Assembly: GCA_016186765.1 (NCBI GenBank)
Contig: JACPLD010000002.1
Location: 35,272-99,271 of the forward strand
Length of the DNA stretch: 64,000 nucleotides
Direction of reading: 5' to 3'
Source of the DNA: Candidatus Kaiserbacteria bacterium
Lineage (GTDB): Bacteria > Patescibacteriota > Minisyncoccia > Phycocordibacterales > UBA2100
The notes beneath the pieces were generated by a model. The model saw only the letters and a list, made by a program, of their open reading frames with translations, was not told the origin of the DNA and searched no databases. Shown piece after piece: positions 1 through 64,000 of this stretch (position 1 is its first letter; each line of letters starts with the position of its first letter). Both the position numbers and the translations under genes were made by a program.

Positions 1-797
1 ACGCTCACGTTGGAGACAATTTTGTTCTCGCCGACGGGGATCTCGGGCGCGATGGCTTTTGCTTCCATTGCTACCATGTCACCACCGCGTCCGTAGGCGT
101 AAGGAATGGGCGGATAGCCTCCCTCGCTCTCGGAAAATCCGATAATGCGAACGAGCCGCACGTTCAACTGCTTCGCAAGTTCCGCCGCTTTCGTGCGTGC
201 GTCTTCGATCGCTTGACCGCGCGCCTCCCGTTTTAGCGCATCCTCGTCGTCAATCGTGAACGAAAGGCCGGAAACAGACGAGGCACCGAGCTCTCCAACT
301 CCCGAAAGCAGATTGCCGGCTTTTTCTGTGTCGCGCACTTTCACCGTGAGCGTCTGCGACACTTGGAACCCTCGCAGCTCCTGTCTTCCCGGAGGGCAAT
401 ACCCATCGCGACACACCGTTTGGATATAGTCATATTGTGGATACACGTTGTAGTCGGCTGTCCTGATGTCTTTTTCCTCGATTCCTTCCCCTTTCAGAAA
501 CGCAATAATCTCGTTCACCTTCTTCGTAGCTACGTCCTGCGCATCCTTCACCTCAACTGCCTCCTCCTGCACTGTCACGCTGAAAGTCGCTGTGTCCGGC
601 ACGGCGAATACCTCGCCTTCGCCGGAGACCGTGATGGTGTTCGTTGCTGGCACGCCAGTGCCGATGTAGCGCAACTCGCTAAACTCGCGTACGACGCCGA
701 CGAGGAGAAACAGCGCCAAGACACCTAAGGCGGTCGCCGCCATCGTGCGCGGCCAGTGCGTTGCGAGGATTATCTTGTCTGCAGTGCGTTCATCCAT
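1..797 (-). CDS. SIMPL/DUF541-domain (26 kDa periplasmic immunogenic protein-like) protein; the C-terminus runs off the window start
   Basis: Minus-strand frame is open for about 265 codons from ATG (complement of 795-797) to position 1. It is absent from the ORF track because no stop lies in the window. There is an N-terminal TM segment (LGVLALFLLVGVV) followed by GEGEV...PD.A.F and ...GENKIV, as in SIMPL proteins. Confidence 0.5.
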   Translation of the reverse strand, partial: MDERTADKIILATHWPRTMAATALGVLALFLLVGVVREFSELRYIGTGVPATNTITVSGEGEVFAVPDTATFSVTVQEEAVEVKDAQDVATKKVNEIIAFLKGEGIEEKDIRTADYNVYPQYDYIQTVCRDGYCPPGRQELRGFQVSQTLTVKVRDTEKAGNLLSGVGELGASSVSGLSFTIDDEDALKREARGQAIEDARTKAAELAKQLNVRLVRIIGFSESEGGYPPIPYAYGRGGDMVAMEAKAIAPEIPVGENKIVSNVS

Positions 798-872
798 AAA
801 GATAGTGGTTAGTGATTAGCCAGTAGTGGTTAGTAAAAGATAGCATATCAATGACCATGACGTTCGAATGAA

Positions 873-1490
873 GTGGATATTACGGCTATACTAGTCGCTA
901 TGGACCCGGGCTTCCTCATGGGGCTCATCGTTGATTACACCTACCTTATCATTGCTCCTGCGGCAATGATCATCGGTCCACCCGTGAGCCTTGTCGCAGG
1001 GGTGCTACTGCGTCTCGACGTTATATCCATAATCCCCACAGCGCTTGCGCTCGCGGCGGGAGAGCTTGGAGCTGACATCCTGTGGTATTGGATCGGCAGA
1101 CGCTACGGCGAGCAATTCGTCGAGCGCTACGGGCGCTACTTCGGCATCACCGAAAGTTCTATAGCCTATGCGAAAGACCTCTACAGCAGGCACCACGACA
1201 TCATTATCTTTACCTCAAAACTCACCGCCGGCTTTGGATTTGCCATGGTCATCCTTTTCACCGCGGGGCTTTCTCGCGTTCCCTTCCGTCGCTACATGAT
1301 GCTCAACATCGCCGGGCAATTCCTCTGGACCGCCGGACTTCTCTCGATCGGTTACTTCCTCGGCCACATTTACCTCAAGGTTGAAAACACCTTCGAAAAG
1401 ATGGCGCTCTTTGCCCTAGTTGCCCTCGTCCTCGCATCGCTCTTCGGCTTCAGCCGCTACCTTCGCTCCGGCATCCATAGGAAGCTGTGA
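873..1490 (+). CDS. DedA/VTT-family membrane protein
   Basis: Polytopic membrane protein of 205 aa with a DedA-like pattern (GPPVSLVAGVLL...LWYWIGRRYG). Confidence 0.65.
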   Translation: MDITAILVAMDPGFLMGLIVDYTYLIIAPAAMIIGPPVSLVAGVLLRLDVISIIPTALALAAGELGADILWYWIGRRYGEQFVERYGRYFGITESSIAYAKDLYSRHHDIIIFTSKLTAGFGFAMVILFTAGLSRVPFRRYMMLNIAGQFLWTAGLLSIGYFLGHIYLKVENTFEKMALFALVALVLASLFGFSRYLRSGIHRKL

Positions 1491-2212
1491 CGGGTATGCT
1501 TTCGATAATCATCCCGGCGCGAGAGGAGGAAAAAATAATCGAGCGCACTATTCGGCAGTTCGAGAGCCTGCGCATACCGCACGAGACAATCGTCTCCGAC
1601 GACGCGAGCTCGGATCGAACAGCCGAGATCGCACGGCGCTTCGCGGATGCCGTCGTTACCTACAATGGAAATAAGCACGTCGTCTCACGTGCGCGCAACG
1701 CGGGCGCGAAGGCGGCGCGCGGCGATATCTTCGTTTTCATCGATTCAGACTCATACTTTCCGGACCCCACCGATTTCTTCGAGCGAGCACGCGCCCAACT
1801 TGAGTCCGACTCCTCGCTCCTCGCGCTTGCAACCGCGCAGTGGGTGCGGAGCGATATGGAGCGCCCGGTCGACAGGCTTGTCTTTGGCCTCGACAATCTT
1901 ATCAATCGCTTTCTCAACAATGTGCTGCACCACGGCGCAGGTGCAGGCAAGTGCATGATCGTGCGAAAGAGCGCGTTCGAGCGTACCGGAGGATTCAATG
2001 AGAACCTCGTGTTCCGAGAGGATGGGGATTTTTTCAGGCGGATCTCGAAGATCGGAAAAGTCCGCTTTGATCCGAACCTTGCGGTCTATCACAGCGGGAG
2101 GCGGCTGCATCGCCTCGGCGTTGTGCGCTTCTACTCAAGCTGGATAATAAACGGTCTCTATACCGTATTTCTAGAGCGCGCTCGCGACAAAGAGTGGAAG
2201 CCGATTAGGTAG
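1487..2212 (+). CDS. Family 2 glycosyltransferase
   Basis: IIIPAREEE...SDDASSDRT...FIDSDS, a GT2 DxD-type fold. The true start may be ATG 1496, since GTG 1487 overlaps the DedA stop. Confidence 0.7.
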   Translation: MTGMLSIIIPAREEEKIIERTIRQFESLRIPHETIVSDDASSDRTAEIARRFADAVVTYNGNKHVVSRARNAGAKAARGDIFVFIDSDSYFPDPTDFFERARAQLESDSSLLALATAQWVRSDMERPVDRLVFGLDNLINRFLNNVLHHGAGAGKCMIVRKSAFERTGGFNENLVFREDGDFFRRISKIGKVRFDPNLAVYHSGRRLHRLGVVRFYSSWIINGLYTVFLERARDKEWKPIR

Positions 2213-3023
2213 CCTCCCTTGATTCGACAAACGTCTTGATCACGGCTGAAACATCATCCACATTGTTGAGCACAAGCATGTGGTTTGCATTGGGGAGCAT
2301 CTTGAACCTCGCTTGCGGCATGATGCTGGCAAGCTCGATCCCATGTGCGACGGGGACAAACGAATCGAGTGCGCCGTGCACGATGAGGGTGGGCATCGAA
2401 AGTCGCTTCCAATCGTGATCGCGATAGAACGAATAGACGTGATGCAGGCAGTGGAGGTACGAGCGGATGCCGGTATTCCACACGTCGGCCCAAAGGCGAC
2501 GCATGTCCCAGTCGCTCGAGTAGCCGAGCGTCGAGTAATCAACACGATCACCGCGCCAGTGGATCGACGGAAGTCTGGAGAATATCGCGGTCAATACGGA
2601 AAGCGGCCCGCGCGTGAGACGCGCGAGCAGAGTGCGGTGAACGCCATAATTTGGAGCAAGAAGCACAAGACGCTCAGCGCTCCCCCCGCGCAGCAGGAGC
2701 TCGAGCGCGACGAGTGTTCCAAATGAGTGACCGACGAGGCAATACGTTCCGATTCCAAGATGCGACAAGAGAAGCTCTATGTCCTCCGCAAACAGCTCAA
2801 GGTCGTATTCGCTGTATGTTCGCCACCGCCGCGACTTGCCGTGTCCGCGCAGATCGACCGTGATGATGTTGAATGACGGCTCGAAACGCCCTTCGAACGG
2901 GAACCACGCGGAAGAGCTCCCCGAGAGTCCGTGGAGAAGCACCAGTGTCTGGCGATCGGCCTGCATCTCGCTTACCCTGTAGTAGAGGGCCCGCTGCGGA
3001 AAGAATTCCTCTCTCATAGGCAC
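2205..3023 (-). CDS. Alpha/beta-fold hydrolase
   Basis: HGLSGSSSAW oxyanion region and a GHSFG nucleophile elbow; 272 aa. Confidence 0.7.
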   Translation of the reverse strand: MPMREEFFPQRALYYRVSEMQADRQTLVLLHGLSGSSSAWFPFEGRFEPSFNIITVDLRGHGKSRRWRTYSEYDLELFAEDIELLLSHLGIGTYCLVGHSFGTLVALELLLRGGSAERLVLLAPNYGVHRTLLARLTRGPLSVLTAIFSRLPSIHWRGDRVDYSTLGYSSDWDMRRLWADVWNTGIRSYLHCLHHVYSFYRDHDWKRLSMPTLIVHGALDSFVPVAHGIELASIMPQARFKMLPNANHMLVLNNVDDVSAVIKTFVESREAT

Positions 3024-3050
3024 CAGTACGCATTAGAGTATACTGCATGC

Positions 3051-3794
3051 GTGAAGATCAGCTTTGTGATCCCCGCATACAACGAGGAGGCCGATATCGG
3101 GCCATGCCTTGAGTCCGTGCAGAAAGAAATTATACGCGAGCGCGCCGATGCCGAGATCATCGTCGTCAACAACGCTTCCACCGACCGCACTGCGGACATT
3201 GCGCGGGGATTTCGGAATGTGCGCGTCGTCGAAGAGCCGCGCAAGGGACTAGTGCGGGCGCGACAGGCAGGCTTCAAAGTTTCCACCGGCGAACTTGTCG
3301 CAAACGTCGACGCCGACACGATGGTGCCACAAGGATGGCTTCACACGGTGCTCCAAGAGTTCGAACGAGACAAAAAACTCGTTGCGCTCAGCGGGCCATT
3401 CATCTACCACGACCTACCGCTTTTCTCCCGCATCCTCGTGCGCGTGTTCTATGCCGCCGGATACCTGATGTACTTTCTCAACAGGTTCGTGTTTCGCATC
3501 GGGTCGATGCTTCAGGGCGGTAACTTCGTTGCGCGTCGCGAGGCACTCCAAAAAATCGGCGGTTTTAATACCTCGATCGAATTCTACGGAGAAGATACCG
3601 ACGTGGCGCGCCGCCTATCGAAAATTGGCAACGTAAAATGGAGCTTTAAGCTCCCAATATACACCTCAGGTAGACGCCTCACACGCGAAGGAATCATTTC
3701 CGTCGGCCTGCGCTACGCGCTCAACTTTTTTTGGACGACCTTCTTCGGAAAACCCTACACACTCGCGTACAAAGACATTCGTCCGGAGAAGTAA
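3051..3794 (+). CDS. Family 2 glycosyltransferase
   Basis: ISFVIPAYNEE...IIVVNNASTDRT...NVDADT. The ORF-track start at 2931 overlaps the hydrolase; GTG 3051 (VKISFVIP) is the likely start. Confidence 0.65.
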   Translation: MKISFVIPAYNEEADIGPCLESVQKEIIRERADAEIIVVNNASTDRTADIARGFRNVRVVEEPRKGLVRARQAGFKVSTGELVANVDADTMVPQGWLHTVLQEFERDKKLVALSGPFIYHDLPLFSRILVRVFYAAGYLMYFLNRFVFRIGSMLQGGNFVARREALQKIGGFNTSIEFYGEDTDVARRLSKIGNVKWSFKLPIYTSGRRLTREGIISVGLRYALNFFWTTFFGKPYTLAYKDIRPEK

Positions 3795-3958
3795 CTTCCA
3801 TTTCTTGGGTGCCTATCCGGTTCTGCCCCGGAACTGCCAGCTCCACAAGCTGAAGTGCTGCTGTTACACCATAGGCACCATCGAACAACGGATTCTAGCA
3901 AAAAAAGCACATGCAGGCGACGCCGCCTTGTGAGAGGGCGGCGTCCAAAAAACCAAAC

Positions 3959-4345
3959 TCACACCGCCGGTTGTGTTGCGCCTGCCAGGGTTCCTTCTTT
4001 CATGCCAAAGCCAGCCCAAAGAGCTACCGCAGCGATGACAAGGTGCAGCAGGTGATCTGCCGTGTTGGTCGCGATGAGCCCCAAAACCGTGTCGCCCTGG
4101 AGAAAGCCCACTACCGCGACAACGGCGTACACCACGCCGAACACCTGAAAGTAGAGACGCGCATAGTTGCCGGCAAGTACGGCACCGAGCGCAAGCGCTC
4201 CGGAGAGAAGGTGGACGACGTTGTGGAGCGGATCCACCATGAATATCCCTAAGAGATGCCCGTCCGGAGTCAATGCCGGGACAAAGCCCAGAACACCGAT
4301 CGCAAGAAATACGATGCCGAAAACCCACGCTAGCGTTTGGATCAT
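3959..4345 (-). CDS. Small multi-TM membrane protein (DUF4383-like)
   Basis: 128 aa with four hydrophobic helices and no other motif. Confidence 0.4.
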   Translation of the reverse strand: MIQTLAWVFGIVFLAIGVLGFVPALTPDGHLLGIFMVDPLHNVVHLLSGALALGAVLAGNYARLYFQVFGVVYAVVAVVGFLQGDTVLGLIATNTADHLLHLVIAAVALWAGFGMKEGTLAGATQPAV

Positions 4346-4386
4346 ACGACTATGTTCTCTTCTTGTATGGATAATTCGACCTCCTT

Positions 4387-5493
4387 TTAGCGTACCACGA
4401 CCTCAACCGGCACGGGCTCGGCGACGTTTACAACCCTAAATGATACCCCGCCGATGAGCTGGCCGAACTCGGTGACGACGTTCACTCGCCACCGCCCTTC
4501 ACGAAGGCGAGTGTTGATCGAGTAGCCGCGATAGCCTCTCTCACGCCCTCCTACGATCGTGTATGGAATGACCTGCTCTGTCACCCATTTGTCCCTTGTA
4601 TCGTCGTACCACTGCCACTCGTGGGAAACGGCCGTTGAAAGCCCGGTGGGAGCGAAGATCGATGTGTACACATACGCTATCTCTCCGGGTGCGGCGTGAA
4701 ATACGGTGTTGTACCTGAGGTAGCCCTCATACCACTCGACCGGCTCCGCAAGAAGTTGGTACTCGTCGCCCACTCGCTCAACAGTGTGATAGACTCCTCC
4801 ATCTTTCAGCGCGAGAGGTAGGGGTGGAATCGCATTTGTGAAGTAGAGAACGTTGAACACGACAAAGATCGCCCCGATCGAACGAGCGATGGGTGTGAGC
4901 TCCCGCCGCAGCTCCGGCATAACAAACGACTGCACTACAAGGAACGCAGCGATAATGATGAGGCTCGTGAGGCCGCTTGCGACGAACATGTACGGCCCGA
5001 TCCTGCCAAAGAGGAGCGGAACGTAAAAAATGAGAAAGGAAAAGAGCGCGATGAAAAGAATGCTCATTTGGAATGCAAAACGAAGGTAAAAGCGCACGAA
5101 TCGCTCATTCGCGATAAGCAGGAGTGCGATAACGGCAACAAAAATCCAACTTAGTGAAAACGCCGCACTCCTCGAGTACAACGAGAGGAAAGCGATGAAG
5201 AGACCGCCAAAGGCATACTGCGATACGACCGGCAGGACAGGGGTCACTTTCAGGAGCCACCACTGCTGCAATCGCCCTGTCTGAATGAGACTGATGACGA
5301 GGCTGATCGAAGAGGCAAGTGCAAGGTAAAAGAAGAGTACGAGACTCGTTAAGAGCGTGTCGACGCGGCGCAGCAGAAAGAAGGTATCGATGAGAAGTGC
5401 TGCGACAAGCGTAAGAGGCGAGATGTACCGCATGTACCACTCCGCCGCCTCCTCGATACTTTCCGGGAGCTTGGGTAATCGCGGTCGGGGCAT
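4387..5493 (-). CDS. Hypothetical polytopic membrane protein with a C-terminal soluble beta-rich domain
   Basis: 368 aa; about 6 TM helices followed by a 130-aa non-membrane tail. Confidence 0.5.
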   Translation of the reverse strand: MPRPRLPKLPESIEEAAEWYMRYISPLTLVAALLIDTFFLLRRVDTLLTSLVLFFYLALASSISLVISLIQTGRLQQWWLLKVTPVLPVVSQYAFGGLFIAFLSLYSRSAAFSLSWIFVAVIALLLIANERFVRFYLRFAFQMSILFIALFSFLIFYVPLLFGRIGPYMFVASGLTSLIIIAAFLVVQSFVMPELRRELTPIARSIGAIFVVFNVLYFTNAIPPLPLALKDGGVYHTVERVGDEYQLLAEPVEWYEGYLRYNTVFHAAPGEIAYVYTSIFAPTGLSTAVSHEWQWYDDTRDKWVTEQVIPYTIVGGRERGYRGYSINTRLREGRWRVNVVTEFGQLIGGVSFRVVNVAEPVPVEVVVR

Positions 5494-5494
5494 A

Positions 5495-6055
5495 TCACGA
5501 GCGATAGCTTGGTGGACTCTCTACGACGCCAGCACGATGGTTCGCAAGTCGCGCGAGCGCATAAAAAAGAGACGAGAGGCGGTTTGCATATGCCCGACTT
5601 GATTCAGAAATGGAACGTTCTCCAGATTCATAGAGAGTCACCAAGCAACGTTCGGCGCGCCTAGACACAGCTCGAGCGATATCGAGGCGGGCAGAAAATT
5701 CCGTCCCGCCTGGTACCAAAAACGTCTTGATCTCGGGCAATTCCTTTTCGACCCCATTGATGAGGGCGCTCATTGTCTCGACGCTTGAAGGTGGCACTAA
5801 TTTCGGCGCTCCTGCCGCTTCCGCCTGTATCGTAAAGAGGTGATCTTGCACCTCGTCCAAGAGCTCCTTCACCTTTCGCTCTCCAACAAGAAAATCGTCG
5901 GGGCACGCGACCTTGCACCAGCCGACTATCGTATTGAGCTCATCGAGCTGCCCAAGGCACTCGAACACCGGAGACGACTTCGAGATACGCTCTCCCTTTG
6001 GGGTATCAAAAAGTTTCGTTGTGCCTTTATCGCCTTTCCCCGTAAAAAGAGCCAT
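5495..6055 (-). CDS. ATP:cob(I)alamin adenosyltransferase, PduO/MMAB type
   Basis: N-terminus MALFTGKGDKGTT...LGQLDELN matches the PduO-type adenosyltransferase signature. Confidence 0.65.
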   Translation of the reverse strand: MALFTGKGDKGTTKLFDTPKGERISKSSPVFECLGQLDELNTIVGWCKVACPDDFLVGERKVKELLDEVQDHLFTIQAEAAGAPKLVPPSSVETMSALINGVEKELPEIKTFLVPGGTEFSARLDIARAVSRRAERCLVTLYESGERSISESSRAYANRLSSLFYALARLANHRAGVVESPPSYRS

Positions 6056-6059
6056 ACGG

Positions 6060-6145
6060 GTGCGCAGGGGGAGACTCGAACTCCCATGCCCTTGCGGGCG
6101 CTACCACCTCAAGGTAGTACGTCTACCAATTTCGCCACCTGCGCA
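6060..6145 (-). tRNA. tRNA-Leu (anticodon GAG), class II with a long variable arm
   Basis: Reverse complement folds as GCGCAGG acceptor / anticodon stem CTACC / loop TTGAGGT / long V-arm / GGAGTTCGAGTCTCC T-arm. Confidence 0.7.
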
Positions 6146-6157
6146 GCGCAGTAAATA

Positions 6158-6613
6158 TTACTCGGTTTTCGCCTCAACTCCAGTCTTCTCGACTGTAACC
6201 TCCTCTTTGACGTCTACCTCAGTTTCTGCCGCTGACTCCGATGCTGCCGGGATGCTCCCCACCAGACGAGTACGACGCAGCTGTCGGCGCGCTTCGCGTG
6301 CGACTTTCTCACGGATATAGTAGAGCTTCGCGCGTCGAACGCGGCTGCGCTTCACGACCTCGATCCTGTCTATCATAGGAGAGTAGAGTGGGAAAATTTT
6401 CTCAACACCAACACCACTAAGCAGCCGCCGCACCGTAAAGGTCGCGCCCGGTTCACGCCCATGCTTGCGCGCGAGTACCAGTCCCTCAAATGCCTGCAAG
6501 CGATACTTTCCTTTCTCCTCCTCGATCTTCTGCCACACGCGCACCGTGTCCCCTGGCCGGAGATCTAGATTCTTTCGCGCTTCCACATCAACAGGTGAAA
6601 TCTTTATCGTCAT
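6158..6613 (-). CDS. rplS: 50S ribosomal protein L19 with a C-terminal extension
   Basis: MTIKI...[10 protein letters not shown]...[15 protein letters not shown]...TFTVRR...[12 protein letters not shown] is an unmistakable L19. Confidence 0.85.
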
Positions 6614-6625
6614 GACGGCGCACTA

Positions 6626-6640
6626 TACCCCGTGAGATAG
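6626..6640. repeat. 15-mer TACCCCGTGAGATAG, the inverted copy of CTATCTCACGGGGTA
   Basis: Exact reverse complement of the copy at 29789-29803. Together with 6711-6725 it forms the arms of a 100-nt hairpin upstream of rplS. Confidence 0.8.
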
Positions 6641-6710
6641 GAAATTACAAGATGCATTCCAGACTTGAGAGCGCTGCTGAATCAACACGGGTCCAATTTC
6701 TTACGGTTTC

Positions 6711-6725
6711 TTATCTCACGGGGTA
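6711..6725. repeat. 15-mer TTATCTCACGGGGTA
   Basis: Matches 14/15 positions of the copy at 29789-29803. Confidence 0.8.
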
Positions 6726-6739
6726 TACCACTGCGAATG

Positions 6740-7018
6740 TCAGAAAACAACGTCGAACGAATCGAATTCTTGCAAAGGAGAGCGCCACTCGACATCGATA
6801 TCCGAAACGCGTGCGAGAAATGGTCCTTTGCGCAGATGTTCGATGAGTTTTTCGAGCTTGTCGCGGTAGCCTTGCGCGACGACCTCGACACTGAAATCTG
6901 GTGTGTTGCGCACAAACCCCGTGAGAGCCAAGTGGCGTGCGTGCTTTGCAACGAAATCGCGATAGAGGACACCTTGGACTTTTCCCTTCACGATGCATCG
7001 CACTTCTTCGATTTCCAT
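6740..7018 (-). CDS. acyP: Acylphosphatase
   Basis: V.GKVQGV.YR...GFVRN motifs; 92 aa. Confidence 0.8.
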   Translation of the reverse strand: MEIEEVRCIVKGKVQGVLYRDFVAKHARHLALTGFVRNTPDFSVEVVAQGYRDKLEKLIEHLRKGPFLARVSDIDVEWRSPLQEFDSFDVVF

Positions 7019-7019
7019 G

Positions 7020-7091
7020 TGCGCGCTGAGGGATTCGAACCCCCGACCTTCGCTGTGTAAAAGCGTTGCTCTACCACTGAGCTAAGCGCGC
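7020..7091 (-). tRNA. tRNA-Val (anticodon TAC)
   Basis: GCGCGCT acceptor, GCTC/GAGC D-stem, anticodon loop TTTACAC, GGTTCGAATCC T-arm. Confidence 0.7.
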
Positions 7092-7211
7092 ATCCCCTCC
7101 GGCAGCTTGGAAACCCTCGGTTTTCCAACGCTCGCTTCGCTCGCTGCCTTCCTCCACGGGAAACTTCCTTTTCCCGACCCCTTCCCCTACCGAGGGGCCT
7201 CGCGAAGCGAG

Positions 7212-7283
7212 TCCCCTCGGTAGGAATCGAACCTACATAGCCGGCTTAGAAGTCCGGTGTTCTATCCATTGAACTACGAGGGG
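7212..7283 (-). tRNA. tRNA-Arg (anticodon TCT)
   Basis: Acceptor CCCCTCG/CGAGGGG (an unusual C1:G72 pair), GTTC/GAAC D-stem, loop CTTCTAA, GTAGGTTCGATTCCTAC T-arm. Confidence 0.6.
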
Positions 7284-7312
7284 GAGTCCCTGCATCGTAT
7301 AACTTCCTGCGG

Positions 7313-7645
7313 CTATTTTGAAGGGTCGGCAATCTCTGGTGGATTCTTTTTGAGATACTCGTAGTGCGTGCGGCGCGCCTCGAATTGCTCCAGGGCCGAT
7401 TCAAGTTCCCCTGTATTGAACGGAATACTACCACCTCCACTCGAAAGAAGCGGCGTCTCCACCTCCTCTTCAAAGATTGAATACGACTTCACTCCCGCAA
7501 AGATGGCAAGGAGCAAAAATAGTAGCGCTGCAAGGATGAGAAGCATTCGCCAGTACATGTCCGCGAGTACGCGGAGCTTCTCGGGCTCATGACGATACTG
7601 CCACGTATCGCGTATGCAGGCAGAAAGTCGTTTGAGCCATCTCAT
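7313..7645 (-). CDS. Hypothetical single-pass membrane protein, possibly PilP-like, last gene of the pilM-N-O run
   Basis: The start at MRWLKRL overlaps the pilO stop by 4 nt. One TM helix and no motif. Confidence 0.35.
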   Translation of the reverse strand: MRWLKRLSACIRDTWQYRHEPEKLRVLADMYWRMLLILAALLFLLLAIFAGVKSYSIFEEEVETPLLSSGGGSIPFNTGELESALEQFEARRTHYEYLKKNPPEIADPSK

Positions 7646-8199
7646 ATTGCAGGAATATCGGCTGTCGTGAGAAATCGCACTTTGGTGACCACCCGCCACA
7701 GACTTCGTGCAGACTTGCCGCTTTCGGGGCTTCCCAGTCGCTCGAACTGCAACTCGTCAAGAGCAGAGGGAAGCGGGAGCGATTCGAGGAATGCAACGAC
7801 GTGGGCCACCTGAGTGAACGATCCTTGTGAGTCTATCGTGAACGATGCGGTTCGAAGAGGAGAGGACTCGCTTGCGGCAATTGTGGGAGCCTGCCCGATC
7901 TGTATCGGAATTCCGGTGTCTCGCGCGAGCGCTTCAATCGTGTCAAGAATTTCCAAAAGATCGGCGTCCGAGAGCTCTTCAAGCTCTGCGCGCGCCTCTT
8001 TCGTCTCACGCGCTATCGCGTGCAGCCGAAGGGCTGAGGAGTGTTCGGCCGACTCCTCTTGCATACGCGCGATCGTTGCGCGGTGTTCCTCGGCTGCGGC
8101 AGAGATAGTCCATGCAAAGTAACCAACGGCAGCCCACAGCAAAAGCGCGAGTGCGAATGCGAGCCACGACACGTACCGGGTGACAAGAATGTTCAGCAT
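7642..8199 (-). CDS. PilO-like type IV pilus assembly protein
   Basis: N-terminal TM, a coiled coil, and a position immediately after pilN. Confidence 0.45.
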   Translation of the reverse strand: MLNILVTRYVSWLAFALALLLWAAVGYFAWTISAAAEEHRATIARMQEESAEHSSALRLHAIARETKEARAELEELSDADLLEILDTIEALARDTGIPIQIGQAPTIAASESSPLRTASFTIDSQGSFTQVAHVVAFLESLPLPSALDELQFERLGSPESGKSARSLWRVVTKVRFLTTADIPAI

Positions 8200-8207
8200 A
8201 CAAAGTA

Positions 8208-8720
8208 CTAAAAGGTGCCGGTAATCGTGAGCGTAAAGCGGCTCCCCGCCGTGCCAGCGAGAGCACCGATCGGCACGGTCACGCTCGAGAAACGCGCATC
8301 CCTTGAGAGAATCTCCCGATACGCATTGATGTCGTCACGCGACTTGCTCGTGCCACTAAGAACGATCATGCCTTCTTCTCCCCGCTTAAATGACATGCTC
8401 GTGATGACGGTGCCTGCTGGCCGAACACTCAGTATCTCCCCGAGCATATCGAGCGATGAGGTTGTCGAGGCAACTGGTGCGATATCTCGCAGAATGAGCC
8501 GCGCGCGCGCGAGCTCCTCGCGGTCTTCGCTCTCCGACAGCACTCCGGGAGTGGGGGACGAGCCCTCTCTCGGCGCGCCCACTATTGCGTACACAGGGAG
8601 GAGCGAAAGGAGCGCAACAACGCCGCAGACGATTGCAACGAGCGACCCTGTCCCCAAAAAGCGGGCGCGGAAATAGCTCCGTACCTGCTTGAGCTCTCGC
8701 GGCGAAAGAAGGTTTGCCAT
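8208..8720 (-). CDS. PilN-like type IV pilus assembly protein
   Basis: Short cytoplasmic N-terminus, a single TM (LVAIVCGVVALLSLLPVY), and a periplasmic domain, placed directly after pilM. Confidence 0.45.
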   Translation of the reverse strand: MANLLSPRELKQVRSYFRARFLGTGSLVAIVCGVVALLSLLPVYAIVGAPREGSSPTPGVLSESEDREELARARLILRDIAPVASTTSSLDMLGEILSVRPAGTVITSMSFKRGEEGMIVLSGTSKSRDDINAYREILSRDARFSSVTVPIGALAGTAGSRFTLTITGTF

Positions 8721-8729
8721 ACAGCAGCA

Positions 8730-9857
8730 CTATGCGCTTCGCAGCGCGAGTCCGATAGCCGTCGCAAACTGCAGCGACGCGCGACGCTCGATTGGAGGGA
8801 TATACTCATCGAACGAGCAGACGTTACGCCACACGCTCGGCCGCACGACCTCAACCTGAACGCGCGCCGCGAGATAGTCCCCAAGACCTTTGAGATTTCC
8901 GCTGCCGCCGAGGAGAAAAACTTGCTCGAGCGGCGTCAGCCGGTCGCCCCGTTCACTCCGACGTGTATCCCAGTAGTGAAAGTGGCGCACAACCTCGTCC
9001 GCAAGTGCGGAAGTAGTTCCAGTTATCGCCTCAAGCCCGGCCGAGCTCTTGCCATTGTGCGCAAGCAGTCCTTCCTCATTCTTGAATGTTGTGGCTGCCT
9101 CCGGCGTGAGTGCGAGTTTTTCGGAGAGAACATAATCGATGCTTCCGCCGCCAACGGCAACCGTCGAGGTGAAAATGGGGATGCCGCGCTTCAAGACCGC
9201 GAGCCCTGTGCGCAGCTCACCAAAATCGACTATGAGTGTGATAGGTTCGTTTCTTTCCGTGCTCGAAACAGCTCGTGCGATCGAGCGCGCCTCGACTTCG
9301 AGTGAGAGGAGTTCTATACCCGCTGCAGAAAATACAGAAGCATAGTGCTCGGCAAGCTCCTGGGGGAAAACGGTGACGCCGATCTCCATGTCCGCCTCGC
9401 CCCGCGCGATAACATCGAAATCGTACACGGCTTCGGCAGGCGCGATGGGAACCCGGTCCTGCAGCTCAAACTCGATCATAGAACACACGTGCCCGCGCGA
9501 GGAAACCTCAGGCACCTGCATGCTGAAGACGTAGGCCGATTCCTCGGGAAGCGCCGCGTGGGCACACTCGACACCCATCTTGTCTTTGAGGGTCCTCAAG
9601 ACCTCCGCAAGCGCAGGAGCATCTTCAACGACGCCGTTTACGACAATGCCGCTCTGAAGCGGTTCGCGGCCGAATGCTTGCACCTCCTTTCCTATGGCCC
9701 CGTCGTGAAGCACGATCCACTTTATGGAGGCGTCGGAAATGTCGATACCAGCCGCTCTCGGCAGCAGCAGGTGCGGCCGAGGGAACCATCTCGAAAGCGT
9801 GCGCGTCGCCGCGCTTGCGCCCTCAGATATAAACGCCGCTGGTGCCAGTATCCCCAT
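8730..9857 (-). CDS. pilM: Type IV pilus assembly ATPase-like protein PilM (actin/FtsA fold)
   Basis: GIDISDASIKWIVL... and ...LLGGSGNLKGLGDYL, a 375-aa actin-like fold. Confidence 0.7.
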   Translation of the reverse strand: MGILAPAAFISEGASAATRTLSRWFPRPHLLLPRAAGIDISDASIKWIVLHDGAIGKEVQAFGREPLQSGIVVNGVVEDAPALAEVLRTLKDKMGVECAHAALPEESAYVFSMQVPEVSSRGHVCSMIEFELQDRVPIAPAEAVYDFDVIARGEADMEIGVTVFPQELAEHYASVFSAAGIELLSLEVEARSIARAVSSTERNEPITLIVDFGELRTGLAVLKRGIPIFTSTVAVGGGSIDYVLSEKLALTPEAATTFKNEEGLLAHNGKSSAGLEAITGTTSALADEVVRHFHYWDTRRSERGDRLTPLEQVFLLGGSGNLKGLGDYLAARVQVEVVRPSVWRNVCSFDEYIPPIERRASLQFATAIGLALRSA

Positions 9858-9894
9858 TCAACGCCAAGTATACCCTAGAGTGAGCAGCTTATAC

Positions 9895-10293
9895 CTACCT
9901 CATGGGATGAATCGCGTCGCCGCGCATATCCAAGTAGCGCTGCAAAATTATCGTGGCAGCCGCGCTATCGTCATGGGGTCTTCCTTCGGGCGCAAACCGC
10001 GAGGCCTCCTTCGAACTTCCCGCCTCCCTCGCGACGGCGACAGGCAATCCCGTCTCCTTTTTCAATTTCTCAATAAAGGCGTCGGCATCTTTCGTGACAG
10101 GATTTTCCCCACCGCCAAAAGAACGCGTATCACCAACGACGATCGCTTCAATTTTCTCTTTTGTGATAACCTCTCGCAGTACCACAAGAAGCTCCGCGCT
10201 GTTTTCGAGAACTCCACGCGGAAAGGCGATACCTTCGCTCGATACTGAAAGTCCGATGCGCCTCGTGCCGTAGTCGATGCCGAGATACCTCAT
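9895..10293 (-). CDS. ruvX: Putative pre-16S rRNA nuclease / Holliday-junction resolvase YqgF (RuvX)
   Basis: MRYLGIDYGTRRIGLSVS start motif. Confidence 0.75.
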   Translation of the reverse strand: MRYLGIDYGTRRIGLSVSSEGIAFPRGVLENSAELLVVLREVITKEKIEAIVVGDTRSFGGGENPVTKDADAFIEKLKKETGLPVAVAREAGSSKEASRFAPEGRPHDDSAAATIILQRYLDMRGDAIHPMR

Positions 10294-10324
10294 GCAGGAA
10301 GTATGAAGTATGACGTGTGGAGTA

Positions 10325-10738
10325 TCAACGCTGCTCGAGTTTCGAGGTTTTGTACACATCAGGCCGGTGAGGTTTGAGACGAACTACCCTCACCAAAAGC
10401 TCTGCTTCCTCAAGGTCTTTTTCCAAATGATCAACGTACTCTCCGTGCTGGTCATACCCAAGCGCGATGACATCGGGTTTCTCTTCCACAATGTGACGCA
10501 CGTACCCTACCTCGTCGCCAAGCACGGCTTTATCGACCAAGGGATGCGCGGCAACGGTCGCGAGTCGCTCACTTTCATGGTGGCGCGGCGAAGAACCTTT
10601 GATGCGCACTGCAACAAGATCGCGCGCGACAGATGCGATAAGGTACGGCTCTTTTGCGAGAGCGCGCGCCTGCACGAAAAAGTGCTCATGCCCCGCGTGC
10701 AAGACGTCGAAGGTGCCGAACACCATGATGCGCGTCAT
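10325..10738 (-). CDS. Archaeal-type FAD synthase (FMN adenylyltransferase, RibL-like cytidylyltransferase fold)
   Basis: [10 protein letters not shown] nucleotidyltransferase motif plus DKAVLGD and [11 protein letters not shown], which are close to the RibL pattern. Confidence 0.55.
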
Positions 10739-10814
10739 AGCTCAATAATACAAAAAGAATGCCAGCGATACGCGCTGGCTCGGCCACTCTCGAGTACCTG
10801 AGTGGAAGGCTCCC

Positions 10815-11960
10815 TCATCGAATAGGCTCGTACCCGGCCGGCTTCGTGTGCTTCCCGAGGACGACCTGGCAGAGAGAGATGTGTTCTCCCGCGAAGAGTC
10901 CTTCGGACGCGGCGAGGTAGTACGTCCATGTGCGGTAGAACAACCGATCGTAGATGCCTCGTTTGTTGGGCTTGCCCTCGAAGCGAGGCCATGCTGCGAC
11001 GAAGTTCTCCCGCCAGAAGCGCAGAGTTCGAGCGTAGTCCTTCCCGAGCTCATGCCAGTCCCAGGGGAAGAAGAGCCCGCGAATGGCTCTTTCGATCTGG
11101 GAGCGCGCCGGCAGGATCCCGTACGGGAAGATGTACTTGTTGATCCAACGGTCCGCCGCACGTCCCACAATAGTGTGGAGAAGGAAGATGCCGTCGCCTT
11201 TCAAGCACCGGTACATGCACTGCATGAACGCTCGGTAGAATGCCGCGCCCACATGCTCAAACATGCCCACCGAGACGATCCTGTCGAAAGGCCGGTAGTG
11301 CTTGCACACGTCGCGGTAGTCCATGACGCGGATTTCAACCGGCAGTCTGGCACAGATTTCGCGTGCGTACGTAGCCTGCTCTTCGGAGAGCGTGACTGCT
11401 ACAACACTCACATTGAACTGCTCCGCGAGGAATCGCGCGAGTGTGCCGAAGCCACAGCCAACATCGAGCACGCGCATGCCCGGCTTGAGCTCAAGCTTTA
11501 AACCGATGAGACACATCTTGTCTTTTTGTGCCGATGTCAGCTCCCTCGCGCCCCAGCCGAAGTATGCGCAGGAATACTGCATTGTCTCCCCGAGCTTTGC
11601 TTTGTAGAACTCGTTGTCGAGGTCGTAATGCTCCGTAGCTGCGACACGCGCCCGGAGCCGCGTCTGCAGTTTCAACCTGCGGCTTAGGTGGAAGGGGTAG
11701 GCAATCAAACGCGCAAGGATGCCTGGCCCTACAGTTTTCACCCGCCGAATGCACTCCGGCAAGTCTTTCGTGTCCCAGGTACCTCTCTGATATTCTTCGC
11801 CAAAAGCGAGTGAACCCCAGAAAAGCACTCGGTAGAATAGCTGCGGGTCGCGAACCTCTATATCCCACGGCCGCGAACCGTTCAGAATGATATCGGCTCT
11901 TGCAAGCCGCCTCTGCGCCCACCTTTCAAGGAGACGCGTGAGGAACGGTATTTTCTTCAT
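10815..11960 (-). CDS. cfa: Cyclopropane-fatty-acyl-phospholipid synthase family SAM methyltransferase
   Basis: VLDVGCGFGTLARFLAE SAM motif, FEHVG, and CFA-synthase-like termini. Confidence 0.7.
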   Translation of the reverse strand: MKKIPFLTRLLERWAQRRLARADIILNGSRPWDIEVRDPQLFYRVLFWGSLAFGEEYQRGTWDTKDLPECIRRVKTVGPGILARLIAYPFHLSRRLKLQTRLRARVAATEHYDLDNEFYKAKLGETMQYSCAYFGWGARELTSAQKDKMCLIGLKLELKPGMRVLDVGCGFGTLARFLAEQFNVSVVAVTLSEEQATYAREICARLPVEIRVMDYRDVCKHYRPFDRIVSVGMFEHVGAAFYRAFMQCMYRCLKGDGIFLLHTIVGRAADRWINKYIFPYGILPARSQIERAIRGLFFPWDWHELGKDYARTLRFWRENFVAAWPRFEGKPNKRGIYDRLFYRTWTYYLAASEGLFAGEHISLCQVVLGKHTKPAGYEPIR

Positions 11961-12024
11961 GTGTGCTCTCCCTGAATGTAGAAGACTAGAAAAGACCTGC
12001 CCACGCTAGAGGCTAGGCGAATTT

Positions 12025-12393
12025 CTATGGCGAGTCAACCTTTCTGGCACGAAAATAGTTTCGGACAGCCTTGGTATCTTTTGCGATCGCGGCACGAAGG
12101 GTATCATCGTTTTCGAACGATTCGCTCTCACGGATTTTCTTGCACAGTTCTATTGAGATTTCTTTTCCATAGAGATTGGGCGCTGCATCGAGTAGGTGGG
12201 CTTCCAGTAGCTTCCTTTCCTGATCTGCAAACGCCGCGGCAAGATACTCTCTGCCATCGAGGAGAACCCGAGCAGCATATATTCCCGAGACACTCGAGTT
12301 GTCGAGCGAAATATTCACCGTGGGATATCCTAGGGCAGCCGCCCGTTTTTTTCCTTTTTGCACGATGCCTATGTGGGACCGAGAGTTATCCAC
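12025..12393 (-). CDS. Monofunctional riboflavin kinase (RibF C-terminal-domain type)
   Basis: GIVQKGKKRAAALGYPTVNI and flavokinase motifs; 122 aa with no FMNAT domain. Confidence 0.6.
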   Translation of the reverse strand: MDNSRSHIGIVQKGKKRAAALGYPTVNISLDNSSVSGIYAARVLLDGREYLAAAFADQERKLLEAHLLDAAPNLYGKEISIELCKKIRESESFENDDTLRAAIAKDTKAVRNYFRARKVDSP

Positions 12394-12461
12394 AGTCTAG
12401 AAATCATATCACGACTCCGGAAAGCAAAATGGGTTAAGATTGGTGTATTGGCAGAACTGGT

Positions 12462-13472
12462 ATGTCTAAATTGCATTCTCGCATATGTTTTCCTGCAGGG
12501 CGACAAAGAATATTCCTGCAAAAAGTCCTAAAAACAATGAAGATGACAGGCCAGGTGTGCGCGAAACAACTTGGCGTACACCCCCGGACATTTTCTGATT
12601 GGAGGCGCGAAGAATATTCTCTACCGCTCCCGATATTCAAAAAAATCATCAGGAAATCTGGACTCTCAGTCACGAATGTCGAAATACGGGAACCTCAGTG
12701 GCATCTTGAGGAAGCATCGGTAAAGGGAGGCTTCGCTCACTACAAAAAGTACGGATCAGTCTCTATTGACGAGGATCTTCGTAAGGAGCGTTGGCGCACT
12801 TGGTGGGAGAGCGAAGGCAGGTTCAAACAGTCAAATTGGTTTAGGACAAGACCCGTGCGGAAACCGATCCCCAATACGGCGTTGGCAGAATTTGTGGGTA
12901 TTGTTATAGGTGACGGCGGAATAACCAATCGACAAGTTACGATTACTTTGAACAGTGAAACGGATCATGAGTATTCTCAATTCGTAAGCGGCCTAGTGAC
13001 GAGATTGTTTAAAGTACCTGTCAGTAAAATAATGCGAAAAGGCGACATCGCCGTACGTTTAACCTGTTCTCGAACAGAAATGGTACGCATATGCATTGGT
13101 ATTGGCCTCAAGAAAGGAAACAAGCTGAAGCAAAATCTCGACATTCCTCTTTGGATAATGCGAAATCCACAATATGCAAGGGCATGCCTACGCGGACTCA
13201 TGGATACTGATGGTTGCATCTTCAATGAATGCCATAACATTCGCGGGAAGCGGTACTGCTATCCTCGATTGTCATTGGTAAGCGCCTCGGAGCAGCTTCG
13301 CCATTCAGTAAAAAGAATTTTGCACGAACATGGATTCTCGCCTACACTGCGGAATGCAAGAAGCGTCAACTTGGAACGTCGCGAGGATATCGTTCGATAC
13401 TTCCGAAAAATAGGAAGTAATAATCTGAAACACATTCGACGCTTCGAACAATTTACAGGAGGGGTCGGATAA
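12462..13472 (+). CDS. Free-standing LAGLIDADG homing endonuclease (double motif) with an N-terminal HTH
   Basis: LAEFVGIVIGDGGI and LRGLMDTDGCIF motifs. The stop codon lies inside the first 15 nt of tRNA-Ser. Confidence 0.7.
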   Translation: MSKLHSRICFPAGRQRIFLQKVLKTMKMTGQVCAKQLGVHPRTFSDWRREEYSLPLPIFKKIIRKSGLSVTNVEIREPQWHLEEASVKGGFAHYKKYGSVSIDEDLRKERWRTWWESEGRFKQSNWFRTRPVRKPIPNTALAEFVGIVIGDGGITNRQVTITLNSETDHEYSQFVSGLVTRLFKVPVSKIMRKGDIAVRLTCSRTEMVRICIGIGLKKGNKLKQNLDIPLWIMRNPQYARACLRGLMDTDGCIFNECHNIRGKRYCYPRLSLVSASEQLRHSVKRILHEHGFSPTLRNARSVNLERREDIVRYFRKIGSNNLKHIRRFEQFTGGVG

Positions 13473-13539
13473 TGGTATTCCACTAGTCTTGAAAACTAGC
13501 GCCCGCAAGGGCTTGTGAGTTCGAATCTCACCCCCTCCG
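13458..13539 (+). tRNA. tRNA-Ser (anticodon TGA), class II
   Basis: GGAGGGG acceptor, loop CTTGAAA, long V-arm CGCCCGCAAGGGC, GTGAGTTCGAATCTCAC T-arm, and G73. Confidence 0.7.
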
Positions 13540-13594
13540 CAGCTATTCACAGCCCCTCCCGAGAGAGCTTGCGCCCAGTGTACAATGCCTTTAT

Positions 13595-13999
13595 ATGAAA
13601 CACAGGGGTTTTACGCTTATTGAGTTACTCGTCGTTATCGCTATTATCGGCCTGCTTGCATCGATCGTCGTCGCTTCGCTTGCTTCCGTGCAGGGAAAAG
13701 GGCGCGACGCGCGCCGTGTTGCAGACATCGACGCTCTAAAGAAAGGGCTCACGATCTACTCGATCGACAAAGGCTCATTCCCGATCGCGACAGCAACGAC
13801 AACGCTCGCGGCAACCTCGACAGTTGGCGCGGCGCTCATCAGCTCGGATTCAATGACGACAATCCCGACTGATCCGAACGGCTCGCAATACTACTACGTG
13901 TCAAATTCGACGGGGACTACCTACAACATCAACTTCTGTCTTGAAACGAACTCCATCAAAGGATTCGCACAGGGCTGCAACAACTACGTGAGACCCTAA
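13595..13999 (+). CDS. Type IV pilin / pseudopilin (prepilin N-terminal methylation motif)
   Basis: M.HRGFTLIELLVVIAIIGLLA is the class III signal peptide. Confidence 0.75.
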   Translation: MKHRGFTLIELLVVIAIIGLLASIVVASLASVQGKGRDARRVADIDALKKGLTIYSIDKGSFPIATATTTLAATSTVGAALISSDSMTTIPTDPNGSQYYYVSNSTGTTYNINFCLETNSIKGFAQGCNNYVRP

Positions 14000-14116
14000 C
14001 AGTTAAGCTCCAAACACCAAGAAACAAATTCCAAACGATACCGGTTTGGAATTTAGGTTTTGAGTATTGAACATTGTTTGGTTATTGCGTCTTGTGATTT
14101 GGGATATTATTGGGAC

Positions 14117-14587
14117 ATGCCTCAATCATCCATTCCCATCCGCTGGAGAGCGTACGAGCATGAGCACATCGAACGCGGTGGCGACTGGTACTGGGCACTC
14201 GGAATCTTTGCCGGAGCCGTGGCACTCATTAGCGTGCTCCTTGGCAATATACTCTTTGGTATTGTCATCCTCGTTGCCGCCGGCACGCTTGCCATGCTTG
14301 CCTCCTCACCGCCGCCATTAGTCGAATTCGAGCTCTCTGATCGGGGCATCAAAATCGGCGATACGATGCACCGCTACGAGGACATCATCTCGTTTTGGGT
14401 CGAGGATCACGACGCCGATCCGCCCATTCTTCTCGTTGATACTACCAAGTGGCTTTCCCCCAATCTTGTGATCCCTCTCGAGGATGTCGACCCGAAGCAC
14501 GTGCGTGCATACCTCGTGGAGCGTGCGAGCGAAGTGCCGATGAAAGAGCCCGTGTGGCACAAAATCCTCGAGGCCTTCGGACTCTAA
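14117..14587 (+). CDS. Hypothetical membrane protein
   Basis: Two TM helices; the start at MPQSSIPIRW is chosen over the upstream extension. Confidence 0.4.
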   Translation: MPQSSIPIRWRAYEHEHIERGGDWYWALGIFAGAVALISVLLGNILFGIVILVAAGTLAMLASSPPPLVEFELSDRGIKIGDTMHRYEDIISFWVEDHDADPPILLVDTTKWLSPNLVIPLEDVDPKHVRAYLVERASEVPMKEPVWHKILEAFGL

Positions 14588-14595
14588 AACAGGAA

Positions 14596-14673
14596 CTAGC
14601 CAATAGCCAATAGAGTTTAGGGAACACAAAGATTCCCATGAGGATCTCCCCTAGTGGCTATACCCTAGTGGCT
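14596..14673. repeat. About 80-nt palindromic intergenic element (CCAATAGCCAATAG ... CTAGTGGCTA ... CTAGTGGCT)
   Basis: Shares its arms and a GGGTTTAGGG core, in inverted orientation, with 48039-48124. It sits between two convergent gene ends, in a terminator position. Confidence 0.7.
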
Positions 14674-14675
14674 CA

Positions 14676-16550
14676 TTACTGAACGGTGACGATCGTGCTC
14701 GCCTGCCGCGTGCCGCCGCCGATCGTTACGCACTTGAGAACGAATGTTGCAGCAGAGGAGAGCGGTGGTGTGACGACTGCGCCATTCACGTTCGTCGCAT
14801 TTTTATTCTGCTCGGTAAAGCTCGGCAGGTCGGGACTCGAAATGACGCACGACTGCATCCCCGAGGTAACCCATCCAATTGCCGAAGTTGTGCCAGAGAA
14901 CACCGTCTTTGGATTCGTGATAAGTACGATCCCGGGTTTTGCGACCTGTATGCTGCAATCCTTCGATACGTTCCTGCCCTCATCGGTACACGTGAGACCA
15001 TAGGTCGCGACGTTCGTACCCAATGGAGGATTCGCGATGGTGACAGTGGTCGAGCCAGTCTGCGCGCCGTTCGTCTGGAAGCCAGAGCCAGAACTCGTGC
15101 CTGAGGAGCAGGAATAGGTGATCGCTATCGTCATTCCGACATCAGCGATCTGCGGCTGGCACGAGAGCTGTGCGGTGAGCGACGTGCCGCCACTGCCCGT
15201 CGGCACGCACTGCCAGCCGACGACACATGAGTTGTTTTGCCCGCCGTAGGTCGGCTTCCACGTTCCGTCTTGGCACGGTTGCTGCGGTTGCACGGGCGCC
15301 GGCGGACAATTTTGCCCTTGCTGAGGCGGGGGAGCACACTTATTGCTCCCTGAACCGGAGCCCCCGAACAATCCGAACAGTCCCGAGCTTCTGGAATCTC
15401 CCGACCCTTGAGCACAGCCGTACTGGCAGTATTGCACGGGGGTGTCAACGCACTGATTGTTACGAGAGTACAATGTGTTGCCTTGACAGATCGTCTGCCC
15501 ACCGTAGCACGTTCCTGGCGGACGCGGCATCTGGTTCCCCGGCGGAGGCTGCCCTCCAAGACCCTGCGGCATCCCTCCTCCACCTCCCGGCCCTCCTGGA
15601 GGAGGAAACGTTGACGGCGACGGCGGAGGAGGAGGGGGTGGTCCAGGCGGGGGTGGAGGTGGTGTATTACCATCACCACCCGGCGGATTCTCGAGAGCAC
15701 TCAATTTCTTCTGATTCTCTCTCAACTGAGCAAGACGGCTCTGAAGTTTTTCCAACCCTTCCTGTGCTTGGTCAAGATTTTCTTGCGTGTCGTCCCTGTC
15801 GTTATACTGTTTATCGCATGGAACGCCACCTGTATCACCGACACATTTGGCGAGCTTGTCAAGGGCTGCTTCGTAGGCTTCGCGAGATTCTTTGACGGCC
15901 GTTTCTTGATCTTTGATTTTCGACTCGACATCTTCAATCTCGCCGTCGAGGACTTTCTGCAGGGCATCCTGGGTCGCCTTATCAAGCGTGCCCTGCGAAC
16001 CGAGAGCGTCCGTGAGGTCTTTACTTAGCTCAGGCGATTTCTCTAATATCTTCTTGATCTCTTCCGCACTCAATGGCTTGCCGTTCTCGTCAAAAAATTC
16101 GTTCTGGCATTCACCCTTTTTTACATTGGGGTTCGGGATTGATTGTATCTCACCAGTTCCATCACGCTTGAGGACCACTTTGGAGTCCATGCCGGAACAC
16201 TCCTTCGCGCCATAAAAGTAACTCACGCACCTGTTTGCTTCAACCGTTTCGCCTTTCCCTAGTTTCGTTGTTGCACTACCAGCAATAACAATCTGATTAG
16301 GTTTTGTTGCTTTGCTCTTCAGCCCACTGCATATCTTTTCTATTTCCTTGCTGAGCTTTTCCTGTTCGGCTTTCGCAGACCCCTCCGTAGGAGACGCCGC
16401 AACTGCAACCTGCGTGTCACCTGCTACCGAAGAAAGCGGTGGGGTGGCGAGCTCGAAGGTAGCAACAGCTCCTGCGCCGAGCATGAGGGCAACCACGAGC
16501 GCACCAAGGACAGACACGCCACGCTCTCCCGCATGCGGGGATTTGCTCAT
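14676..16550 (-). CDS. Secreted Cys-rich, poly-proline protein (paralogue A), probably a surface protein
   Basis: Signal peptide, coiled coil, PPPPPPGPPPPPPPSPSTFPPPGGPGGGG, many Cys pairs, and a C-terminal domain shared with 22031-23419. Confidence 0.65.
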   Translation of the reverse strand: MSKSPHAGERGVSVLGALVVALMLGAGAVATFELATPPLSSVAGDTQVAVAASPTEGSAKAEQEKLSKEIEKICSGLKSKATKPNQIVIAGSATTKLGKGETVEANRCVSYFYGAKECSGMDSKVVLKRDGTGEIQSIPNPNVKKGECQNEFFDENGKPLSAEEIKKILEKSPELSKDLTDALGSQGTLDKATQDALQKVLDGEIEDVESKIKDQETAVKESREAYEAALDKLAKCVGDTGGVPCDKQYNDRDDTQENLDQAQEGLEKLQSRLAQLRENQKKLSALENPPGGDGNTPPPPPPGPPPPPPPSPSTFPPPGGPGGGGGMPQGLGGQPPPGNQMPRPPGTCYGGQTICQGNTLYSRNNQCVDTPVQYCQYGCAQGSGDSRSSGLFGLFGGSGSGSNKCAPPPQQGQNCPPAPVQPQQPCQDGTWKPTYGGQNNSCVVGWQCVPTGSGGTSLTAQLSCQPQIADVGMTIAITYSCSSGTSSGSGFQTNGAQTGSTTVTIANPPLGTNVATYGLTCTDEGRNVSKDCSIQVAKPGIVLITNPKTVFSGTTSAIGWVTSGMQSCVISSPDLPSFTEQNKNATNVNGAVVTPPLSSAATFVLKCVTIGGGTRQASTIVTVQ

Positions 16551-16767
16551 GCCTCAATGATACTCCCTCGATGAAGAGGCCCGCGTGTCAATGTGGAAAA
16601 GCAACGTATTTCATACCCTCGGCAGGAATCTCCCTCACCTCTCGGCTCGCCGTCACTCGCCTCGGGCTGGGCACCGTCTCGCGGTTGCGCGTGCTCGCGC
16701 AACATCGCTCCGGCGTTCGATTCCGCACGCACGATGCCTGAGCATCGTGCTCTCGGGTCGTTAGCAC

Positions 16768-16839
16768 TCCCCTCGGCAGGAATCGAACCCACATTACATC
16801 CTCCGCAAGGATGCGTCCTATCCATTGAACGACGAGGGG
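16768..16839 (-). tRNA. tRNA-Arg (anticodon GCG)
   Basis: CCCCTCG/CGAGGGG acceptor, loop TTGCGGA. The T-stem has two G.U pairs, so this could be degenerate. Confidence 0.55.
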
Positions 16840-16867
16840 GAATAGCAACAGCGTAATTGAAGTTGCT

Positions 16868-17134
16868 CTATGTCGCAATCGCGCGGATCCGCTGCGTGGT
16901 GCGCGACTTCATTCGAGCCGCCGCATTTTTCTTGATAGTCCCGCCTTTCGCGGCTTTGTCGAGCGCTTGGTAGAGCTGAGGTAGCATCGCCTGCGCCTCT
17001 TTTTCCTTCTTCGCGTCGATCAGCTTCCCGATCTGCTTGACGGCATCTTTCATCGCCTTCTTGCGGCGCTCATTGAAAACGTGGCGCCGTTTTGCCGCAC
17101 GCTCTGCCTTTTTTGCCGATGACGTCTTAGCCAC
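16868..17134 (-). CDS. rpsT: 30S ribosomal protein S20
   Basis: MAKTSSAKKAERAAKRR...A.NK..KS. Confidence 0.8.
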   Translation of the reverse strand: MAKTSSAKKAERAAKRRHVFNERRKKAMKDAVKQIGKLIDAKKEKEAQAMLPQLYQALDKAAKGGTIKKNAAARMKSRTTQRIRAIAT

Positions 17135-17261
17135 AGTCGTGAAATCCTACCCGAAGTGCTTACGATATGCAATCGCGGCCTGCCCCGTTGCAAAACACAC
17201 AGAGTCGAGCGCTACCATGCCGTTCCGTAGCAGAAGTTTTGCTGCGGGGTATGATACTAAA

Positions 17262-17828
17262 ATGATCGGCCGGATCGAAGGTGAGGTGTCCGTCAAACGA
17301 GCCGGATTCGCGATACTCTCTGCAGGCGGCGTCGGCTACAAAATTGCGGCAACGCGCGAAGCGCTCGCCTCGCTGAAGACAGGAGGAAAAGCGGTGTTCT
17401 GGACGCACCTTGCTGTCCGCGAAAACTCGTTCGATCTCTATGGATTCCGCAGCGAAGACGAGCTCTGGTTCTTCGAGCTCCTTCTCACCGTTCCTGGCGT
17501 CGGTCCCAAATCAGCGCTCGCCATTCTTGATCTTGCTCCGGTGGAGACCTTGCGCTCGGCGATCGCGCAGGGAAACGCGCAGTACCTAACGAAAGTCTCC
17601 GGCGTCGGGAGAAAAACTGCGGAAAAAATCATCCTCGAATTGCGCGAGAAGGTGGGGAGAGGCGCGGGAGGGGCTGCCTTGCAAGGCGATGAGGATGCCC
17701 TTGAGGCTCTTGCGAGCCTCGGCTACTCGCTCCATGAAGCGCGCGACGCGCTCCGTAAAGTGCCCCATTCGCTTACCGAGGGGAGCGCCAGGCTGCGCGC
17801 CGCACTGAAGATTCTCGGTGCGAAGTAA
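17262..17828 (+). CDS. ruvA: Holliday junction helicase subunit RuvA
   Basis: MIGRIEGEV...GVGYKI...LLTVPGVGPKSALAIL...VSGVGRKTAEKI. The upstream ORF extension was rejected. Confidence 0.8.
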   Translation: MIGRIEGEVSVKRAGFAILSAGGVGYKIAATREALASLKTGGKAVFWTHLAVRENSFDLYGFRSEDELWFFELLLTVPGVGPKSALAILDLAPVETLRSAIAQGNAQYLTKVSGVGRKTAEKIILELREKVGRGAGGAALQGDEDALEALASLGYSLHEARDALRKVPHSLTEGSARLRAALKILGAK

Positions 17829-17830
17829 GC

Positions 17831-19180
17831 ATGCTTAGGGCTCTCAAAGAACTCGTGCACACGCTCGTTCCCTCGCCGATCCTCACGAGGATCCTCTCCG
17901 CCTACCACTTTATGCTCGCTTCCCTTGCGGCAGTCGTCTACGGCTTTCCTTCGCGTTTTCTCTTCGTCGTCGGGGTCACCGGGACAAAAGGAAAAACGAC
18001 CGTGACGGAGATGGTAAACATAATTCTCGAAGAAGCGGGGCATACTACCGCTCTCATAAACTCCATACACTTCAAGATTGGGGAGAAATCAGAACCGAAT
18101 CTCACGCGCATGTCGATGCCGGGACGTTTCTTCATTCAAAAGTTTTTGAGCGACGCCGTACGCGCTCAGTGCACAGCTGCCGTCTTAGAGATGACCTCCG
18201 AAGGCGCGAGGCAACATCGCCATCGATTCATCGATCTGAACGCGCTCATCTTCACCAACTTCGCACCTGAGCACATCGAATCTCACGGCTCGATCGAGGC
18301 GTATGCGAATACGAAGTTCGAGATCGGCAAAGAGCTCGCGCGCTCGAATAAACGTCCACGCTTCATCGTGGCAAATGCTGAGGACAAAGAGGCTACTCGC
18401 TACCTTAGCTTGCCCGTCGAATACGCACTTCCCTTTTTGCTCGCTGCAGAAAACGCCTCGGCCGACGAGCACGGCGGCTCGTTCATGATCGATGGAACAC
18501 GAGTAACGATTAGTTTGCCCGGCGCGTTTTCGCTACGCAACGCGCTTTCAGCGGCTATGCTTGCGCGCGCGCTGGGGATCGCACCCGCGGTGATCGCACG
18601 AGCACTCGAAAAACTGAAAAAAGTCCCCGGGCGCGCGGAGCGAATCGAAGCCGGCCCCGCCTTCGCCAAGGCTTCGGCGGGCAAGCAGAGTTTCACCGTC
18701 GTCGTCGATTATGCGCATACGCCCGATTCCCTCGCAGCGCTCTACGACGCCTATCGCAACGTAAAGAAAATTTGCGTCGTAAGCGCAACGGGCGGAGGGC
18801 GAGATACGTGGAAACGCCCCGTCATGGGACACATCGCCGAGGAACAATGCGAGACCGTCATCCTCACGAACGAGGATCCATACGACGAGGATCCACAGCA
18901 GATTGCCGAGGACATCGCGCGGGGTATGAGCAAGCGCCCAGAAATTATCATGGACAGGCGCGAGGCGATTTCGAGAGCTCTCGAAATCGCCCTGAGTATG
19001 TCGAAGGGCATCCCTCGACAGGCTCGGGATCCCAGTAATCAAAACGGCATCGCCGTTTTGATTACTGGGAAAGGCACAGATCCTTCCATCTGCGGACCAC
19101 GCGGCACAAAAATTCCCTGGAACGACGGGCAGGTTGCGCGCGAGGAGCTCGAAGCTCTCCTCAAGAAAGGCACGGTGTAA
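17831..19180 (+). CDS. murE: Mur ligase, MurE-like (UDP-MurNAc-tripeptide synthetase)
   Basis: GVTGTKGKTT P-loop and the DYAHTPDSL signature. Confidence 0.65.
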   Translation: MLRALKELVHTLVPSPILTRILSAYHFMLASLAAVVYGFPSRFLFVVGVTGTKGKTTVTEMVNIILEEAGHTTALINSIHFKIGEKSEPNLTRMSMPGRFFIQKFLSDAVRAQCTAAVLEMTSEGARQHRHRFIDLNALIFTNFAPEHIESHGSIEAYANTKFEIGKELARSNKRPRFIVANAEDKEATRYLSLPVEYALPFLLAAENASADEHGGSFMIDGTRVTISLPGAFSLRNALSAAMLARALGIAPAVIARALEKLKKVPGRAERIEAGPAFAKASAGKQSFTVVVDYAHTPDSLAALYDAYRNVKKICVVSATGGGRDTWKRPVMGHIAEEQCETVILTNEDPYDEDPQQIAEDIARGMSKRPEIIMDRREAISRALEIALSMSKGIPRQARDPSNQNGIAVLITGKGTDPSICGPRGTKIPWNDGQVAREELEALLKKGTV

Positions 19181-19210
19181 TCGTTTCGTTGGCTATAATG
19201 GGATGGAAGT

Positions 19211-20212
19211 ATGATCGTCCGTGTCCTCATCGGCTTTGCGATCGTCACACTCGCCGTGCTCATTTTCCTTTGGCTTGCGACAGGCGGTGTGCAAGAGATT
19301 GCCACTATCGCGCGCGGGATTACCAATCCGCTCCGTATTTTTAGCGGAGGATTGAGTTCGTTTCGCCTCCCCTGGCAGCCTGAACAGCTGACGCGTGGCC
19401 CGATCGTGAACGCTGGTGAAGAAATTCCAGGTACAGAAGGTACACAAGAGCACGGTGCGCCGGAAGAAGAGTTGGCCGGTGCACAGAAAGAGTACGACGC
19501 TATCGTGAAGGAGATGCAGTCAGCACAGAATTTCGGCGAGCCTTCGCCGTACCGTGGGCAGGTAACGCTTATGCAAGCCTCTGCTGCACAAAGCGGCGCT
19601 TCAGAGGAGTACATGGAGCTCGAAGCTGCATGGGACAACACAGCACCAGTGAAGATAAGCGGTTGGTCGCTCCAGAGCGCACTCACGGGCATTCGCGCCT
19701 ACGTGCCGCGCGGCGCGCATCCTTTCATCTTGGGTTCCGTCAACATACAAAACGACATCTACCTCGATCCGGGCAGCTCTGCTATCCTCCCCTCGGGAGC
19801 ATCTCCCCTTGGGACCTCATTCAGAGAGAATGCGTGCACGGGATACCTCGGCAGACTGCAGAGCTTTACGCCGCCTTTGGAGCGCGTCTGTCCCGCTCCG
19901 AGAGATGAGTTGCCGTTCACACCGGAAAACATCAGAACATATGGAGAGGCGTGCTTCGATTTCGTGCAAACGATTACCTCGTGCACTTTTCCTGCAGACG
20001 TTCCCTCGAACGTCTCGCCCGCATGCCACCTCTTTCTTGCGAACAACCTCTCCTACAACGGTTGCACGCAAAACCACCGCCATGAGAGCGATTTCGCGCG
20101 TAACACATGGCGCATGTACCTCAATGCCGGCGGCGAGCTCTGGCGCAACTCGCACGACATCATCCGATTGCTCGACCAACAAGGAAGGACTGTCGATATG
20201 GTCTCCTACTAG
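19211..20212 (+). CDS. Membrane-anchored hypothetical protein with a lamin-tail-domain (LTD)-like segment
   Basis: N-terminal TM; EYMELEAAWDNTAPVKISGWSLQS resembles the LTD core (W.EL.N.....D.SGW.L). Confidence 0.4.
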   Translation: MIVRVLIGFAIVTLAVLIFLWLATGGVQEIATIARGITNPLRIFSGGLSSFRLPWQPEQLTRGPIVNAGEEIPGTEGTQEHGAPEEELAGAQKEYDAIVKEMQSAQNFGEPSPYRGQVTLMQASAAQSGASEEYMELEAAWDNTAPVKISGWSLQSALTGIRAYVPRGAHPFILGSVNIQNDIYLDPGSSAILPSGASPLGTSFRENACTGYLGRLQSFTPPLERVCPAPRDELPFTPENIRTYGEACFDFVQTITSCTFPADVPSNVSPACHLFLANNLSYNGCTQNHRHESDFARNTWRMYLNAGGELWRNSHDIIRLLDQQGRTVDMVSY

Positions 20213-20676
20213 GCGACAGCTGAAAATAGGATGATTCCCGCGACGACAGCAACGTTGAGCGACTCTTTTTTCCCATGCATGGGAATTTCCACCAGTATGT
20301 CGCAAAGCCTACGAATCGAGGGTGGGATACCGCGCACTTCGTTGCCGAAGATAAAAAGTGTTTTTGCTCTTGCGCGAAAGCGTCGGTAATCGCGCGCACG
20401 CACATCCTGTTCGACCCCGACGATCGTCCACCCTTCACGCTTCAGACGTCGAACTACTTCCCAAGGCGAGCGCGCAGACTCCCACGAGACAAACTTCTCG
20501 GCGCCAAGCGCCGCTTTTGCGATATCTTTTCGCACTCGTCCGAAGCGGTCGTACGGAACAGGCGTATAACCGGTGAGATACATCTTCGAAACGCCTGCTG
20601 CATCGGCGGTCCGAAATATCGAGCCCACATTGTGCGTACTCCGCACGTTATGTAAGAGCACAGCGATCTCCCTCAT
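20209..20676 (-). CDS. SpoU/TrmH-family RNA 2'-O-methyltransferase
   Basis: HNVGSIFRTADAAGV...ALGAEKFV...FGNEVRGI...LNVAVVAGIIL are the SPOUT motifs. Confidence 0.7.
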   Translation of the reverse strand: MREIAVLLHNVRSTHNVGSIFRTADAAGVSKMYLTGYTPVPYDRFGRVRKDIAKAALGAEKFVSWESARSPWEVVRRLKREGWTIVGVEQDVRARDYRRFRARAKTLFIFGNEVRGIPPSIRRLCDILVEIPMHGKKESLNVAVVAGIILFSAVA

Positions 20677-20709
20677 GGCTGCACGATAGCAAGATGCTAT
20701 ACTTTCGCC

Positions 20710-21054
20710 ATGCTTTCAGTATTTCCCGAACTCCTCTTCCTCTCCCCACTCGCACCGTTTCTACTGCGCATCGCGCTTGCGATGCTTTTCGCACTCGCAG
20801 CATGGAACCATGTTGCACGTCCAGATGCTGCGTCGCGCGTGCTCGCCATCTTCGAATTCGTCGTCGCGATTGCTCTCGTCGTGGGCGCATGGACACAGCC
20901 TGCAGCACTACTTGGCGCTATCATCGCCGCGGTGTGGTTCTTCCAGAAGACAAGCCGCGTGTACGAGCTAAGTACCATCCTTCTTACGCTCGTTATATCT
21001 CTCTCACTCGTCATCACGGGCGCAGGCGCTTTCGCGGTCGATCTGCCTTTGTAG
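20710..21054 (+). CDS. DoxX-like small membrane protein
   Basis: 114 aa, three TM helices. Confidence 0.45.
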   Translation: MLSVFPELLFLSPLAPFLLRIALAMLFALAAWNHVARPDAASRVLAIFEFVVAIALVVGAWTQPAALLGAIIAAVWFFQKTSRVYELSTILLTLVISLSLVITGAGAFAVDLPL

Positions 21055-21090
21055 TAATTCGAACCTCCATCTGCTAGGATATTAAGGCAA

Positions 21091-21163
21091 CCGCCCGTAG
21101 CTCAATTGGTAGAGCAGCGACCTTTTAAGTCGTTGGTTCCGCGTTCGATTCGCGGCGGGCGGA
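21091..21163 (+). tRNA. tRNA-Lys (anticodon TTT)
   Basis: CCGCCCG/CGGGCGG acceptor, GCTC/GAGC D-stem, loop CTTTTAA, CCGCGTTCGATTCGCGG T-arm. Confidence 0.7.
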
Positions 21164-21166
21164 CCT

Positions 21167-22024
21167 GTGAACTCATTTAAACAACGCTGCATCGAACTGC
21201 GGAAGCAGGACCTGACTCTTCCGGAAATAGTGCGAATCACGGGTCGCCCGAAATCCTCCGTACACTTTCACATACAAGATATTCCACTTAGCAGTCGGAA
21301 ACTACAGAAAATTCGAGATGCAAACGTACTACACATAAGAAACATCGCATTGCAACGCAGAGGCGTGAGCGCGCGACTTTTTAAGAAATTCACGAAGTGG
21401 GACCGTGATCTGGTCTGCCTTGTCTCTCACCTACTCTTTGATGGTGAAATAAAACGCGGTGGGTGCATCTACAACAATAGAAATGCTGCGTTGCTTGAAC
21501 ATGTAGAAAGTTGCATGAAAAGAATCTACCCTGCTTCGCCAAGGCGATACATCAACACACATACCGGTGTATCTCGTATCAGCTACTTCAATGTGTCACT
21601 TGGAGAATACATAAAGGAAAAGTCGGTGCATTTGCTTCGAGCAATACCTTCAATGTCCGTGGAACTTAAAAGAGCTTTTTTACAGTCCTTTTTTGATGAT
21701 GAGGGATGTGTCAACTTTCGGCCGCACAGAAATCATCGACGGATCCGAGGATACCAAAAGGATGTGGCGATCTTGAGCGTGGTTAAAAGACTACTTGCCG
21801 ATTTTTATATTGAATCGCGCATTCAGCTTCCAAACGAAATAGTAATCATCGGTAAGGAAAATTTTCTTAAATTCCAAAAAGAAATCGATTTCTCTCCGGG
21901 CGTACGCATCAATGGAAAGCGCTCCAATAGCATCTGGAAAAAATCTCTCGAGAAGCGCGAATTGCTTGAGCGTGCAATAGCATCTTACAAACCCGTCGGA
22001 AGCAACGGCGTGCACCGTACGTAG
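21167..22024 (+). CDS. Free-standing LAGLIDADG homing endonuclease (second, divergent copy) with an N-terminal HTH
   Basis: LVSHLLFDGEI and LQSFFDDEGCVN motifs; overall layout homologous to 12462-13472. The only possible start is GTG, 3 nt after the tRNA-Lys 3' end. Confidence 0.6.
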   Translation: MNSFKQRCIELRKQDLTLPEIVRITGRPKSSVHFHIQDIPLSSRKLQKIRDANVLHIRNIALQRRGVSARLFKKFTKWDRDLVCLVSHLLFDGEIKRGGCIYNNRNAALLEHVESCMKRIYPASPRRYINTHTGVSRISYFNVSLGEYIKEKSVHLLRAIPSMSVELKRAFLQSFFDDEGCVNFRPHRNHRRIRGYQKDVAILSVVKRLLADFYIESRIQLPNEIVIIGKENFLKFQKEIDFSPGVRINGKRSNSIWKKSLEKRELLERAIASYKPVGSNGVHRT

Positions 22025-22030
22025 TGCGGA

Positions 22031-23419
22031 CTAAATTGTGAGTTGAACCGTTACGTAGTCCGTCACGGGCGTTCCGCCAGGAGTGAGACACGAGATCGTG
22101 AATGTCGTTGCGCCCGAAAGTGGGACCGTCGCGGCCCCACCCGAGAGCGAGTCTTCATTGAAGCTCCCATCGGGCGAGGTGATTGAGCAGGTTGAGACTC
22201 CCCTTGTGTTCCAAAATACCGACGTGCGCGTGCCAAGCGACACCTTATCCGGCACTGCCCAGATCTCAACCTGCGGCGGCACGGTCGGCGCCTGCGGCTG
22301 TGGGGCAGGTGCGGGGGCAGGGGCAGGAGCCGGCGGGGTTGCCTGTTTCTCGACGACGGGCACCGAGGGGGGCGCGGGAGAACCCACCTGATAGCCACGC
22401 CACGCGCAGAGACTGTCGAAGAACGCTGGCGGGATCACGAAGGAGATAACAGAAGTCCCCCATGGGCGACTCTGACACATACCCGAAACAATGCCCTGCG
22501 GCTGCCCGCCGAGCGTATCGGAGCCGTAGAAGCCAGCAACCTCCGTGTTCGCTCCAGGGTCGCGCGCCTGTGCGACGATGGTTGCGCCCCCGTCGGTCAC
22601 GACGATATCACCCCGCGTCCCGGATTGCAGATTCACCTGCTCGCCGGAGAGGTTCGTGCCGATGGCAGGAGCAGGAGGTGGTGTGGTACCTGTGGATGTC
22701 TTTACTTCCCCGAGCTTGGGAAGCGCATCGCTCACGTTCAACAATGCGCCCTCCCCGGCGCCGCTTCCGGCGTTCAGCGCATTCAAAAGCTCGTCGGAGC
22801 CGCTTGTGGTCAAAAGCGAATTTAGTGAATCTGATGTCGGGGGAACATAGTAGGCGCAAGGATCCACCGAAGGAACCGTCACCTGGTAGTACGACGTGCA
22901 GCCGCTCGCACCTCCAAGGTTTCCCGACTGCGGGGGTGGTGGCGGGGGTGGTGGCGGCTGTCCTCCACCCCCTCCACCTTGCATCGCCTGCTTCAGCATA
23001 TCCATGACACCCTTGAGCACATCCATCATTCCCTTCGCATCGCCAACGCCCTGCGATTGGCCCTGCTGGTCCGTGAAGCTCGTTCCTTCACATTTATTTG
23101 CTGCCACACATATGCCGATAACCTTCCCGCCGGGCGGTGTATCGAAACATATCCCGGGAGGGCACAGGTACGTGTTCTTGCCGCCGATGCATGTGCCGTT
23201 CGGTCCGGGGATTTTGTTGCAACCACATTTGGGTATCCAAGGATTGCACATCGCGTTCGCCGCGCCACTCATCGCTGCATAAGCAGTAAAAGGAACAACG
23301 AGGAATGCCAAAAGAAATCCCACGGTAAGAACCATCGCGAGACGAAGACTCATGCACTCAATGCTACAAGACCGTATACAATCCGCAACAGCTTTTTTTA
23401 GGATTTGTTGACACCCCAT
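22031..23419 (-). CDS. Secreted Cys-rich, poly-proline protein (paralogue B)
   Basis: Signal/TM segment, Cys-rich N-terminus, GGGGGGQPPPPPPPPPQ and PAPAPAPAPAPQPQAP runs, and a C-terminal domain WNTRGVSTCSITSPDG...ATTFTISCLTPGG...VTVQ aligned with paralogue A. Confidence 0.6.
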   Translation of the reverse strand: MGCQQILKKAVADCIRSCSIECMSLRLAMVLTVGFLLAFLVVPFTAYAAMSGAANAMCNPWIPKCGCNKIPGPNGTCIGGKNTYLCPPGICFDTPPGGKVIGICVAANKCEGTSFTDQQGQSQGVGDAKGMMDVLKGVMDMLKQAMQGGGGGGQPPPPPPPPPQSGNLGGASGCTSYYQVTVPSVDPCAYYVPPTSDSLNSLLTTSGSDELLNALNAGSGAGEGALLNVSDALPKLGEVKTSTGTTPPPAPAIGTNLSGEQVNLQSGTRGDIVVTDGGATIVAQARDPGANTEVAGFYGSDTLGGQPQGIVSGMCQSRPWGTSVISFVIPPAFFDSLCAWRGYQVGSPAPPSVPVVEKQATPPAPAPAPAPAPQPQAPTVPPQVEIWAVPDKVSLGTRTSVFWNTRGVSTCSITSPDGSFNEDSLSGGAATVPLSGATTFTISCLTPGGTPVTDYVTVQLTI

Positions 23420-23434
23420 TAGAGAACTTCGTCT

Positions 23435-24073
23435 CTAATGGGGCAGGCCCAGAATGTAGTGCTCGAGGGCATATTCGAGCTCGAAGCCCGAACGACGAGC
23501 CTCGTGGGGAAGCTCGGCCAATTCTGCGACGAGTCTTGCCGCTCGCGCTTGCGCTGCGCCGCGCGATTTCAAAAACATGTCCTTCGCCCCCCAAAAGAGA
23601 ACACCGTGGATCGCTTCGGGTGCTTCATCGCGCGAAAGCGCGCGCTGGTACTCGACCCAAAGCCGCTTCTTGTCGCCCCCTTTAAGCGCATAGGCAAGCG
23701 CGAATATTCCGCTGCGCTCCTTTTCCTTCCTCGTATCGAATCGCTTCGAAGTCTCCGCGTATTTCTCGAGCTTCTTTCGCGTATCTGCATCGAGCTTTTC
23801 CTCCAGAATAAAAAATGGTTCGTCGGATTCTTTTAGATGAATGATGTTGTCGAGCACAACGCTTCGCATCTCTTCGTTTTCGAACGTTCCGTCAAGCACA
23901 ATAGCGCATCTCTGTCCAAACATACCACCTCCCGCAAGTGCCGCTCGGAGATCTTCGAGCGAATTCGCATCTGTTATCCGAACGACGTCCCGCTTGCCCT
24001 GAGCTCGTCGAAGGGCCTTGTTCATCTCCGCGCGTGCTTTTTCTCGGTCAGTTCCAAGAAATAGGTGCAACAT
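23435..24073 (-). CDS. Hypothetical protein, possibly a short DNA polymerase III delta (HolA-like) subunit
   Basis: Position directly downstream of polA and weak N-terminal resemblance only. Confidence 0.3.
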   Translation of the reverse strand: MLHLFLGTDREKARAEMNKALRRAQGKRDVVRITDANSLEDLRAALAGGGMFGQRCAIVLDGTFENEEMRSVVLDNIIHLKESDEPFFILEEKLDADTRKKLEKYAETSKRFDTRKEKERSGIFALAYALKGGDKKRLWVEYQRALSRDEAPEAIHGVLFWGAKDMFLKSRGAAQARAARLVAELAELPHEARRSGFELEYALEHYILGLPH

Positions 24074-24183
24074 ACTCTTCTACCTTAGCATTGCGAGGCC
24101 GCGTGTGGCTTTTGGAGTCTTCGCGCAGGCCGGTGGGCCGAGCGGGAGCAATTTTCTAGCAAGAAAAGTAGCGAGCATAAAAG

Positions 24184-26568
24184 TCATACGCGGCTGAGCT
24201 TGCGTACATCGCCCCAGTTTGGTCCGATCGAGATTTCCGCAACAATCGGTACACCACTCAGTTTCTCCGAAGGTACAACAGATTCCATGATGTCGCGAAG
24301 CGCGCGCGCGACACCCTCTGCGTCGTTTTCCTCCACCTCGTAAACCAATTCGTCGTGTACCTGCAAAAGGAGCCGTGCCCTATCTCGCCATCCATTTTTC
24401 TCGATCAAGGCATCGGCCTCGACCATCGCGAGCTTGATGATGTCGGACTGCGTTCCTTGGATCGGTGCGTTGATCGCCATGCGCTCGGCCTGTGCCTTGA
24501 TGTTGGGTAGCGCGGATTGGAGCCCGGGAAAGTAGCGCCTGCGACCGAAGAGCGTTTCGGTGTAGCCAAGCCGGCTTGCTTGGGCTTTTGTCTGTTCGAT
24601 GAATCGTGCGAGGCCGGAATAATTCTTGAAGTACTCCGAAAGAAAATCTGCCGCCTCTTGCCGGGAGACATTCTCGCCGAGTGCCTGACGCAAAGCGTTC
24701 ACGCCCATGCCGTAGAGAATGCCAAAGTTGATGACCTTCGCCCTGCGGCGCATTTCGTAGTCGACGTGCTCGGGCAGAACATTGAAGACTTCCGCTGCCA
24801 CGGCGGCGTGCACGTCGCCGCCTTTCTTGAATACGTCAATGAGCTTTCGATCACCTGCAAGCCCGGCCGCCACGCGAAGCTCTATTTGCGAATAGTCTAT
24901 CGCGGAGAGCACAAAGCCCTTATCGGCAGTGAAGGCCGAGCGGATCCTGCGACCATACTCACTCTTGATGGGAATGTTTTGGAGATTGGGTTTCTCACTG
25001 GCCATGCGTCCCGTGGTCGTCCCCGCCTGCAAAAACTGCGTGCGCAGCCTACCGTCCCCGGCAATGAGTGTCGGGATTTTTTCAATATAGGTGGAGAGGA
25101 GCTTTTGGAGCTCTCGGTACGCGAGAATATCTGCAATGATGGGGTGCAAAGGCGAGAGCTTCGCGAGTTCCTCCTCGCGCGTCGTGCGCGCACCCGTCGC
25201 CGTCTTCTTGTGTCGCGCGGGCACGATCTTCAGCTCGTCGAAGAGCACCGTCGCAAGCTGCTTAGGAGAGTTCACATTGAATTCGCGTCCCGCGTGCTTA
25301 TAAATGCGACCGGCAATCTCGCCTAATCCCCGCCCATAATCGCTCGAAAGCTCTTCCAAGTACGTGGTGTCGACGAGAATGCCTGTTTTGTTCATACGCT
25401 CGACTACGGAGATGAGCGGGCGCTCGATTTTCTCGAAGATGTCATTGAGTCTGCCTGTTTTGTGCAGCTCAGAAAAAATCGCCTCCCTTGCCCGTTCGAA
25501 ATCGTCAACACCCACATAGCGCAGGATGTCCTCAAGCGAGGGACTCGTGGTGTCGGAATGCAAAAGCCAGAGTGCGATCGATGTTTCCTTGAGCGCCTGC
25601 GCATCAAGTGAGGATGAAAGACCGTCCTTCGCGTCCTTCACAGATCCTACCGCGGAGCGGACGCGCTCCTTGAGCGAGCGGAATTCGAGCTCGTCGCACA
25701 GAGCTTCGATCGAGGTCGCATTGTCCTCAAGGTGCCAGTGGCGCTTGGGCAGCTCGAAGTGGATTGGTGTGTCGGCGTGTATCGTTGCAAGCTCTTTTGA
25801 AAAGACCGCGTCATTGAAGTGCTCTTTCACGAGTTCCACGTAGCGTTTGCGCACGTCGGCGCGCTCGGCCACCTTCTCGACACCCTCCGTCGCAAGCGCC
25901 CGCGCGATATCTTCGATGCTTCCGAACGCGCGGATGAGCTTCATCGCGCTCTCCTCGCCGACGCCAGGGACACCCTTGATGTTATCCGACGGATCGCCAC
26001 GGATTCCTTTGAGATCGGTGACGTACTCGGGGCCGAAGCCGTAGCGCTCTTTCACAAGGTCAATGTCGTAGAGAAGCGTGTCGGTTATCCCTTTGCGCAT
26101 CGTGTAGACCTTCACGTTATCCGAGACGAGCTGCAGCGTATCCAAGTCTCCTGTCACGATAATAATATGCATGTCCTTGCGGAGCCCAAGCTTTTTCACG
26201 ATCGTGCCGATCACATCATCGGCCTCGTAGCCCGGTGCCTCGTAGAGCGGAATGCCGAAGGCATCAAAAATCATCGGCGCGCGCGAAAGCTGCTCTACGA
26301 GCTCCGCCTCCGCCGGCGTGCGCGTCGCTTTGTACGCTTTGAAAACTTCGTGACGGTTCGTTTTCCCCGGCAAATCGCGCGCGGCGACGATGTAGTCGGG
26401 CTTCAGATCGTCGATCGCCTTCAAGAGCGTTGCGGTGAGGCCGTAGAGTGCACCCGTGGGCTCACCCTTCGAAGTCGAGAAATCTGGTATCGCGTGGTAG
26501 GCGCGGTGCAAAATTGCGTGCGCATCGAGTATCACAAGCCGCTTACCCTTCTTGGATTTCTTTGCCAT
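24184..26568 (-). CDS. polA: DNA polymerase I (5'-3' exonuclease plus polymerase domains)
   Basis: KRLVILDAHAILHRAYHA N-terminus and DYSQIELRVAAGLAGD plus QVHDELVYE polymerase motifs. Start set at the internal ATG 26568. Confidence 0.9.
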   Translation of the reverse strand: MAKKSKKGKRLVILDAHAILHRAYHAIPDFSTSKGEPTGALYGLTATLLKAIDDLKPDYIVAARDLPGKTNRHEVFKAYKATRTPAEAELVEQLSRAPMIFDAFGIPLYEAPGYEADDVIGTIVKKLGLRKDMHIIIVTGDLDTLQLVSDNVKVYTMRKGITDTLLYDIDLVKERYGFGPEYVTDLKGIRGDPSDNIKGVPGVGEESAMKLIRAFGSIEDIARALATEGVEKVAERADVRKRYVELVKEHFNDAVFSKELATIHADTPIHFELPKRHWHLEDNATSIEALCDELEFRSLKERVRSAVGSVKDAKDGLSSSLDAQALKETSIALWLLHSDTTSPSLEDILRYVGVDDFERAREAIFSELHKTGRLNDIFEKIERPLISVVERMNKTGILVDTTYLEELSSDYGRGLGEIAGRIYKHAGREFNVNSPKQLATVLFDELKIVPARHKKTATGARTTREEELAKLSPLHPIIADILAYRELQKLLSTYIEKIPTLIAGDGRLRTQFLQAGTTTGRMASEKPNLQNIPIKSEYGRRIRSAFTADKGFVLSAIDYSQIELRVAAGLAGDRKLIDVFKKGGDVHAAVAAEVFNVLPEHVDYEMRRRAKVINFGILYGMGVNALRQALGENVSRQEAADFLSEYFKNYSGLARFIEQTKAQASRLGYTETLFGRRRYFPGLQSALPNIKAQAERMAINAPIQGTQSDIIKLAMVEADALIEKNGWRDRARLLLQVHDELVYEVEENDAEGVARALRDIMESVVPSEKLSGVPIVAEISIGPNWGDVRKLSRV

Positions 26569-26653
26569 GCACGCTGCATGATACGCCACTCGGGAGCGAA
26601 GTCGACCTCGAATCAGCGGCCTTTCCTCTCTTTTTGTGCGGTAGAATGGATGG

Positions 26654-28348
26654 ATGACGACACAGTTCAACGAAAAGAAGCAGGCCGAGCGGCTTGAGGA
26701 GCTTCGCAAGAAAGAAGAGGAGCAACTTGCGGAAATGCTCTCGCACAAGTACGGCGTCGACTACGTCGATCTCACAAAAAAATCCATCGACACAGACGCG
26801 CTCCGCCTAGTAGGAGAAGAGGAAGCACGCGCTGCTGAGATCGCCGCGTTCCGTAAGATCGCCAAAAAGCTCTTCGTCGCGATGCGCGCGCCGGAGAGGA
26901 GCGACACGCTGCAGGTAGTGGAGAAACTGAAGCGCCTCGGCTACGAGGTGCAGCGATTCATCGTCTCTCGCGACTCGCTTGCGCACGCGTGGGATCGCTA
27001 CCACGACCTTTCCTACGCGACCGAAACCGAAGCGGGAATACTTACGCTCAGCAACGAAACAATCCAGCGAATGCTCGAAAAGCTGAAGACCCTCAACGAC
27101 GTCCGCACGGAAATCGCAAGCTACGCGGGAAGCAAGGACACGCACCGCATCTCGCGCGTCTTGGAGATCATCATGGGCGGTGCCTTATCGCTTGGCGCTT
27201 CCGACGTACACCTCGAGCCTGAAGAGGAGGGAGTGCGCATGCGCTACCGCCTCGACGGCGTCTTGACCCTCGTACTGCAGTTCGACGCACCCACCTACGC
27301 TCTGATCGCTTCGCGAATCAAACTCCTCTCCGGACTAAAGCTCAACATCAAGAACGCCGCACAGGACGGGCGCTTCTCGATAGTCGTGAACGAAAAGGAG
27401 ATCGAGATCCGCACGAGTGTGTTACCCGGCGCGTATGCGGAAACGATCGTGATGCGTATCTTGGATCCCACGACGATCGCGCTCCCGATGGAAAGATTAG
27501 GCTTCGACAAGTACCTCATGGAGATTTTCAGGGTCGAGATCGCAAAGCCAAACGGCATGATCCTCAACACCGGTCCTACCGGATCTGGAAAGACGACAAC
27601 CCTCTACGCATTCCTTAGGCAGGTGCATAACCCCGGCATCAAGATCGTCACGATAGAAGACCCGATCGAGTACCACCTTCCCGGTATCGTGCAGACGCAG
27701 GTCTCGAAAGACTATACCTTTGCAGAGGGCTTGCGCTCCACACTTCGGCAAGACCCAGATGTAATCATGGTTGGCGAGATTCGCGACAGCGAAGTTGCCT
27801 CAACGGCGGTGCACGCCTCTCTCACGGGGCACCTCGTCTTCTCGACACTGCATACGAATGATGCCGCGGGCACGTTCCCGCGCCTCATCGATATGGGCGT
27901 GAACGCCGACATTTTGGGAGCGGCTGTAACGACAGCGATGGCGCAGCGCCTGGTGCGTCGACTTTGTGAACACTGCCGCGAGGCAAAGGTGATCGCCGGG
28001 GAGGATAAAAAACTCATGGAGCCGCTCCTCAAGAGCATCCCGCACGCCGAAGACCTTCCAAAAAATCGCGACACGATGTGGATTGCGAAGGGCTGCGACA
28101 AATGCGGCGGCTTAGGCTACAAAGGCCGCATCGCTGTCGTTGAGGTCATCCTCATGGACAAAGAGATCGAGGAGTGCGTGCGGCACTCCAGCAGCGAGCG
28201 TGACATCTGGAAAGCGGCACGGCACCAAGAGATCCGCCGAATGGCGCAAGATGGTGTCGTGAAAGTGCTGCAGGGCACTACCTCGCTCGATGAACTCGGC
28301 AGAGTAGTTGACTTACGAGATGAGGTCATGTTGGAAGCAATTGCATGA
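26654..28348 (+). CDS. pilB: Type IV pilus assembly / type II secretion ATPase (PilB/GspE family)
   Basis: GPTGSGKTTTLYAFL Walker A, HLVFSTLHTND, and the C-terminal Cys cluster CEHC...CDKCGG. Confidence 0.85.
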   Translation: MTTQFNEKKQAERLEELRKKEEEQLAEMLSHKYGVDYVDLTKKSIDTDALRLVGEEEARAAEIAAFRKIAKKLFVAMRAPERSDTLQVVEKLKRLGYEVQRFIVSRDSLAHAWDRYHDLSYATETEAGILTLSNETIQRMLEKLKTLNDVRTEIASYAGSKDTHRISRVLEIIMGGALSLGASDVHLEPEEEGVRMRYRLDGVLTLVLQFDAPTYALIASRIKLLSGLKLNIKNAAQDGRFSIVVNEKEIEIRTSVLPGAYAETIVMRILDPTTIALPMERLGFDKYLMEIFRVEIAKPNGMILNTGPTGSGKTTTLYAFLRQVHNPGIKIVTIEDPIEYHLPGIVQTQVSKDYTFAEGLRSTLRQDPDVIMVGEIRDSEVASTAVHASLTGHLVFSTLHTNDAAGTFPRLIDMGVNADILGAAVTTAMAQRLVRRLCEHCREAKVIAGEDKKLMEPLLKSIPHAEDLPKNRDTMWIAKGCDKCGGLGYKGRIAVVEVILMDKEIEECVRHSSSERDIWKAARHQEIRRMAQDGVVKVLQGTTSLDELGRVVDLRDEVMLEAIA

Positions 28349-28361
28349 TTTGACCACAAAA

Positions 28362-28385
28362 CCCCATTGCGGGGGTGCAATGGGG
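28362..28385 (+). terminator. Hairpin CCCCATTGC-ggggt-GCAATGGGG after pilB
   Basis: Perfect 9-bp stem, located 14 nt after the pilB stop. Confidence 0.5.
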
Positions 28386-28684
28386 TGTTAGTGTTTGAAT
28401 AGCCCTTCGACAAGCTCAGGATAAACGAGGCACACAATTTCGGGCGATGCTTTCGACATGAAAGTTGCGGCGTGGTTCTAAGGATAGGGGCCGTAAGGCC
28501 GCAAGGCGGCCTACCGCCACCGTCCTCGAAAAAGCCACCATCGCCCGAAGCTATGTGCCTCGGCAGCGTTACAAAAATGAATTACAAAAAGAGGTATACG
28601 TAAACTGCGCGAAAGAGTATCACATAATATTTAAAAGTCAAGAGCCTCGTTCCCCGCGTCAGACGCGGCAAATGAGCCTCCGCT

Positions 28685-29686
28685 ATGAAAAAAGAAACAG
28701 AAAAATCGCCGCGTTCCCTTGATCAAGCGCTCCGCCCTTCGGATTGGAAGGACTACGTTGGGCAAACAGGCATCAAAGAAAATCTCCGCATTCTCCTCAC
28801 GGCCGCGAAAGGCCGCAATCACCAGCCTGAACACGTTCTTTTGTACGGCCCTCCCGGTCTGGGCAAAACGACGCTCGCGCATCTGATGGCGCGAGAGATC
28901 GGCGCCTCGCTCCGGAGCACCTCCGGGCCTGCGATCGAGCGTGTGGGCGACCTCGCATCGATCCTCACCAACCTCTCTCCCGGCGACGTGCTCTTCATCG
29001 ACGAGATACACCGCCTCAACCGCACGATCGAGGAGGTGCTCTACCCTGCGATGGAAAGCGGCGTCCTCGACATCGTCATCGGCAAGGGCCCCTCGGCACG
29101 CACCGTACAGCTCGAGCTCCCACCATTCACCCTTATTGCCGCGACGACCCGCATCTCGATGCTCTCTGCACCTTTGCGCTCCCGCTTCTCCGGTGGCACG
29201 TTCCGCCTCAACTACTACGACGAGGCCGAGATCATGGAAATTCTCGCGCGCTCCGCAAAAATCCTACACATTATGACCGACGGTGAGTCGGTTCGCGAGA
29301 TCGCTCGTCGCTCTCGCGCAACACCACGTACCGCCAACTACCTTTTGAAGCGCGCGCGGGATTTTGCTGAGGTGAACGAAGAAAAATTGGACCTGAAGAC
29401 AGTGAAGAAAGCACTCGCGCTCCTTGAAATCGATGAGGGTGGCCTCAACCAAACCGATCGTGACATTCTTGCGGTCATCGTTGAGAAATTCAAAGGCGGT
29501 CCTGTCGGATTGAAAACTGTCGCGGCGTCGCTTTCAGAAGAAGAAGAAACGATCGAAGAAGTGCACGAGCCGTACTTGATGCAACTCGGATTGCTAGAAC
29601 GTACTCCGCGAGGACGAGCCGTCACCTCAAAAGGCTACGCCCACATCGGCGCTGAAACATCGCGAGAACAGAAGAGGCTGATTTGA
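28685..29686 (+). CDS. ruvB: Holliday junction ATP-dependent DNA helicase RuvB
   Basis: LLYGPPGLGKTTLA, DEIHRL, and full-length similarity to RuvB. Confidence 0.9.
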   Translation: MKKETEKSPRSLDQALRPSDWKDYVGQTGIKENLRILLTAAKGRNHQPEHVLLYGPPGLGKTTLAHLMAREIGASLRSTSGPAIERVGDLASILTNLSPGDVLFIDEIHRLNRTIEEVLYPAMESGVLDIVIGKGPSARTVQLELPPFTLIAATTRISMLSAPLRSRFSGGTFRLNYYDEAEIMEILARSAKILHIMTDGESVREIARRSRATPRTANYLLKRARDFAEVNEEKLDLKTVKKALALLEIDEGGLNQTDRDILAVIVEKFKGGPVGLKTVAASLSEEEETIEEVHEPYLMQLGLLERTPRGRAVTSKGYAHIGAETSREQKRLI

Positions 29687-29788
29687 CGAAGTGTGGATAA
29701 GAAGCAAACCCGCGCTTGCAGGGACATACAATGACCGCAACGCACGGTAGCGCTCCGTGGAGCATACACCCCATGAGATGGCGAAAGA

Positions 29789-29803
29789 CTATCTCACGGG
29801 GTA
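29789..29803. repeat. 15-mer CTATCTCACGGGGTA, paired with a degenerate inverted copy at 29769-29781
   Basis: Same motif as at 6626-6725. Confidence 0.8.
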
Positions 29804-29832
29804 AAGAAAAGCTGCTCCACGGCGTTTTAGCG

Positions 29833-29861
29833 AAAGAGGCCTCCGCGGGGGAGGCCTCTTT
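29833..29861. terminator. Bidirectional hairpin AAAGAGGCCTCC-gcggg-GGAGGCCTCTTT
   Basis: Perfect 12-bp GC-rich stem flanked by T-rich runs, lying between the convergent ruvB and 30122-31858 genes. Confidence 0.6.
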
Positions 29862-30121
29862 CGTTTCTCGGCCATTTGCGGATCAGTTGCTTTGGCCGAC
29901 GGCTCCTGCAACGCAGTGCTTGCGCACCGGACCCAAGGAGCTGTCATCTGGTGTGTCGGGGATCGCTCCCGTCCTCTCTCGATGACGCCTGACGCACGGT
30001 AAAGCGCATCAGTGCTCCCGAGTATAGCGGGCCGTACTTGGTGTCAAATTTATGCAACTATCCCTTTTTTGGGGATTTCCTGTGCATGGAGCTGTGTATA
30101 AACCGTCCTCCCCGCTAATCC

Positions 30122-31858
30122 CTAGAGCCACCAGAAGAGCGCCTCCCCGATGTTCGTAAAGAGAGTGCCGACTGCTTCTCCAATTGTTCCGAAGCTTTTA
30201 CCCATCACCGAAAAGAAACTCCGCGGCGGAGGTGTACCCTCTTCCCCCTCGCCGGGAATAAATCCATCAATTGGCGAAAACGGCTCGAACGGCGTGTCCG
30301 AAATCTGCGGCTCTTCGGTTTCACTCACTCCTTCCACATCTGCGCTTTGCGATGCATCGCCTCCAACATATGGGGAAGAAGTAGTGCCCGCGATGTCCTC
30401 GATCGCTTCGCTAGCACCTCGGGCACTCTCCCCTCCCGCAAAGCCTGACGGAATCGATTCGAATGGTTCGGAGGCGACATTAATGGGCTCAACTATCGTG
30501 GGATCTCCCGGCACGAGCGTCGACTCGTCGGCGGAAAGTGTCAAGATCAAACGTCCGCGCTCAAGCGGCGGCTTCTCCTCGCGCACGGGCAGCTGCTCCT
30601 CTGCTTCGCCCACTGACTCCTGCTGCAACGTTTCCTCGGAGGAAAAAGCACTGCTCACAAATTCGCCCACCGGCGCCACGACGTTGTCTAAAATCGTACG
30701 GACGAACGAATCTGCACCCTCCTGCCCCTCAAGATCTTTCGCTGTTACGTTCACACTCGGCCGCTTTGTGTTTTGCGCGAGGTTCGCGATGATGTCGGCC
30801 GGGGAAGGCAGCGGTTTGGGAAAGGTGGGCATGGTAGTGACGGTGACCCCGAAGTCTTTGTTGTAGTAATAGCTAGGCTCTTGCGGGGTGTGCGCGATTG
30901 TGCGGACCGTGGAACCACCCGCGCTGCCGCTTCCACCTCCGCTTCCGCCGTTACCGAACACCCAATTTGCGACATTGCTCAAAATCGGCGAATCCCAAAA
31001 CGACTGCCTCGGCACACCGGACTCACTCGGCGGTCCTCCTCGCGCGTCGCCAGAAGATTTGCTCGGAGCAGCACCAGAGTCTGCTATGTTTCCAATTCGT
31101 TGCGCCGCAGAAGTTTGTGCACCCGGAGTTTCCCCCCCTGCCGAGGACGCGGGCGCTTGGGCAGTGGGAGCTTGCGCTGCGATTTGTCCGGTCGGTGCTG
31201 TAGGCGCTTGAGCGGCTGGTTCAGTAGGTTTTGTAGCATCGGAAGCCGGAATAACTTCCGCAGCAGTAGGCCTTGTGGGGTATTCGGGAGCAGACTCGTA
31301 ACCAGCCGCAGGCTTAGGAGGTGTGCACCCTTCACAAACAGTACCCGTGTTAAGCCCCGCGGTTGGTTTAGTAAGCTGCTTCAATGATTCCTCATCCCCC
31401 TCTTCGATTTGTTGGGGATTCCCTTCCTCATCCACGTAATAATCAGCTTTACAATTCTCGACTCCAACACAGTGACCTTGCACATCTACATTGGCTTCTT
31501 CCTTAAATTCAACGCACGACCTCCCGAACAAGTTAGTTATCTGCGCCGGCTTACCTGTTGAGGAATCATATCCCGGAAATGTCGCCGGATACCATCTGCT
31601 CTTGTCACCCACCTCAAGATAGCGCGCCGTTGGAGTTTCAGAAGGACATTGTTTATTCGAGCCTGTTAATGACTGCGGCACATCTGACAGCAGAGATCCG
31701 CCCGAGCTGCCGGACGATGCTGGGGCGCTTACGTCCGCAGCCGCCAGCTGCCCTTTAGGCAGGACCGCATCAGCATCCGGCTCTAGCACCCAGACCATCG
31801 TCCCAAATGCAAGACACAAACCGAAGAATACAAGAAGTCTCTGCGCTCCCTGCTGCAT
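30122..31858 (-). CDS. Large secreted low-complexity protein (Ala/Pro/Thr/Gln-rich)
   Basis: N-terminal signal anchor and PTEPAAQAPTAPTGQIAAQAPTAQAP repeats; 578 aa. Confidence 0.5.
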   Translation of the reverse strand: MQQGAQRLLVFFGLCLAFGTMVWVLEPDADAVLPKGQLAAADVSAPASSGSSGGSLLSDVPQSLTGSNKQCPSETPTARYLEVGDKSRWYPATFPGYDSSTGKPAQITNLFGRSCVEFKEEANVDVQGHCVGVENCKADYYVDEEGNPQQIEEGDEESLKQLTKPTAGLNTGTVCEGCTPPKPAAGYESAPEYPTRPTAAEVIPASDATKPTEPAAQAPTAPTGQIAAQAPTAQAPASSAGGETPGAQTSAAQRIGNIADSGAAPSKSSGDARGGPPSESGVPRQSFWDSPILSNVANWVFGNGGSGGGSGSAGGSTVRTIAHTPQEPSYYYNKDFGVTVTTMPTFPKPLPSPADIIANLAQNTKRPSVNVTAKDLEGQEGADSFVRTILDNVVAPVGEFVSSAFSSEETLQQESVGEAEEQLPVREEKPPLERGRLILTLSADESTLVPGDPTIVEPINVASEPFESIPSGFAGGESARGASEAIEDIAGTTSSPYVGGDASQSADVEGVSETEEPQISDTPFEPFSPIDGFIPGEGEEGTPPPRSFFSVMGKSFGTIGEAVGTLFTNIGEALFWWL

Positions 31859-32006
31859 ACCTACATGGTAGCGCTTTTTGCCCTCTTCAAAATGCTCTGC
31901 GTGAACAACCTCTCAACCCAGTTTCGGCTTATACAAAAGTCCATAGAGAAGAGGCCGGACGTTCGCACGCGCGAATGCCGGCCCCGACTCCTCGCTGTCG
32001 CATCCT

Positions 32007-32285
32007 TCATCGGGAAGCAGCCTTTGGTGGCCTGCTGATGAGTCTGACTCCACCGTAAGCCTCGTCGCCTTCCACTCGGACAATGACCCCAACCAAGCTT
32101 CCGTCGGGAAGCCTGACTTTCGTCCAGCACCATTCGACTCCTTTTTCGTCAGGAGCAGGGTGGCACCCGTTCTCGGGGGCAGCCTTCTCAGCCGCCAAAA
32201 CTGCCGGTGGGGGTGGATCTTCAGCGTAGGCCGCAAAGGGCAGCGCCGCTGCAGCGGCAGCAATCAACATCAGAAAGGCGCGCAT
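32007..32285 (-). CDS. Small secreted hypothetical protein
   Basis: MRAFLMLIAAAAAALPFAAYA signal peptide; the start lies just downstream of a REP copy. Confidence 0.3.
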   Translation of the reverse strand: MRAFLMLIAAAAAALPFAAYAEDPPPPAVLAAEKAAPENGCHPAPDEKGVEWCWTKVRLPDGSLVGVIVRVEGDEAYGGVRLISRPPKAASR

Positions 32286-32348
32286 GGCGGCCTCCTTAAG
32301 CTGTTTGCGATCCCACTTATGGCAGGGACCTTCTCCGCACAACGCACC

Positions 32349-32373
32349 TGCGGTCAAGGTAAGACCTTGACCG
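32349..32373. repeat. REP-like palindrome CGGTCAAGGT-aag-ACCTTGACCG (copy 1)
   Basis: Same 21-25-nt perfect hairpin as at 34897 and 35632. Confidence 0.85.
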
Positions 32374-32657
32374 TTAAACACGCTCTGCGGAGAATCCCTG
32401 CCTGCCTGCAAACAGGCCTGCCCACGATATGAGGAGTCTTTGAAAGAACAACGCCTGCCCGCCGAAGCCTCGGCGTAGGCGGGGACTTTTGTAAGTCCGG
32501 CTTTGCGCTCCACCTCGGGAGTCCAAGGCCGGACCAGCAATGGAGTACTACAACTGCATCATATGCCTTCTGATGCGTACGTGAAGAGCATTATGCCAGA
32601 ATGAAAGCGTTTGTCAACCGATTGACAGGTGGGACACTTTTGGTACACTCCATACAT

Positions 32658-32897
32658 ATGGCAACGAGCAAAACACGTTTGCAAATCACGCTTGCCCCCG
32701 ACGTGGGTCCCGCGATCAAGCTCCTCGCCAAGCGCGACCGCGTACCCGCAGCGACCAAAGCCGCGCAACTCCTACGCCAGGCCATCGAGATGGAGGAGGA
32801 TCTGTACTTGTCGAAGATCGCAGAGGAGCGTGACGTTCCCGGCGCAAAATGGCTCACGGAAAAAGAGTTCTGGAAAGCTGCAATGAAAAAGAAATAA
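32658..32897 (+). CDS. Ribbon-helix-helix type II antitoxin
   Basis: 79 aa; RLQITLAPDV beta-strand followed by two helices. It ends 3 nt before the RelE/ParE gene. Confidence 0.55.
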   Translation: MATSKTRLQITLAPDVGPAIKLLAKRDRVPAATKAAQLLRQAIEMEEDLYLSKIAEERDVPGAKWLTEKEFWKAAMKKK

Positions 32898-32900
32898 CCC

Positions 32901-33176
32901 ATGCGCTATAGTGTTCTTTTTGTACATGCCGTCTTGGCAAAAGACGTACCGTCACTCGACCGTAGCGTGTTGCAGCAGATACACGAAGCCATCGATTCCA
33001 AATTGAAAACGGATCCGGATGTCTTCGGGAAACCGCTCCGCCGCTCGCTCAAAGGTTATCGCTCGCTTCGCGTGGGCAATTATCGGATCGTATATCGAAT
33101 TGAAAAAGCGCTGGTACGCGTTGTTGCGATCATTCACCGCTCGCGTGGATACGAAGAGGTCTCCCGTCGGACGTAA
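32901..33176 (+). CDS. RelE/ParE-family type II toxin
   Basis: LKGYRSLRVGNYRIVYRIEKALVRVVAIIHRS is the classic RelE/ParE core. Confidence 0.8.
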   Translation: MRYSVLFVHAVLAKDVPSLDRSVLQQIHEAIDSKLKTDPDVFGKPLRRSLKGYRSLRVGNYRIVYRIEKALVRVVAIIHRSRGYEEVSRRT

Positions 33177-33216
33177 GAAACAGAAAGACCGCACTTCGCA
33201 CGAGCGCGGTCTCGAG

Positions 33217-33564
33217 TCACTCTCCATACGTCCCATACTGCCCGTACCGATAGAGTAGCATCTGAATGCTCTCGATGTCGGCACCAAGCACATACTCGCG
33301 GCAGACGAGTGTCGCCGGGACGCCCCCTTGGTGCGTCAACCGCCACAGCGCGTCTGCGCACACAGTGTCCTTCTCTATGTCGCACTTCATGTACAGAACG
33401 CCTGCATCATCAAGAAAGCGCTCCAAATAGAGACAGTACGGGCACCATGCCGTCCTAAAGACGACAACGGGTTTCACCTTGCCATCGCACACGATGGCGT
33501 TCGCCGGCAATGGAGCGAGCGCGATGAGCGCCGCGCACAAGAAAAGCCAACGTTTCATCGTCAT
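33217..33564 (-). CDS. Secreted glutaredoxin-like thiol-disulfide oxidoreductase
   Basis: Signal peptide followed by the WCPYC active site. Confidence 0.6.
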   Translation of the reverse strand: MTMKRWLFLCAALIALAPLPANAIVCDGKVKPVVVFRTAWCPYCLYLERFLDDAGVLYMKCDIEKDTVCADALWRLTHQGGVPATLVCREYVLGADIESIQMLLYRYGQYGTYGE

Positions 33565-33664
33565 GTCCTCCTGAACACTGTTGCAACTCTCACGAGTGTG
33601 GCACGGCTACACGCTCGAATCAAACAGAAGTGGCCGCTCCTTCGAGAGCGACCACTCAAGGTCT

Positions 33665-34228
33665 TCACGGCATCTTGCCGAGCAGGTACTTCCTGGGACT
33701 TTCGGCTACAGTGCCTTCTTCTGGCCCGGGGTCTTTCCCGCACAGCCCGCCTTGCCTGCGAAGCTCGTAGCCCGGTACATTGGACTGCCGGATGAACGCC
33801 ATCCGTCCGCAGTAGCTGGGAACAGCGACCCCAACTTCGACGGGCCTGTCCTTCGACGGGATCTGCATCGCAACCCCGTCTGAAAAGGGATAGGGCTCCC
33901 TGTACATGAAACAGGATTCCTCATCCCATTCCATCTCCTGATTGCCGTTAACATCAGGAGCTTTCGTCTCGAACCCATCGACCAGATAGCCGTTGGCGTC
34001 CCGTCCAACGATTTTCGGGACAGGTTGGCCAGTCGCGGGATTCAGCTTCCATGCCGGGTGCGACCGGCAGAACTCTACCCAGAGGTAGAACATGGTTTGA
34101 AGCTCCGCGGGCTTCTTGATTAACTCGGTGTTGATACGAGTCGGAGGAAGCGGCTGGCCGTCTTGGGCCATTGCGCCGTTTACACCCAGGCCCAGCAGAA
34201 ACGCTAGGGCCGCGACGGTGATTCTCAT
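33665..34228 (-). CDS. Secreted hypothetical protein
   Basis: MRITVAALAFLLGLGVNGAMAQ signal peptide and four Cys residues. Confidence 0.4.
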   Translation of the reverse strand: MRITVAALAFLLGLGVNGAMAQDGQPLPPTRINTELIKKPAELQTMFYLWVEFCRSHPAWKLNPATGQPVPKIVGRDANGYLVDGFETKAPDVNGNQEMEWDEESCFMYREPYPFSDGVAMQIPSKDRPVEVGVAVPSYCGRMAFIRQSNVPGYELRRQGGLCGKDPGPEEGTVAESPRKYLLGKMP

Positions 34229-34357
34229 CCTGATTTCCTTTCTCCTTATGCAGTTGTCAAGTGTCAACCCCCTGTAAACTAAATCACGGCCCATGATTGC
34301 TGTCCAGTTGTAGCGCAGGATATCCCTACTCATACTCTAGTGACAAACTTCTAGCGT

Positions 34358-34888
34358 ATGGCCGGACACAGCAAGTGGGCGCAGATCAAGCGCCAAAAGG
34401 AGAAGACCGACGCGGCCAAAAGCGGTCTGTGGAGCAAACTAGGGAAGCGCATCACAGTCGAATCGAAAAAGGCAAAAGGCGACATGAACGCGCCCAACCT
34501 TCGCTCCGCGATAGAGCTCGCCAAGTATGCGAACATGCCGAAAGGCAACATCGAGCGCGCGGTAGCCCGCGGCACTTCGGCTGACGCCGCGGCGCTCGAA
34601 GCGGTCACCTACGAAGCCTACGGACCGGGCGGCGCGGCTATTGTCATCGAGGCTCTCACGGACAGCCGCAACCGCACGTCGCAAGAGATCAAACACATCC
34701 TTTCTAAAAACGGCCTCGCGCTCGCTTCCCCCGGAAGTGCACTCTGGGCATTTGAAAAAACTACCGAGGGATACGAACCGAAAACGAATGTTCCTCTTTC
34801 GGACGCAGACAACGAGCAGTTGATAAAAATCTTGGAGGAGATCGACGCCCACGACGACGTCGAGAATGTATATACGAACGCCGAGTAA
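34358..34888 (+). CDS. yebC: YebC/PmpR-family DNA-binding regulator (short form)
   Basis: MAGHSKWAQIKRQK... Confidence 0.8.
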   Translation: MAGHSKWAQIKRQKEKTDAAKSGLWSKLGKRITVESKKAKGDMNAPNLRSAIELAKYANMPKGNIERAVARGTSADAAALEAVTYEAYGPGGAAIVIEALTDSRNRTSQEIKHILSKNGLALASPGSALWAFEKTTEGYEPKTNVPLSDADNEQLIKILEEIDAHDDVENVYTNAE

Positions 34889-34896
34889 TGCACCCA

Positions 34897-34923
34897 CAGC
34901 GGTCAAGGTAAGACCTTGACCGC
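34897..34923. repeat. REP-like palindrome AGCGGTCAAGGT-aag-ACCTTGACCGCT (copy 2, 12-bp stem)
   Basis: Perfect 27-nt palindrome immediately 5' of the RAYT gene. Confidence 0.85.
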
Positions 34924-34942
34924 TGATGGTATACTTGCCTCA

Positions 34943-35647
34943 ATGGGCGAGCGAAAAGTTTTCTTCCAGCCCGGCGAGTGGTTCCACTGCTATAACCGCG
35001 GCGTGGACAAGAGGCGTGTATTTATGTCGCCAAGTGACTACCGTCGTTTTCTAGCGCTCATGTACGCATGCAACAACATTGAACCAATTCATGTCAGCGA
35101 CTACGAGCGCGGACTTAGAAGTAAGAAACTTGCCGATGTCCTCGCCATCGCACGGAAAGCACCGCTTGTAGACATCGGCGCGTACAATCTGATGCCAAAC
35201 CATTACCATCTTCTCTTGCGGGAGAGGATCGACGGCGGACTAACGTCCTTCATGCGGAAGCTCGGAACAGCGTATACGATGTATTTCAACATCAAATACG
35301 AGCGAGTCGGCGCACTCTATCAAGGTGCATTCAAGGCGAAGCATGTAAGAACCGACGGATACTTCAAGCGGCTGGTGAACTATATTCACGGCAACCATGC
35401 GGAGCTGACAGAACCAAAATGGAAGGAAGGGAAAGTCAAAAATGAGACTGCGTTATTGAAGGCTCTTGTCGCGTATCCACACTCGAGTCTCCGAGATTAC
35501 TACAGAGATCCTCGGCCAGAATCAGTGATAGTCAGCACAACTTCGCTTCTTGATGTTATCGATGCGATGCCGCGATTAAGGGATATCTTAAAGGATGCGC
35601 GAGTCTTCGCACACCTCCATGATGGGGAGCTCGAGCGGTCAAGGTAA
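34943..35647 (+). mobile_element. REP-associated tyrosine transposase (RAYT, IS200/IS605 Y1 HUH family)
   Basis: FHCYNRG N-terminus, HUH motif MPNHYHLLL, and catalytic-Tyr helix RLVNYIHGNH. It is flanked by REP copies 2 and 3. Confidence 0.75.
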
Positions 35648-35656
35648 GACCTTGAC
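35632..35656. repeat. REP-like palindrome GCGGTCAAGGT-aag-ACCTTGACC (copy 3)
   Basis: Overlaps the RAYT stop and sits 10 nt before the ruvC start. Confidence 0.85.
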
Positions 35657-35665
35657 CAGTTCGGT

Positions 35666-36139
35666 ATGAAAGTACTTGCCATTGATCCCGGCTACGGACG
35701 CTGCGGCATTGCGGTCGTAGAAAAAGAAAACGGAAAAGAAATCCTCATTTATTCCTCATGCGTCGAAACTCCTGCAACGAGTGAGTTTCCGGAGCGGCTC
35801 GCAATCGTTGCGGATGAATGTGCGCGCCTTCTCAGAGAATACAAACCAGGCGCACTCGTGCTTGAGAAGCTGTATATCACCAAAAACCAGAAGACCGCAA
35901 TGCGCGTTGCCGAAGTGCGCGGCGCTCTTATCAGCGCAGCGGCGCGTGCGGGTGTTCCCATCTCCGAGTACACGCCGAGCGAGGTAAAGGCCGCAGTTAC
36001 GGGTAACGGCCGCGCCGACAAGCACGCGGTAACGAAGATACTGCACGCGCTCGTGAAGATTGAAAAAGAGATAAAACATGACGACGAGTACGATGCAATA
36101 GCGATAGCGGTCACGCATCTCGCACGCGTACGTCATTAG
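35666..36139 (+). CDS. ruvC: Crossover junction endodeoxyribonuclease RuvC
   Basis: MKVLAIDPGYGRCGIAV... Confidence 0.85.
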   Translation: MKVLAIDPGYGRCGIAVVEKENGKEILIYSSCVETPATSEFPERLAIVADECARLLREYKPGALVLEKLYITKNQKTAMRVAEVRGALISAAARAGVPISEYTPSEVKAAVTGNGRADKHAVTKILHALVKIEKEIKHDDEYDAIAIAVTHLARVRH

Positions 36140-36157
36140 CGCTACAATTGCCCAAAC

Positions 36158-38533
36158 ATGATCCGAAAAATCCGGAAGTTGTGGCGGAAGATGCCGGCGT
36201 GGATGGAGCTTTCACTTGTCGCGATGGCGGCGTTCTTTTTAATTGCGCTCGGGAGCGCGGTCGTGTGGGCGACTCTGACACCTATCCCCGCCATCGACAA
36301 CTTTGAGAATCGCAAGGTCGCAGAGTCGACAAAAATCTTCGATCGCACCGGCAACATTGTGCTTTTCGACGTCTATGGCCAGATCCGCCGCACCTCGGTA
36401 CCGCTCGAGGAAATTTCTCCATATATCCAGAAAGCGACGATCGCGATCGAAGACACCGAGTTCTACAACCACAGAGGCTTCCGCCCACTCTCCTTTGCGC
36501 GCGCACTGCTCGCGAATCTGAAAAGCGGAAGCTTTAGCCAGGGCGGATCCACCATCACACAGCAGGTCGTGAAAAATGCGCTGCTGACGCAGCGAAAAAC
36601 CATTGGCCGCAAGCTCGAGGAGATCATCCTCGCGCTCCGGCTCGAGCGCGCCTACACGAAGGAACAGATCCTGCAGACCTACCTCAACGAGACTTCCTAC
36701 GGTGGAACCATCTACGGGGTGCAGGAAGCAAGCCAGTACTTCTTCGGCGTCGACGCCAAAGACATCGACCTCGCGCAGGCCGCCTACCTCGCCGCATTAC
36801 CGCAAGCGCCCACACGCTACTCGCCCTATGGTAGCCATCGAGACCTTCTCGATGCCCGCCAAAAGCTCGTGCTGCGGCGCCTTCTCGATGAGAAACTGAT
36901 AACCGAGGAGGAGTACGAACAAGCTGCCGAAGAAGCCGTCACGTTCCGCGGCGGACAGACGGCAGGCATCAAGGCGCCGCACTTCGTCTTCTTCATCCGC
37001 GAGTACCTCGAAGAAAAGTATGGCGCCGACACCGTAGCGCAGGGGGGCCTTCGCGTCGTCACCACGCTCGACTGGGAGCTGCAGGAAAAAGCCGAAGAGG
37101 TTGTCAAAAAGCACGCGCCCTCGATGGAGAGAAATTTCAACGCTGGCAACGAGGGCGTCGTCGCGATCGAGCCCTCAACCGGGCAAATCCTCGCCATGGT
37201 CGGCTCACGCGACTACTTCGAAGAGAAAATCGACGGCGCGGTCAATGTGACGACCTCCTTCCAACAGCCGGGCTCGGCCTTCAAGCCCTTCGTCTATGCA
37301 ACCGCACTCGAGCGCGGCTACACGCCGGAGACAGTTGTCTTCGATCTGCAGACGCAGTTTTCGACAGCCTGCTCGCCGCAGGAGGTGACGAACTCTACGC
37401 CGCCCTGCTATGCGCCAACGAGCTTCGACAATACCTTCAAGGGTCCGGTGACATTCCGCGAAGCGCTCGCGCAATCCCTCAACATTCCCGGCGTGAAAAC
37501 CCTTTACCTCGTCGGCGTCGAAAACGCCTTGAAGATGGCAGAGCGCGTCGGCATCACGACACTCGGCAACGCGGCGGGCTATGGTCTCACGCTCGTTCTC
37601 GGCGGTGGCGATGTGACGCCCTTGGAGCTCACGGGCGCGTACGCCGTTCTCGCAAACGACGGTGTGAAAAATCCCCCGACGGGAATCCTTCGCGTGGAGG
37701 ACCGGGAGGGAAACGTCTTGGAAGAGTACGAGGAGCAAAGCGAACGAGTGATGGAAGCGCAGATCGCGAGACAGATCAGCGATATCCTTGCCGACAACGT
37801 CGCGCGCACACCCGAGTTTGGCGCAAACTCGCCGCTCTACTTCCCGGGCTACGACGTCGCGGCAAAAACAGGCACGACGAATGATTACTGGGACGTCTGG
37901 ATTCTCGGCTACACACCCTCAATTGCGATAGGTGCGTGGGCCGGCAACAACGACAACACGCCGATGGAAAAACGTATCGCTGCGTTCATCATCGCGCCGA
38001 TGTGGCACGAGATCATGGCGTTCGCGCTCGAAACGTATCCAGCAGAGTCGTTCACGCCACCTGCGCCGGAAAATGATGAGGCGCTCCCTCCGGTATTGCG
38101 GGGCAACTGGAACACCGACCCTTCACAGGGCGTGCACGAGATCCTCTACTGGGTCGACAAAGATAATCCCCGGAGCGGTCGCACCTCCAACCGCAGCGAT
38201 CGGCAGTTTCTCTACTGGGAGTATCCGCTTTCGCTCTGGGGTGCAAGCCTCGGCGCACCGAATGCGCCTCCCTTAGGATTTATCATCACCTCTCCTCCCA
38301 ATACTGGAGTCGTGCGCGCCTTCGAGCCGTTCACGCTCTCGGCGATGCACCCGCATCCGGAACTTGTGGAGCGCGTCTCCTACTACCTCAACGGTGGCTA
38401 TGTCGGTGCCTCTGTGCAAGCCCCATATGCCCTCACGCTCGTGCCGGAAGGCACCGGCGCGATGCAGCTCACCGCGGTTGCGGAAACCGCACTCGGCGCC
38501 GAAACGAGCACCATCATGTTCACCATCCAATAA
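36158..38533 (+). CDS. Class A penicillin-binding protein (glycosyltransferase plus transpeptidase)
   Basis: GT51 motifs (EDTEFYNHRGF, GGSTITQQ) and transpeptidase motifs (SAFKPF, KTGTT). Confidence 0.85.
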   Translation: MIRKIRKLWRKMPAWMELSLVAMAAFFLIALGSAVVWATLTPIPAIDNFENRKVAESTKIFDRTGNIVLFDVYGQIRRTSVPLEEISPYIQKATIAIEDTEFYNHRGFRPLSFARALLANLKSGSFSQGGSTITQQVVKNALLTQRKTIGRKLEEIILALRLERAYTKEQILQTYLNETSYGGTIYGVQEASQYFFGVDAKDIDLAQAAYLAALPQAPTRYSPYGSHRDLLDARQKLVLRRLLDEKLITEEEYEQAAEEAVTFRGGQTAGIKAPHFVFFIREYLEEKYGADTVAQGGLRVVTTLDWELQEKAEEVVKKHAPSMERNFNAGNEGVVAIEPSTGQILAMVGSRDYFEEKIDGAVNVTTSFQQPGSAFKPFVYATALERGYTPETVVFDLQTQFSTACSPQEVTNSTPPCYAPTSFDNTFKGPVTFREALAQSLNIPGVKTLYLVGVENALKMAERVGITTLGNAAGYGLTLVLGGGDVTPLELTGAYAVLANDGVKNPPTGILRVEDREGNVLEEYEEQSERVMEAQIARQISDILADNVARTPEFGANSPLYFPGYDVAAKTGTTNDYWDVWILGYTPSIAIGAWAGNNDNTPMEKRIAAFIIAPMWHEIMAFALETYPAESFTPPAPENDEALPPVLRGNWNTDPSQGVHEILYWVDKDNPRSGRTSNRSDRQFLYWEYPLSLWGASLGAPNAPPLGFIITSPPNTGVVRAFEPFTLSAMHPHPELVERVSYYLNGGYVGASVQAPYALTLVPEGTGAMQLTAVAETALGAETSTIMFTIQ

Positions 38534-38536
38534 AAG

Positions 38537-38618
38537 ACCAGTGAACAGAGAACAGTAAACAGCGAACAGAAGGGTGGGCTGTCTTTTGATTTACTGTTCT
38601 CTGTTTGCTGTTCGCTGG
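38537..38618. terminator. Long hairpin built from tandem GAACAG-type heptads; bidirectional terminator between PBP1A and dnaN
   Basis: Left arm CCAGTGAACAGAGAACAGTAAACAGCGAACAG, right arm CTGTTCTCTGTTTGCTGTTCGCTGG. Confidence 0.6.
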
Positions 38619-38621
38619 TCT

Positions 38622-39716
38622 CTATCTATTAAGGGGCATCACAAGGTACGTGAACGATGGATCCGAGACGCCCCTGATCACTAAGGGCTTCCCCGCACCT
38701 GAAAAGCCGAGAATGATGGAATCGGATTCGATAGTCGGCAGGCAATCTGCGAGGTAGCCGATGTGAAAATTGATGTCGAGGTCCTCCCCCGAGAGCGCGG
38801 CATCAAGCGAGTCTGACATCTCACCTATATCCGCGCTGCGCGCGGTCGCACTGAAAATCTTTCTACTAGGGTAAACATGGAAGCCGATGTGTTGATCATT
38901 GCCCGAAAAAACCCGTGCTTTCTTCAGCATTTCAGAGAGATCGCTTTTCAAAACGGTCGCTTCCGTAGAAAAGATCTTCGGGACGATCTCCTTGTAGTTC
39001 GGAAACGTGCCGTCAACGATGCGCGAGATGAAACGGACACCATCAGCGGAGACCGAAAGTTGTGATTCGTCAGCGGTAAGCTTCACCTGCGCTCCTTCAG
39101 CGTGTTCGAGCACGTGGGAAAGTTCGAGTGCGTGCCTGAGAGGAAGGAGCACCTCCTCTCCCCGCTCACTCGAGCCGATCATCTTCTCGGCGAGCCTGAA
39201 CGAATCGGTTGCGACACAGATAACCCCAGTGGCTCCCACTAAAAGGTAGATGCTCCCCAACTCCGGTCGTATCATTGAGGGTGAGGCCGCATACGAAACA
39301 GCCTGCAAGCCTCGCAAGAGTTGCTCTCGAGAAACATTCTCCCCCTTCCCGTCTGTCGGTGGCGAGAGGGTCGGGAACTCATCGTGCGGCATACCCTTTA
39401 TAACGGTCTTCGTCCCCCTCGATTCAATGAGGAGGTTGCCATCCTCCGCCGACAAAGTCACCTTGTCACCGTGGGTTGAGCGCAGAGTTTGCGAAAGCAC
39501 GATAGCGGGCACCGCGATGATCCCTTTTTCATCAACCTCACCAGGGACAACAACCTCAACACCTGCTTCAAGATTTGTTGCCCGTAGTACGATGGTTTTC
39601 CCACTCACCTCAAGAAGGATGCAGGATAGTGTTGGGAGTGTTTCCTTCTTACCCGTGAGCCTCTCCGCAATGAGAACACCACCCAGAATCTTTTCTTTGG
39701 TTGTTGATGCTCTCAT
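38622..39716 (-). CDS. dnaN: DNA polymerase III beta sliding clamp
   Basis: Full-length DnaN-like sequence and its position after dnaA. Confidence 0.85.
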   Translation of the reverse strand: MRASTTKEKILGGVLIAERLTGKKETLPTLSCILLEVSGKTIVLRATNLEAGVEVVVPGEVDEKGIIAVPAIVLSQTLRSTHGDKVTLSAEDGNLLIESRGTKTVIKGMPHDEFPTLSPPTDGKGENVSREQLLRGLQAVSYAASPSMIRPELGSIYLLVGATGVICVATDSFRLAEKMIGSSERGEEVLLPLRHALELSHVLEHAEGAQVKLTADESQLSVSADGVRFISRIVDGTFPNYKEIVPKIFSTEATVLKSDLSEMLKKARVFSGNDQHIGFHVYPSRKIFSATARSADIGEMSDSLDAALSGEDLDINFHIGYLADCLPTIESDSIILGFSGAGKPLVIRGVSDPSFTYLVMPLNR

Positions 39717-39943
39717 ACTATTCTTTTATATATAAATACTATTACTACTACTAGTCCTGTGGATATGGGGTATATGTTGAATTGATCGAGGGATTAATCG
39801 ACTGTTTGGTTTTTGAGATATGTTGAAAACATTCGGATTCGATGTTGGTGATGTGGATGAGATGCGACTACGTGGTAGTAGGTGTTGAAAAGAGTAAAGA
39901 TGTTCTCTGGTAATTCGGGTAGCAATTCACAGGAAATCCGCTG
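39717..39943. promoter_or_regulatory. Candidate oriC / DNA unwinding region between dnaA and dnaN
   Basis: A strongly AT-rich island in a 60% GC genome, with DnaA-box-like 9-mers ATATCCACA (complement of 39757-39765) and TCATCCACA (complement of 39853-39861). Confidence 0.5.
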
Positions 39944-41302
39944 CTACGAATGGATTAATGTACGAAGGTGGTCGATTTCCTGCTCGAGTGACGTGTTCGA
40001 TTTTATCTCCTCTTTTATCTTCTCGCATGAATGAATTACCGTCGTGTGGTCGCGCCCGCCGAGCTTCTCGCCGATCGAGGGATACGACACACTGAATTCT
40101 TCCCGCAGCATGTACATAATGACTTGCCGTGGCTTCACCACTTCTTTCTTGCGCGTTTTTTCGTAAATGCTCTTTTCGTTCACCTCGTAGTAGCTTGCGA
40201 TACGGCGCACCACCTCTTCAACAGATATCCCTCTATTCGGCTTGATATTGTGCTTGATGAGCGCGCGCACGTCCGCTTGTGTCACTCCCTTTCCTTTCAG
40301 CTGGGAGCGGCACACGATCATGTTGAGTATACCCTCGAGCTCGCGGATATTGCCGCGGACGTTCTCCGCGATATAGAGGATAATGTCCTCGGGAATAGAA
40401 AAACCGTGCTGGTCGAGCTTCGCCTTGATGATCGCGATGCGAGATTCCATGTCTGGCTCTGGGATCTCTGCGATCATGCCGGCGCTAAAGCGGCCGCGCA
40501 GACGCTCTTCAAGTCCGGAGAGCATTGCGGGGTGCTTATCAGAAGAAAAGACGATCTGCTTGTTGTTGTCGTAGAGCGTGTTGAAGAGGTGGAAGAGCTC
40601 TTCCTGTGTTTTTTCTGTGTTCGCGATGAACTGCACATCGTCCATGACGAGTATATCGTATGCCCGGTACTGATCTTTGAATGAGTTGGCACGACCGGCG
40701 CGCACCGCGTTTAAGTAGTCGACAGAGAAACGCTCACTCGTGACGTAGAGAACCTTCTTGCTCGCATGCGTTTTCTTGAAACGGTTCCCGACGGCCTGAA
40801 TGAGGTGTGTCTTACCGCGTCCGGTTGCCCCGTAAACGAAGAGCGGATTGTATGCGAGGCCCGGACGCTCGATGACTGCTTTCGCGGCAGCGTGCGCGAG
40901 CTGGTTGAAGGGTCCGACGACGAACGTCTCGAAGGTGTAGCGCGGGTTCAGATTGTCGCGCTTGTCGATATAGAGGTTGTCGAGGTCGAGTGATGCGTTC
41001 TCTGGTGCCTGAACACGCGCCGGCCGCCTCTCCGCGGCCGCGGGAGCGCGGTGCACGACGTACTCGACGCTGCGGATGCTCGCGTCAAGGCCGCGGAGGG
41101 CTTTGAGGACGAGCTTGTTGTGCTTCTCGACGAGCCACTCCTTCACGATCTTAGAAGGAACGGCGACTTGGACGACTCCGCTGGAGCGCCCGGCGATGTC
41201 GGTGTTCTTGAACCACGTTCGAAAACTTGCCTCCGATGTGCCAAGCTCGATCTGGACGAGAGCATTTTGCCAAAGCTCGCGGTTGCTTAGGGGAAACGAC
41301 AT
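39944..41302 (-). CDS. dnaA: Chromosomal replication initiator DnaA
   Basis: GATGRGKTHL, LMDDVQF, and the C-terminal VLREEFSVSYPSIGEKLGGRDHTTV. Confidence 0.9.
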   Translation of the reverse strand: MSFPLSNRELWQNALVQIELGTSEASFRTWFKNTDIAGRSSGVVQVAVPSKIVKEWLVEKHNKLVLKALRGLDASIRSVEYVVHRAPAAAERRPARVQAPENASLDLDNLYIDKRDNLNPRYTFETFVVGPFNQLAHAAAKAVIERPGLAYNPLFVYGATGRGKTHLIQAVGNRFKKTHASKKVLYVTSERFSVDYLNAVRAGRANSFKDQYRAYDILVMDDVQFIANTEKTQEELFHLFNTLYDNNKQIVFSSDKHPAMLSGLEERLRGRFSAGMIAEIPEPDMESRIAIIKAKLDQHGFSIPEDIILYIAENVRGNIRELEGILNMIVCRSQLKGKGVTQADVRALIKHNIKPNRGISVEEVVRRIASYYEVNEKSIYEKTRKKEVVKPRQVIMYMLREEFSVSYPSIGEKLGGRDHTTVIHSCEKIKEEIKSNTSLEQEIDHLRTLIHS

Positions 41303-41470
41303 AGAAGAAGTGAAGCTCGGACATTATACGCGCACCATTCCCTACGCAAAGATTGCGCAATCGCGCTCCGTGTGTTCACATCATGGGGACAAGGTGGGGA
41401 CATCATTTGCTGCAGCAGGCTGCTGCTCACTCATTTGGAAAAATAAGGAAATCAGGGTATGGTGCTCGTC

Positions 41471-41605
41471 ATGAAACGAACCTATCAGCCGAAAAAGCGC
41501 AAGCGCGCGCGAACGCACGGGTTTCTGAAGCGATCACGTAGCCGCGGCGGACGGCGCGTGCTCATGCGACGGCGCCGCAGAGCGCGCGCGCGGCTTTCTG
41601 CATAG
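41471..41605 (+). CDS. rpmH: 50S ribosomal protein L34
   Basis: [44 protein letters not shown], 44 aa; below the ORF-track length cutoff. Confidence 0.85.
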
Positions 41606-41608
41606 GCA

Positions 41609-41941
41609 ATGAAGAGAAACTCTCGCCTGACGCGCGTCGATTTTCCGGCTGCCCGCGTACGGGTACGATTCCACGGCGCGTTTTTCTCGCTCTCGGCCTC
41701 GCCGCTATCGCGCGAGCGTCAGACCTCGTTCACATGCGTTGTTTCGAAGCGCGTCGCGCAGAACGCGACGCAAAGAAATCTCATCAAGCGTCGCTGTCGC
41801 GAGGCCGTGCGTGCTCGTTTACGGACATTCACGGCTGAAACACCGCCCGCACTTGTGTTTCGCGCAAAAAAGGAAGCCGCAGGCGCGTCGTTTAGTATGA
41901 TAAAGCGTGATGTAGACACTCTCGTCGATAAAATTTCATAG
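41609..41941 (+). CDS. rnpA: RNase P protein component
   Basis: Position after rpmH; basic; KRRCREAVRARLR motif. Confidence 0.7.
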   Translation: MKRNSRLTRVDFPAARVRVRFHGAFFSLSASPLSRERQTSFTCVVSKRVAQNATQRNLIKRRCREAVRARLRTFTAETPPALVFRAKKEAAGASFSMIKRDVDTLVDKIS

Positions 41942-41994
41942 AGCCTTCTTCGTACTCTATACTCCATACTCCATACGCGGTACAATCTGCGACA

Positions 41995-42714
41995 ATGATC
42001 TCCGCTGTGTTCCATGTGTTCATCTATGACCCGCTCTACAACGGGCTCGTTTTTTTGGTGGGCATTATGCCAACGCACGATGTCGGCCTTGCCGTGATCG
42101 TGCTCACCATCTTGGTACGCGTACTTCTCTTTCCTCTCTCGCGCCGCGCTGTGGAGACGCAGCTTGCGATGAAGAAGATCGCACCAGACGTCGAACGTCT
42201 CAAGCAGAAGTACAAAGCAAACCGTGAGGAGCAAGCAAAAGCACTCTTTGCTCTCTATCGCGAGCATGGCGTTCATCCTTTTGCGAGTATCGGACTTCTT
42301 CTGGCGCAACTCCCGGTCCTCTTCGCACTCTACTGGATATTCGCCAGCGGCGGCTTGCCGGATATTCATCCCGAGCTTTTGTATTCGTTTATTTCCCCGC
42401 CGGAAGGTGTGAACATGGCCTTCCTCGGGCTTCTTGACATGGCGGGGCACAGCATTGAGCTCGGCGTTTTGGCTGCGATCACGCAGTTTGTGTACACACG
42501 ACTCTCGATGGGCGCTCCAGAAAAAAAGTCTGCGGGAGAAAGCGCAACGTTCTCAGCCGATCTCGCGCGCAGCTTTGAGGTGCAGGCGCGCTATGTGCTT
42601 CCTGCGACGTTCGTGGTGCTCTCCTTCTTTATCCCAAGCGCGGCTATGCTCTACCTTACGACGAGCAACGCGTTCATGATCGGACAAGAGCTCTTTGCGG
42701 GGAGAAGGTTTTAG
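41995..42714 (+). CDS. yidC: Membrane protein insertase YidC (short form)
   Basis: Five TM helices and the YidC/Oxa1 pattern LLAQLPVLFALYWIF; located after rnpA. Confidence 0.8.
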   Translation: MISAVFHVFIYDPLYNGLVFLVGIMPTHDVGLAVIVLTILVRVLLFPLSRRAVETQLAMKKIAPDVERLKQKYKANREEQAKALFALYREHGVHPFASIGLLLAQLPVLFALYWIFASGGLPDIHPELLYSFISPPEGVNMAFLGLLDMAGHSIELGVLAAITQFVYTRLSMGAPEKKSAGESATFSADLARSFEVQARYVLPATFVVLSFFIPSAAMLYLTTSNAFMIGQELFAGRRF

Positions 42715-42791
42715 GCTTTAGAAGGTTTAAGGTGTCAGGTGTAAGGGGAAAGAATTTGCCTTATCCCTAAAACCTTTCCCCTGCTACCTTC

Positions 42792-43319
42792 GTGCTGTAT
42801 AGTGCCCCGATGAACGATACCGTCGGTTCGACTATCGAAACGATATTGAAGGAACTTTTAGATGCCACCGGAGTAGCTTATACGGGTATTTCACGTAGCG
42901 ATGTTGCCGGGCAGGCAATTTTCGCTATTTCTGCTGACGATGGGCGGACCCTCATTGGCACGCACGGCGATACGGTGCACGCACTCGACCATCTGGTAAA
43001 AAAGATCGTCGAGAAACGCCTTGGCGGAACCCGCGAGACAGTGGAAGGTGGGGGTGCTGAAGGAGAACGGCCCGAACTTCACTTTTTAGTCGACGTGAAC
43101 GATTACCGAGCGAAGCAGATCAAAGAGCTCCAACAGAAGGCTCTCATGATGGCAGAGCGGGCGCGTTCGTTCCAGTATGACGTTGAACTCTCTCCGATGA
43201 CTGCCTACGAGCGTCTCATCATTCACACGACGCTGCAGAACGAGCCGAATGTGAAGACGGAGTCGCAGGGCGAGGGGCGCAATCGCCGCGTCGTGATCCG
43301 CTACACCAGCGCCGCGTAG
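42792..43319 (+). CDS. Jag/KhpB RNA-binding protein (KH plus R3H)
   Basis: Position after yidC and a C-terminal R3H-like segment. Confidence 0.7.
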   Translation: MLYSAPMNDTVGSTIETILKELLDATGVAYTGISRSDVAGQAIFAISADDGRTLIGTHGDTVHALDHLVKKIVEKRLGGTRETVEGGGAEGERPELHFLVDVNDYRAKQIKELQQKALMMAERARSFQYDVELSPMTAYERLIIHTTLQNEPNVKTESQGEGRNRRVVIRYTSAA

Positions 43320-43328
43320 GAGAATTGT

Positions 43329-43772
43329 TCAATAGAGGGGCGGAGCTGTCCGACCGCCGCCGACGTTTGCTCCTTCGCGGAAGCCGATTTCCAGTTTTAG
43401 AATGTCCGGATTGATCTGATAGAGGATGAGCCAGACCGCAAGCAGGAGAAAGAGGCCGAGGAGTGTATCTCTGATTATCTCTTTCGCCCTGTCTTTCGAT
43501 GTCCAGAGGTCACTCGACATGTAGACGAAGCCTGCCCACGCGAGCCGCAGGACCGCGAGTATGGCACCGGCCGCGATCGCGCCGACAAAAACTCTGTTCA
43601 TGAATGGACCGAGTTCAGTCTCGCTGTATGCACCGCGGAGTTTCGGCGAGTCGCCAAAGCTCTCAAGCGGAACGAATACCTGCGCGGATGCGATATCAAC
43701 ACTCAGCGCAACAATTGCGCAAGAGGCAACCAGAATGAGCACGAAGAGGATCCTTGTACGAGGAAGCGTCAT
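43329..43772 (-). CDS. Putative T4SS pilin-like protein (VirB2/TrbC-like) with signal peptide and two TM helices
   Basis: Signal peptide (ILFVLILVASCAIVALSVDIASAQ) followed by a small two-TM mature part; last gene of the T4SS-like operon. Confidence 0.35.
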   Translation of the reverse strand: MTLPRTRILFVLILVASCAIVALSVDIASAQVFVPLESFGDSPKLRGAYSETELGPFMNRVFVGAIAAGAILAVLRLAWAGFVYMSSDLWTSKDRAKEIIRDTLLGLFLLLAVWLILYQINPDILKLEIGFREGANVGGGRTAPPLY

Positions 43773-43773
43773 A

Positions 43774-44991
43774 CTATTCTTCGATGCGCAAAAGCCAGAG
43801 CGTTTTGTCGATCGCGTTCCCGAAGGCGATGTAGTTCCCGTTCGCATCGATTGCAGGCTCTTCGACGTCGAAGGTCGTATTTGCAGATCCGTAGAGCGGC
43901 TCGGCCGCGTTTGCGCTCACATCGACTTTCCACCACGCGTCGGATGTGTGCATCTCCCCCCGGTACCATGCATCGAGAAAATTCGTAGGTGGAAGTTGCT
44001 GCGGCACCGCGCAATACGCGGTGAGCGCAGAGGGAGCCCACACACATTTGTCGGCGACGGTGCGAATCGGAAGAAGGACCGTGGAGATGGCGTCAGTTCG
44101 GGCGAAAAGTGATACGTTCTGTGCCGAAGATCCATAGAGGTGCGCGGAGAGCTTCGGGTGCGGCAGGAACGTAAGGCCTTGCACGTTCTCGACGATTGGC
44201 TGAAGTGAATTTTCCCGCACGAGGTACGCGTGCCCAGCCGCGTTATCGGAGGCATTTTCGACGGCCGTGATTCTGCCATCAGAGAGAAAATCGATCTGCC
44301 AGCCCAATACTGCCGAATCGAAGATCTTTTTTTGTTTTTTTTCGTCCCACGAGGTGCGAATACCTGCGCTGCCTTGGAGCGTGTCGACAATGTAGAATAG
44401 TTCTGCGCCACTTGGATCCATCGCGATTGAGCGGATATTGTTTACGAGACGTCTCTGCTTGAGGGTAGCCGGCGCCTGCGGAGATGTGCTTGTGGAAATT
44501 TCTCCTGCAACAGTCGCGACGGCTCCGGCCTCGTCGATGCCGCGCATAATCACGCGATCGCCTGCGACGAGCGCTTCGTAGGTACGCGGCACGAGCGTGT
44601 TGGTGAGGCGTTCGAGCGCGCCCGTTTCCGGAGAGACGTCGAAGATGTATCCCGATCCGCGCTCGACGAAGCGCAGCTGCGACACCCCATCCCTTTGGAC
44701 GAAGGCATGCCCCGCCGTTGGCGTTTTCCCGACCTGTGTGAGACGAGGTAGTCCGTTTTCTTCGCTCTGTATGATCCCACCGACAAGCGTGGAGAAACTC
44801 GAAACGATGTTCTCATACGTGCTCCCGATCTGCTCGCTAAACGGCTGTGGCAGTCCTATGCCGCGTCCCACGTCCTCCTCGGTTATGTTCGTCCTCTCTT
44901 CTTTGAGGAAAAAGTACCAGCCGGCGAGCGCTGCGAGCATCACGACGACGAGAGCGATGAGCACGTATTGAATGATTGAAATCGGCTTCAT
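43774..44991 (-). CDS. Hypothetical membrane-anchored protein, T4SS-associated
   Basis: N-terminal TM (MKPISIIQYVLIALVVVML) and a beta-rich ectodomain. Confidence 0.45.
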   Translation of the reverse strand: MKPISIIQYVLIALVVVMLAALAGWYFFLKEERTNITEEDVGRGIGLPQPFSEQIGSTYENIVSSFSTLVGGIIQSEENGLPRLTQVGKTPTAGHAFVQRDGVSQLRFVERGSGYIFDVSPETGALERLTNTLVPRTYEALVAGDRVIMRGIDEAGAVATVAGEISTSTSPQAPATLKQRRLVNNIRSIAMDPSGAELFYIVDTLQGSAGIRTSWDEKKQKKIFDSAVLGWQIDFLSDGRITAVENASDNAAGHAYLVRENSLQPIVENVQGLTFLPHPKLSAHLYGSSAQNVSLFARTDAISTVLLPIRTVADKCVWAPSALTAYCAVPQQLPPTNFLDAWYRGEMHTSDAWWKVDVSANAAEPLYGSANTTFDVEEPAIDANGNYIAFGNAIDKTLWLLRIEE

Positions 44992-44996
44992 ACTTG

Positions 44997-46037
44997 TCAC
45001 TCGCTTCCCACAAAGGGAGCTTGAGCGCCAGCGCTCTGGAAATTTACCAGCCACGAGCCAGGCGCATTGATGAAAAGATTTGTAGCATGCTTGAGCAGGA
45101 GCTCAATGAGTGCGCTTCCACTCGAGCCAGATGCGTTGATCGTGAGTCCACTCGGGTGCTCTGGATCATTTGCGATCCCAATATCATTCACGCGCCAATT
45201 GTAGATTAGGGCGGTATCATCGGGACTTGCAGCCTCGGCGAAGTATGGCACGGCAGCAAATGTCGTCTCTATCTCGGGGATCTGATTCTCGCGCGCAAGC
45301 GCGCGGTGGTAGGCGATGCCGAACACCGGATCGTTCTCGTAGAGTGCGACGTGTGGTTCCTGCGAACTGATGCGCGCGCTTGCAACACCCTGGAGTCTCC
45401 CATCGGATGTTTTTGCTTCTACCGATATCGTCTCGGAGGCAAACAGTGGTGGGCTCTCGACAGTAGCTTTCGACTTGCCGCGGCCCGATGCCGCAGCTAT
45501 CACGTAGCCGTCTCTTTTCCAGGTGAAGATAATGTCGCGCAGTGGTACTGAAGAGCCGCTTCGAACAAAGCGAGGGATCGCCTCGAGACGGAGGTTCGTG
45601 CCGGCTGAAGGGAGCGCGCGTCCGCGATAGAACGGCGGCACGTACGAATCCGCTTCCCATAATAAGTCGAGCTCGACGGGGGCAATGGTCGCTTCGGCTG
45701 AGGAAAACTCTAGAGCGTTTTCTAGTGCGGTGACCGTCAGTTGTGTCTCGCTCCCGAGCGCTCCTGCAGTCACGTCAACCTCGGTGACGCCAATTCCCTC
45801 CGCGATAGGTTTACCGTTTGCGCTCCACCTAAGTTGCGTTTCTGAAAGATCTAGGAGGCTCGAGCGCGCTCGCGCGTGCAGGCGCTCTCCCGGCGCGGGA
45901 TGCGCCGGGGTGAGCTCAAGCGCGAGGTCGACGCCGAAGATGAGATCGAACTGGGCGTACGCGGGCGGAGCGGCCATTAGTGCCAAGCAAAAAAGGGTAC
46001 AAAGAAGGAGCGCGTTTCGCATCGCCATGACCGGCAT
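44997..46037 (-). CDS. Hypothetical secreted protein, T4SS-associated
   Basis: Signal peptide MAMRNALLLCTLFCLALMAAPPAYAQ. Confidence 0.45.
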   Translation of the reverse strand: MPVMAMRNALLLCTLFCLALMAAPPAYAQFDLIFGVDLALELTPAHPAPGERLHARARSSLLDLSETQLRWSANGKPIAEGIGVTEVDVTAGALGSETQLTVTALENALEFSSAEATIAPVELDLLWEADSYVPPFYRGRALPSAGTNLRLEAIPRFVRSGSSVPLRDIIFTWKRDGYVIAAASGRGKSKATVESPPLFASETISVEAKTSDGRLQGVASARISSQEPHVALYENDPVFGIAYHRALARENQIPEIETTFAAVPYFAEAASPDDTALIYNWRVNDIGIANDPEHPSGLTINASGSSGSALIELLLKHATNLFINAPGSWLVNFQSAGAQAPFVGSE

Positions 46038-46085
46038 TATACCGCGCTCTTCTGTCGCTCCTGGACAAGGCAGGGCATGCGAGCA

Positions 46086-48032
46086 TCACATCGTCGTCTT
46101 TGAGGCCTGCGCATCATCTCGTGCGAGAACCGATTTAAGGCGGGCACCTGCGCTATCAGGAGCTCGTATCTGTGCCGCCTGCGGGATCCCAGCTGGTGTA
46201 TCTCCCGGGAGCTGCCCCGCATTCGCGAGTTCTTGCTTCGCCTTTTTGATCGCGAGGATCTGCGAAGGGTCGGATGTGATGATCTGGTCTTCGGTATAGC
46301 TCGCGATTACCTTGATCGCGACGTGCTTTAGCCCAGCGAAGAAAATGCCCTCTCCCACATCCGACTCGAGCAACAGGTACTTTTCTTCATCGGAGAGTTT
46401 AAACGTTTGCTGAACGAGGTCGACCGAGGTTGGCGATTGCCGAAGAAGGATTTGGATCGAGGAGTTGGTGATCATCGGGATGCCGTAGGGAGAGTTGAGG
46501 AAGTCGGAAACATCCTGCGTGATCGTCGAGATGCCGAGGTAGTACTTGCGCCCGCGCTTCGCGATCCCGAAGAGGAAGGAGGCAGTGTCCTCGCTTCGCA
46601 TCATCCACCACGCCTCGTCGATCACGAGGAGTCGCTTGCGCAGTTCTTTTCTCACGGTGTTCCAGATGTAGTGCGTGATGATGTACATCGCGACAGGTTT
46701 GAGATCGTCCTCCATGTCGCGAACAGAAAAGACGATGAGCTTTTTGTTCATGTCGACGTTCGTGGGCCGGTTCATGAACCCAGCCCACGTCCCCTTCGTG
46801 TATTTGGAAAGGCGCGCGACTAATGACTCCGAGCCTTCCATGCCGGATAGGACGAGCTCGAAGTCGGAAAGCAAGGGCGGCTCGACGGATGCGAAGTTTG
46901 CCTCCGCGGTGATGTCTTTGAGGGCGTAGGTTTCGGTGATCGCCTTGTCGATGACCGCATCCTCCTCGGGCGTGAGGCCGCCTAGCATGATGCGGAAGAG
47001 CCCCACGAGCGAGATGATGTTGTTGCGCAGCACGTCGGAAGGGTTTTCGTCTTCGCGCGGGATGGGAAGATCGAAGGGATTGATGTGGTGCTCGGATGAA
47101 AGGGAAATGTTGAAGTAGCGTCCGCCGACGGTTTCAGCGAGGTACTCGTACTCGCGCTCGGGGTCGATGACGATTACCTCGGCGTCGAACATGAGGGAAC
47201 GCAGTATCTCGAGCTTCGTCATGTAGGATTTGCCCGCGCCGGATTTCGCGAATGTCACCGAGTTGTAGTTCTCTAAGCTAAAGCGGTCGAAGAGGATCAG
47301 CGAGGAGTTGTGGCGGTTGATGCCGTAGAGAATGCCGCGATCGCTTGTGAGGTCGAAGGAGATGAATGGAAAGATTGATGAGAGCGGTGCAGAGTTGAGT
47401 TTCGTGTGTACGTCGAGCTCGTCGAGAGCAAGCGGCAGCACTGAGCGAAATCCTCCTTCCTGCTGGAAAAGCGCTGGACGGATGTAGACGAGGCGACCCT
47501 CGAGAATGGAGCGGACCTCGCTTTCGATCTTGTCGACCTCCTCGCGCGTCGCGCCGTAGATGGTGAGGTAGAGGCCGACTTCAAAGATGCGCTCCTGCGC
47601 CTGCTGCAGGGAGTCGCGGAGCTTCTCGAGGTCTTGGTAGGCAGTATCGAGCACTGGGTCGCGAACCATCCCCTTCTCCTCACGCGTCGCGATCTGGCTC
47701 TGCACCTCCGCCACTTTTTTCTGGAACTTGCGGAGCACCTCGATGGTATCCATCGGATGCACGAGGATCGAGATATCGATCACCTTGTCCATGTTGATGA
47801 TGGGCGCAAACCATCCCGTTGTGAGGAAGCGCGGGTAGGAGATCACGAAGAACGTGCGGGCAATCTTTTCGCCAAGGTCGATCTCCCGCGAGCTGATCCT
47901 AAGCGCGTGTGGCGCGATCACGTCTTGAAGCGATAGTACGCCGGTCTTGTAGATCTCCTCGGGAAGAACAGGCAGCACCGCTGCTGCAGGCGCAGTCTTC
48001 TTTTTGAAAGGGAGGAGGTCGGTAAATGCCAT
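46086..48032 (-). CDS. VirB4/TrbE/CagE-family T4SS ATPase
   Basis: Walker A FAKSGAGKSY, Walker B LLVIDEAWWMM, and a VirB4-like N-terminal domain. Confidence 0.8.
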   Translation of the reverse strand: MAFTDLLPFKKKTAPAAAVLPVLPEEIYKTGVLSLQDVIAPHALRISSREIDLGEKIARTFFVISYPRFLTTGWFAPIINMDKVIDISILVHPMDTIEVLRKFQKKVAEVQSQIATREEKGMVRDPVLDTAYQDLEKLRDSLQQAQERIFEVGLYLTIYGATREEVDKIESEVRSILEGRLVYIRPALFQQEGGFRSVLPLALDELDVHTKLNSAPLSSIFPFISFDLTSDRGILYGINRHNSSLILFDRFSLENYNSVTFAKSGAGKSYMTKLEILRSLMFDAEVIVIDPEREYEYLAETVGGRYFNISLSSEHHINPFDLPIPREDENPSDVLRNNIISLVGLFRIMLGGLTPEEDAVIDKAITETYALKDITAEANFASVEPPLLSDFELVLSGMEGSESLVARLSKYTKGTWAGFMNRPTNVDMNKKLIVFSVRDMEDDLKPVAMYIITHYIWNTVRKELRKRLLVIDEAWWMMRSEDTASFLFGIAKRGRKYYLGISTITQDVSDFLNSPYGIPMITNSSIQILLRQSPTSVDLVQQTFKLSDEEKYLLLESDVGEGIFFAGLKHVAIKVIASYTEDQIITSDPSQILAIKKAKQELANAGQLPGDTPAGIPQAAQIRAPDSAGARLKSVLARDDAQASKTTM

Positions 48033-48038
48033 AGGCGT

Positions 48039-48124
48039 TAGCCACTAGCCACTAGGGTTTAGGGGGAGCAAAGTTGAATTTCATAGGTATTCTCTAATGG
48101 CTAATTACTAGTGGCTATTGGCTG
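48039..48124. repeat. About 85-nt palindromic intergenic element (AGCCACTAGCCACTAG ... CTAGTGGCTATTGGCT)
   Basis: Inverted homologue of 14596-14673, lying directly upstream of the virB4 start. Confidence 0.7.
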
Positions 48125-48780
48125 TTCAGTGGCATTGGCTTGCCCGCTTCGCCGGGGTTGAAGAGTTTATAGAAGAGCTCAATTGCTTCCTCGGTTCCCA
48201 ACTGTACCGTGCGCACGCCGGTGCGGATCAATCCTTGCTGCACGATCGCAACACGCTGCTCGAGCTGCGAGACCTGCTCCTCGAATGTTCTGTTTGCGTC
48301 AGCCGCAGTAGCCTTCTTCTTGTTCCACGGCAGCATCGACGCAGGGCCGCCTTTCCCGATCGGCGCGAGCGAAGGTGCATACGGCACGACGACGAAGAAA
48401 TTTTTCGTCATGATGTTTGCTGCCTCCGTAAAGCTCTTAATGAATTCTATGTATTCGCGTATCTGGATGCGCATCAGGTCATCGAGTTGCTCTTTGAAAC
48501 GCTCTTCGAGCGTTGCAACGTACGGACGGATATCGAGCATGCGTGATTGTACGAAGATCTGCACGGAGAAGTCGAGCGAGTTGAGAAAGTTCTGGAATTG
48601 CAGGAGGAATGCGCTCTGTTCGTCTTCCGATTTCAGCGCGAAGTTGAGTGAGGAAGCAAGGAGTATCGCGCGCAACCCCCCACCTTTCAGGATGACGATG
48701 CCGTCGCGTACCTCGGCAATCGGCACGAATTCCTGTGCCGATCTCTTGCCAGCGCCGAGGGTTTGGAGGGGTGTGGACAT
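48115..48780 (-). CDS. Hypothetical protein resembling a VirB4 N-terminal domain
   Basis: FVPIAEVRDGIVILKGG...NFALKSEDEQ...FLNSLDF.VQI pattern, as in the N-termini of conjugative VirB4 ATPases. Confidence 0.4.
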   Translation of the reverse strand: MSTPLQTLGAGKRSAQEFVPIAEVRDGIVILKGGGLRAILLASSLNFALKSEDEQSAFLLQFQNFLNSLDFSVQIFVQSRMLDIRPYVATLEERFKEQLDDLMRIQIREYIEFIKSFTEAANIMTKNFFVVVPYAPSLAPIGKGGPASMLPWNKKKATAADANRTFEEQVSQLEQRVAIVQQGLIRTGVRTVQLGTEEAIELFYKLFNPGEAGKPMPLNSQ

Positions 48781-48782
48781 GG

Positions 48783-49271
48783 TTATTGGACAAGCGCCTC
48801 GCGAGCTGTTCGCACGGGTGCGACGATGCCACCGACGTGTTCACGGTCCTCTGCGACCCCCGCTGCGATCCGCTCCTTGATGTCGAGACTCCACGCGAGC
48901 TCGTGCAATTTGCTTTCGGCGAGCTTTGGAATGTAGACTTCCGATGTAGGCTCGATTTTCTGTTCTCGCTTGCCTGTTTTCTGTTTGCTTCTCAGCTCAT
49001 TGCTCCAGAGATAGAGCTTGCTTCGTACAAGGTAGTAGAAGCCATTTTCCAAACCGAGAACGAAGGGGCGGCCGTTCCACTGCAGGAACGCGAGCGCTGC
49101 CGCAAGCCCCCCGATGCCAAGTATCAGTGGGCCCGCGAGATAGAGCGGGAGCACACGCCATAGGAGGTACGCCGCACCGGCGCCACCTGCCATATAGATG
49201 AACTGCTTGAAGGTGAGCGGTCCGAAGATCTTGTCTTCGACCTCGATGAATTGGGGGACCTGAAATTGCAT
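48783..49271 (-). CDS. VirB3/PrgI-like small T4SS membrane protein
   Basis: 162 aa, two TM helices near the N-terminus, immediately upstream of the VirB4-like genes. Confidence 0.4.
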   Translation of the reverse strand: MQFQVPQFIEVEDKIFGPLTFKQFIYMAGGAGAAYLLWRVLPLYLAGPLILGIGGLAAALAFLQWNGRPFVLGLENGFYYLVRSKLYLWSNELRSKQKTGKREQKIEPTSEVYIPKLAESKLHELAWSLDIKERIAAGVAEDREHVGGIVAPVRTAREALVQ

Positions 49272-49306
49272 ACTCGAGAGAGCAGCGAACAGAGAACAGC
49301 GAACAG
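49272..49306. repeat. GAACAG heptad repeat block (AGCAGCGAACAGAGAACAGCGAACAGTTAACG)
   Basis: Same heptad family as 38537-38618; inverted partner at 49669-49708. Confidence 0.75.
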
Positions 49307-49687
49307 TTAACGCAGTTTCGCGCGGAGCGCGTACAGCATTCTGCCGGTTTCGTCCAGCTGCATCTCAATTGTACTACAGTCTTTTTCGGTACAGTACGAG
49401 AGTTCTTTCGCAATTGTGAGGAGGGTTTCGAGCTCAGTCAGCGAGCCGTGCGATATCCTTAGAAAGTTTGCAAATTCCTTGGGAGTATTTCTTCCGTAGC
49501 CTTCGGCAATATTGGCTGCGACAGAGACTCCAGCACGCCGCATTTGGGAAGTCAGGGCAAATAGCTCATCTTTGGGAAATTTTTTCGTCAGTGTATATAC
49601 TCCAAGCGAAAGCTCAACGGCTTTCTGCCAAACCAAAAGCTTTCTATAAGAATGGCTACCCTCTAGATTTTTCTGTTCTCTGTTCAC
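49307..49687 (-). CDS. Four-helix-bundle protein (23S rRNA intervening-sequence protein family)
   Basis: YRKLLVWQKA...LTSQMRRAGVSVAANIAEGYGR...SLTELETLL. The N-terminus MNREQK is encoded by the heptad repeat itself. Confidence 0.7.
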   Translation of the reverse strand: MNREQKNLEGSHSYRKLLVWQKAVELSLGVYTLTKKFPKDELFALTSQMRRAGVSVAANIAEGYGRNTPKEFANFLRISHGSLTELETLLTIAKELSYCTEKDCSTIEMQLDETGRMLYALRAKLR

Positions 49688-49708
49688 TGTTTTCTGTTAT
49701 CTTGCTCA
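49669..49708. repeat. GAACAG heptad repeat block (complement: GATAACAGAAAACAGTGAACAGAGAACAG)
   Basis: Inverted relative to 49272-49306; the pair brackets the four-helix-bundle gene. Confidence 0.75.
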
Positions 49709-50314
49709 CTGCGGCGGTTCTCTGTAGGGATCGTCGTGAATATCTTTGCGCGCACTCGAGGGCTCCCCAGCTCTATATGCTCCTGAGGTTGGACCGCGAA
49801 CGGCCTTCTCGGTTCCCTGTGGAGGTGGAGGTGTTGCCGGTACGACAGGAAGTGGTGCTGCAATCACTGAAGTGTTTTCCTCCCTTTCCCCTATAACCTT
49901 TCCCCTATCACCTGTACTTGCAAGCACCTGCGCGCGTGTTGCCTCGACGCTACTCACCTCTTTTTCTTTCGCCTCCGGATGCTCGAGTTCCCGCTCGAGT
50001 TCTTGCCGAATGGGCTCAAACACGATGCGCGAGACATCACTTGCAAGAGAATTTGTAACTTCATCAGAAACTTCAAGGTCAGCTTTTAAGTTTTTTGCCA
50101 GCTCTTCTGGCGGCTGAAATCCAAGCAAGGTGAGCATCACGTTGTTTTCGAGCAGTTGCCACTGATCCAAATGCAGATGTTTTGTGTCGGCGAGCTCACG
50201 CAGCTGTTTTTGTATGCCCACGGATGTTATGGCATCTTGGACGACCTTAGGCAGCTCTTTGAACCGATCCTGGATTTTTTCGTCGAGCTCTTTTTTTGAG
50301 ATGTCAGCGTTCAT
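49706..50314 (-). CDS. Hypothetical acidic/coiled-coil protein
   Basis: Start at MNADISKK, 5 nt after the VirB6-like stop; Pro-rich C-terminus. Confidence 0.35.
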   Translation of the reverse strand: MNADISKKELDEKIQDRFKELPKVVQDAITSVGIQKQLRELADTKHLHLDQWQLLENNVMLTLLGFQPPEELAKNLKADLEVSDEVTNSLASDVSRIVFEPIRQELERELEHPEAKEKEVSSVEATRAQVLASTGDRGKVIGEREENTSVIAAPLPVVPATPPPPQGTEKAVRGPTSGAYRAGEPSSARKDIHDDPYREPPQ

Positions 50315-50318
50315 ATCA

Positions 50319-52790
50319 CTATGGCGTGCGCGGTGGCGGCGGTGCTTGCGGTGGAGGAGGAGGCGAAGGCGCAGTTTCGGCCTGAACGCTTGCCACCACA
50401 TCTCGCAGATTTGCAGTCCGTACTCTCTTCTTGTACAGGTCCCGCGTATTCTGTGCAACTATCTCGTTTGCTCCGGTTAACTTGCCGATCGCACGGGTCA
50501 GAACGTCGCCCGATCTTCTTCCAACTCTCTCCGCGATGTTCGCTGCGCTCTCCCCCATTGCTGCCACGATTTCTTTTCCTATTTGCTCGGTTTGCTCTTC
50601 GTATTCACCCACAGCCTTTTCCGCTTCTTTGACGGGGCGCTCGAGCACATCTATGCGCTGCTGAATGAGCTGTACGGCCTGTCTTGCTCTTGCAATGCGC
50701 TGGTCTTCAATCTTCATTTCAGCACTGCGGCGCGCGATGTCGGCAGGTGAACCGGCGCTCGCTCTAAATCTTTCCTCGATTACGACTTTGTTTCGAGATG
50801 CGCTGCCCTCTTCGTTCTGAGCATGCTGTTGCGTGGCGATAAGCTTTTCACCCAGCTGCTCGAATCTCTTTACAGTCTCCGCATTTGCTCGCTCCGCATC
50901 CCGCCTCACCTGAAGGTCTTTGAGCCCAGCTTCCCGCTTCTCTCGTACCTCCTGCTTTGCTTTTTCATTTTGATCTGCAGAAGGCGCGATTTTCGCGGCC
51001 TCTTTCTCTGCAGCTTCCGTTCGAGCTTTTATCTGATCTGCGTAGCTCTTCGTGGCTTTGACTGATTCTCCCGTGAAGTCAGCCCCAGCAGCCCTCGCGG
51101 CGCTCTTCATCACACCAGTATCCATGATGTTCATTCTGCTTTCGGCGATTGCACTGCCACGCGCTGCTCGCCGCAGCTTTGTATCTGCAAATCCCTCCAG
51201 TCTCCGGGCTTTTGCGGCCGCCTCGTCCGCTGCTTTCGTGTAGCCTGCTCTGCGAAACCCTGCCTCTTCTTGTCGTGCCGCCCCTGCTTCGTCGCGTGCC
51301 TCGCGTGCCTGCTTGAGTCGGCTCCTCTCGTATCGGTAGCCAAGCCACCCGGCCGTCTGGCGAAGAGCTGGAGCGACAAGGAATCGCGAGCCTGCGGTTA
51401 AGGGGAGTGCGCTGAAAGCTGTTGCGAACCTGAAGCCAGCAATGGAGCGAGCGAATGCGTTTGCGGATATGACGGACACGATGAGAAGACCGATTACAAT
51501 GACGTAATTGAAAAGCGCTTCGAGGTTCAAGGTCTGGCTCGGGTCGGCGACCATAGCGCCGAGCGTTCCACTTTGGGGTAGGGCCTGCGCAACCTTGAGC
51601 GACGCCCACAAGAAAATCATGAGAATGGGGGCAAATGTCGCAGCTTTGATCAGCGACTGCCACCACGTTGAGAATCCTTTTCCGATGAATTGCTGCGGAA
51701 TGAGCCAGCTTGCGAACGCAAGCGCGGACGTCATCATGAGGAAGATGAGCAGCACGGCTCGTGCGATGAGCAGGAAGGAGGCGTAGAGAAACACCCCCGC
51801 CGCAATGAGGAGGAGAGTCGCAGACACGAGCCCGTGCAGGAGGGCGTACCAGCCGTTTGCATTGGTGAATTTGTTACTTTCGTCGCCGAAGGCTGCGCGA
51901 GAGAGCGCCTGGTACGTTTCTGCCATCGTCGCGATACCCATCACTTTGATGAATTCACCCGCGATACCTGTTTTTACGAACTCGGTATCGAATGCTCCTT
52001 GCAAATTTCGTGATTCGCTCTGGAAGCCGCTTGCTCTGACGAATTGCAGCGCGGTGAAGTTTGATGCATCGATAATCGCTTTACTGAAAAGGAGGCTGAA
52101 ATTAATCAGCACGGCGACGATAAGCACGCGCGCGATCAACTTCTTTTCTCCAAACTCTTTTACGCCGAGGATGATGTTTATTGCAATGAAGACGAACATC
52201 GAGATGATAACGATATTGGCAAGGTCTCGGAGCGCGGTCCATCCAACCTCGATTGCCTGACGCACCTCCGTTCTAAGCAGCGTCTCTCCAAACTTGACGA
52301 CCGTGTGATCTATTAGAAGGTTGAATAGGTACCCGGCGGTAGCAAGGAGCCACGCTGTCGCTGTAACAAGGGCGGTGCCGATGACAGTACTTACCAGTCT
52401 GCCGAAACACGTGATGCCAAACCAATCAATGAGCGATTCACAGCGATTTCCAGCGACTGGCGTAGATCCCTCGACTTTCTTTCCTTGACTGTCAACGCAG
52501 ATTGGTGCTACGTAATATGTTCCGGTTCCGGGTGTCCTTGTCCATTCAGCGGCAACACTTTGTCCAGCTGGACATGTATGGGAGGACGTATCAATAGCTG
52601 TGCCGTAACCTACACGGTCGTCAAACTCTCTCCTGCACTCAACTCTTCCGCTGGAGAGTGTCGTCATGGTTGAACCAGGGGGACATACATAGTTCTGTGC
52701 TTCGGCTACCGTTGTTGTGGCTAGTTGGATGGCAATACTCATACCAATCAACAAAGGGACAAATATAAGGATCAGTTTTTTCCTTGCGGA
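50319..52790 (-). CDS. VirB6/TrbL-like polytopic T4SS membrane protein with a long C-terminal coiled-coil/Pro tail
   Basis: Signal peptide, Cys-containing ectodomain, at least 6 TM helices, then about 350 aa of charged coiled coil ending in PSPPPPPQAPPPPRTP. Confidence 0.5.
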   Translation of the reverse strand, partial: SARKKLILIFVPLLIGMSIAIQLATTTVAEAQNYVCPPGSTMTTLSSGRVECRREFDDRVGYGTAIDTSSHTCPAGQSVAAEWTRTPGTGTYYVAPICVDSQGKKVEGSTPVAGNRCESLIDWFGITCFGRLVSTVIGTALVTATAWLLATAGYLFNLLIDHTVVKFGETLLRTEVRQAIEVGWTALRDLANIVIISMFVFIAINIILGVKEFGEKKLIARVLIVAVLINFSLLFSKAIIDASNFTALQFVRASGFQSESRNLQGAFDTEFVKTGIAGEFIKVMGIATMAETYQALSRAAFGDESNKFTNANGWYALLHGLVSATLLLIAAGVFLYASFLLIARAVLLIFLMMTSALAFASWLIPQQFIGKGFSTWWQSLIKAATFAPILMIFLWASLKVAQALPQSGTLGAMVADPSQTLNLEALFNYVIVIGLLIVSVISANAFARSIAGFRFATAFSALPLTAGSRFLVAPALRQTAGWLGYRYERSRLKQAREARDEAGAARQEEAGFRRAGYTKAADEAAAKARRLEGFADTKLRRAARGSAIAESRMNIMDTGVMKSAARAAGADFTGESVKATKSYADQIKARTEAAEKEAAKIAPSADQNEKAKQEVREKREAGLKDLQVRRDAERANAETVKRFEQLGEKLIATQQHAQNEEGSASRNKVVIEERFRASAGSPADIARRSAEMKIEDQRIARARQAVQLIQQRIDVLERPVKEAEKAVGEYEEQTEQIGKEIVAAMGESAANIAERVGRRSGDVLTRAIGKLTGANEIVAQNTRDLYKKRVRTANLRDVVASVQAETAPSPPPPPQAPPPPRTP

Positions 52791-52795
52791 CATAA

Positions 52796-54373
52796 CTATA
52801 TCTTCCACCGCTCTGCCCAGAGGCGCGGAATGTCTGCGTTGTTGATGTTGCACCAGCCGGTCGAAGGAGAGGGCGAGTCGCCCCACGCTTGAGCGGTGTC
52901 TTGGATGAGTGTCTGCATAGCGCTTGCAACGTCGTCGCGCTGCTTGAGCGCGTTTTCCGCATCAAACCTCGTATGTAGTTCGCGCTCTGCGACTAAGGTA
53001 TCGAGCTGCTGGAGCGCAATACGTTGTGCATTCTGCGATGCCGTGTTGGTGACGCCCGCAATGAGTTGATCGATGAGCCCGAGCGCGCGCCGCGAATTCT
53101 GGACGTTTGTGAGCGCGGCATTGGCAAGAGGCGCGATCTGCGAATCGATAACCTGCTGCGAGAACGCAAGCGAGCTCGTGGAAGTGTTGATCTTGTTCGG
53201 GTCGAGCGTAAGGCCGCTTTGGGTGGCGTAGTTCTGCGCTCTCGGCACGACAAGCTCCCAGCACGCGCGTTCCATGTTTCGGAGCTGGTTGATGGCCTGC
53301 GTGAGGTTTGCAGCGATCGCCTCCATTGAGGCGAGGTAGCGGCCCTCGATCTCGCGGCTCGCATTGAGGATGCTAAGCGCTGCATTCACCGCCGCCCCAA
53401 TGACGCCTTGCGAAGAGTCTCTCGCTACTTGGTCGATGTACGCGGGCTGCCCTCCCCTACTCTGCATGATGCCTGAGAATCCGCGGTTGTCGGAGATGAT
53501 CTGCGTCGTTACCCCTGCGTACAGCGCACTGATCATCTCTCCAATGTCATCGGCGCTCTCAAGTTGCCGGACCGACGAGCCGAGGATCTGCTGGAACGAT
53601 TCCTGTACGACGGAGGATGGCGTCAAGATCTTTTCTTGGAATGGATCCTGTGCGTTGTCGGTGAGGGCATAGAAGCCGCGGCCCCAATCCCAGACCATTT
53701 TCTGATTTTCGACGGCTTGTGCATCACGTGCGTCCGCCAGATCTTCGAAGTACAGTGCGGCAAGGTGTGGTATGCATACGGGATTCGTCATTGCAAATAT
53801 TGATCCGATCGGATCATCCGATTGGTTTTGTATCCTGGCGTTGATGTCGTCGTAGGGACACTTGAGAAGGGATTCCGGCGCTCTCGTTTCTTGTTGGTAC
53901 GTGGCCGCGCTCCAGCGGACTATATTGTCCCTAAATATGGGCGTGAGTCCCTGTGCTGTGTCGCCCGTCAATGTTGTCAACCTTGACCTGTCTCTCACGG
54001 CCAAAAGCTCTGCTTCAGGATCTACGACGTAGCGCTTGTTGCCTTCGCGGCCAGTTTCTATCGCAACGCTGGCTCTCTTCAAGAGTGCGCTCATCGCGCT
54101 TTCGCGCAGACGGTCCTGGAGCGGTCGCAGCACGCACTCTTTGTAGACGAGGATGCCGGTGTTCAAGGTTACTGCAGCGTCGTTGACCGGGACGTAGACG
54201 CCACCGATCGCGGCAAGCGTACCCGCCGAGGCATTGGCGCCCGCAGTCTGATTACATCCAAAAATACCCTCATTTTTAAACTGGTAGTTGTTTTGCGCAG
54301 CTGCCGCGAAGGGCACGGCGCTCAAGCTGATCCCAAGCAAAGCAATTTGGACATGTCGCAGGTAGGGCGTCAT
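52796..54373 (-). CDS. Large secreted hypothetical protein, T4SS-associated
   Basis: Signal peptide ALLGISLSAVPFAAAAQ; 525 aa. Confidence 0.45.
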   Translation of the reverse strand: MTPYLRHVQIALLGISLSAVPFAAAAQNNYQFKNEGIFGCNQTAGANASAGTLAAIGGVYVPVNDAAVTLNTGILVYKECVLRPLQDRLRESAMSALLKRASVAIETGREGNKRYVVDPEAELLAVRDRSRLTTLTGDTAQGLTPIFRDNIVRWSAATYQQETRAPESLLKCPYDDINARIQNQSDDPIGSIFAMTNPVCIPHLAALYFEDLADARDAQAVENQKMVWDWGRGFYALTDNAQDPFQEKILTPSSVVQESFQQILGSSVRQLESADDIGEMISALYAGVTTQIISDNRGFSGIMQSRGGQPAYIDQVARDSSQGVIGAAVNAALSILNASREIEGRYLASMEAIAANLTQAINQLRNMERACWELVVPRAQNYATQSGLTLDPNKINTSTSSLAFSQQVIDSQIAPLANAALTNVQNSRRALGLIDQLIAGVTNTASQNAQRIALQQLDTLVAERELHTRFDAENALKQRDDVASAMQTLIQDTAQAWGDSPSPSTGWCNINNADIPRLWAERWKI

Positions 54374-55170
54374 GATTGTTTTTGCTTCTCGTATGTCGCG
54401 AGCGCGTCGAAGCTGCTGAAGAGCCGCAACTCCGTCTCGTTGTAGGTTCTCAAGAGTGCAGCTGATGCGAATGGGTCATCCGAATATTCGGTCAGGCGTT
54501 CGACGACAGCGGCGAATTCTGAAAGTGCGTTCAAAACCCCGATGTGCTCGGAGAGGGCGTCTTCCGGCACGACGATGTTCGCAGTGTTCTCGATCCCGGC
54601 GCGGTAATTTTTTGCGGCGCTCTTCAGCTGCTCGAGGTAGCGCGCATCGTGTGTCTCGATGTAGGTGGCAAAAAGCTCTAGCTCATATCCTGGGTTCTTG
54701 AGCAGAGGCTCGAGCGCGATCCGGAGGTCGTTGCGATAGGCGAGCATTCGCTCGTACGAGATGTCAGCGTCAGTCTTGATGTCTCTCCCATCGTATGCTT
54801 CGTACGAGACGCTCGCTTTCAATGAGCCGGCGATGTCTTTGGCGATTTTTTCGCCCTCCTCCGTCGTGTACGATCCGCTCTCTGCGAGCGTGGCGTACGA
54901 GCCAACCAAGGCACCGATCACATTTTCTGCGATGTGTGAAATGCCATCCTCGTCTTCTGGCGTTCCCGCGAGGGATAGGGCATCAGGAGAATCTCCCGTG
55001 AGCGGGACCTGCCAGTTGATGCTCCCATATGGCGTTCTCGCGATGTTCGATGTACTCACCCCTCCGTTTTTCGCGCTCACAAAACGTCCACCCTGCGAAA
55101 CGGTCTTGTATCCTTGTGCAAATGCGACGATCAGGAGTGCTGCGACCGCGAGAGCTGCGACTATCTTCAT
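54370..55170 (-). CDS. Secreted hypothetical protein, T4SS-associated
   Basis: MKIVAALAVAALLIVAFAQG signal peptide; the stop overlaps the next start (ATGA). Confidence 0.4.
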   Translation of the reverse strand: MKIVAALAVAALLIVAFAQGYKTVSQGGRFVSAKNGGVSTSNIARTPYGSINWQVPLTGDSPDALSLAGTPEDEDGISHIAENVIGALVGSYATLAESGSYTTEEGEKIAKDIAGSLKASVSYEAYDGRDIKTDADISYERMLAYRNDLRIALEPLLKNPGYELELFATYIETHDARYLEQLKSAAKNYRAGIENTANIVVPEDALSEHIGVLNALSEFAAVVERLTEYSDDPFASAALLRTYNETELRLFSSFDALATYEKQKQS

Positions 55171-55320
55171 AGGCAAAGAGCGCTCGAGCTGAACGTGTCG
55201 AGTTTCCACGCTAAAAGTATACCTCCTATATGGGGAATTCACGGGGATAACGCGTGGATAGGGAGCAGGTTTAAGGGGAAAGGTTTCAGGTTTCTTAACC
55301 TAGCACCTTGCCCCTAACAC

Positions 55321-56208
55321 CTATAACCCTACTTGCGAGAATGTGAAGATGCTTCCGGCATCTTCGGGTGCAAACGAAACGCCGTATGCCGAAATGAGCG
55401 TTGCGAGCGAGACGTAATTCCTCACGTAGGCTTCTACCGCTGCGTTATATGCGAGCATGGCATTGAGTACCGCCTCGTCAGTATTTGCCTCTGGAACGGC
55501 AGAGAGTTTCGCGCCGAGCTCCCGGTAGCTTGCGGCCACCTTCTGGTGCGAGCTTACTATCTCAGAGGGTACTTCCATCTCGGCGAGTTGCTCTCCCACA
55601 TCCCCGAGCGCGCGCGCGAGTGAGAGGAGCACGGCATTTTTCTCAGGATCTTCTCTGTCTTCGAACTGGTCTTTGAGGATCTGCGGTGCGCTACGGTACA
55701 TGTCTTCGAACGACTGAATGTATAAGCCAGCCTCGTTGCCATAGTTGAAAAGCGCTTGCTGTGTGGGTGTCAGCTCCTCTCCCCTCGTCGACGTGCTTAT
55801 GAGGGTGAGCGGGATAAATGAGTACGCGTCGAGCGCGGGAGGAGCCGTGCTTCCATCACCCGCCGCGACACGTGGAGGAGCCGAGAGTAGTGCGACGAAT
55901 GCGTCGAAGTCGAAGTCGATCTCGCTTTGCGGTTGCGCGAGCGGAAGTTGTTCCGTTGCTGTCGTGTAGTAGAACGGAGGACCGCTCAGCACTTGCGTGT
56001 AGAGATTGTCTGCAGGGGTGGAGGGCAACTGCCTTACGCCGACGTTCGTCGGGTCGAAGAGGTTGCTCCCGACGCCGCCCCATGCGCGAATACCAGATGT
56101 CTGAGGGTTCACATCAGAGCGGTTTACGACGATAGTTCCGCCGATCACAAGTACAAGAATTGCACCCCCAAACGCGGCGATGTATGGGTGCGCGAAGAGC
56201 CAGGACAT
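55321..56208 (-). CDS. Membrane-anchored hypothetical protein, first gene of the T4SS-like operon
   Basis: N-terminal TM AAFGGAILVLVIGGTIVV. Confidence 0.4.
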   Translation of the reverse strand: MSWLFAHPYIAAFGGAILVLVIGGTIVVNRSDVNPQTSGIRAWGGVGSNLFDPTNVGVRQLPSTPADNLYTQVLSGPPFYYTTATEQLPLAQPQSEIDFDFDAFVALLSAPPRVAAGDGSTAPPALDAYSFIPLTLISTSTRGEELTPTQQALFNYGNEAGLYIQSFEDMYRSAPQILKDQFEDREDPEKNAVLLSLARALGDVGEQLAEMEVPSEIVSSHQKVAASYRELGAKLSAVPEANTDEAVLNAMLAYNAAVEAYVRNYVSLATLISAYGVSFAPEDAGSIFTFSQVGL

Positions 56209-56320
56209 AGGGTATAGGGTACAGGTGTTAGGTTATAGGGGCAATGCAGAGAGGTGAGTTTCTCCTAGAACCTGAAACCTAGAACCTGATCCCTGTGCAA
56301 AGAGTGATACAATTTTTCCC

Positions 56321-57274
56321 ATGACAGCGCGAGTTGTCTCAATTGCGACAATTGTCTTTGTCGTCAGTCTGTTGCCACTCTTTGCACACGCGTTTCCCTT
56401 TGGGGGCAGGGCCTCAATTGTCTTGCAGTGCGTATACAACTCCACGATCTACGTGAACCTCGGCCCGCCGCGCGGCGGCGAATTTATCTGGACGACGGGG
56501 ACGAAAACGTACCAGTTCGGTCCCCCGGCGCGCTCCGGCCAGTGGCTCTTGGGACTTGCCGGTGCTCCGTACTACTGTATCTACCGCATCTCTCCCCTCA
56601 CGATCTACACGGGCATCGCTATAACGATGATGGGTTCAAGCGGGCCCGGGGCTCCAGCAGCTCCGCCAACCCGCGGGCCGACTCCGCCCGCGCCCTCTCC
56701 GGCTCCGTCTCCCGCACCCTCGCCTGCTCCGGGTCCGACCCCGACCCCCACTCCGACTCCACCTCCGCCGCTCCCGTCCCCGAGCGCTTTGGGCAAAGTC
56801 GTGATAAGCGAGGTCTACGTGGCGGTCGATTCTGCTCACGGCACCAAGCCCTCGGGTGAATGGGTCGAGCTCTACAACGGTTCGGGCGCAATGATGGACG
56901 TGTCCGGATGGACATTGCGCGACGACTCAGCTACCTCGACGATCCCTTCGGGCACCACACTTGCTGCCGGCAGATTCCTCGTTATGTTTGCAAGTTCGGC
57001 TGCCAAGGCCTCTTGGAATGTTCCGACAGATGCCAAAACCGCTTCGCTCACAGGTATCATCGGCAACGGGCTCTCTTCCTCAGGCGACATCGTTACCTTG
57101 AGGAACGCTTCCGGAGCAACAATCGATGCTGTATCGTGGGGAACGAACACGAACGCTTTCAATCCGAGCGCTCCGGTCACGTCGACCGGCAACTCGCTCT
57201 CGCGTCTCAACCTCTCGCAGGATACCGATAGGGCGAGTGACTGGACTGTGCGGTCTCCCTCTCCGGGCAAGTAG
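56321..57274 (+). CDS. Secreted lamin-tail-domain (LTD) protein with a Pro/Ser/Thr linker
   Basis: Signal peptide; PAPSPAPSPAPSPAPGPTPTPTPTPPPP linker; LTD core VVISEVYVAV...EWVELYNGSGAMMDVSGWTLRDD. Confidence 0.65.
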   Translation: MTARVVSIATIVFVVSLLPLFAHAFPFGGRASIVLQCVYNSTIYVNLGPPRGGEFIWTTGTKTYQFGPPARSGQWLLGLAGAPYYCIYRISPLTIYTGIAITMMGSSGPGAPAAPPTRGPTPPAPSPAPSPAPSPAPGPTPTPTPTPPPPLPSPSALGKVVISEVYVAVDSAHGTKPSGEWVELYNGSGAMMDVSGWTLRDDSATSTIPSGTTLAAGRFLVMFASSAAKASWNVPTDAKTASLTGIIGNGLSSSGDIVTLRNASGATIDAVSWGTNTNAFNPSAPVTSTGNSLSRLNLSQDTDRASDWTVRSPSPGK

Positions 57275-57277
57275 TTT

Positions 57278-58084
57278 TCAGCTGCTAGCTGACAGCTGTT
57301 GCGTGAGACGTTTCCATTTCTCAAGCAGCACGTCTTCGGCGCGTGCGTCTTCGGGAATGCCGCAGTGCGCGAGTGCTTCAAGAGTTACAGACTTTGATAC
57401 GACCCTTGCAAGATTTCCCGAAAGAAGTTTGCGCTTTGATGCAAAGCCCATACGCACAACCTTGAAGAATGCGTCTTCATCGACATCCGAGAAAAAATCT
57501 CGCGAGACATTGTCGATAAGAAGAATGGCGGAATCCACTGATGGAGGCGGAGAAAAATTCCCGCGCGATACCGAAGCCACGACCTGCGGCGTGCCGTACG
57601 CTTTCACCGAAAGTGAGAGAACACTTTCCTTTCCGTCCCGCGTAACGATGCGCGCCGCGACCTCTTTTTGCACGAGAAGCGCGAGCGCGCGCGGCTGCGG
57701 ATCAGCTGTCAGGAACGACCGAATAATCTCCCCGGTGAGGTAGTACGGAATATTTGCGGCCAAGACGTACTTTTTTAGCTCTAATTTTTGCGGTGTGATA
57801 TTGCGGATGTCGTCAGCAACAAGCGTCAACTTTTTTTCGTCGATCTCTCGGGCAAACGTCGGCTTCAACTGTTTGATAAGTGTGTCGTCCTTCTCGACCG
57901 CAACAACGCGTGCCCCCGTTGCGAGTAATTCTTTCGTGAGCGCGCCCCTTCCCGGCCCGATCTCGAGTATGGTTTCATCTCCGCGAACACTGATCGACTT
58001 TACAAGCGCGCGAGCAGCCCACTGTCCCGTCAAAAAATGTTGTCCGAGGCGCGGGGCCCTTCTAGTGGATGGTTTCTTCCTCAT
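57278..58084 (-). CDS. rsmA: 16S rRNA (adenine1518/1519-N6)-dimethyltransferase
   Basis: LGQHFL, ILEIGPGRGALT, and NIPY motifs. Confidence 0.85.
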   Translation of the reverse strand: MRKKPSTRRAPRLGQHFLTGQWAARALVKSISVRGDETILEIGPGRGALTKELLATGARVVAVEKDDTLIKQLKPTFAREIDEKKLTLVADDIRNITPQKLELKKYVLAANIPYYLTGEIIRSFLTADPQPRALALLVQKEVAARIVTRDGKESVLSLSVKAYGTPQVVASVSRGNFSPPPSVDSAILLIDNVSRDFFSDVDEDAFFKVVRMGFASKRKLLSGNLARVVSKSVTLEALAHCGIPEDARAEDVLLEKWKRLTQQLSASS

Positions 58085-59954
58085 AGGTGCCGGCTCTATC
58101 GAGTGTTGCGTACTCCAAGAGTCGCGGATCGATGTCTTGGAGGAATTCTGAAGGGAGAGCTGTCTCGCGCGAGCCGTATTTCATGCGCGCGGAGGCGAAG
58201 GAGAGAAAGACGCGCTTGCGTGCGCGGGTGAGCGCGACGTAAAAAAGTCTCCGCTCCTCTTCCTCATCACGTCTCTCGTCTTCTCGCGTCGAAGGAAAGA
58301 GCTCCTGCTCAAGTCCCGTGATGAAGACCACATCGAATTCGAGGCCTTTGGATGCATGCGCAGTCATCAGCGATACCGCCTCGATGCTTTGGTCCACCTC
58401 GTCCTGCTCGCTCTGAAGTGCCGCCTCCTCGAGAAGTCGATCGATGCCGAGAGGCGGTGTTTCGAAATCAAATTTCACCGCAAGGTTCACGAGTTCGTGA
58501 ACGTTTTCCAGCCGCTCATTACCTCGTTCCGCTTCGTCTTTGAGGAGTTTTTCGAGGCCGCTTGCTTCGAGGGTAAAACGAACGGCCTCGGAGGTGGGCA
58601 AAGTTGTCGCGGCAGCGCCAATATCCCGCAGAACCTTCCGAAAATTCTCGACCTTCGCGCGCGCTCCGGCGGGAAAAGCGTGTTCTGCACCTGAAAATAG
58701 TTTCGCGAGTGTCGAGGGACCGATGCCTCGTGGAGGTACGGCGATGATGCGTGCGATATCGCTGCGGCTCTGCGGATTCAGCGCAGCGCGAAGGTACGAG
58801 AGTACATCTTTTACCTCCTTACGCTCAAAAAATCGTGTGCCGATAACTCGATACGGGAGACCTCGGTGCAGGAACGCTTCTTCAAGCGCGCGCGATTGGA
58901 AGTTTTCCCGGTACAAAACCGCGATCTTTGCAGGCGAAGTACCGGTCTCGATGAGCTCTGATGCATATTGGGCGACGAACCACGCTTCATCTGTCTCGTT
59001 GCGCGCGGGAAAGAGCAGGAGTGCCTCGCCCGTTTCGTTCTCGGTGAAGAGGGTTTTTGGCAGACGCTTCAGATTTTTTTCGATGACCAAGCCTGCTGCA
59101 GTAAGGATCGTGCGCGTCGAGCGGTAATTTTGCTCGAGCGTTACGACGCGTGTTCCGGGGAACGTTTTCTCAAAGGAGAGGAGGTATCCGATGTCAGCGC
59201 CGCGCCAGCTGTAGATGTTTTGGTCGATGTCGCCGACCACACAGATGTTGTTTCGCGGGGAGGCAAGCAGCGAGGCGATCTCATACTGCACACGGTTCGT
59301 GTCTTGGTACTCATCGATCGTAATGTGGACAAAACGCTCTCGAAGTCGCGCGAGTGTCTCGGGCGAGTCTCGCAGGAGGGAAAGCAATCGCACAAGGAGG
59401 TCGTCGAAGTCGAGCGCGCCTTCTTCCGAAAGTCGTTTTTCGTACTCCTCCCACGCTCGCGCGATGAGGCGCTCACGGAAATTCTTCGCCTCCGCTGCGT
59501 ATTCATTGGCGCGGATTGCATTGCCCTTCTCTCTCGAAAGGACGGCAAGTACGGCGCGCGACGGCATATCGCTACCGAGTGATTCGAGCACTTTCTTGAG
59601 GGTGCGGGTCGAATCGTCCCGATCCCAGATAGAGAAGCGCTCCGGTACCTTCGCCTCTCGGTGAAACTCCCGAAGCAGCCGTACGCCGAGCGAATGGAAG
59701 GTTGTCACGAGAGGTACTCCCCGAGCTTTCGGTACGAGAGAGAGCACCCGCTCCCGCATTTCTTGCGCAGCTTTGTTTGTGAACGTGAGGGCAAGAATCT
59801 CGCGGGCGGGTACACCACGCTGAAGGAGCCGACCGATACGGTGGGTGATGGTCTTCGTCTTCCCCGCCCCGGCACCGGCGATGATGAGAAGTGGTCCCTC
59901 AAAATGCTCCACGGCCTCTTTTTGCCTTTGGTTTAAGCCATTTTTGTCTTTCAC
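58062..59954 (-). CDS. UvrD/PcrA/Rep-family ATP-dependent DNA helicase
   Basis: LNQRQKEAVEHFEGPLLIIAGAGAGKT, the TFH motif, and the VALTRARKRV motif VI. The start is uncertain: GTG 59954 is used, and the maximal ORF reaches 60005. Confidence 0.85.
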   Translation of the reverse strand: MKDKNGLNQRQKEAVEHFEGPLLIIAGAGAGKTKTITHRIGRLLQRGVPAREILALTFTNKAAQEMRERVLSLVPKARGVPLVTTFHSLGVRLLREFHREAKVPERFSIWDRDDSTRTLKKVLESLGSDMPSRAVLAVLSREKGNAIRANEYAAEAKNFRERLIARAWEEYEKRLSEEGALDFDDLLVRLLSLLRDSPETLARLRERFVHITIDEYQDTNRVQYEIASLLASPRNNICVVGDIDQNIYSWRGADIGYLLSFEKTFPGTRVVTLEQNYRSTRTILTAAGLVIEKNLKRLPKTLFTENETGEALLLFPARNETDEAWFVAQYASELIETGTSPAKIAVLYRENFQSRALEEAFLHRGLPYRVIGTRFFERKEVKDVLSYLRAALNPQSRSDIARIIAVPPRGIGPSTLAKLFSGAEHAFPAGARAKVENFRKVLRDIGAAATTLPTSEAVRFTLEASGLEKLLKDEAERGNERLENVHELVNLAVKFDFETPPLGIDRLLEEAALQSEQDEVDQSIEAVSLMTAHASKGLEFDVVFITGLEQELFPSTREDERRDEEEERRLFYVALTRARKRVFLSFASARMKYGSRETALPSEFLQDIDPRLLEYATLDRAGTYEEETIH

Positions 59955-60351
59955 TCGAGCACTATAACATGGCGATGCGCAGCTATTGACAAATCGGTTA
60001 TCCACTCGCGAAATGTAGTATGAATTGACGCTGAAGCCTCTTTAAAGGTACAGTGAACAGGACGGTGGCATGACCGTTCATTCTTTCTGGCCTATCTCTC
60101 GTAATGGTGAGGTATAAAGCCAAGATTTGCTGTTTTTGCTGCGCCACCTCAAGAAACTGGCTTATTGTCTAGCGAAGCGAGCGAAGAGCAAAAGCGTGCC
60201 TTTGCTGTTCCGAGCGAGCGACGATAAAAGCCAATGAAATTGGCTTATCGAAGGTTCTCATACTAACGCTCCGGCGGGTCGGGAACGCCCGTCTGCGAGC
60301 CGACATACATCGTGGAAAACCGCTCGATCGGCGCGTGTTTCCTTTGGGAAG

Positions 60352-61356
60352 ATGGTCTCTCTTATCTCCCTTGTGATGCTCGTCGGTACAGTTCTGCCCG
60401 CCTCCGCGCGGGCAGCTTTTTTGGGCGACCTTTTTGCCTCGCTCCGAGGGAGCATAGAGGCGCACGAGGGACGAAGCGGGAGGAATCTGCAAACGCTCGA
60501 GCTTGCGAAGCCCGCAATGAACGTGGATCCACAGAGCGGTCGCGGTGGTGGCGATATCGTCGTCGTCGACGGCTCGGCGCTCATGCCTGAAGAAGGGCCG
60601 TCGGGTACTATCGCTGATATCGAGAAACCCAAAAATTCTACGATCAGCATCTACGTCGTGCGCACGGGAGATACGCTCGGGAGAATAGCCGAGATGTTTG
60701 ATGTCTCGGTAAATACGATTCTTTGGGCAAACGACCTGCCCCGCGCCTCTCAAATCAAGGTCGGGCAAGTGCTAACGATCCTTCCGGTGACAGGCATCAA
60801 GTACACGGTCAAGAAGGGAGATACGCTTGCCTCTATAGCGAAGCGCTACGGCGGAGACGCGAACGAGATCGCAAGCTACAACGGCATCGAGGGGCCGCTT
60901 ACGGCGGGTCTTGAGATCATCATTCCCGACGGTGAGGTATCCGCACCTGCGCCGACGCCGAGACGCGCGACGCCCACGTATGGTACCTCTGCCGGCACAC
61001 CTTCTCAGGTCGGCTACTACCTCCGCCCCATAGCGGGTGGCATCCGCAGTCAGGGCATTCATGGTTACAATGGCGTCGACCTCGCCGCTCCACTGGGGAC
61101 CCCTGTCGTTGCTTCCGCGGAGGGTGACGTGATCGTCGCGAAGAGAACGGGATGGAACGGTGGGTATGGGCAGTACGTCGTGATACAGCACGCAAATGGC
61201 AGCCAGACGCTTTACTCACATAATTCGAGCGTCATCGTTTCGGTGGGACAGCACGTGCAGCAAGGACAGGTCATTGCCTACGTCGGGCAATCCGGCAAGG
61301 CCACAGGAGCGCACGTGCACTTTGAGATCCGCAATGGCATTCGCAATCCGTTCTAA
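60352..61356 (+). CDS. Secreted M23-family metallopeptidase with two LysM domains
   Basis: Signal peptide, two YVVRTGDTL/YTVKKGDTL LysM repeats, and the M23 signatures H.Y.G.D plus HVHFEIR. Confidence 0.8.
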   Translation: MVSLISLVMLVGTVLPASARAAFLGDLFASLRGSIEAHEGRSGRNLQTLELAKPAMNVDPQSGRGGGDIVVVDGSALMPEEGPSGTIADIEKPKNSTISIYVVRTGDTLGRIAEMFDVSVNTILWANDLPRASQIKVGQVLTILPVTGIKYTVKKGDTLASIAKRYGGDANEIASYNGIEGPLTAGLEIIIPDGEVSAPAPTPRRATPTYGTSAGTPSQVGYYLRPIAGGIRSQGIHGYNGVDLAAPLGTPVVASAEGDVIVAKRTGWNGGYGQYVVIQHANGSQTLYSHNSSVIVSVGQHVQQGQVIAYVGQSGKATGAHVHFEIRNGIRNPF

Positions 61357-61467
61357 CGTATGTCGGGCAACTTACTACAGGCAATTGTGCTTTTGATACG
61401 GATGTTTGTTTGATCAGCTCGCTCCTCGCTTGCTGGGGGTTTGTTTTTTTGTTAGTTTGAGGTAGTT

Positions 61468-62502
61468 GTGCCGAAACTCACTGTCGACGTTATTGTCGAT
61501 CTCCAATACGGAGATTGCGGCAAAGGCAAAGTTGCCCACCATCTTTGTGAGAGCGGAACCTACACGCATGTGCTTCGCTACAACGGTGGGGCGAACGCCG
61601 GCCACACCATCTTTCATAGGGGGAAAAAATTCATCACCCACCAGATCCCAGCCGGTGTTTTTTTTGGCATCAGGAGCGTCGTTGGCAATGGTTGCGTCCT
61701 TGATCCGATCCAGTTCTTCAACGAGCTGAAGACGCTCAAGGAGGGTGGCGTCGATACAAAAGATAAGGTGTTTGTTGCGGAGAACACGCACATTATCACG
61801 GAGGCGCATCGCGATGAAGATCGCCGCGAGGGAGTGCGCATAGGTACCACCGGGCGCGGGAACGGTCCCGCGTATCGCGAGAAGTACGGTCGCACAGGAG
61901 TGCGCGCGGCTGATGTACCCGAGTTGAAGCCATATCTCGTCAATGTATATGACGAGTGGTATGGGCTCTTCGACAAAGCTCAGGGTAAACGGAAGAACGT
62001 GCGCATTCTTGCCGAGGGCGCGCAGGGCTTCGGCCTCGATATCGACTGGGGCGATTACCCGTACGTCACCTCGTCGCACTGTACGACGGCTGGCGTGCTT
62101 TTGAATGGGCTTCCGCCGCAGGCGGTGGGGAGCGTGTGGGGAGTTGCAAAGGTGTACGAAACGTACGTGGGGAGCAAAAAATTCCAACCTGATGGTGATG
62201 TGTTCAACAAGATTGCCGATGTGGGCGAGGAATTTGGCGCGACCACCGGCCGGCGGCGTCAGACGAACTGGATGAATATGCAAACGCTCGAGCGCGCGAT
62301 CCGCATCAATGGCGTTACGCACATTGTGCTCAATAAGGTCGACGTTTTGCGTGCGGTAAAGCAGTGGGCTCTGTACGATAAGGAGAGGAAAGTTGAGTTC
62401 AAGGGTGAAAAGGAAATGAAAGCCTTTATCACCGAGCGTCTCAACAAACTCGGCCTTTCCGAACACACTATTTTTTTCTCGGAGAGCAGGGAACGAATTT
62501 GA
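61468..62502 (+). CDS. purA: Adenylosuccinate synthetase
   Basis: DLQYGDCGKGKV, NGGANAGHT, and GTTGRGNGPAY; GTG start. Confidence 0.85.
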   Translation: MPKLTVDVIVDLQYGDCGKGKVAHHLCESGTYTHVLRYNGGANAGHTIFHRGKKFITHQIPAGVFFGIRSVVGNGCVLDPIQFFNELKTLKEGGVDTKDKVFVAENTHIITEAHRDEDRREGVRIGTTGRGNGPAYREKYGRTGVRAADVPELKPYLVNVYDEWYGLFDKAQGKRKNVRILAEGAQGFGLDIDWGDYPYVTSSHCTTAGVLLNGLPPQAVGSVWGVAKVYETYVGSKKFQPDGDVFNKIADVGEEFGATTGRRRQTNWMNMQTLERAIRINGVTHIVLNKVDVLRAVKQWALYDKERKVEFKGEKEMKAFITERLNKLGLSEHTIFFSESRERI

Positions 62503-62904
62503 ATGTTACGAGCTTATGCACACCACGCGGTTGCATTTATACAAAACATGTGGGATAGTCTTTCCATGTCAAAGGAGAAATCATCGATGCGGAACGACCT
62601 TGCACGCGAGCGTACGGAATTAGCAAATCAGCGCACACTTCTCGCCTACGGCCGCACGTCGCTCGGGCTCTTTGCAGTGGCGATCTTCGTTTTTAGATTC
62701 GCGAGTACTGATACTGCTCGCATACTCGGGCCTCTTTCTCTGACGGCCGCTCTCTTTGTCATGTTGTGGGGTCTTTGGAGCTTCCGAAGTACGTCCGAGC
62801 GAGTTAATGGAAAGCCAAAAAGGAAGGGTGGCGTGTTCCGCTCACTCAGTATCTTGTCGCGCCTCATGCTCGCTCCTCGTAGACATACTGACGATATCGA
62901 TTGA
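62503..62904 (+). CDS. DUF202/YidH-like small membrane protein
   Basis: RNDLARERTELANQRTLLAYGRTSLGL followed by two TM helices. Confidence 0.5.
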   Translation: MLRAYAHHAVAFIQNMWDSLSMSKEKSSMRNDLARERTELANQRTLLAYGRTSLGLFAVAIFVFRFASTDTARILGPLSLTAALFVMLWGLWSFRSTSERVNGKPKRKGGVFRSLSILSRLMLAPRRHTDDID

Positions 62905-62918
62905 TCATTTTTTGGCTG

Positions 62919-64000
62919 TCAGAATTCCCGTGCTCGGTATTGGAGCGCCTCTAACATGTGTATCGGCTCGATTGTCTCGCTTCCGGCGAGGTCAGCGACG
63001 GTGCGCGCGAGTTTAATGGTGCGGTGATAGCCGCGCGGCGAGAGTTTCATTTGTCGCGCCGCTCCTATGAGTGCGGCTTCGGCTTTATCGGAGAGTCTTG
63101 CGAGCGTTTCGATATGCTTCGGCTTCATGTCGGCGTTCGTGAATATCGCGGTACCTTTGAAACGGTCGCGTTGTCTCTTTCGCGCCCCTGCAATTGCTTC
63201 CCGCGAGGCTTTCGTTTGGGTTTCTCTACCTGCTCTATACTTTCTGTTCACTGTTAGCTGCTCTGGCGGCATCTCGCCGACGTGTACCCACATGTCGATG
63301 CGGTCTGCAACGGGTCCCGATATCTTGCGGCGGTACTTATCTATTGCGTACGGCAAGCACTTGCACCTTGCGCCTCCCCAAAAGCCGCAGGGACACGGAT
63401 TCAAAGCCGCGATGAGCATGAAGTTCGCGGGAAATGTGACCGAGCCTTTTGCGCGCGAAATGGAGACGACCCTGTCTTCTAAGGGCTCGCGCAGGGCATT
63501 TATGACGTCGCGGTGGAACTCGGGGAACTCGTCCGCAAAAAGGACGCCGCGGTGCGCGAGCGTCACTTCGCCCGGGCGGATGAGAGAGGATCCCCCGCCG
63601 ATGAGAGAGGCGTACGAAGAAGTGTGGTGCGGCGAGCGAAAAGGGGGCCTCTCCATAGGGCCGCCCGCGAGCGTCCCGGCGAGCGAATGGATCGTCGTTA
63701 CCTCGACCATCTCTTCTTCGGAGAGGTCGGGCAAGATTGCTGCGGTAGCCCGCGCGAGCAGGGTTTTGCCGGTGCCGGGCGGACCGTAGAGCGCGATGTT
63801 GTGGCCGCCGGAAGCGGCGATCACAAGCCCGCGCTTCGCATCCTCCTGCCCGCGTATCTCGTCGAGCGCGGCGTCATCTTGCATACCGCGGCGCACCCTC
63901 CGCACCCGTGGAATCTCTCTATGATCTCCATTTTCGAGCAGCGCAAGCAGGTGCTCGAGCGAAGCGACCGCATGGATCCGGAGGCCTGATACGAGCGATG
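62919..64000 (-). CDS. comM: YifB/ComM-family Mg-chelatase-like AAA+ ATPase (competence protein ComM); N-terminus beyond the window end
   Basis: GQEDAKRGLVIAASGGHNIALYGPPGTGKTLLA and the C-terminal Mg-chelatase domain. The frame stays open upstream of GTG 63905 to position 64000. Confidence 0.75.
   Translation of the reverse strand, partial: SLVSGLRIHAVASLEHLLALLENGDHREIPRVRRVRRGMQDDAALDEIRGQEDAKRGLVIAASGGHNIALYGPPGTGKTLLARATAAILPDLSEEEMVEVTTIHSLAGTLAGGPMERPPFRSPHHTSSYASLIGGGSSLIRPGEVTLAHRGVLFADEFPEFHRDVINALREPLEDRVVSISRAKGSVTFPANFMLIAALNPCPCGFWGGARCKCLPYAIDKYRRKISGPVADRIDMWVHVGEMPPEQLTVNRKYRAGRETQTKASREAIAGARKRQRDRFKGTAIFTNADMKPKHIETLARLSDKAEAALIGAARQMKLSPRGYHRTIKLARTVADLAGSETIEPIHMLEALQYRAREF

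Follow-up and report, generated by a model that had tools for sequence, protein, structure and literature searches.

A putative LAGLIDADG homing endonuclease gene family linked to tRNA-Ser genes in Patescibacteria

We found that an endonuclease-like gene running into a tRNA-Ser(TGA) gene, in a 64,000-nt stretch of Candidatus Kaiserbacteria DNA (the whole of which is called the window here), belongs to a large family that is specific to Patescibacteria (CPR) and apparently undescribed. Relatives of the open reading frame (ORF) are present in at least 552 species genomes of Patescibacteria; one sequence search returned 942 homologs, and another returned 646 clusters at 50% identity with E<=1e-30. 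A search of a literature library found no description of this association between an endonuclease and tRNA-Ser. The ORF is probably a free-standing, selfish homing endonuclease gene of the HTH-LAGLIDADG type, linked to tRNA-Ser, with putative nuclease activity and a putative target.

The endonuclease gene and its junction with tRNA-Ser(TGA)

The encoded protein (Table 1) combines an N-terminal helix-turn-helix (HTH), a Trp-rich helical linker and a core with two LAGLIDADG motifs. Pfam profile PF14528 (LAGLIDADG_3) matches aa 238-318 (E 1.4e-8, 35.3 bits versus a cutoff of 22.5), a match that is confined to the second LAGLIDADG domain. Neither catalytic residue, D151 or D250, varies among 25 family members or among the 80 members of a larger set, where R244, G245, L246, D248, T249, D250 and G251 are each unchanged as well. 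In the AF2 model of the 336-aa protein (pLDDT 87.9), the helices and strands of aa 139-332 follow the order expected for two tandem alpha-beta-beta-alpha-beta-beta-alpha domains, which would form a DNA-binding saddle. The best Foldseek matches of this model are I-Tsp061I (the top match; E 4.7e-11, TM 0.75 normalised to the target), intein endonucleases, I-AniI and I-DmoI, with I-OnuI matched too, at probability 1.00; WhiA (PDB 3hyi) is found at rank 44. No close named family for the ORF was found in NCBIfam, PHROGs or a PDB sequence search. By its motifs, profile match and predicted fold, the protein is a double-motif, monomeric-type LAGLIDADG enzyme that would be expected to act as a nuclease, making double-strand cuts at a specific target of about 20 bp.

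The NCBI record holds a 311-aa protein starting at M26. We prefer the 336-aa start because R7, F10, Q15 and F18, all upstream of M26, are invariant among homologs. Genes of this family are mostly annotated as "hypothetical protein".

Table 1. Features of the endonuclease locus, in coordinates of the window.
Feature	Coordinates	Strand	Details and basis
Riboflavin kinase gene (ribF), left boundary	12025..12393	-	Pfam Flavokinase, E 6.6e-23
Intergenic region between divergent ribF and endonuclease ORF	12394..12461	+	68 nt; presumed promoter and leader
Endonuclease ORF	12462..13472	+	336 aa, ATG start, stop TAA 13470-13472; ORF list, Pfam, AF2
Helix-turn-helix region, XRE/HTH_3-like	12501..12659	+	aa 14-66; AF2 helices 14-26, 30-37, 41-48, 56-66
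LAGLIDADG motif 1, AEFVGIVIGDG	12888..12920	+	catalytic Asp151 codon 12912-12914
LAGLIDADG motif 2, LRGLMDTDG	13188..13214	+	catalytic Asp250 codon 13209-13211
Shared ORF/tRNA segment	13458..13472	+	tRNA nt 1-15 = codons GGA GGG GTC GGA (GGVG) and TAA
tRNA-Ser(TGA), class II	13458..13540	+	ARAGORN
Type IV pilin-like gene, right boundary	13595..13999	+	Pfam N_methyl and T2SSG

The TAA stop codon of the ORF forms U13-A14-A15 of the tRNA, that is, the last base of the 5' D-stem strand followed by A14 and A15. The C-terminal tail encoded by the tRNA, GGVG, is modeled with low confidence (pLDDT <50 at residues 334-336). The tRNA itself is matched over its full length by Rfam RF00005 (13458-13539, 82 nt) with 57.1 bits against a gathering score of 29. 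It has a 3-4 bp D-stem and a D-arm of the GTCGGATAATGGTATTCC type, and its CCA is not encoded. When 60 nt of the ORF are left attached, the minimum free energy (MFE) fold keeps the tRNA cloverleaf and variable stem (z = -3.4). No other RNA family, whether rRNA, intron or any other, was found at E<=1 in 11500-14500 or at gathering score across the window. The tRNA is uninterrupted, the ORF lies wholly 5' of tRNA nt 16 and there are no extein flanks, so the gene does not qualify as encoded by an intron or intein. Upstream, positions 12439-12461 (ATTGGTGTATTGGCAGAACTGGT) are nearly identical in the closest relative (comparison with L093/L094); downstream, the type IV pilin-like gene is syntenic in L083, L088 and L091.

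A preliminary description of this locus had reported a 336-aa double-motif LAGLIDADG ORF with an N-terminal HTH, ending on the same strand inside an intact 82-nt class II tRNA-Ser(TGA) with no rRNA or intron context, and had made its claims depend on covariance scoring of the tRNA fold and on the catalytic acidic residues. The results above bear out all of this, the HTH less firmly than the rest. For the HTH, many homologs carry a precomputed Pfam HTH_3 match (PF01381) and the AF2 helices of aa 14-66 agree, whereas the window protein's own matches are weak (a PHROG repressor at E 0.0025 and NCBIfam VC1465 at E 0.0011, with CylR2/HipB at E 0.03-0.3 in the PDB sequence search).

Linkage to tRNA-Ser genes and the two types of junction

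In 76 of 77 assessable loci, taken from different species, the next gene on the same strand is a tRNA-Ser gene (TGA, GCT or CGA), and the ORF stop falls between -38 and +54 of tRNA position 1 in 73 of the 77. With ORF and tRNA-Ser gene side by side in so many homologous loci (76 of 77), chance adjacency is excluded. One genome carries two family copies, located at different isoacceptors (L031, L056). In a tree of the endonucleases alone, clades follow the tRNA isoacceptor with few switches.

The junction seen in the window, with the stop at +15 and in frame 0, is identical in L001, L003, L005, L011, L017, L018 and L047. About 20 metagenome contigs have it too, as do L093-L095, with a 1-nt difference in L096/L097. 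The preliminary description had treated this overlap as the key feature of the locus; it turns out to be one clade's variant of a tight adjacency that is general in the family and spans the offsets given above.

Family-wide, the ORF is preceded by the consensus TTG-17-TGnTAnAAT-GGAGAT-ATG, which is degenerate in the window copy. Scanning 12200-13750 for the sigma-70 consensus gave no promoter upstream of the window ORF and none within its 3' end. Two types of junction can be told apart. Copies that end at their own stop carry a tRNA promoter in their last codons: of 37 non-overlapping loci, 25 (against 0.9 expected) have a promoter-like motif, TTGnnn-17-TAnnnT, at a distance of 4-16 nt ahead of the tRNA. 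In copies that read into the tRNA, no such promoter precedes the tRNA (0/25), and there is no room for one between the ORF and the tRNA. Since the overlapping copies lack a promoter before the tRNA, the tRNA in this clade is probably co-transcribed with the endonuclease gene, as had been suggested earlier; alternatively, the tRNA promoter may be internal to the window ORF.

Occupied and empty loci, decay and selection

To see how often the gene is present at its tRNA, we used 63 metagenome contigs picked solely by the first 25 nt of the tRNA. The endonuclease gene is present in 28 of these loci and absent from 35, and full-length identical tRNAs are found both with and without it; the gene is dispensable. 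Empty sites, which the preliminary description had proposed looking for in related genomes, were found in Kaiserbacteria. L087-L089, L117 and L137 have ribF, 58 nt and the same tRNA-Ser(tga) with no endonuclease gene, and L091 is empty too (L087-L089 and L091 were located via ribF). The first 60 nt of the window tRNA are the same as those of the tRNA at an endonuclease-free site in related Kaiserbacteria; exact-sequence look-ups with the window ribF returned solely occupied strain variants. An empty locus, L147, and an occupied one, L162, share upstream synteny at 73-86% nucleotide identity, and none of the four tRNA-Ser genes of L147 is occupied. Together with the linkage at 76 of 77 loci, the presence of empty and occupied sites, some with identical tRNAs, strongly supports the earlier proposal that the tRNA gene is the landing site.

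Decayed copies were also found: only the last 39 aa are left in L108, about 900 nt have been deleted internally in L123/L136, and L154 has a frameshift. Intact copies are under purifying selection, with dN/dS of 0.11-0.18 in six endonuclease pairs.

Comparison of occupied with empty tRNAs gave no systematic sequence difference, and no conserved motif that could serve as a left half-site was seen by eye upstream of empty sites. Given that identical tRNAs are found with and without the gene, any protection of occupied alleles from cutting cannot be put down to the tRNA body alone; were the target to lie entirely within the tRNA, carriers would be cut as well.

The GC content of the endonuclease genes tracks that of the host (r = 0.87), and distant hosts yielded no near-identical copies; residence therefore looks long and mostly vertical. 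At 45.6% GC, the window ORF is the lowest of any 1011-nt stretch in the window. We dropped this as a sign of recent horizontal acquisition, as the GC deficit is family-wide and GC follows the host. Carriage by phages was rejected, since viral contigs hold solely distant LAGLIDADG genes (<=30% identity).

Possible origins, related systems and significance

Under the explanation that we favor, a selfish homing endonuclease gene, the family's fixed address is directly 5' of a tRNA-Ser gene that has the same orientation. In the clade of the window the gene has neither its own stop nor a spacer, and the reading frame continues into the tRNA and ends at U13-A14-A15 of the D-arm. The endonuclease mRNA would then be, in effect, the 5' leader of the tRNA-Ser precursor: a single transcript would begin upstream of the ORF, and RNase P would free the tRNA. 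Because the RNase P cut would take the stop codon off the mRNA, full-length protein would be possible solely from unprocessed transcripts, and non-stop effects on the cut mRNA may follow. Patchy presence at an identical tRNA locus, loss by deletion, and purifying selection on intact copies, which keep both catalytic Asp residues, all suggest selfish behavior. The gene would most likely spread through cutting of tRNA-Ser loci that lack it, at the 5' boundary of the tRNA or close by, after which recombinational repair would copy from the occupied allele; DNA uptake by CPR may aid this. As the gene would separate an essential tRNA from its promoter, losing it imprecisely would be costly.

Several observations would also fit a domesticated LAGLIDADG-HTH protein, that is, a long-resident host gene that is no longer mobile and acts on or regulates the adjacent tRNA-Ser locus. 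(The roles that we considered were transcription factor, DNA maintenance factor and processing factor.) Among them are the purifying selection, the correlation of endonuclease GC with host GC, clades that keep to one isoacceptor, the XRE-like HTH, the lack of close relatives on viral contigs, and an ORF start region conserved at the nucleotide level, which could be an operator. WhiA, itself a domesticated protein with LAGLIDADG and HTH parts, is among the structural matches, and it shares with the window family the combination of a double LAGLIDADG fold with an HTH. In WhiA, however, the HTH is C-terminal, the catalytic acidic residues are lost and the protein is conserved throughout its lineages, whereas the window family has an N-terminal HTH, both Asp residues invariant and a gene that is missing from 35 of the 63 loci picked by their shared tRNA 5' sequence, identical tRNAs included. 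A pure DNA-binding regulator would not need those Asp residues. The four unoccupied tRNA-Ser genes of L147, the deletion and frameshift derivatives, and the genome with copies at two different tRNA-Ser genes also speak against domestication, which we regard as possible but improbable.

Another explanation, which we consider quite unlikely, is that the mobile unit consists of the endonuclease gene together with a resistant tRNA-Ser allele that it brings along. The enzyme would cut a different, sensitive tRNA-Ser allele, and repair would replace that allele and leave its old 5' stub ahead of the ORF; once the unit is fixed, the endonuclease gene may vanish, with the resistant tRNA alone remaining. 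Identical tRNAs in occupied and empty loci would be explained in this way, and the start of the ORF does resemble nt 1-26 of a tRNA-Ser with the canonical D-arm type: scoring with a PWM puts the site that lies 6 nt ahead of the ATG at rank <=5 of about 13,500 positions in 52 of 80 loci, and a PWM restricted to nt 10-26 gives a median rank of 76. Yet positions 1-9 can be explained by the promoter discriminator (GG after the -10 box) and the start codon, and the independent part of the resemblance has a p of roughly 0.005 if a single ancestral sequence is counted. There is no gap (0 nt) between the -10 box and the putative stub, whereas genuine tRNA-Ser promoters lie 9-13 nt upstream, and many of the tRNA-Ser(gct) genes next to endonuclease genes are themselves of the canonical type. 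The window copy has no significant stub: the best match to the first 15 nt of the tRNA upstream of the ORF has 7 mismatches, the PWM rank at the family register is >1000, and the rank of 112 of 126,736 at another offset is not significant after about 70 offsets tested. A clear modern parallel for such replacement is seen in another nuclease family, in L106/L118/L119, where a perfect 34-nt 5' half of tRNA-Ser, an 89-aa GIY-YIG ORF and an intact tRNA-Ser(tga) with another type of D-arm occur together; L009 and L043 have more 5'-half stubs before an intact tRNA-Ser(tga).

A broader version of this idea, unlikely in our judgment, is that CPR tRNA-Ser genes are a battleground of LAGLIDADG and small GIY-YIG gene-drive cassettes, each of which may carry or protect its own tRNA-Ser allele, overwrite the resident one and leave 5' stubs. 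In the overlapping clade RNase P would act as a throttle: by removing the stop codon of the nuclease mRNA, it would make tRNA maturation and nuclease synthesis mutually exclusive. If true, the battleground would account for the unusual D-arm diversity among CPR tRNA-Ser genes, and the throttle would be a built-in brake on a toxic enzyme. A tRNA intron, a split tRNA or a coincidence of gene packing might be thought of in CPR genomes, which are compact and rich in rRNA introns encoding LAGLIDADG enzymes (PMC11270868). Such an origin is extremely improbable and in effect refuted by the uninterrupted 57-bit tRNA with the ORF wholly on its 5' side, by the lack of a group I/II intron or other RNA family, and by the recurrence of the adjacency across three isoacceptors.

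The family can be set beside several known systems. Some mitochondrial endonuclease genes, free-standing or fused, enter a host gene at its terminus and bring a new copy of the part that they displace (for example, fungal atp6 and rps3). Like these, the window ORF overlaps the end of an essential gene, possibly with a stub, and the host gene is functional without splicing; the mitochondrial cases concern 3' ends of organellar protein-coding genes, whereas here it is the 5' end of a bacterial tRNA gene, and a stub in the window family is only statistically suggestive. SegB of phage T4 is a free-standing GIY-YIG homing endonuclease located in a tRNA gene cluster; its recognition sequence lies within tRNA genes and is the generic T-psi-C motif that many tRNAs share, and it drives the inheritance of its own gene and the neighboring tRNA region (PMC2330249). 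The SegB donor genome retains weaker cleavage sites, a precedent for incomplete immunity (PMC2330249). The likeness, a free-standing endonuclease gene among tRNA genes, is functional only: SegB is a phage-borne GIY-YIG enzyme, in contrast to a LAGLIDADG family in cellular chromosomes, and it lacks the one-to-one placement before a single tRNA species, the overlap of ORF and tRNA, and the probable reliance of the tRNA on the endonuclease promoter.

In CPR bacteria, LAGLIDADG endonucleases are encoded in rRNA insertion sequences and introns, in a study that makes no mention of tRNA (PMC11270868). These enzymes, which come from the same host phylum as the window family, along with I-Tsp061I and I-DmoI (archaeal, from an rRNA intron), belong to the same superfamily and target a conserved structural-RNA gene, as the window family would. 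The genes of rRNA-intron enzymes, however, lie within introns or insertions that break up the RNA gene and are lost from its RNA, whereas the window gene is free-standing and lies 5' of an uninterrupted tRNA; the window protein also has an additional N-terminal HTH and is only about 17-20% identical to them.

Homing endonucleases are usually tolerable to the host since they reside in an intron or intein, which takes them out of the gene product. The window family, which is very large, appears to rely on another solution, residence in the 5' leader of an essential tRNA gene. On the practical side, its genes are mostly hidden under hypothetical-protein annotation, and the record of the window genome gives the wrong start codon. 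If active, the enzymes would provide a new set of natural meganucleases with tRNA-linked targets, and a tractable case for the long persistence of a selfish nuclease in tiny genomes.

Structure of the endonuclease gene and its junction with tRNA-Ser

As the preliminary description had claimed, the window carries a 336-aa ORF with both LAGLIDADG motifs, whose stop codon lies inside an intact tRNA-Ser gene without rRNA or intron context. Nucleotides 1-15 of the tRNA double as the last four sense codons (GGA GGG GTC GGA) and the TAA stop. The stop forms U13-A14-A15, where U13 closes the 5' strand of the D-stem and the other two are the near-universal A14 and R15. Covariance scoring covered the full Rfam model, and the Rfam scan found no further family near the tRNA, and neither an rRNA nor an intron anywhere in the window. 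In the public record, the exact protein appears in a Candidatus Kaiserbacteria MAG with a start at M26 (311 aa); because residues 7-18, including R7, F10, Q15 and F18, are conserved among homologs, we prefer the 336-aa start 25 codons upstream (window 12462-12536).

Pfam LAGLIDADG_3 has an above-threshold match to the second domain, and both motifs, FVGIVIGDG and LRGLMDTDG, keep their acidic residue. The catalytic residues, which had been singled out for checking, are present: D151 and D250 are invariant in 25/25 and 80/80 family members. An AF2 model built from the family alignment (mean pLDDT 87.9) starts with an HTH-like set of four helices (aa 14-66), followed by a helical linker and a pair of alpha/beta LAGLIDADG domains; the tRNA-encoded residues 334-336 fall below a pLDDT of 50. 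Its top Foldseek match is the archaeal rRNA-intron enzyme I-Tsp061I (E 4.7e-11); other leading matches are intein endonuclease domains, I-AniI, I-DmoI and I-OnuI, with WhiA at rank 44. Sequence searches of PDB, NCBIfam and PHROGs gave distant matches only.

Two genes downstream of the tRNA, past the pilin-like gene and a 175-aa ORF, a 624-aa ORF encodes a protein with a long stretch of Pro and Gly (PPPPPPGPPPPPPPSP...) and a C-terminal half rich in Cys; no Pfam match is on record for it in L083, a related locus.

Coordinates of features in the window and, where named, in compared loci
Feature	Position	Strand	Source
Endonuclease ORF, 336 aa	12462-13472	+	ORF list
tRNA-Ser(tga)	13458-13540	+	ARAGORN
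tRNA, full model, 57.1 bits	13458-13539	+	Rfam
Riboflavin kinase gene (ribF), divergent	left of endonuclease ORF	-	Pfam
Type IV pilin-like gene	right of tRNA-Ser	+	Pfam
Pilin gene TACAAT box and start	13581-13597		
L091, pilin gene TACAAT box and start	about 3834-3860	-	
624-aa ORF	14676-16550	-	
L106, tRNA-Ser 5'-half pattern match	1582-1606	-	original coordinates
L106, tRNA	1159-1245	-	original coordinates
L088, IS-like pair	2320-3593		
L162, GIY-YIG-like ORF (orientation reversed relative to stored locus; contig end)	~9380-9552		by eye
L009, GIY-YIG-like ORF	about 3795-4091		by eye
L009, tRNA-Ser 5'-half fragment	within 60 nt before 5244		
L043, tRNA-Ser 5'-half fragment	within 60 nt before 4898		
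L001, tRNA-Ser with anticodon ACT	7373-7457		ARAGORN
L034, tRNA-Ser with anticodon ACT	3820-3909	-	ARAGORN

Family-wide linkage and the two junction types

A word-indexed search returned 942 homologs, nearly all of about 340 aa, and an exhaustive profile search returned 646 clusters at 50% identity (E<=1e-30). At least 552 loci on one-genome-per-species contigs hold a relative, and all matches listed come from Patescibacteria-type MAGs. We located the stop codon and the next tRNA in the best-scoring 80 of these loci, mostly from MAGs, and in the window; since the best-scoring loci were taken, the pseudogene frequency in this set is biased downwards. The next gene on the same strand is a tRNA-Ser (anticodon TGA, GCT or CGA) in 76 of 77 assessable loci, and in 73 of those the stop codon ends at an offset of -38 to +54 nt from tRNA position 1. 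Outside this range lie L050 (-177), L052 (-63) and L056 (+136), and L063 has no tRNA. The +15, frame-0 junction of the window (GGVG-stop) recurs in L001, L003, L005, L011, L017, L018 and L047, in the closest relatives of the window (L093-L095) and in many metagenome contigs; the close relatives L096 and L097 overlap by 16 nt. In a rough NJ tree, endonuclease clades correspond to isoacceptors (gct, cga, tga) apart from a few switches, and one genome has a copy at each of two isoacceptors (L031, L056).

Hand counts from locus lengths place contig ends no more than 300 nt beyond the tRNA-Ser in about 22 of the 80 loci and no more than 300 nt ahead of the endonuclease gene in 5, which suggests a repeat or strain-variable region directly after these tRNAs. 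An IS-like pair (transposon HTH protein and rve integrase) lies between tRNA-Ser(tga) and the pilin gene in endonuclease-free L088, and also in L087, so the 3' side of the tRNA is an insertion spot as well.

In a large GCT-linked group, the ORF ends in ...NPKHLKRYKK-stop 13-38 nt before the tRNA. Its His-Leu-Lys codons read CAC TTGAAA, and exactly 17 nt on, past the stop codon and 4-16 nt before tRNA +1, lies a TAnnnT box. This promoter-like arrangement occurs in 25/37 such non-overlapping loci (0.9 expected from shuffles), with the geometry of endonuclease-free tRNA-Ser promoters in the flanks, and in 0/25 loci of the read-through type, in which the ORF continues into the tRNA, the window included. 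Because the read-through clade leaves no room for a promoter, the simplest inference is that its tRNA would be transcribed through the endonuclease gene; the co-transcription proposed earlier is retained as probable for the window's clade. The tRNA keeps its predicted cloverleaf fold when 60 nt of the ORF are included.

Homologs with only 40-50% protein identity still have similar DNA on both sides of the start codon, with the consensus TTG-(17)-TGnTAnAAT-GGAGAT-ATG GCT GAR NNG TTT AA. The extended -10 box stops 6 nt short of the ATG, which fits a leaderless mRNA; a consensus promoter scan upstream of the window copy found none. The pilin gene lacks a Shine-Dalgarno sequence, and a TACAAT box lies 8 nt upstream of its ATG; transcripts without a leader may be widespread in these genomes. 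The endonuclease start, GGAGAT-ATGGCTGAG..GTTTAA, is similar to nucleotides 1-24 of tRNA-Ser with the canonical type of D-arm. Scored with a PWM built on tRNA-Ser positions 1-26, the start site ranked 5 or better among ~13,500 positions in 52/80 loci; the median rank was 76 when the PWM was limited to positions 10-26. As positions 1-9 can be explained by the GG discriminator and start codon, and the loci are homologous, the independent evidence is roughly p = 0.005. We take the resemblance, lost in the window copy, as no more than suggestive; it could be what is left of the 5' end of a displaced tRNA, or a target-like operator.

Empty sites, decay and selection

The empty sites that the preliminary description proposed to look for were traced in related Kaiserbacteria through the neighbouring ribF gene. 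In L087-L089, L117 and L137, the same tRNA-Ser(tga) lies 58 nt from ribF without the endonuclease gene, and its first 60 nt, the D-loop TAA among them, are those of the window tRNA; a further empty locus, L091, has an inverted tRNA of a different allele. Among metagenome contigs anchored solely on the first 25 nt of the tRNA, 28 were occupied and 35 empty (63 assessable of 66), a figure that covers one D-arm type only. Identical whole tRNAs occur in both states (L099 versus L105/L149; L138/L162 versus L110/L147). Empty L147, which reads promoter, Ser(gct), 4 nt, Ser(tga), shares upstream synteny with occupied L162 at 73-86% nucleotide identity.

Decayed copies retain the last 39 codons (L108), carry a frameshift (L154), or have lost ~900 nt internally, leaving the promoter region and ~40 nt of the 3' end (L123/L136). 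Intact copies are under purifying selection (dN/dS 0.11-0.18, six pairs). The gene is dispensable and patchy, yet selected. The ORF is the lowest-GC 1-kb stretch of the window (45.6% versus 55.6% +/- 2.7), but the whole family shows this deficit, and the GC content of the endonuclease genes follows that of their hosts (r = 0.87), so residence looks long and we do not claim recent transfer. Searches of viral contigs found no close relatives.

Probable landing site, possible targets and precedents

Comparing sequences throughout, we find the best-supported reading to be a homing endonuclease gene that is free-standing and uses the 5' boundary of tRNA-Ser genes as its landing site; of the roles suggested earlier for the tRNA, homing target or landing site, the 76/77 linkage supports the latter. 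A domesticated function is less probable, given that the gene is dispensable, that copies decay and that the catalytic residues do not vary. With identical tRNAs found both with and without the gene, and no sequence conservation seen ahead of empty sites, three options remain for target and immunity: the target may span the junction with loose upstream requirements, immunity may be incomplete, as in T4 SegB (PMC2330249), or the gene may be a replacement cassette whose enzyme is directed against another tRNA-Ser allele. This third option is supported by a clear parallel in L106/L118/L119, where a perfect 34-nt tRNA-Ser 5' half (GGAGGGGTCGGATAATGGTATTCCACCGGTCTTG) precedes an 89-aa GIY-YIG ORF (Pfam E 3.6e-7), followed 12 nt on by an intact tRNA-Ser(tga) whose D-arm is of another type; this looks like a second nuclease family that overwrote a tRNA-Ser gene.

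Small GIY-YIG-like ORFs recognised by eye also start directly after the tRNA-Ser downstream of the LAGLIDADG gene in L162 (YYVYILQS...YIGYT) and L009 (MYYVYFLLL...YTGTA). In L009 and L043, tRNA-Ser 5'-half fragments (31-35 nt) precede CCCCGTAC(C/G)AAAA, after which comes an intact tRNA-Ser(tga) of a different type that has no endonuclease gene; the fragments may be scars of past replacements. CPR tRNA-Ser genes in the compared loci (L001-L163) have D-arms of several types that differ greatly, among them GTGGCTGAGTGGTTGAAAGC, GTCGGATAATGGTATTCC, GTCGCATAGTGGTCTAGTGC and GTGCGGCGAATGGTAAGCC, and genes with one anticodon can differ in type even between related genomes (window and L091); L001 and L034 hold a tRNA-Ser with anticodon ACT, unusual for bacteria.

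Seated between a promoter and an essential tRNA, the endonuclease gene would make imprecise deletion costly, and in the window clade it is fused to the tRNA at the DNA level and probably also in the transcript. RNase P cutting at tRNA +1 is predicted to leave an mRNA without its stop codon and, if it occurs, would limit synthesis of full-length nuclease.

The closest functional precedent, SegB of T4, is an endonuclease that likewise has a free-standing gene, there within a tRNA cluster, and recognises sequence in tRNA genes (PMC2330249), but it differs in fold and in its phage host, and lacks fixed placement or overlap. In CPR bacteria, LAGLIDADG genes lie inside rRNA insertions and introns, in a study that does not mention tRNA (PMC11270868). 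Our literature search on LAGLIDADG, tRNA-Ser, Patescibacteria/CPR/Parcubacteria and free-standing endonucleases found no description of this family. The enzyme family and its selfish logic are already known; what is new, on a large scale, is the relationship with the host gene, as the apparent protein-coding 5' leader of a tRNA.

Follow-up and report, generated by a model that had tools for sequence, protein, structure and literature searches.

Two conserved Candidatus Kaiserbacteria protein families with predicted export share a single C-terminal Ig-like module

Bacteria of the CPR (Patescibacteria) account for a large share of bacterial diversity. Their cell surfaces, through which they presumably depend on other cells, are to our knowledge hardly characterised. 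For Peribacteria, which belong to the CPR, exported Cys-rich proteins with no assigned function were proposed to act in attachment as surface proteins; these proteins average ~1,650 aa in length and vary between strains (PMC4736985). Here we describe two Cys-rich proteins, A and B, encoded in a Candidatus Kaiserbacteria genome. They can be likened to the Peribacteria proteins by description alone (PMC4736985), and they differ from them in being shorter (440-624 aa), single-copy and conserved. A search of the literature on Kaiserbacteria surface proteins found nothing specific.

Both genes lie on the minus strand of a 64,000-nucleotide window, that is, the whole stretch of DNA that was analysed (assembly GCA_016186765.1, contig JACPLD010000002.1). 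An earlier note on this DNA, made from the letters alone, had described them as secreted, Cys-dense and proline-rich paralogues. The two ORFs were recovered where the note had placed them, and every peptide string that it quoted is present. The ORF of gene B extends to nt 23419 (22031-23419, minus strand, 462 aa); we set the start at Met23 (nt 23353) because the homologues in the family begin there with a classic signal peptide.

14676..16550, minus strand: gene A, 624 aa, conserved Kaiserbacteria "hypothetical" exported protein (ORF, homologues, synteny)
22031..23353, minus strand: gene B, 440 aa from Met23, conserved Kaiserbacteria "hypothetical" secreted protein (ORF, homologues, synteny)

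AlphaFold2 (AF2) models of both proteins were built on the family alignments. The modules of A run from an N-terminal anchor through a beta and coiled-coil region, a Pro/Gly linker and Cys knots to two consecutive Ig-like domains:

16443..16523, minus strand: A residues 10-36, putative N-terminal hydrophobic anchor with the motif GERGxSILxxLVxxxMLG (family conservation; AF2 helix 13-25)
15999..16388, minus strand: A residues 55-184, helix, small beta domain (4 Cys) and short helices (AF2 pLDDT ~80-90; even Cys count)
15699..15980, minus strand: A residues 191-284, antiparallel coiled-coil hairpin (AF2 helices 191-238 and 246-284, pLDDT 86-97)
15519..15689, minus strand: A residues 288-344, disordered Pro/Gly linker containing PPPPPPGPPPPPPPSP (pLDDT <50; mixed codons)
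15186..15518, minus strand: A residues 345-455, two small Cys-rich knots with 6 and 4 Cys (AF2 beta hairpins, pLDDT 70-85; conserved Cys columns)
14940..15185, minus strand: A residues 456-537, divergent Ig-like repeat, Ig1, with 4 Cys (AF2 beta-sandwich, pLDDT ~90)
14679..14939, minus strand: A residues 538-624, C-terminal Ig-like repeat, Ig2, common to B (BLASTP, hhalign, canonical-repeat HMM; pLDDT 92-98)

In the AF2 model of A, the helix and small beta domain span residues 55-153 and are followed by the short helices, Cys236 and Cys245 sit at the turn of the coiled-coil hairpin, and the two beta-sandwiches occupy residues 460-537 and 540-623 (pLDDT 90-98). Ig1 and Ig2 are detectably related to each other (hhalign E=5e-5). 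Searches of Pfam and NCBIfam with the hairpin gave nothing beyond coiled-coil noise, which was also all that the A profile matched among PDB sequences. In joining an alpha-helical coiled coil to a proline-rich spacer, A recalls Gram-positive proteins of the PspA/M-protein type, and the NCBIfam model pneumo_PspA (NF033930) covers exactly the coiled-coil and Pro-rich regions, with 24.9 bits against a cutoff of 850. We rejected a PspA-like assignment because this sub-threshold match is driven by coiled-coil and Pro-rich composition. Unlike PspA, A has its predicted anchor at the N-terminus, ends in Ig-like domains and lacks choline-binding repeats and LPXTG.

The modules of B follow a different order. 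A signal peptide is succeeded by a Cys domain, a helix, a Gly/Pro linker, a small hairpin and a disordered stretch, and then by a central domain, a Pro/Ala linker and one Ig-like domain:

23276..23353, minus strand: B signal peptide MSLRLAMVLTVGFLLAFLVVPFTAYA (n-, h- and AxA c-regions kept across the family)
23048..23266, minus strand: B N-terminal Cys-rich beta domain with 8 Cys (AF2 pLDDT ~97; conserved Cys)
22907..23047, minus strand: B amphipathic helix and Gly/Pro linker, GGGGGGQPPPPPPPPPQ (AF2 helix 103-123, then pLDDT <50)
22838..22906, minus strand: B small disulfide hairpin GCxxYYQVTxPSxDPCAYYVPP (near-invariant motif; AF2 pLDDT ~80-84)
22379..22636, minus strand: B central alpha/beta domain with invariant F, C, RPW, FFD, C and GYxVG (pLDDT 85-91; conservation)
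22283..22378, minus strand: B Pro/Ala linker, PAPAPAPAPAPQPQAP (low pLDDT; mixed codons, imperfect 6-bp unit x4.3)
22034..22282, minus strand: B ORF residues 380-462, C-terminal Ig-like repeat common to A (profile comparisons; canonical-repeat HMM)

Numbered from Met23, the AF2 model of B places the 8-Cys beta domain at residues 31-100, the helix at 103-123, the hairpin at 150-170, the disordered stretch at 172-239, the central domain at 245-320 and the beta-sandwich at 360-440 (pLDDT ~90). The central domain is predicted to form three strands and three helices within ~80 aa. Its mean column identity is 61%, 17 of its 91 columns are invariant and its length is fixed at 79-81 aa. It shows no similarity to any Pfam, NCBIfam or PDB family, and a search for it in other architectures recovered 4 fragments alone. 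The 8-Cys beta domain has no sequence relative in the PDB and no Pfam family, and the profile of B as a whole matched no PDB sequence.

A signal peptide had been claimed for each protein. This holds for B, which begins with a classic Sec signal composed of a basic n-region, a hydrophobic core and an AxA site (here ...FTAYA followed by AMSG) that is conserved family-wide. The claim does not carry over to A, in which the conserved motif GERGxSILxxLVxxxMLG is the sole hydrophobic segment, is kept across the family and is not obviously cleavable; we read it as a putative membrane anchor or atypical signal peptide. Its GERGxSILxxLV part presumably resembles the N-termini of TadG-type proteins. Identity as a Tad/Flp pseudopilin (TadE/TadG, PF07811/PF13400) was rejected, with no Pfam match at E≤1 in A or at E≤0.01 in the 45 members of its family. 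Neither A nor B has a hydrophobic segment beyond the N-terminal one, and a sortase-anchored adhesin or pilin was rejected given the absence of LPXTG and of a C-terminal hydrophobic segment from both. The chains end ...TIVTVQ in A and ...VTVQLTI in B, in each case straight after the last beta strand.

The description of both proteins as Cys-dense is borne out by composition. A contains 22 Cys (3.5%) and B contains 14 counted from Met23 (3.2%), a six-fold enrichment over the 0.54% found in 14 housekeeping proteins with confident annotation in the window (binomial P=1e-11 for A and 2e-7 for B). The number of Cys is even in every predicted domain of A and B. We infer that both proteins are extracytoplasmic and that disulfides are formed within the modules.

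The C-terminal domains of A and B are homologous. BLASTP aligned residues 539-624 of A with residues 382-459 of B at 37% identity over 86 aa (composition-adjusted E=4e-9), and no other pair of segments reached E<0.3. Profile-profile comparison of the isolated domains, using the family profiles of A and B, gave a probability of 98% and E=2.3e-13. The earlier note had considered the C-termini alignable and had set statistical alignment beforehand as the check that could refute this; the similarity survives it. Five positions (P9, W22, C30, G46 and C63) are invariant in the combined alignment of the two families. A third copy of the domain was sought in the window by tblastn with both domains, which found just each other.

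Full-length family profiles (45 sequences for A, 77 for B) align in hhalign over the last ~91 columns alone (E=4.6e-8), and neither BLASTP nor this comparison related the Cys-rich region of A to that of B. In their Cys-rich and Pro-rich parts the two proteins are therefore alike in composition without being homologous. This runs against the proposal that A and B are paralogues with the same layout, since only the C-terminal domain is homologous and the module order is different. Homology along most of the length and a common domain order, as expected of one full-length paralogous family, were not found, and on sequence grounds A and B do not appear to constitute such a family.

The shared module proved to be widespread. 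A profile of 40 C-terminal domains from both families, in which P, W, C, G and C are invariant, was searched exhaustively against 1.84 billion cluster representatives and matched 6,092 proteins at E≤1e-3, of which 1,854 also passed E≤1e-10. Large proteins, with lengths of up to 4,490 aa, predominate among the best 150 of the 6,092 matches, and the top matches carry 5-24 tandem copies per protein; B has one and A two. The repeat consensus is LxWSSxNAxSC...TYTLxCxGxGG, with repeats reading ...LTWSSTNATSCTASGGWSGSKATSGSESTGPLTATTTYTLTCTGAGGS.... The few matches with a named source are a Patescibacteria entry annotated "hypothetical protein" and, from a Pseudomonadota MAG, one "choice-of-anchor U" protein. 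A reciprocal HMM was made from 400 repeat units of unrelated proteins, with A and B left out. It scored 52.2 bits on residues 380-461 of B, 41.0 bits on residues 538-624 of A and 13.2 bits on residues 458-537 of A, where the best domain score among 400 shuffled controls was 8.3 bits. From these scores, B holds one copy of the repeat, and A holds one clear and one divergent copy.

Both a profile match and the Trp/Cys pair in an ~80-aa beta-sandwich place A and B in this repeat family; the long tandem arrays typical of the family are absent from them. The Trp, the Cys pair and the beta-sandwich prediction are common to the unnamed repeats of giant surface proteins from Patescibacteria and other bacteria and to the C-termini of A and B, and weakly to Ig1 of A. 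The copies in A and B differ from the giant-protein repeats in lying at the extreme C-terminus, after unrelated domains, and their subtypes have strongly conserved surfaces of their own, for example FWNTKGVxSC and LSGGAATVPL in B. Among ~940 repeat units of unrelated proteins, the best match of the A and B domains to each other ranks 4th-5th, with 44 bits for the A-B match and 46 bits for repeats in unrelated proteins. By these ranks the two domains belong to a promiscuous domain family and are not sister copies exclusive to A and B. The repeat stands at the very end of only 13 of 149 multi-repeat proteins, so the module is not a general C-terminal sorting tag. The T9SS C-terminal sorting domain (Por_Secre_tail, TIGR04183) was rejected as an identity: the isolated domains had no NCBIfam match, and the module is usually internal elsewhere.

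AF2 models and fold searches give the shared module an Ig/PKD-like beta-sandwich fold. The fold-search matches are of generic Ig/PKD type and include SoxY, collagenase PKD and alpha-2-macroglobulin domains and GhpA fragments, as well as Fc receptors, invasin, Hoc and phage virion proteins. The likeness to PKD/Big domains (collagenase ColG/ColH) and to SoxY lies in the ~85-residue beta-sandwich (Foldseek E 5e-4 to 1e-2, target-normalised TM-score 0.55-0.69), at a sequence identity of 9-17%, and the disulfide pattern of the module is not a PKD hallmark. Classification as a PKD domain (PF00801/PF18911) was rejected, with no match at E≤1 in A or B and none at E≤0.01 in any of the 77 + 45 members of the two families, and the Big domain had no Pfam match at E≤1 for either protein. 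The shared domain is thus of a known structural kind, that of Ig-like surface repeats, for which neither Pfam nor NCBIfam holds a curated model.

Public databases already contain both families under the label of hypothetical proteins. The homologues listed number 44 for A and 322 for B, nearly all of them called "hypothetical protein" (all 44 of A are unnamed or hypothetical) and assigned to Candidatus Kaiserbacteria, Parcubacteria or Patescibacteria; the two families are confined to Kaiserbacteria/Paceibacterota. B is present in 70 species-representative genomes. In 61 of these, polA and a gene for a 212-aa protein (p212) lie directly upstream on the same strand, and in the other nine B is at or near a contig edge. 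The block downstream of B comprises an occasional LAGLIDADG gene and genes for a small membrane protein, SpoU, an LTD-like protein, a Mur ligase, RuvA and S20, after which come A, p175 and a type IV pilin. The conserved C-terminal half of A sits after S20 in at least 22 loci, and A is convergent with the p175 and pilin genes, outside their operon. As the whole ~15-gene block is syntenic housekeeping, the neighbouring genes are uninformative on the function of A and B. The window also holds type IV pilus genes (pilin, PilM/N and a PilB-like ATPase). Scans for promoters and terminators returned nothing above shuffle expectation. The window has one B, and two species carry tandem duplicates of full-length B, so true paralogues of B exist elsewhere.

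Across the same loci, the C-terminal module of B has a median identity of 62-64% (1.27 bits/aa), next to 63% for PolA, 64% for RuvA, 64% for S20 and 66% for SpoU. The corresponding values are 52% for the central domain of B, 47% for its Cys domain and 51-54% for the Ig domains of A; the N-terminal half of A is too divergent for detection in this cross-species comparison.

The Pro tracts lie at nt 15615-15662 in A and nt 22931-22957 in B, within the ranges given for them earlier (15590-15670 and 22915-22975), and at nt ~22310-22340 in B. Their DNA had been put forward as a natural substrate for slipped-strand length variation. Synonymous Pro codons are mixed in the tracts (CCA/CCT/CCC/CCG, e.g., CCA CCT CCA CCC CCG CCT GGA CCA CCC CCT CCT CCT CCG CCG), and perfect triplet repeats reach at most 11 nt in A (3.7 copies) and 8 nt in B. 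Only trivial repeats emerged from Tandem Repeats Finder and from a scan for exact repeats, the sole notable one being a 12-bp unit in 2.3 copies at 22930-22957 in B. With mixed codons and at most 3.7 perfect triplets, slipped-strand switching is not supported, and a contingency locus with phase or length variation was rejected, there being no long perfect short-unit tandem repeat in A or B. Linker length differs between species (47-202 aa for the Pro/Gly linker of A and 16-32 aa for the Gly/Pro linker of B), unlike that of the folded domains, which hold their length to within one or two residues. This variation probably reflects ordinary indel drift in disordered spacers and is not a sign of a contingency locus.

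We consider it reasonably probable that A and B are distinct proteins of the envelope or surface, each specific to the clade, located outside the cytoplasm, stabilised by disulfides and built on proline spacers, and that they are related only through one shuffled Ig-like module. B would be exported through Sec and released into the envelope by cleavage of its signal peptide. A would remain attached to the membrane through the conserved hydrophobic segment at its N-terminus and project outward a beta/coiled-coil stalk, a Pro/Gly spacer, the Cys knots and two distal Ig-like domains. Disulfides would stabilise each folded module of both proteins, and the Pro-rich segments would act as extended, length-tolerant spacers across the cell envelope. 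The terminal Ig-like module of both proteins may serve to bind a ligand that is likewise conserved in the clade; this could be the envelope, pilus or wall of the cell itself, or A and B could bind each other. A rapidly varying host ligand seems less likely, because the terminal module of B shows the same slow evolution as proteins of replication and repair, which favours a conserved ligand. A and B would be core parts of a cell-surface apparatus rather than variable adhesins.

The alternative closest to the earlier note would make A and B paralogous adhesins of fibrillar form that attach to host or partner cells and vary in proline-tract length through slipped-strand mispairing; it appears unlikely to us. 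The shared module typically occurs in giant surface proteins with many repeats, invasin, GhpA grappling-hook fragments and Hoc-like decoration domains of phages are among its fold matches, and linker lengths do differ among species; moreover, CPR bacteria are thought to be episymbionts, and exported Cys-rich proteins were proposed to take part in attachment (PMC4736985). Paralogous adhesins, however, are hard to square with homology in just one domain and with two genes that are each single-copy at a fixed syntenic position. The domain of B that is the candidate for binding is as slow-evolving as PolA or RuvA, unlike host-facing adhesins, and mixed-codon tracts with at most 3.7 perfect triplets and a 12-bp unit x2.3 fall far under typical contingency loci.

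Taken by itself, the central domain of B might suggest a secreted enzyme or toxin-like effector, with this domain as the active core, the Ig-like module as a targeting or solubility tag and A functionally unrelated. It is predicted to hold one disulfide and is the most sharply conserved block (17/91 invariant columns, 79-81 aa), and its invariant Asp, Arg and Trp would suit a site for catalysis or ligand binding. At ~80 aa, however, the domain is small; it resembles no Pfam, NCBIfam or PDB family and was not recovered in fusion with anything else, and we regard an effector role as improbable. To a chance or compositional resemblance between low-complexity ORFs rich in Pro, Gly, Ser and Thr we assign practically no probability, as the statistics have already refuted it. 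Both proteins are indeed rich in these four residues, and most secondary BLAST segments are insignificant; yet the similarity persists after composition adjustment (E=4e-9) and in profiles (E=2e-13 and 5e-8), the independent HMM gives 41-52 bits against at most 8.3 bits for 400 shuffles, the five positions P, W, C, G and C do not vary in either family, and both domains are confidently predicted beta-sandwiches.

These findings do not overturn current understanding, and the roles of A and B are predicted only. They define two conserved, syntenic, exported protein families of Kaiserbacteria, whose shared module belongs to a very abundant Ig-like repeat that is yet without a Pfam or NCBIfam model. 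The two small domains of B that have no detectable relatives, the 8-Cys beta domain and the central domain, are the most interesting residue of the analysis, and these families and domains are of use as targets in structural genomics and for defining a new domain family. As a tentative extension, to which we give a limited chance, B, and less so A, could be a lineage-defining core component of the Kaiserbacteria surface that mediates an essential, conserved interaction, for example in envelope assembly or in episymbiotic contact.

The block of genes around A, an exported Cys-rich protein with a C-terminal Ig-like repeat, and B, a secreted Cys-rich protein that shares this Ig-like module, also encodes two further proteins:

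19211-20212, + strand, 333-aa protein with a sub-threshold match to the Lamin Tail Domain (25 bits, where the cutoff is 34.3)
14060-14587, + strand, p175, a conserved membrane protein of ~155-175 aa, located between the pilin gene and A and convergent with A

The synteny of the 333-aa Lamin Tail Domain-like protein, in which Cys makes up 1.8% of residues, is kept in 53 of the 70 related loci, and it may represent a further conserved uncharacterised protein within the A/B block. The second protein, p175, has no Pfam match, and its position between the pilin gene and A is retained in 18 related loci. The orthologue is 155 aa long, and p175 therefore probably starts further downstream than the annotated TTG.

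In two related species B is duplicated in tandem (L006, 896-2275; L007, 5894-7273). The second, full-length copy is the more divergent one, and after it comes a multi-pass membrane protein of ~685 aa that is missing at the corresponding position of the window.

Two free-standing ORFs with a LAGLIDADG_3 domain lie beside tRNA genes:

12462-13472, + strand, LAGLIDADG_3 ORF overlapping the start of tRNA-Ser
13458-13540, tRNA-Ser
21091-21165, tRNA-Lys
21167-22024, + strand, LAGLIDADG_3 ORF beginning 2 nt past tRNA-Lys

The ORFs are sited in the two low-GC stretches of the window (0.48 and 0.51, compared with ~0.56). A homologue of the ORF next to tRNA-Lys occupies the identical location, immediately downstream of B, in eight other species.

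Other genes of the window include the following:

30122-31858, - strand, 578-aa ORF without Pfam families at E<=0.001
36158-38533, + strand, class A penicillin-binding protein (transglycosylase and transpeptidase)
38622-41302, - strand, adjacent dnaN and dnaA
46086-48032, - strand, VirB4/TraG-like P-loop ATPase
50319-52886, - strand, 855-aa ORF
52796-54373, - strand, 525-aa ORF

The penicillin-binding protein carries a bacterial Ig domain, Big_7, at its C-terminal end (residues 710-773). In the genome that encodes A and B, this is a further Ig-like module borne by an envelope protein. The ATPase and the two large ORFs near it, neither of which has a Pfam match, may form a type IV secretion or conjugation-like cluster. 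The minimum of the cumulative GC skew falls at about 38-40 kb of the window; together with the adjacency of dnaN and dnaA, this indicates that the chromosomal replication origin is probably located within the window.

What the first reader, a model, noticed from the sequence alone, without database searches (positions are those of the whole stretch)
21091..22024. Second, divergent LAGLIDADG gene beginning 3 nt after tRNA-Lys(TTT)
A paralogous architecture of HTH plus LLFDGEI / FFDDEGC has GTG 21167 as its only possible start, directly following the tRNA-Lys discriminator base (21163). Two independent tRNA-HE fusions in 9 kb suggests tRNA genes are preferred insertion sites for this HE family, or that the tRNA acts as a promoter/processing module. 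Each HE gene also sits next to one of the two Cys/Pro-rich secreted paralogues, at 14676 and at 22031, the latter 7 nt away.
Basis: partly seen in the sequence, partly recalled or inferred. Interest (0 to 1): 0.55.

Follow-up and report, generated by a model that had tools for sequence, protein, structure and literature searches.

The report
Homing endonuclease gene abutting tRNA-Lys
A LAGLIDADG endonuclease gene in about 80 species of small CPR bacteria almost always starts one to four bases after the tRNA-Lys(UUU) gene, so it probably depends on the tRNA's transcription and processing for expression, and it comes and goes at that one site like a selfish element.

Summary
tRNA-Lys(UUU) is at 21091-21163. 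After CCT, a 285-aa ORF (GTG 21167 to 22024) encodes an N-terminal helix-turn-helix plus a double LAGLIDADG core, with both catalytic acids conserved.

The junction is not a local accident. In 75 of 76 species-level loci a same-strand tRNA-Lys(UUU) lies directly upstream. In 59 of 80 junctions exactly one base, usually C, separates discriminator A73 from the start codon.

The window has no Shine-Dalgarno motifs, and many genes carry a -10 box just upstream of the start. I therefore infer co-transcription with the tRNA, and 3' processing that releases a nearly leaderless mRNA.

The gene behaves like a selfish homing endonuclease rather than a core gene:
- It is missing from 31 of 37 related metagenomic tRNA-Lys loci.
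- Deletion scars remain, up to 11 codons long.
- One population is polymorphic, with a recombination breakpoint at the locus.
- GC is lower than the flanks in 65 of 65 loci.
- dN/dS is still about 0.06.

Two other LAGLIDADG families sit flush against tRNA-Ser(UGA) and tRNA-Leu(GAG). I found no paper describing this. Nuclease activity, homing and RNA processing are all untested.

The parts
21058..21090 (+). Conserved promoter-like motif upstream of tRNA-Lys: GAACC (21061-21065), then 9 nt, then a -10-like TAGGAT (21075-21080), then ATTAAGG and CAA
   Evidence: Upstream regions of 76 loci show tAGAACC-N9-TAtAAT-AttAAGGtAa ending at the tRNA 5' end. The simple sigma-70 scan did not call it in the window. 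Function is inferred.
21091..21163 (+). tRNA-Lys(UUU) gene, discriminator A at 21163
   Evidence: ARAGORN and Rfam RF00005 at 69.4 bits. Acceptor and T stems pair fully (12 of 12) here and in every related locus.
21164..21166 (+). CCT spacer between discriminator and start codon. CCA is not encoded; in most relatives the spacer is a single C.
21167..22024 (+). LAGLIDADG endonuclease gene, 285 aa, GTG start, TAG stop
   Evidence: ORF list; Pfam; 651 homologues, with the top 120 hits 55-75% identical; alignment conserved from residue 1; AlphaFold2 model at pLDDT 84.6 whose best PDB matches are a TliVMA intein endonuclease domain, I-DmoI and WhiA.
21173..21274 (+). N-terminal three-helix HTH-like domain (residues 3-36)
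   Evidence: Weak Pfam HTH_IclR and Sigma70_r4_2 matches. Helices 3-13, 18-25 and 29-36 have pLDDT 87-95. Conserved motif TGRPKTSV.
21425..21451 (+). First LAGLIDADG motif, SHLLFDGEI. D92-G93 correspond to motif positions 8-9.
   Evidence: D92 and G93 are invariant in 31 sequences. Register taken from hhalign against the second family.
21686..21709 (+). Second LAGLIDADG motif, SFFDDEGC. E179-G180 correspond to motif positions 8-9.
   Evidence: F175, F176, D178, E179, G180 and C181 are invariant.
22031..23419 (-). Convergent neighbour, a 462-aa Pro/Cys-rich secreted-type protein. It marks the right edge of the endonuclease insertion or deletion.
   Evidence: In endonuclease-less alleles the tRNA trailer runs straight into this gene's 3' end (L103, L148, L149).
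12462..13472 (+). Second LAGLIDADG family (336 aa, HTH_3-type N-terminus). Its last 15 nt overlap tRNA-Ser(UGA).
   Evidence: The same overlap, 15-37 nt, is seen in 6 of 6 distant homologue loci.
13458..13540 (+). tRNA-Ser(UGA) overlapped by the 3' end of the upstream LAGLIDADG ORF
6740..7091 (-). tRNA-Val(UAC) (7020-7091) followed by A-C-ATG and a full-length acylphosphatase ORF (6740-7018). Same junction type with an ordinary gene.
   Evidence: Not conserved in 4 relatives.
5495..6145 (-). tRNA-Leu(GAG) (6058-6145) followed after 5 nt by a full-length cobalamin adenosyltransferase ORF (5495-6055)

Best explanation
This is a free-standing LAGLIDADG homing-endonuclease gene whose fixed home is the 3' edge of the tRNA-Lys(UUU) gene in Paceibacteria (Parcubacteria, CPR).

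Shown:
- The gene is real, intact and under strong purifying selection.
- It keeps both catalytic acids.
- It is physically locked to the tRNA across about 80 species, even when the tRNA-plus-endonuclease module is inverted or sits in another genomic context.
- It shows presence/absence polymorphism, with deletion scars at exactly this site.

Inferred:
- The gene has no promoter or ribosome-binding site of its own and is transcribed from the tRNA-Lys promoter as the tRNA's 3' trailer.
- tRNA 3'-end processing (an RNase Z-type cut after A73 or C74) releases an mRNA whose start codon lies 0-3 nt from the 5' end.
- This organism, which lacks Shine-Dalgarno motifs and appears to start many genes leaderless, can translate such an mRNA.

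Further inferred:
- The protein cleaves endonuclease-less tRNA-Lys loci at a site spanning the conserved acceptor 3' strand and the trailer.
- The insertion splits that site, so carriers are protected.
- The gene is copied in by recombinational repair and is repeatedly lost by deletion.
For: Junction. A same-strand tRNA-Lys(TTT) lies upstream in 75 of 76 loci. The spacer is 1 nt in 59 of 80 junctions and 2-4 nt in 12. The N-terminus is conserved from residue 1.

No separate expression signals. The 12 bases upstream of the ATG are the G+C-rich acceptor strand. A conserved promoter-like motif lies upstream of the tRNA.

Capacity to translate such an mRNA. None of 64 window ORFs has a Shine-Dalgarno 5-mer (background 5.9%). 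Twelve of 64 have TANNNT 7-10 nt before the start (background 4.6%, p 3e-5). Full-length acylphosphatase, cobalamin adenosyltransferase, IF-2 and GNAT genes also start 0-5 nt after tRNAs.

Endonuclease nature. Pfam LAGLIDADG_3. The predicted fold resembles I-DmoI, an intein endonuclease domain and I-SceI. D92, G93, E179 and G180 are invariant.

Selfish or mobile behaviour.
- 31 related metagenomic loci have tRNA-Lys without the gene, against 6 with it.
- Scars remain right after the tRNA. L149 keeps 11 codons. L091, L116 and L148 keep ATGAA. About 0.1 such matches are expected by chance.
- There are two single-lesion pseudogenes.
- L138 (with the gene) and L148 (without) have 99% identical HolA. 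Their flanks are 98-99% identical up to the endonuclease stop but only 85% identical beyond the tRNA.
- GC is lower than the flanks in 65 of 65 loci (0.42 against 0.53), tracking host GC with a slope of only 0.63.
- In some close host pairs the gene is more diverged than its flanks, even at synonymous sites.

Generality. Two further LAGLIDADG families are flush with tRNA-Ser(UGA) and tRNA-Leu(GAG), and both are also lower in GC than their surroundings.
Against: - There are no transcript data, so co-transcription, the cleavage position and leaderless translation are all inferred.
- A 1-nt (or, in this window, 3-nt with GTG) 5' extension lowers leaderless translation in model bacteria. This is from my own knowledge, not tested here.
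- No cleavage assay exists and no target site has been defined.
- tRNA sequences do not differ systematically between loci with and without the gene. Self-protection would therefore have to come from the trailer side alone.
- I found no clear case of recent horizontal transfer. The one candidate, L021, was an artefact of a mis-assigned RuvA ORF.
- Endonuclease clades, module orientation and flanking-gene distances are largely coherent (r 0.54-0.77). dN/dS is about 0.06, as low as in housekeeping flanks. Both results also fit a vertically inherited, host-useful gene.
- Homing in a non-mating bacterium needs a route for both alleles to meet in one cell. None is shown.
Confidence: 0.55

Rival explanations
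1. Domesticated host protein. A LAGLIDADG-fold DNA-binding factor (regulator or repair factor, comparable to WhiA) that is inherited vertically, expressed from the tRNA-Lys unit, and simply lost in many lineages as CPR genomes shrink.
For: dN/dS is about 0.06-0.07, similar to the flanks. Mean pairwise identity of 0.54-0.57 matches PolA and the Mur ligase and exceeds RuvA and HolA. The surrounding gene order is conserved and the clades are coherent. An extra HTH domain is present. Only 2 of about 78 copies are pseudogenes. WhiA is among the structural matches.
Against: Both catalytic acids are invariant, whereas WhiA has lost them (the WhiA point is from my own knowledge). The gene is absent from 31 of 37 closely related loci, with clean deletions. 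One population is polymorphic, with a recombination breakpoint at the locus. The GC and GC3 deficit persists in 65 of 65 loci. Two other unrelated LAGLIDADG families show the same flush-to-tRNA placement, which is hard to explain by three independent domestications.
Confidence: 0.27
2. Immobile relic. An ancient homing endonuclease that no longer moves and persists only because it is tightly linked to an essential tRNA and cannot be separated from it without losing expression.
For: Inheritance looks largely vertical, and the module inverts as a unit. Many deletions are seen.
Against: Linkage alone does not keep an ORF intact. Strong purifying selection and invariant catalytic residues across about 80 species need selection on the protein. 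Neutral relics would be mostly pseudogenes, yet only 2 of about 78 are.
Confidence: 0.1
3. Independent expression. The gene is transcribed from a promoter inside the tRNA gene, or is translated on the unprocessed precursor using the G-rich acceptor strand as a Shine-Dalgarno mimic, so tRNA processing is irrelevant.
For: The acceptor 3' strand reads GGGCGG or GGGGGG just upstream of the start.
Against: That strand is base-paired in the acceptor stem and ends only 2-4 nt before the start. The organism shows no Shine-Dalgarno usage at all. No -10-like box lies 7-12 nt upstream of the start, where the sequence is G+C-rich acceptor.
Confidence: 0.06
4. An integrase-type genomic island inserted at a tRNA 3' end, or a chance ORF.
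For: tRNA 3' ends are classical integration sites (my own knowledge).
Against: The inserted segment is the ORF alone, 858 nt. No direct repeat of the tRNA 3' end lies at the far side. No integrase is found in the flanks. The ORF has hundreds of conserved homologues.
Confidence: 0.01

Closest known systems
Monomeric double-motif LAGLIDADG homing endonucleases (I-DmoI, I-SceI, intein endonuclease domains; Pfam LAGLIDADG_3)
   Same: Two LAGLIDADG motifs with an acidic residue at position 8. The predicted fold matches I-DmoI at TM about 0.6 and a TliVMA intein endonuclease domain at E 2e-7.
   Different: It is not inside an intron or intein. It carries an extra N-terminal HTH and a long linker helix. 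It sits flush against a tRNA gene, and sequence identity to solved structures is only 13-17%.
Free-standing homing endonucleases of T4-like phages, in particular SegB in the T4 tRNA gene cluster (PMC2330249), and 'intronless homing'
   Same: An endonuclease gene placed next to conserved tRNA genes. It shows presence/absence polymorphism and a sharp change in flank similarity at the nuclease gene.
   Different: SegB is a GIY-YIG enzyme in a phage, with its own expression signals. Here a LAGLIDADG gene in a cellular chromosome starts 1-3 nt after the tRNA, with no signals of its own. Cleavage and homing are not shown here.
Mitochondrial tRNA punctuation with leaderless mRNAs (Ojala, Montoya and Attardi 1981; my own knowledge)
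   Same: The coding sequence begins at or next to the tRNA 3' end. There is no 5' UTR and no Shine-Dalgarno use, so tRNA excision would define the mRNA 5' end.
   Different: This is a free-living-type bacterial chromosome, involving only some tRNAs. The processing enzymes and the RNA ends have not been observed.
LAGLIDADG endonucleases in insertion sequences of CPR rRNA genes (PMC11270868)
   Same: The same bacterial radiation and the same enzyme superfamily, also targeting highly conserved RNA genes.
   Different: Those lie inside rRNA genes as intervening sequences. These lie outside the RNA gene, at its edge. That paper does not mention tRNA at all.
WhiA (domesticated LAGLIDADG plus HTH transcription factor)
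   Same: LAGLIDADG fold combined with an HTH, and a structural match.
   Different: In WhiA the HTH is C-terminal, the catalytic acids are lost, and the gene is near-universal in its clades (my own knowledge). Here the HTH is N-terminal, the acids are invariant and the distribution is sporadic.

Membership tests
LAGLIDADG homing endonuclease (structural family) | Pfam LAGLIDADG domain above the gathering score | tested here: met
   LAGLIDADG_3 at 33.9 bits against a cut-off of 22.5, E 3.9e-8
LAGLIDADG homing endonuclease (structural family) | Two LAGLIDADG helices, each with a conserved acidic residue followed by Gly (positions 8-9) | tested here: met
   D92-G93 and E179-G180 are invariant in 31 sequences; register from hhalign
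LAGLIDADG homing endonuclease (structural family) | Pseudo-dimeric alpha-beta-beta-alpha-beta-beta-alpha fold | tested here: met
   AlphaFold2 pLDDT 84.6. The secondary-structure order fits, and Foldseek matches I-DmoI, I-SceI, I-Tsp061I and PI-SceI. This is a prediction, not a solved structure.
Homing endonuclease (functional class) | Site-specific DNA cleavage of the allele that lacks the gene | not testable with these tools
   Needs purified protein and an endonuclease-less tRNA-Lys locus as substrate
Homing endonuclease (functional class) | Presence/absence polymorphism at one fixed genomic site among relatives | tested here: met
   6 loci with the gene against 31 without at the same tRNA-Lys site. 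L138 and L148 belong to one population.
Homing endonuclease (functional class) | Horizontal spread (gene tree at odds with host tree) | tested here: inconclusive
   The identity relation is flat, synonymous divergence exceeds the flanks in some pairs, GC is offset, and L138/L148 are mosaic. There is no clear transfer event and the clades are largely coherent.
Intron- or intein-encoded endonuclease | ORF lies inside a self-splicing intron or an intein | tested here: not met
   The ORF lies between the tRNA 3' end and the next gene. Rfam finds only the tRNA, and the protein has no intein splicing blocks.
WhiA-like domesticated LAGLIDADG regulator | Loss of the catalytic acidic residues, and near-universal presence in the clade | tested here: not met
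   The acids are invariant. The gene is absent from most related loci.
tRNA-punctuated leaderless mRNA | Start codon at or within a few nt of the tRNA 3' processing site, with no Shine-Dalgarno motif | tested here: met
   The spacer is 1 nt in 59 of 80 junctions and 2-4 nt in 12. None of 64 window ORFs has a Shine-Dalgarno 5-mer.
tRNA-punctuated leaderless mRNA | Co-transcription with the tRNA, and endonucleolytic release of the mRNA | not testable with these tools
   Inferred only, from the lack of room for a promoter and from the conserved promoter-like motif upstream of the tRNA
Integrase-type island at a tRNA gene | Integrase gene and a direct repeat of the tRNA 3' end at the distal border | tested here: not met
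   No such repeat. No integrase in the flanks. The indel equals the ORF.

The most novel reading that the evidence does not exclude
In Shine-Dalgarno-less CPR bacteria, tRNA 3'-end processing is a regular way to make translatable, nearly leaderless mRNAs, a bacterial counterpart of mitochondrial tRNA punctuation. Several unrelated LAGLIDADG homing-endonuclease families have each specialised on the edge of one particular tRNA gene (Lys-UUU 3' edge, Ser-UGA 5' edge, Leu-GAG 5' edge). They would use the conserved tRNA sequence as half of their target site and the tRNA transcription unit as their only means of expression.
Probability: 0.45. Interest if true: 0.8.

Novelty: new variant of a known kind. 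Interest (0 to 1): 0.68.

Why it matters
- It would add a third lifestyle for homing endonucleases, beside introns/inteins and phage free-standing genes. Here the gene parasitises the edge of a cellular tRNA gene and has no expression signals of its own.
- It would give a concrete, testable case of mRNA 5' ends created by tRNA processing in bacteria. That bears on how translation starts in the large, uncultured CPR radiation, which appears to lack Shine-Dalgarno use.
- It exposes a systematic annotation error. NCBI's pipeline truncated this gene to 169 aa (P0069) because the true start abuts a tRNA.
- The family supplies about 80 natural LAGLIDADG variants, presumably aimed at a short conserved tRNA-derived half-site. 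That could interest endonuclease engineering.

Tried and rejected
1. Core or domesticated gene. After the conserved gene order and PolA-level identity suggested a housekeeping gene. The HolA-anchored metagenome scan then showed that most related loci lack it and carry scars, so I demoted this to a rival.

2. Horizontal-transfer outlier L021. The endonuclease was 0.78 identical against about 0.49 for the host proteins. This proved to be an artefact of a mis-assigned RuvA ORF. With PolA, Mur and HolA the values agree.

3. General conservation of tRNA-abutting ordinary genes. The window's tRNA-Val/acylphosphatase junction is not conserved in four relatives: the gap is 46-136 nt, or the tRNA is on the other strand or absent. 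Such junctions therefore arise sporadically, whereas the endonuclease/tRNA-Lys junction is the conserved one.

4. Sigma-70 consensus scan. It found no promoter upstream of the tRNA and no convincing terminator after the endonuclease gene. The promoter-like motif emerged only from the multi-locus comparison.

5. att-like repeats flanking the gene: none.

6. A donor lineage for either L138 or L148. None is present among the loci I hold.

7. Literature. Searches on LAGLIDADG with tRNA-Lys, Parcubacteria or Patescibacteria, and on leaderless mRNA with tRNA punctuation or RNase Z, found no description of this arrangement. The library lacks most subscription-journal papers.

8. dN/dS. Synonymous sites are near saturation in all available pairs, so the ratios are rough.
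Full report
WHAT IS IN THE WINDOW

tRNA-Lys(UUU) occupies 21091-21163 (ARAGORN; Rfam 69.4 bits). The discriminator A is at 21163. The next bases are CCT, then GTG at 21167. In that reading frame the last stop codon (TAG, 21110-21112) lies inside the tRNA, and no start codon precedes GTG 21167.

The ORF 21167-22024 encodes 285 aa. It has a Pfam LAGLIDADG_3 match above threshold and a weak N-terminal helix-turn-helix match. NCBI's annotation of the same genome, a Candidatus Kaiserbacteria MAG with a 195-kb contig, calls only a 169-aa protein from Met117 (P0069).

The window is therefore from a Parcubacteria/Paceibacteria (CPR) bacterium.

THE PROTEIN

The gene has 651 homologues at E <= 1e-3 in the 5.8-billion-sequence collection. 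The top 120 are 259-304 aa (apart from NCBI's own 169-aa truncated call of this gene) and 55-75% identical. There are 752 clusters at 50% identity in the exhaustive search.

A 31-sequence alignment is conserved from residue 1 (MNxFKxQCIxLRKQDYTLxEIVxITGRPKTSV), which fixes the start codon. Both LAGLIDADG motifs are conserved. By alignment with the second family, D92-G93 and E179-G180 occupy motif positions 8-9, the metal-binding acid and the following glycine, and all four are invariant.

The AlphaFold2 model (pLDDT 84.6) has three N-terminal helices, a long linker helix and a double alpha-beta-beta-alpha-beta-beta-alpha core. Its best PDB matches are a TliVMA intein endonuclease domain, I-DmoI (TM about 0.6), WhiA, I-Tsp061I and I-SceI.

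THE JUNCTION IS CONSERVED

A scan of one genome per GTDB species returned 80 loci. Of the 76 that include upstream DNA, 75 have a same-strand tRNA-Lys(TTT) directly upstream.

I located the discriminator by stem pairing in 80 junctions: 75 genome loci, the window and 4 metagenome loci.
- 59 have exactly one base between A73 and the start codon (55 C, 3 T, 1 A).
- 12 have 2-4 bases. The window and L056 both read A-CCT-GTG.
- 7 divergent members (38-46% identity) have 6-68 bases.
- 2 are broken genes: L061 has an in-frame stop and L082 a frameshift.

CCA is not encoded after tRNA-Lys (1 of 110). C74 almost always is, after tRNA-Lys and after other tRNAs alike.

GENOMIC CONTEXT

The unit sits in a conserved block: ruvA, a Mur ligase, a 333-aa protein, sometimes spoU and a DoxX-like gene, then tRNA-Lys plus the endonuclease, then holA and polA.

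Two arrangements exist. In 24 loci the unit is oriented as in the window. In 41 loci only the tRNA-plus-endonuclease module is inverted between the same flanks. The arrangements are mostly coherent with clades of the endonuclease tree.

Seven distant members lie in a different context and are still next to tRNA-Lys. The pair therefore travels as a unit.

Upstream of the tRNA there is a conserved promoter-like motif (tAGAACC, 9 nt, TAtAAT, AttAAGGtAa) ending at the tRNA 5' end. Nothing comparable can fit between the tRNA and the start codon.

IS IT A CORE GENE OR A SELFISH ONE?

Evidence for a constrained, largely vertical gene:
- Mean pairwise identity of 0.54-0.57 equals PolA and the Mur ligase, and exceeds RuvA, the 333-aa protein and HolA.
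- Distances correlate with those of flanking proteins at r 0.54-0.77, against 0.65-0.89 between the flanking proteins themselves.
- dN/dS is about 0.06-0.07 in the closest pairs, although synonymous sites are nearly saturated.

Evidence against a core gene:
- I anchored an unbiased metagenome scan on the neighbouring HolA. Of the 80 Kaiserbacteria-like loci returned, 31 carry tRNA-Lys(TTT) with no endonuclease, and 6 carry the endonuclease.
- Several endonuclease-less loci keep remnants immediately after A73-C74. L149 retains the first 11 codons (ATGAACACTTTCAAGCAACAATGTTGTGCATTA), joined to the 3' end of the convergent neighbour. L091, L116 and L148 retain ATGAA, L151 retains ATGAGG, and L141 and L144 retain mutated versions. 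About 0.1 such matches would be expected by chance. These are deletion scars, so the gene was once present there.
- L138 (with the gene) and L148 (without) have 99% identical HolA. Their DNA is 98.4-99.4% identical from holA up to the endonuclease stop codon, 91% identical in the tRNA, and 85% identical beyond it. This is a recombination breakpoint at the locus within one population.
- The gene is lower in GC than its flanks in 65 of 65 loci (0.42 against 0.53; third-position GC 0.44 against 0.59). It follows host GC with a slope of only 0.63.
- Endonuclease identity is flat at about 0.53 over host identities of 0.3-0.6, and is lower than host identity for close pairs. In WIN/L056, L021/L028 and L030/L032 even synonymous divergence exceeds that of the flanks.

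I found no clear transfer event. The one candidate was an artefact.

On balance this is the profile of a homing-endonuclease gene that is kept functional yet is dispensable and repeatedly deleted. A host-useful accessory gene is not excluded.

HOW IT IS PROBABLY EXPRESSED (INFERENCE)

The window shows no Shine-Dalgarno usage: 0 of 64 ORFs have a 5-mer, against a background of 5.9%. Twelve of 64 ORFs have a TANNNT box 7-10 nt before the start codon, against 4.6% background (p 3e-5). That is the signature of leaderless transcripts.

In such an organism an AUG at an RNA 5' end should be enough for initiation. The endonuclease gene has no promoter of its own. The 12 bases before its start are the G+C-rich, base-paired acceptor strand.

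The most economical reading has three steps:
1. Transcription starts from the tRNA promoter.
2. RNase P and an RNase Z-type activity excise the tRNA.
3. The trailer is translated, and it begins C-AUG, or exactly AUG if the cut follows the nearly universal C74.

Ordinary genes give independent support that such junctions work.
- In the window, tRNA-Val(UAC) is followed by A-C-ATG and a full-length acylphosphatase.
- In the window, tRNA-Leu(GAG) is followed after 5 nt by a full-length cobalamin adenosyltransferase.
- In L085, tRNA-Ser(UGA) is followed after 2 nt by infB.
- In CP066682, tRNA-Leu(GAG) ends ...A-CC-ATG, where the A of the encoded CCA is the A of a GNAT gene's start codon.

The acylphosphatase junction is not conserved in four relatives. 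Ordinary genes therefore acquire and lose this arrangement. Only the endonuclease/tRNA-Lys pairing is held across the whole family.

OTHER tRNA-LINKED LAGLIDADG FAMILIES

The window's first LAGLIDADG gene (12462-13472, 336 aa, HTH_3-type N-terminus) belongs to a separate, larger family with 942 hits. The relationship to this gene is remote: no BLASTP similarity, and hhalign at 15% probability with only the motifs aligned.

Its ORF ends inside tRNA-Ser(UGA). The overlap is 15 nt in the window and 15-37 nt in 6 of 6 distant homologue loci from other CPR lineages.

In the complete Kaiserbacteria genome CP066682, a third, unrelated 216-aa LAGLIDADG ORF ends 2 nt before tRNA-Leu(GAG). The window lacks it at the homologous place. 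Both extra families are also lower in GC than their surroundings.

Flush placement against a specific tRNA gene is therefore a recurrent habit of LAGLIDADG genes in these bacteria.

COMPARISON WITH WHAT IS KNOWN

The protein is a member of the LAGLIDADG structural family: domain, motifs and predicted fold were all tested and met. Whether it is a homing endonuclease in the functional sense is only partly tested. The polymorphism at a fixed site is met. Cleavage is untestable here. Horizontal spread is inconclusive.

It is not intron- or intein-borne, not WhiA-like, and not an integrase island.

The nearest analogues are:
- Phage free-standing endonucleases such as T4 SegB in the tRNA cluster (PMC2330249).
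- The LAGLIDADG genes inside CPR rRNA insertion sequences (PMC11270868; that paper does not mention tRNA).
- For expression, mitochondrial tRNA punctuation.

Literature searches found no description of tRNA-abutting LAGLIDADG genes or of tRNA-released leaderless mRNAs in bacteria. The library searched is incomplete.

VERDICT

What is new is the precision and breadth of the association and the expression logic it implies. I rate it a new variant of a known kind, with interest 0.68.

The main uncertainty is whether the gene is an active homing element or a domesticated accessory gene. Every RNA-level step also remains unobserved.

Noticed in passing
window 6740-7091 (-): tRNA-Val(UAC) is followed by A-C-ATG, the start of a full-length acylphosphatase ORF (Pfam 2.7e-25, profile positions 2-84 of 85). 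This is the same junction type as the endonuclease but with an ordinary gene. It is not conserved in four relatives.
   Followed up: yes
window 5495-6145 (-): tRNA-Leu(GAG) is followed after 5 nt by a full-length cobalamin adenosyltransferase ORF (Pfam 1.2e-41).
   Followed up: partly
L173 4326-5562 (CP066682, complete Kaiserbacteria genome): A third, unrelated LAGLIDADG_3 ORF (216 aa) ends 2 nt before tRNA-Leu(GAG). A GNAT acetyltransferase ORF starts at ...A-CC-ATG, sharing the A of the encoded CCA. The window lacks this endonuclease: rplS ends 12 nt from its tRNA-Leu.
   Followed up: partly
L085 2501-5833: A LAGLIDADG ORF runs into tRNA-Ser(UGA), and infB starts 2 nt after that tRNA, so three genes are packed with no spacers. 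Further on, an HNH-type ORF (5289-5795) overlaps tRNA-Leu(UAA) by 47 nt. In L087 a GIY-YIG ORF lies 78 nt after tRNA-Ser(UGA).
   Followed up: no
whole window (64 ORFs of 100 aa or more): There are no Shine-Dalgarno 5-mers upstream of any ORF (background 5.9%). TANNNT boxes 7-10 nt before start codons are enriched (12 of 64 against 4.6%). The organism seems to rely on leaderless or very short-leader initiation.
   Followed up: partly
L014, L021, L028, L031, L035, L044, L050, L062, L082: about 70 nt upstream of tRNA-Lys: In many loci with the inverted arrangement, the promoter-like TGGTAnTATAtAAAGG lies about 50 nt upstream of the tRNA. It is followed by a conserved leader (GGGAGTCGTCG ... GATAGTGTGCGAT.AGAAAATATACAT) of unknown nature.
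   Followed up: no
all loci; window tRNAs: C74 is encoded after nearly every tRNA (about 95%), although full CCA is encoded after only 16 of 54 non-Lys tRNAs and 1 of 110 tRNA-Lys genes. This hints at a 3'-processing rule specific to these bacteria.
   Followed up: no
L132 7002-7140: tRNA-Lys(UUU) without the endonuclease is followed after 1 nt by ATGAATTTTGCCCATATCGGC... (MNFAHIGFAVCDLEKSKGFY). By eye this looks like a VOC/glyoxalase-type protein occupying the endonuclease's place. I did not test the family assignment.
   Followed up: no
window 21167-22024 and 12462-13472: Public annotation shortens both genes. The first is called as 169 aa from Met117 (P0069) and the second as 311 aa (P0121), presumably because gene callers avoid tRNA-abutting or tRNA-overlapping ends.
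   Followed up: partly
window 14676-16550 (-) and 22031-23419 (-): The two Pro/Cys-rich secreted-type proteins share only a C-terminal domain of about 85 aa (37% identity, E 3e-9). The 462-aa type neighbours the endonuclease in only 10 of about 80 loci.
   Followed up: partly
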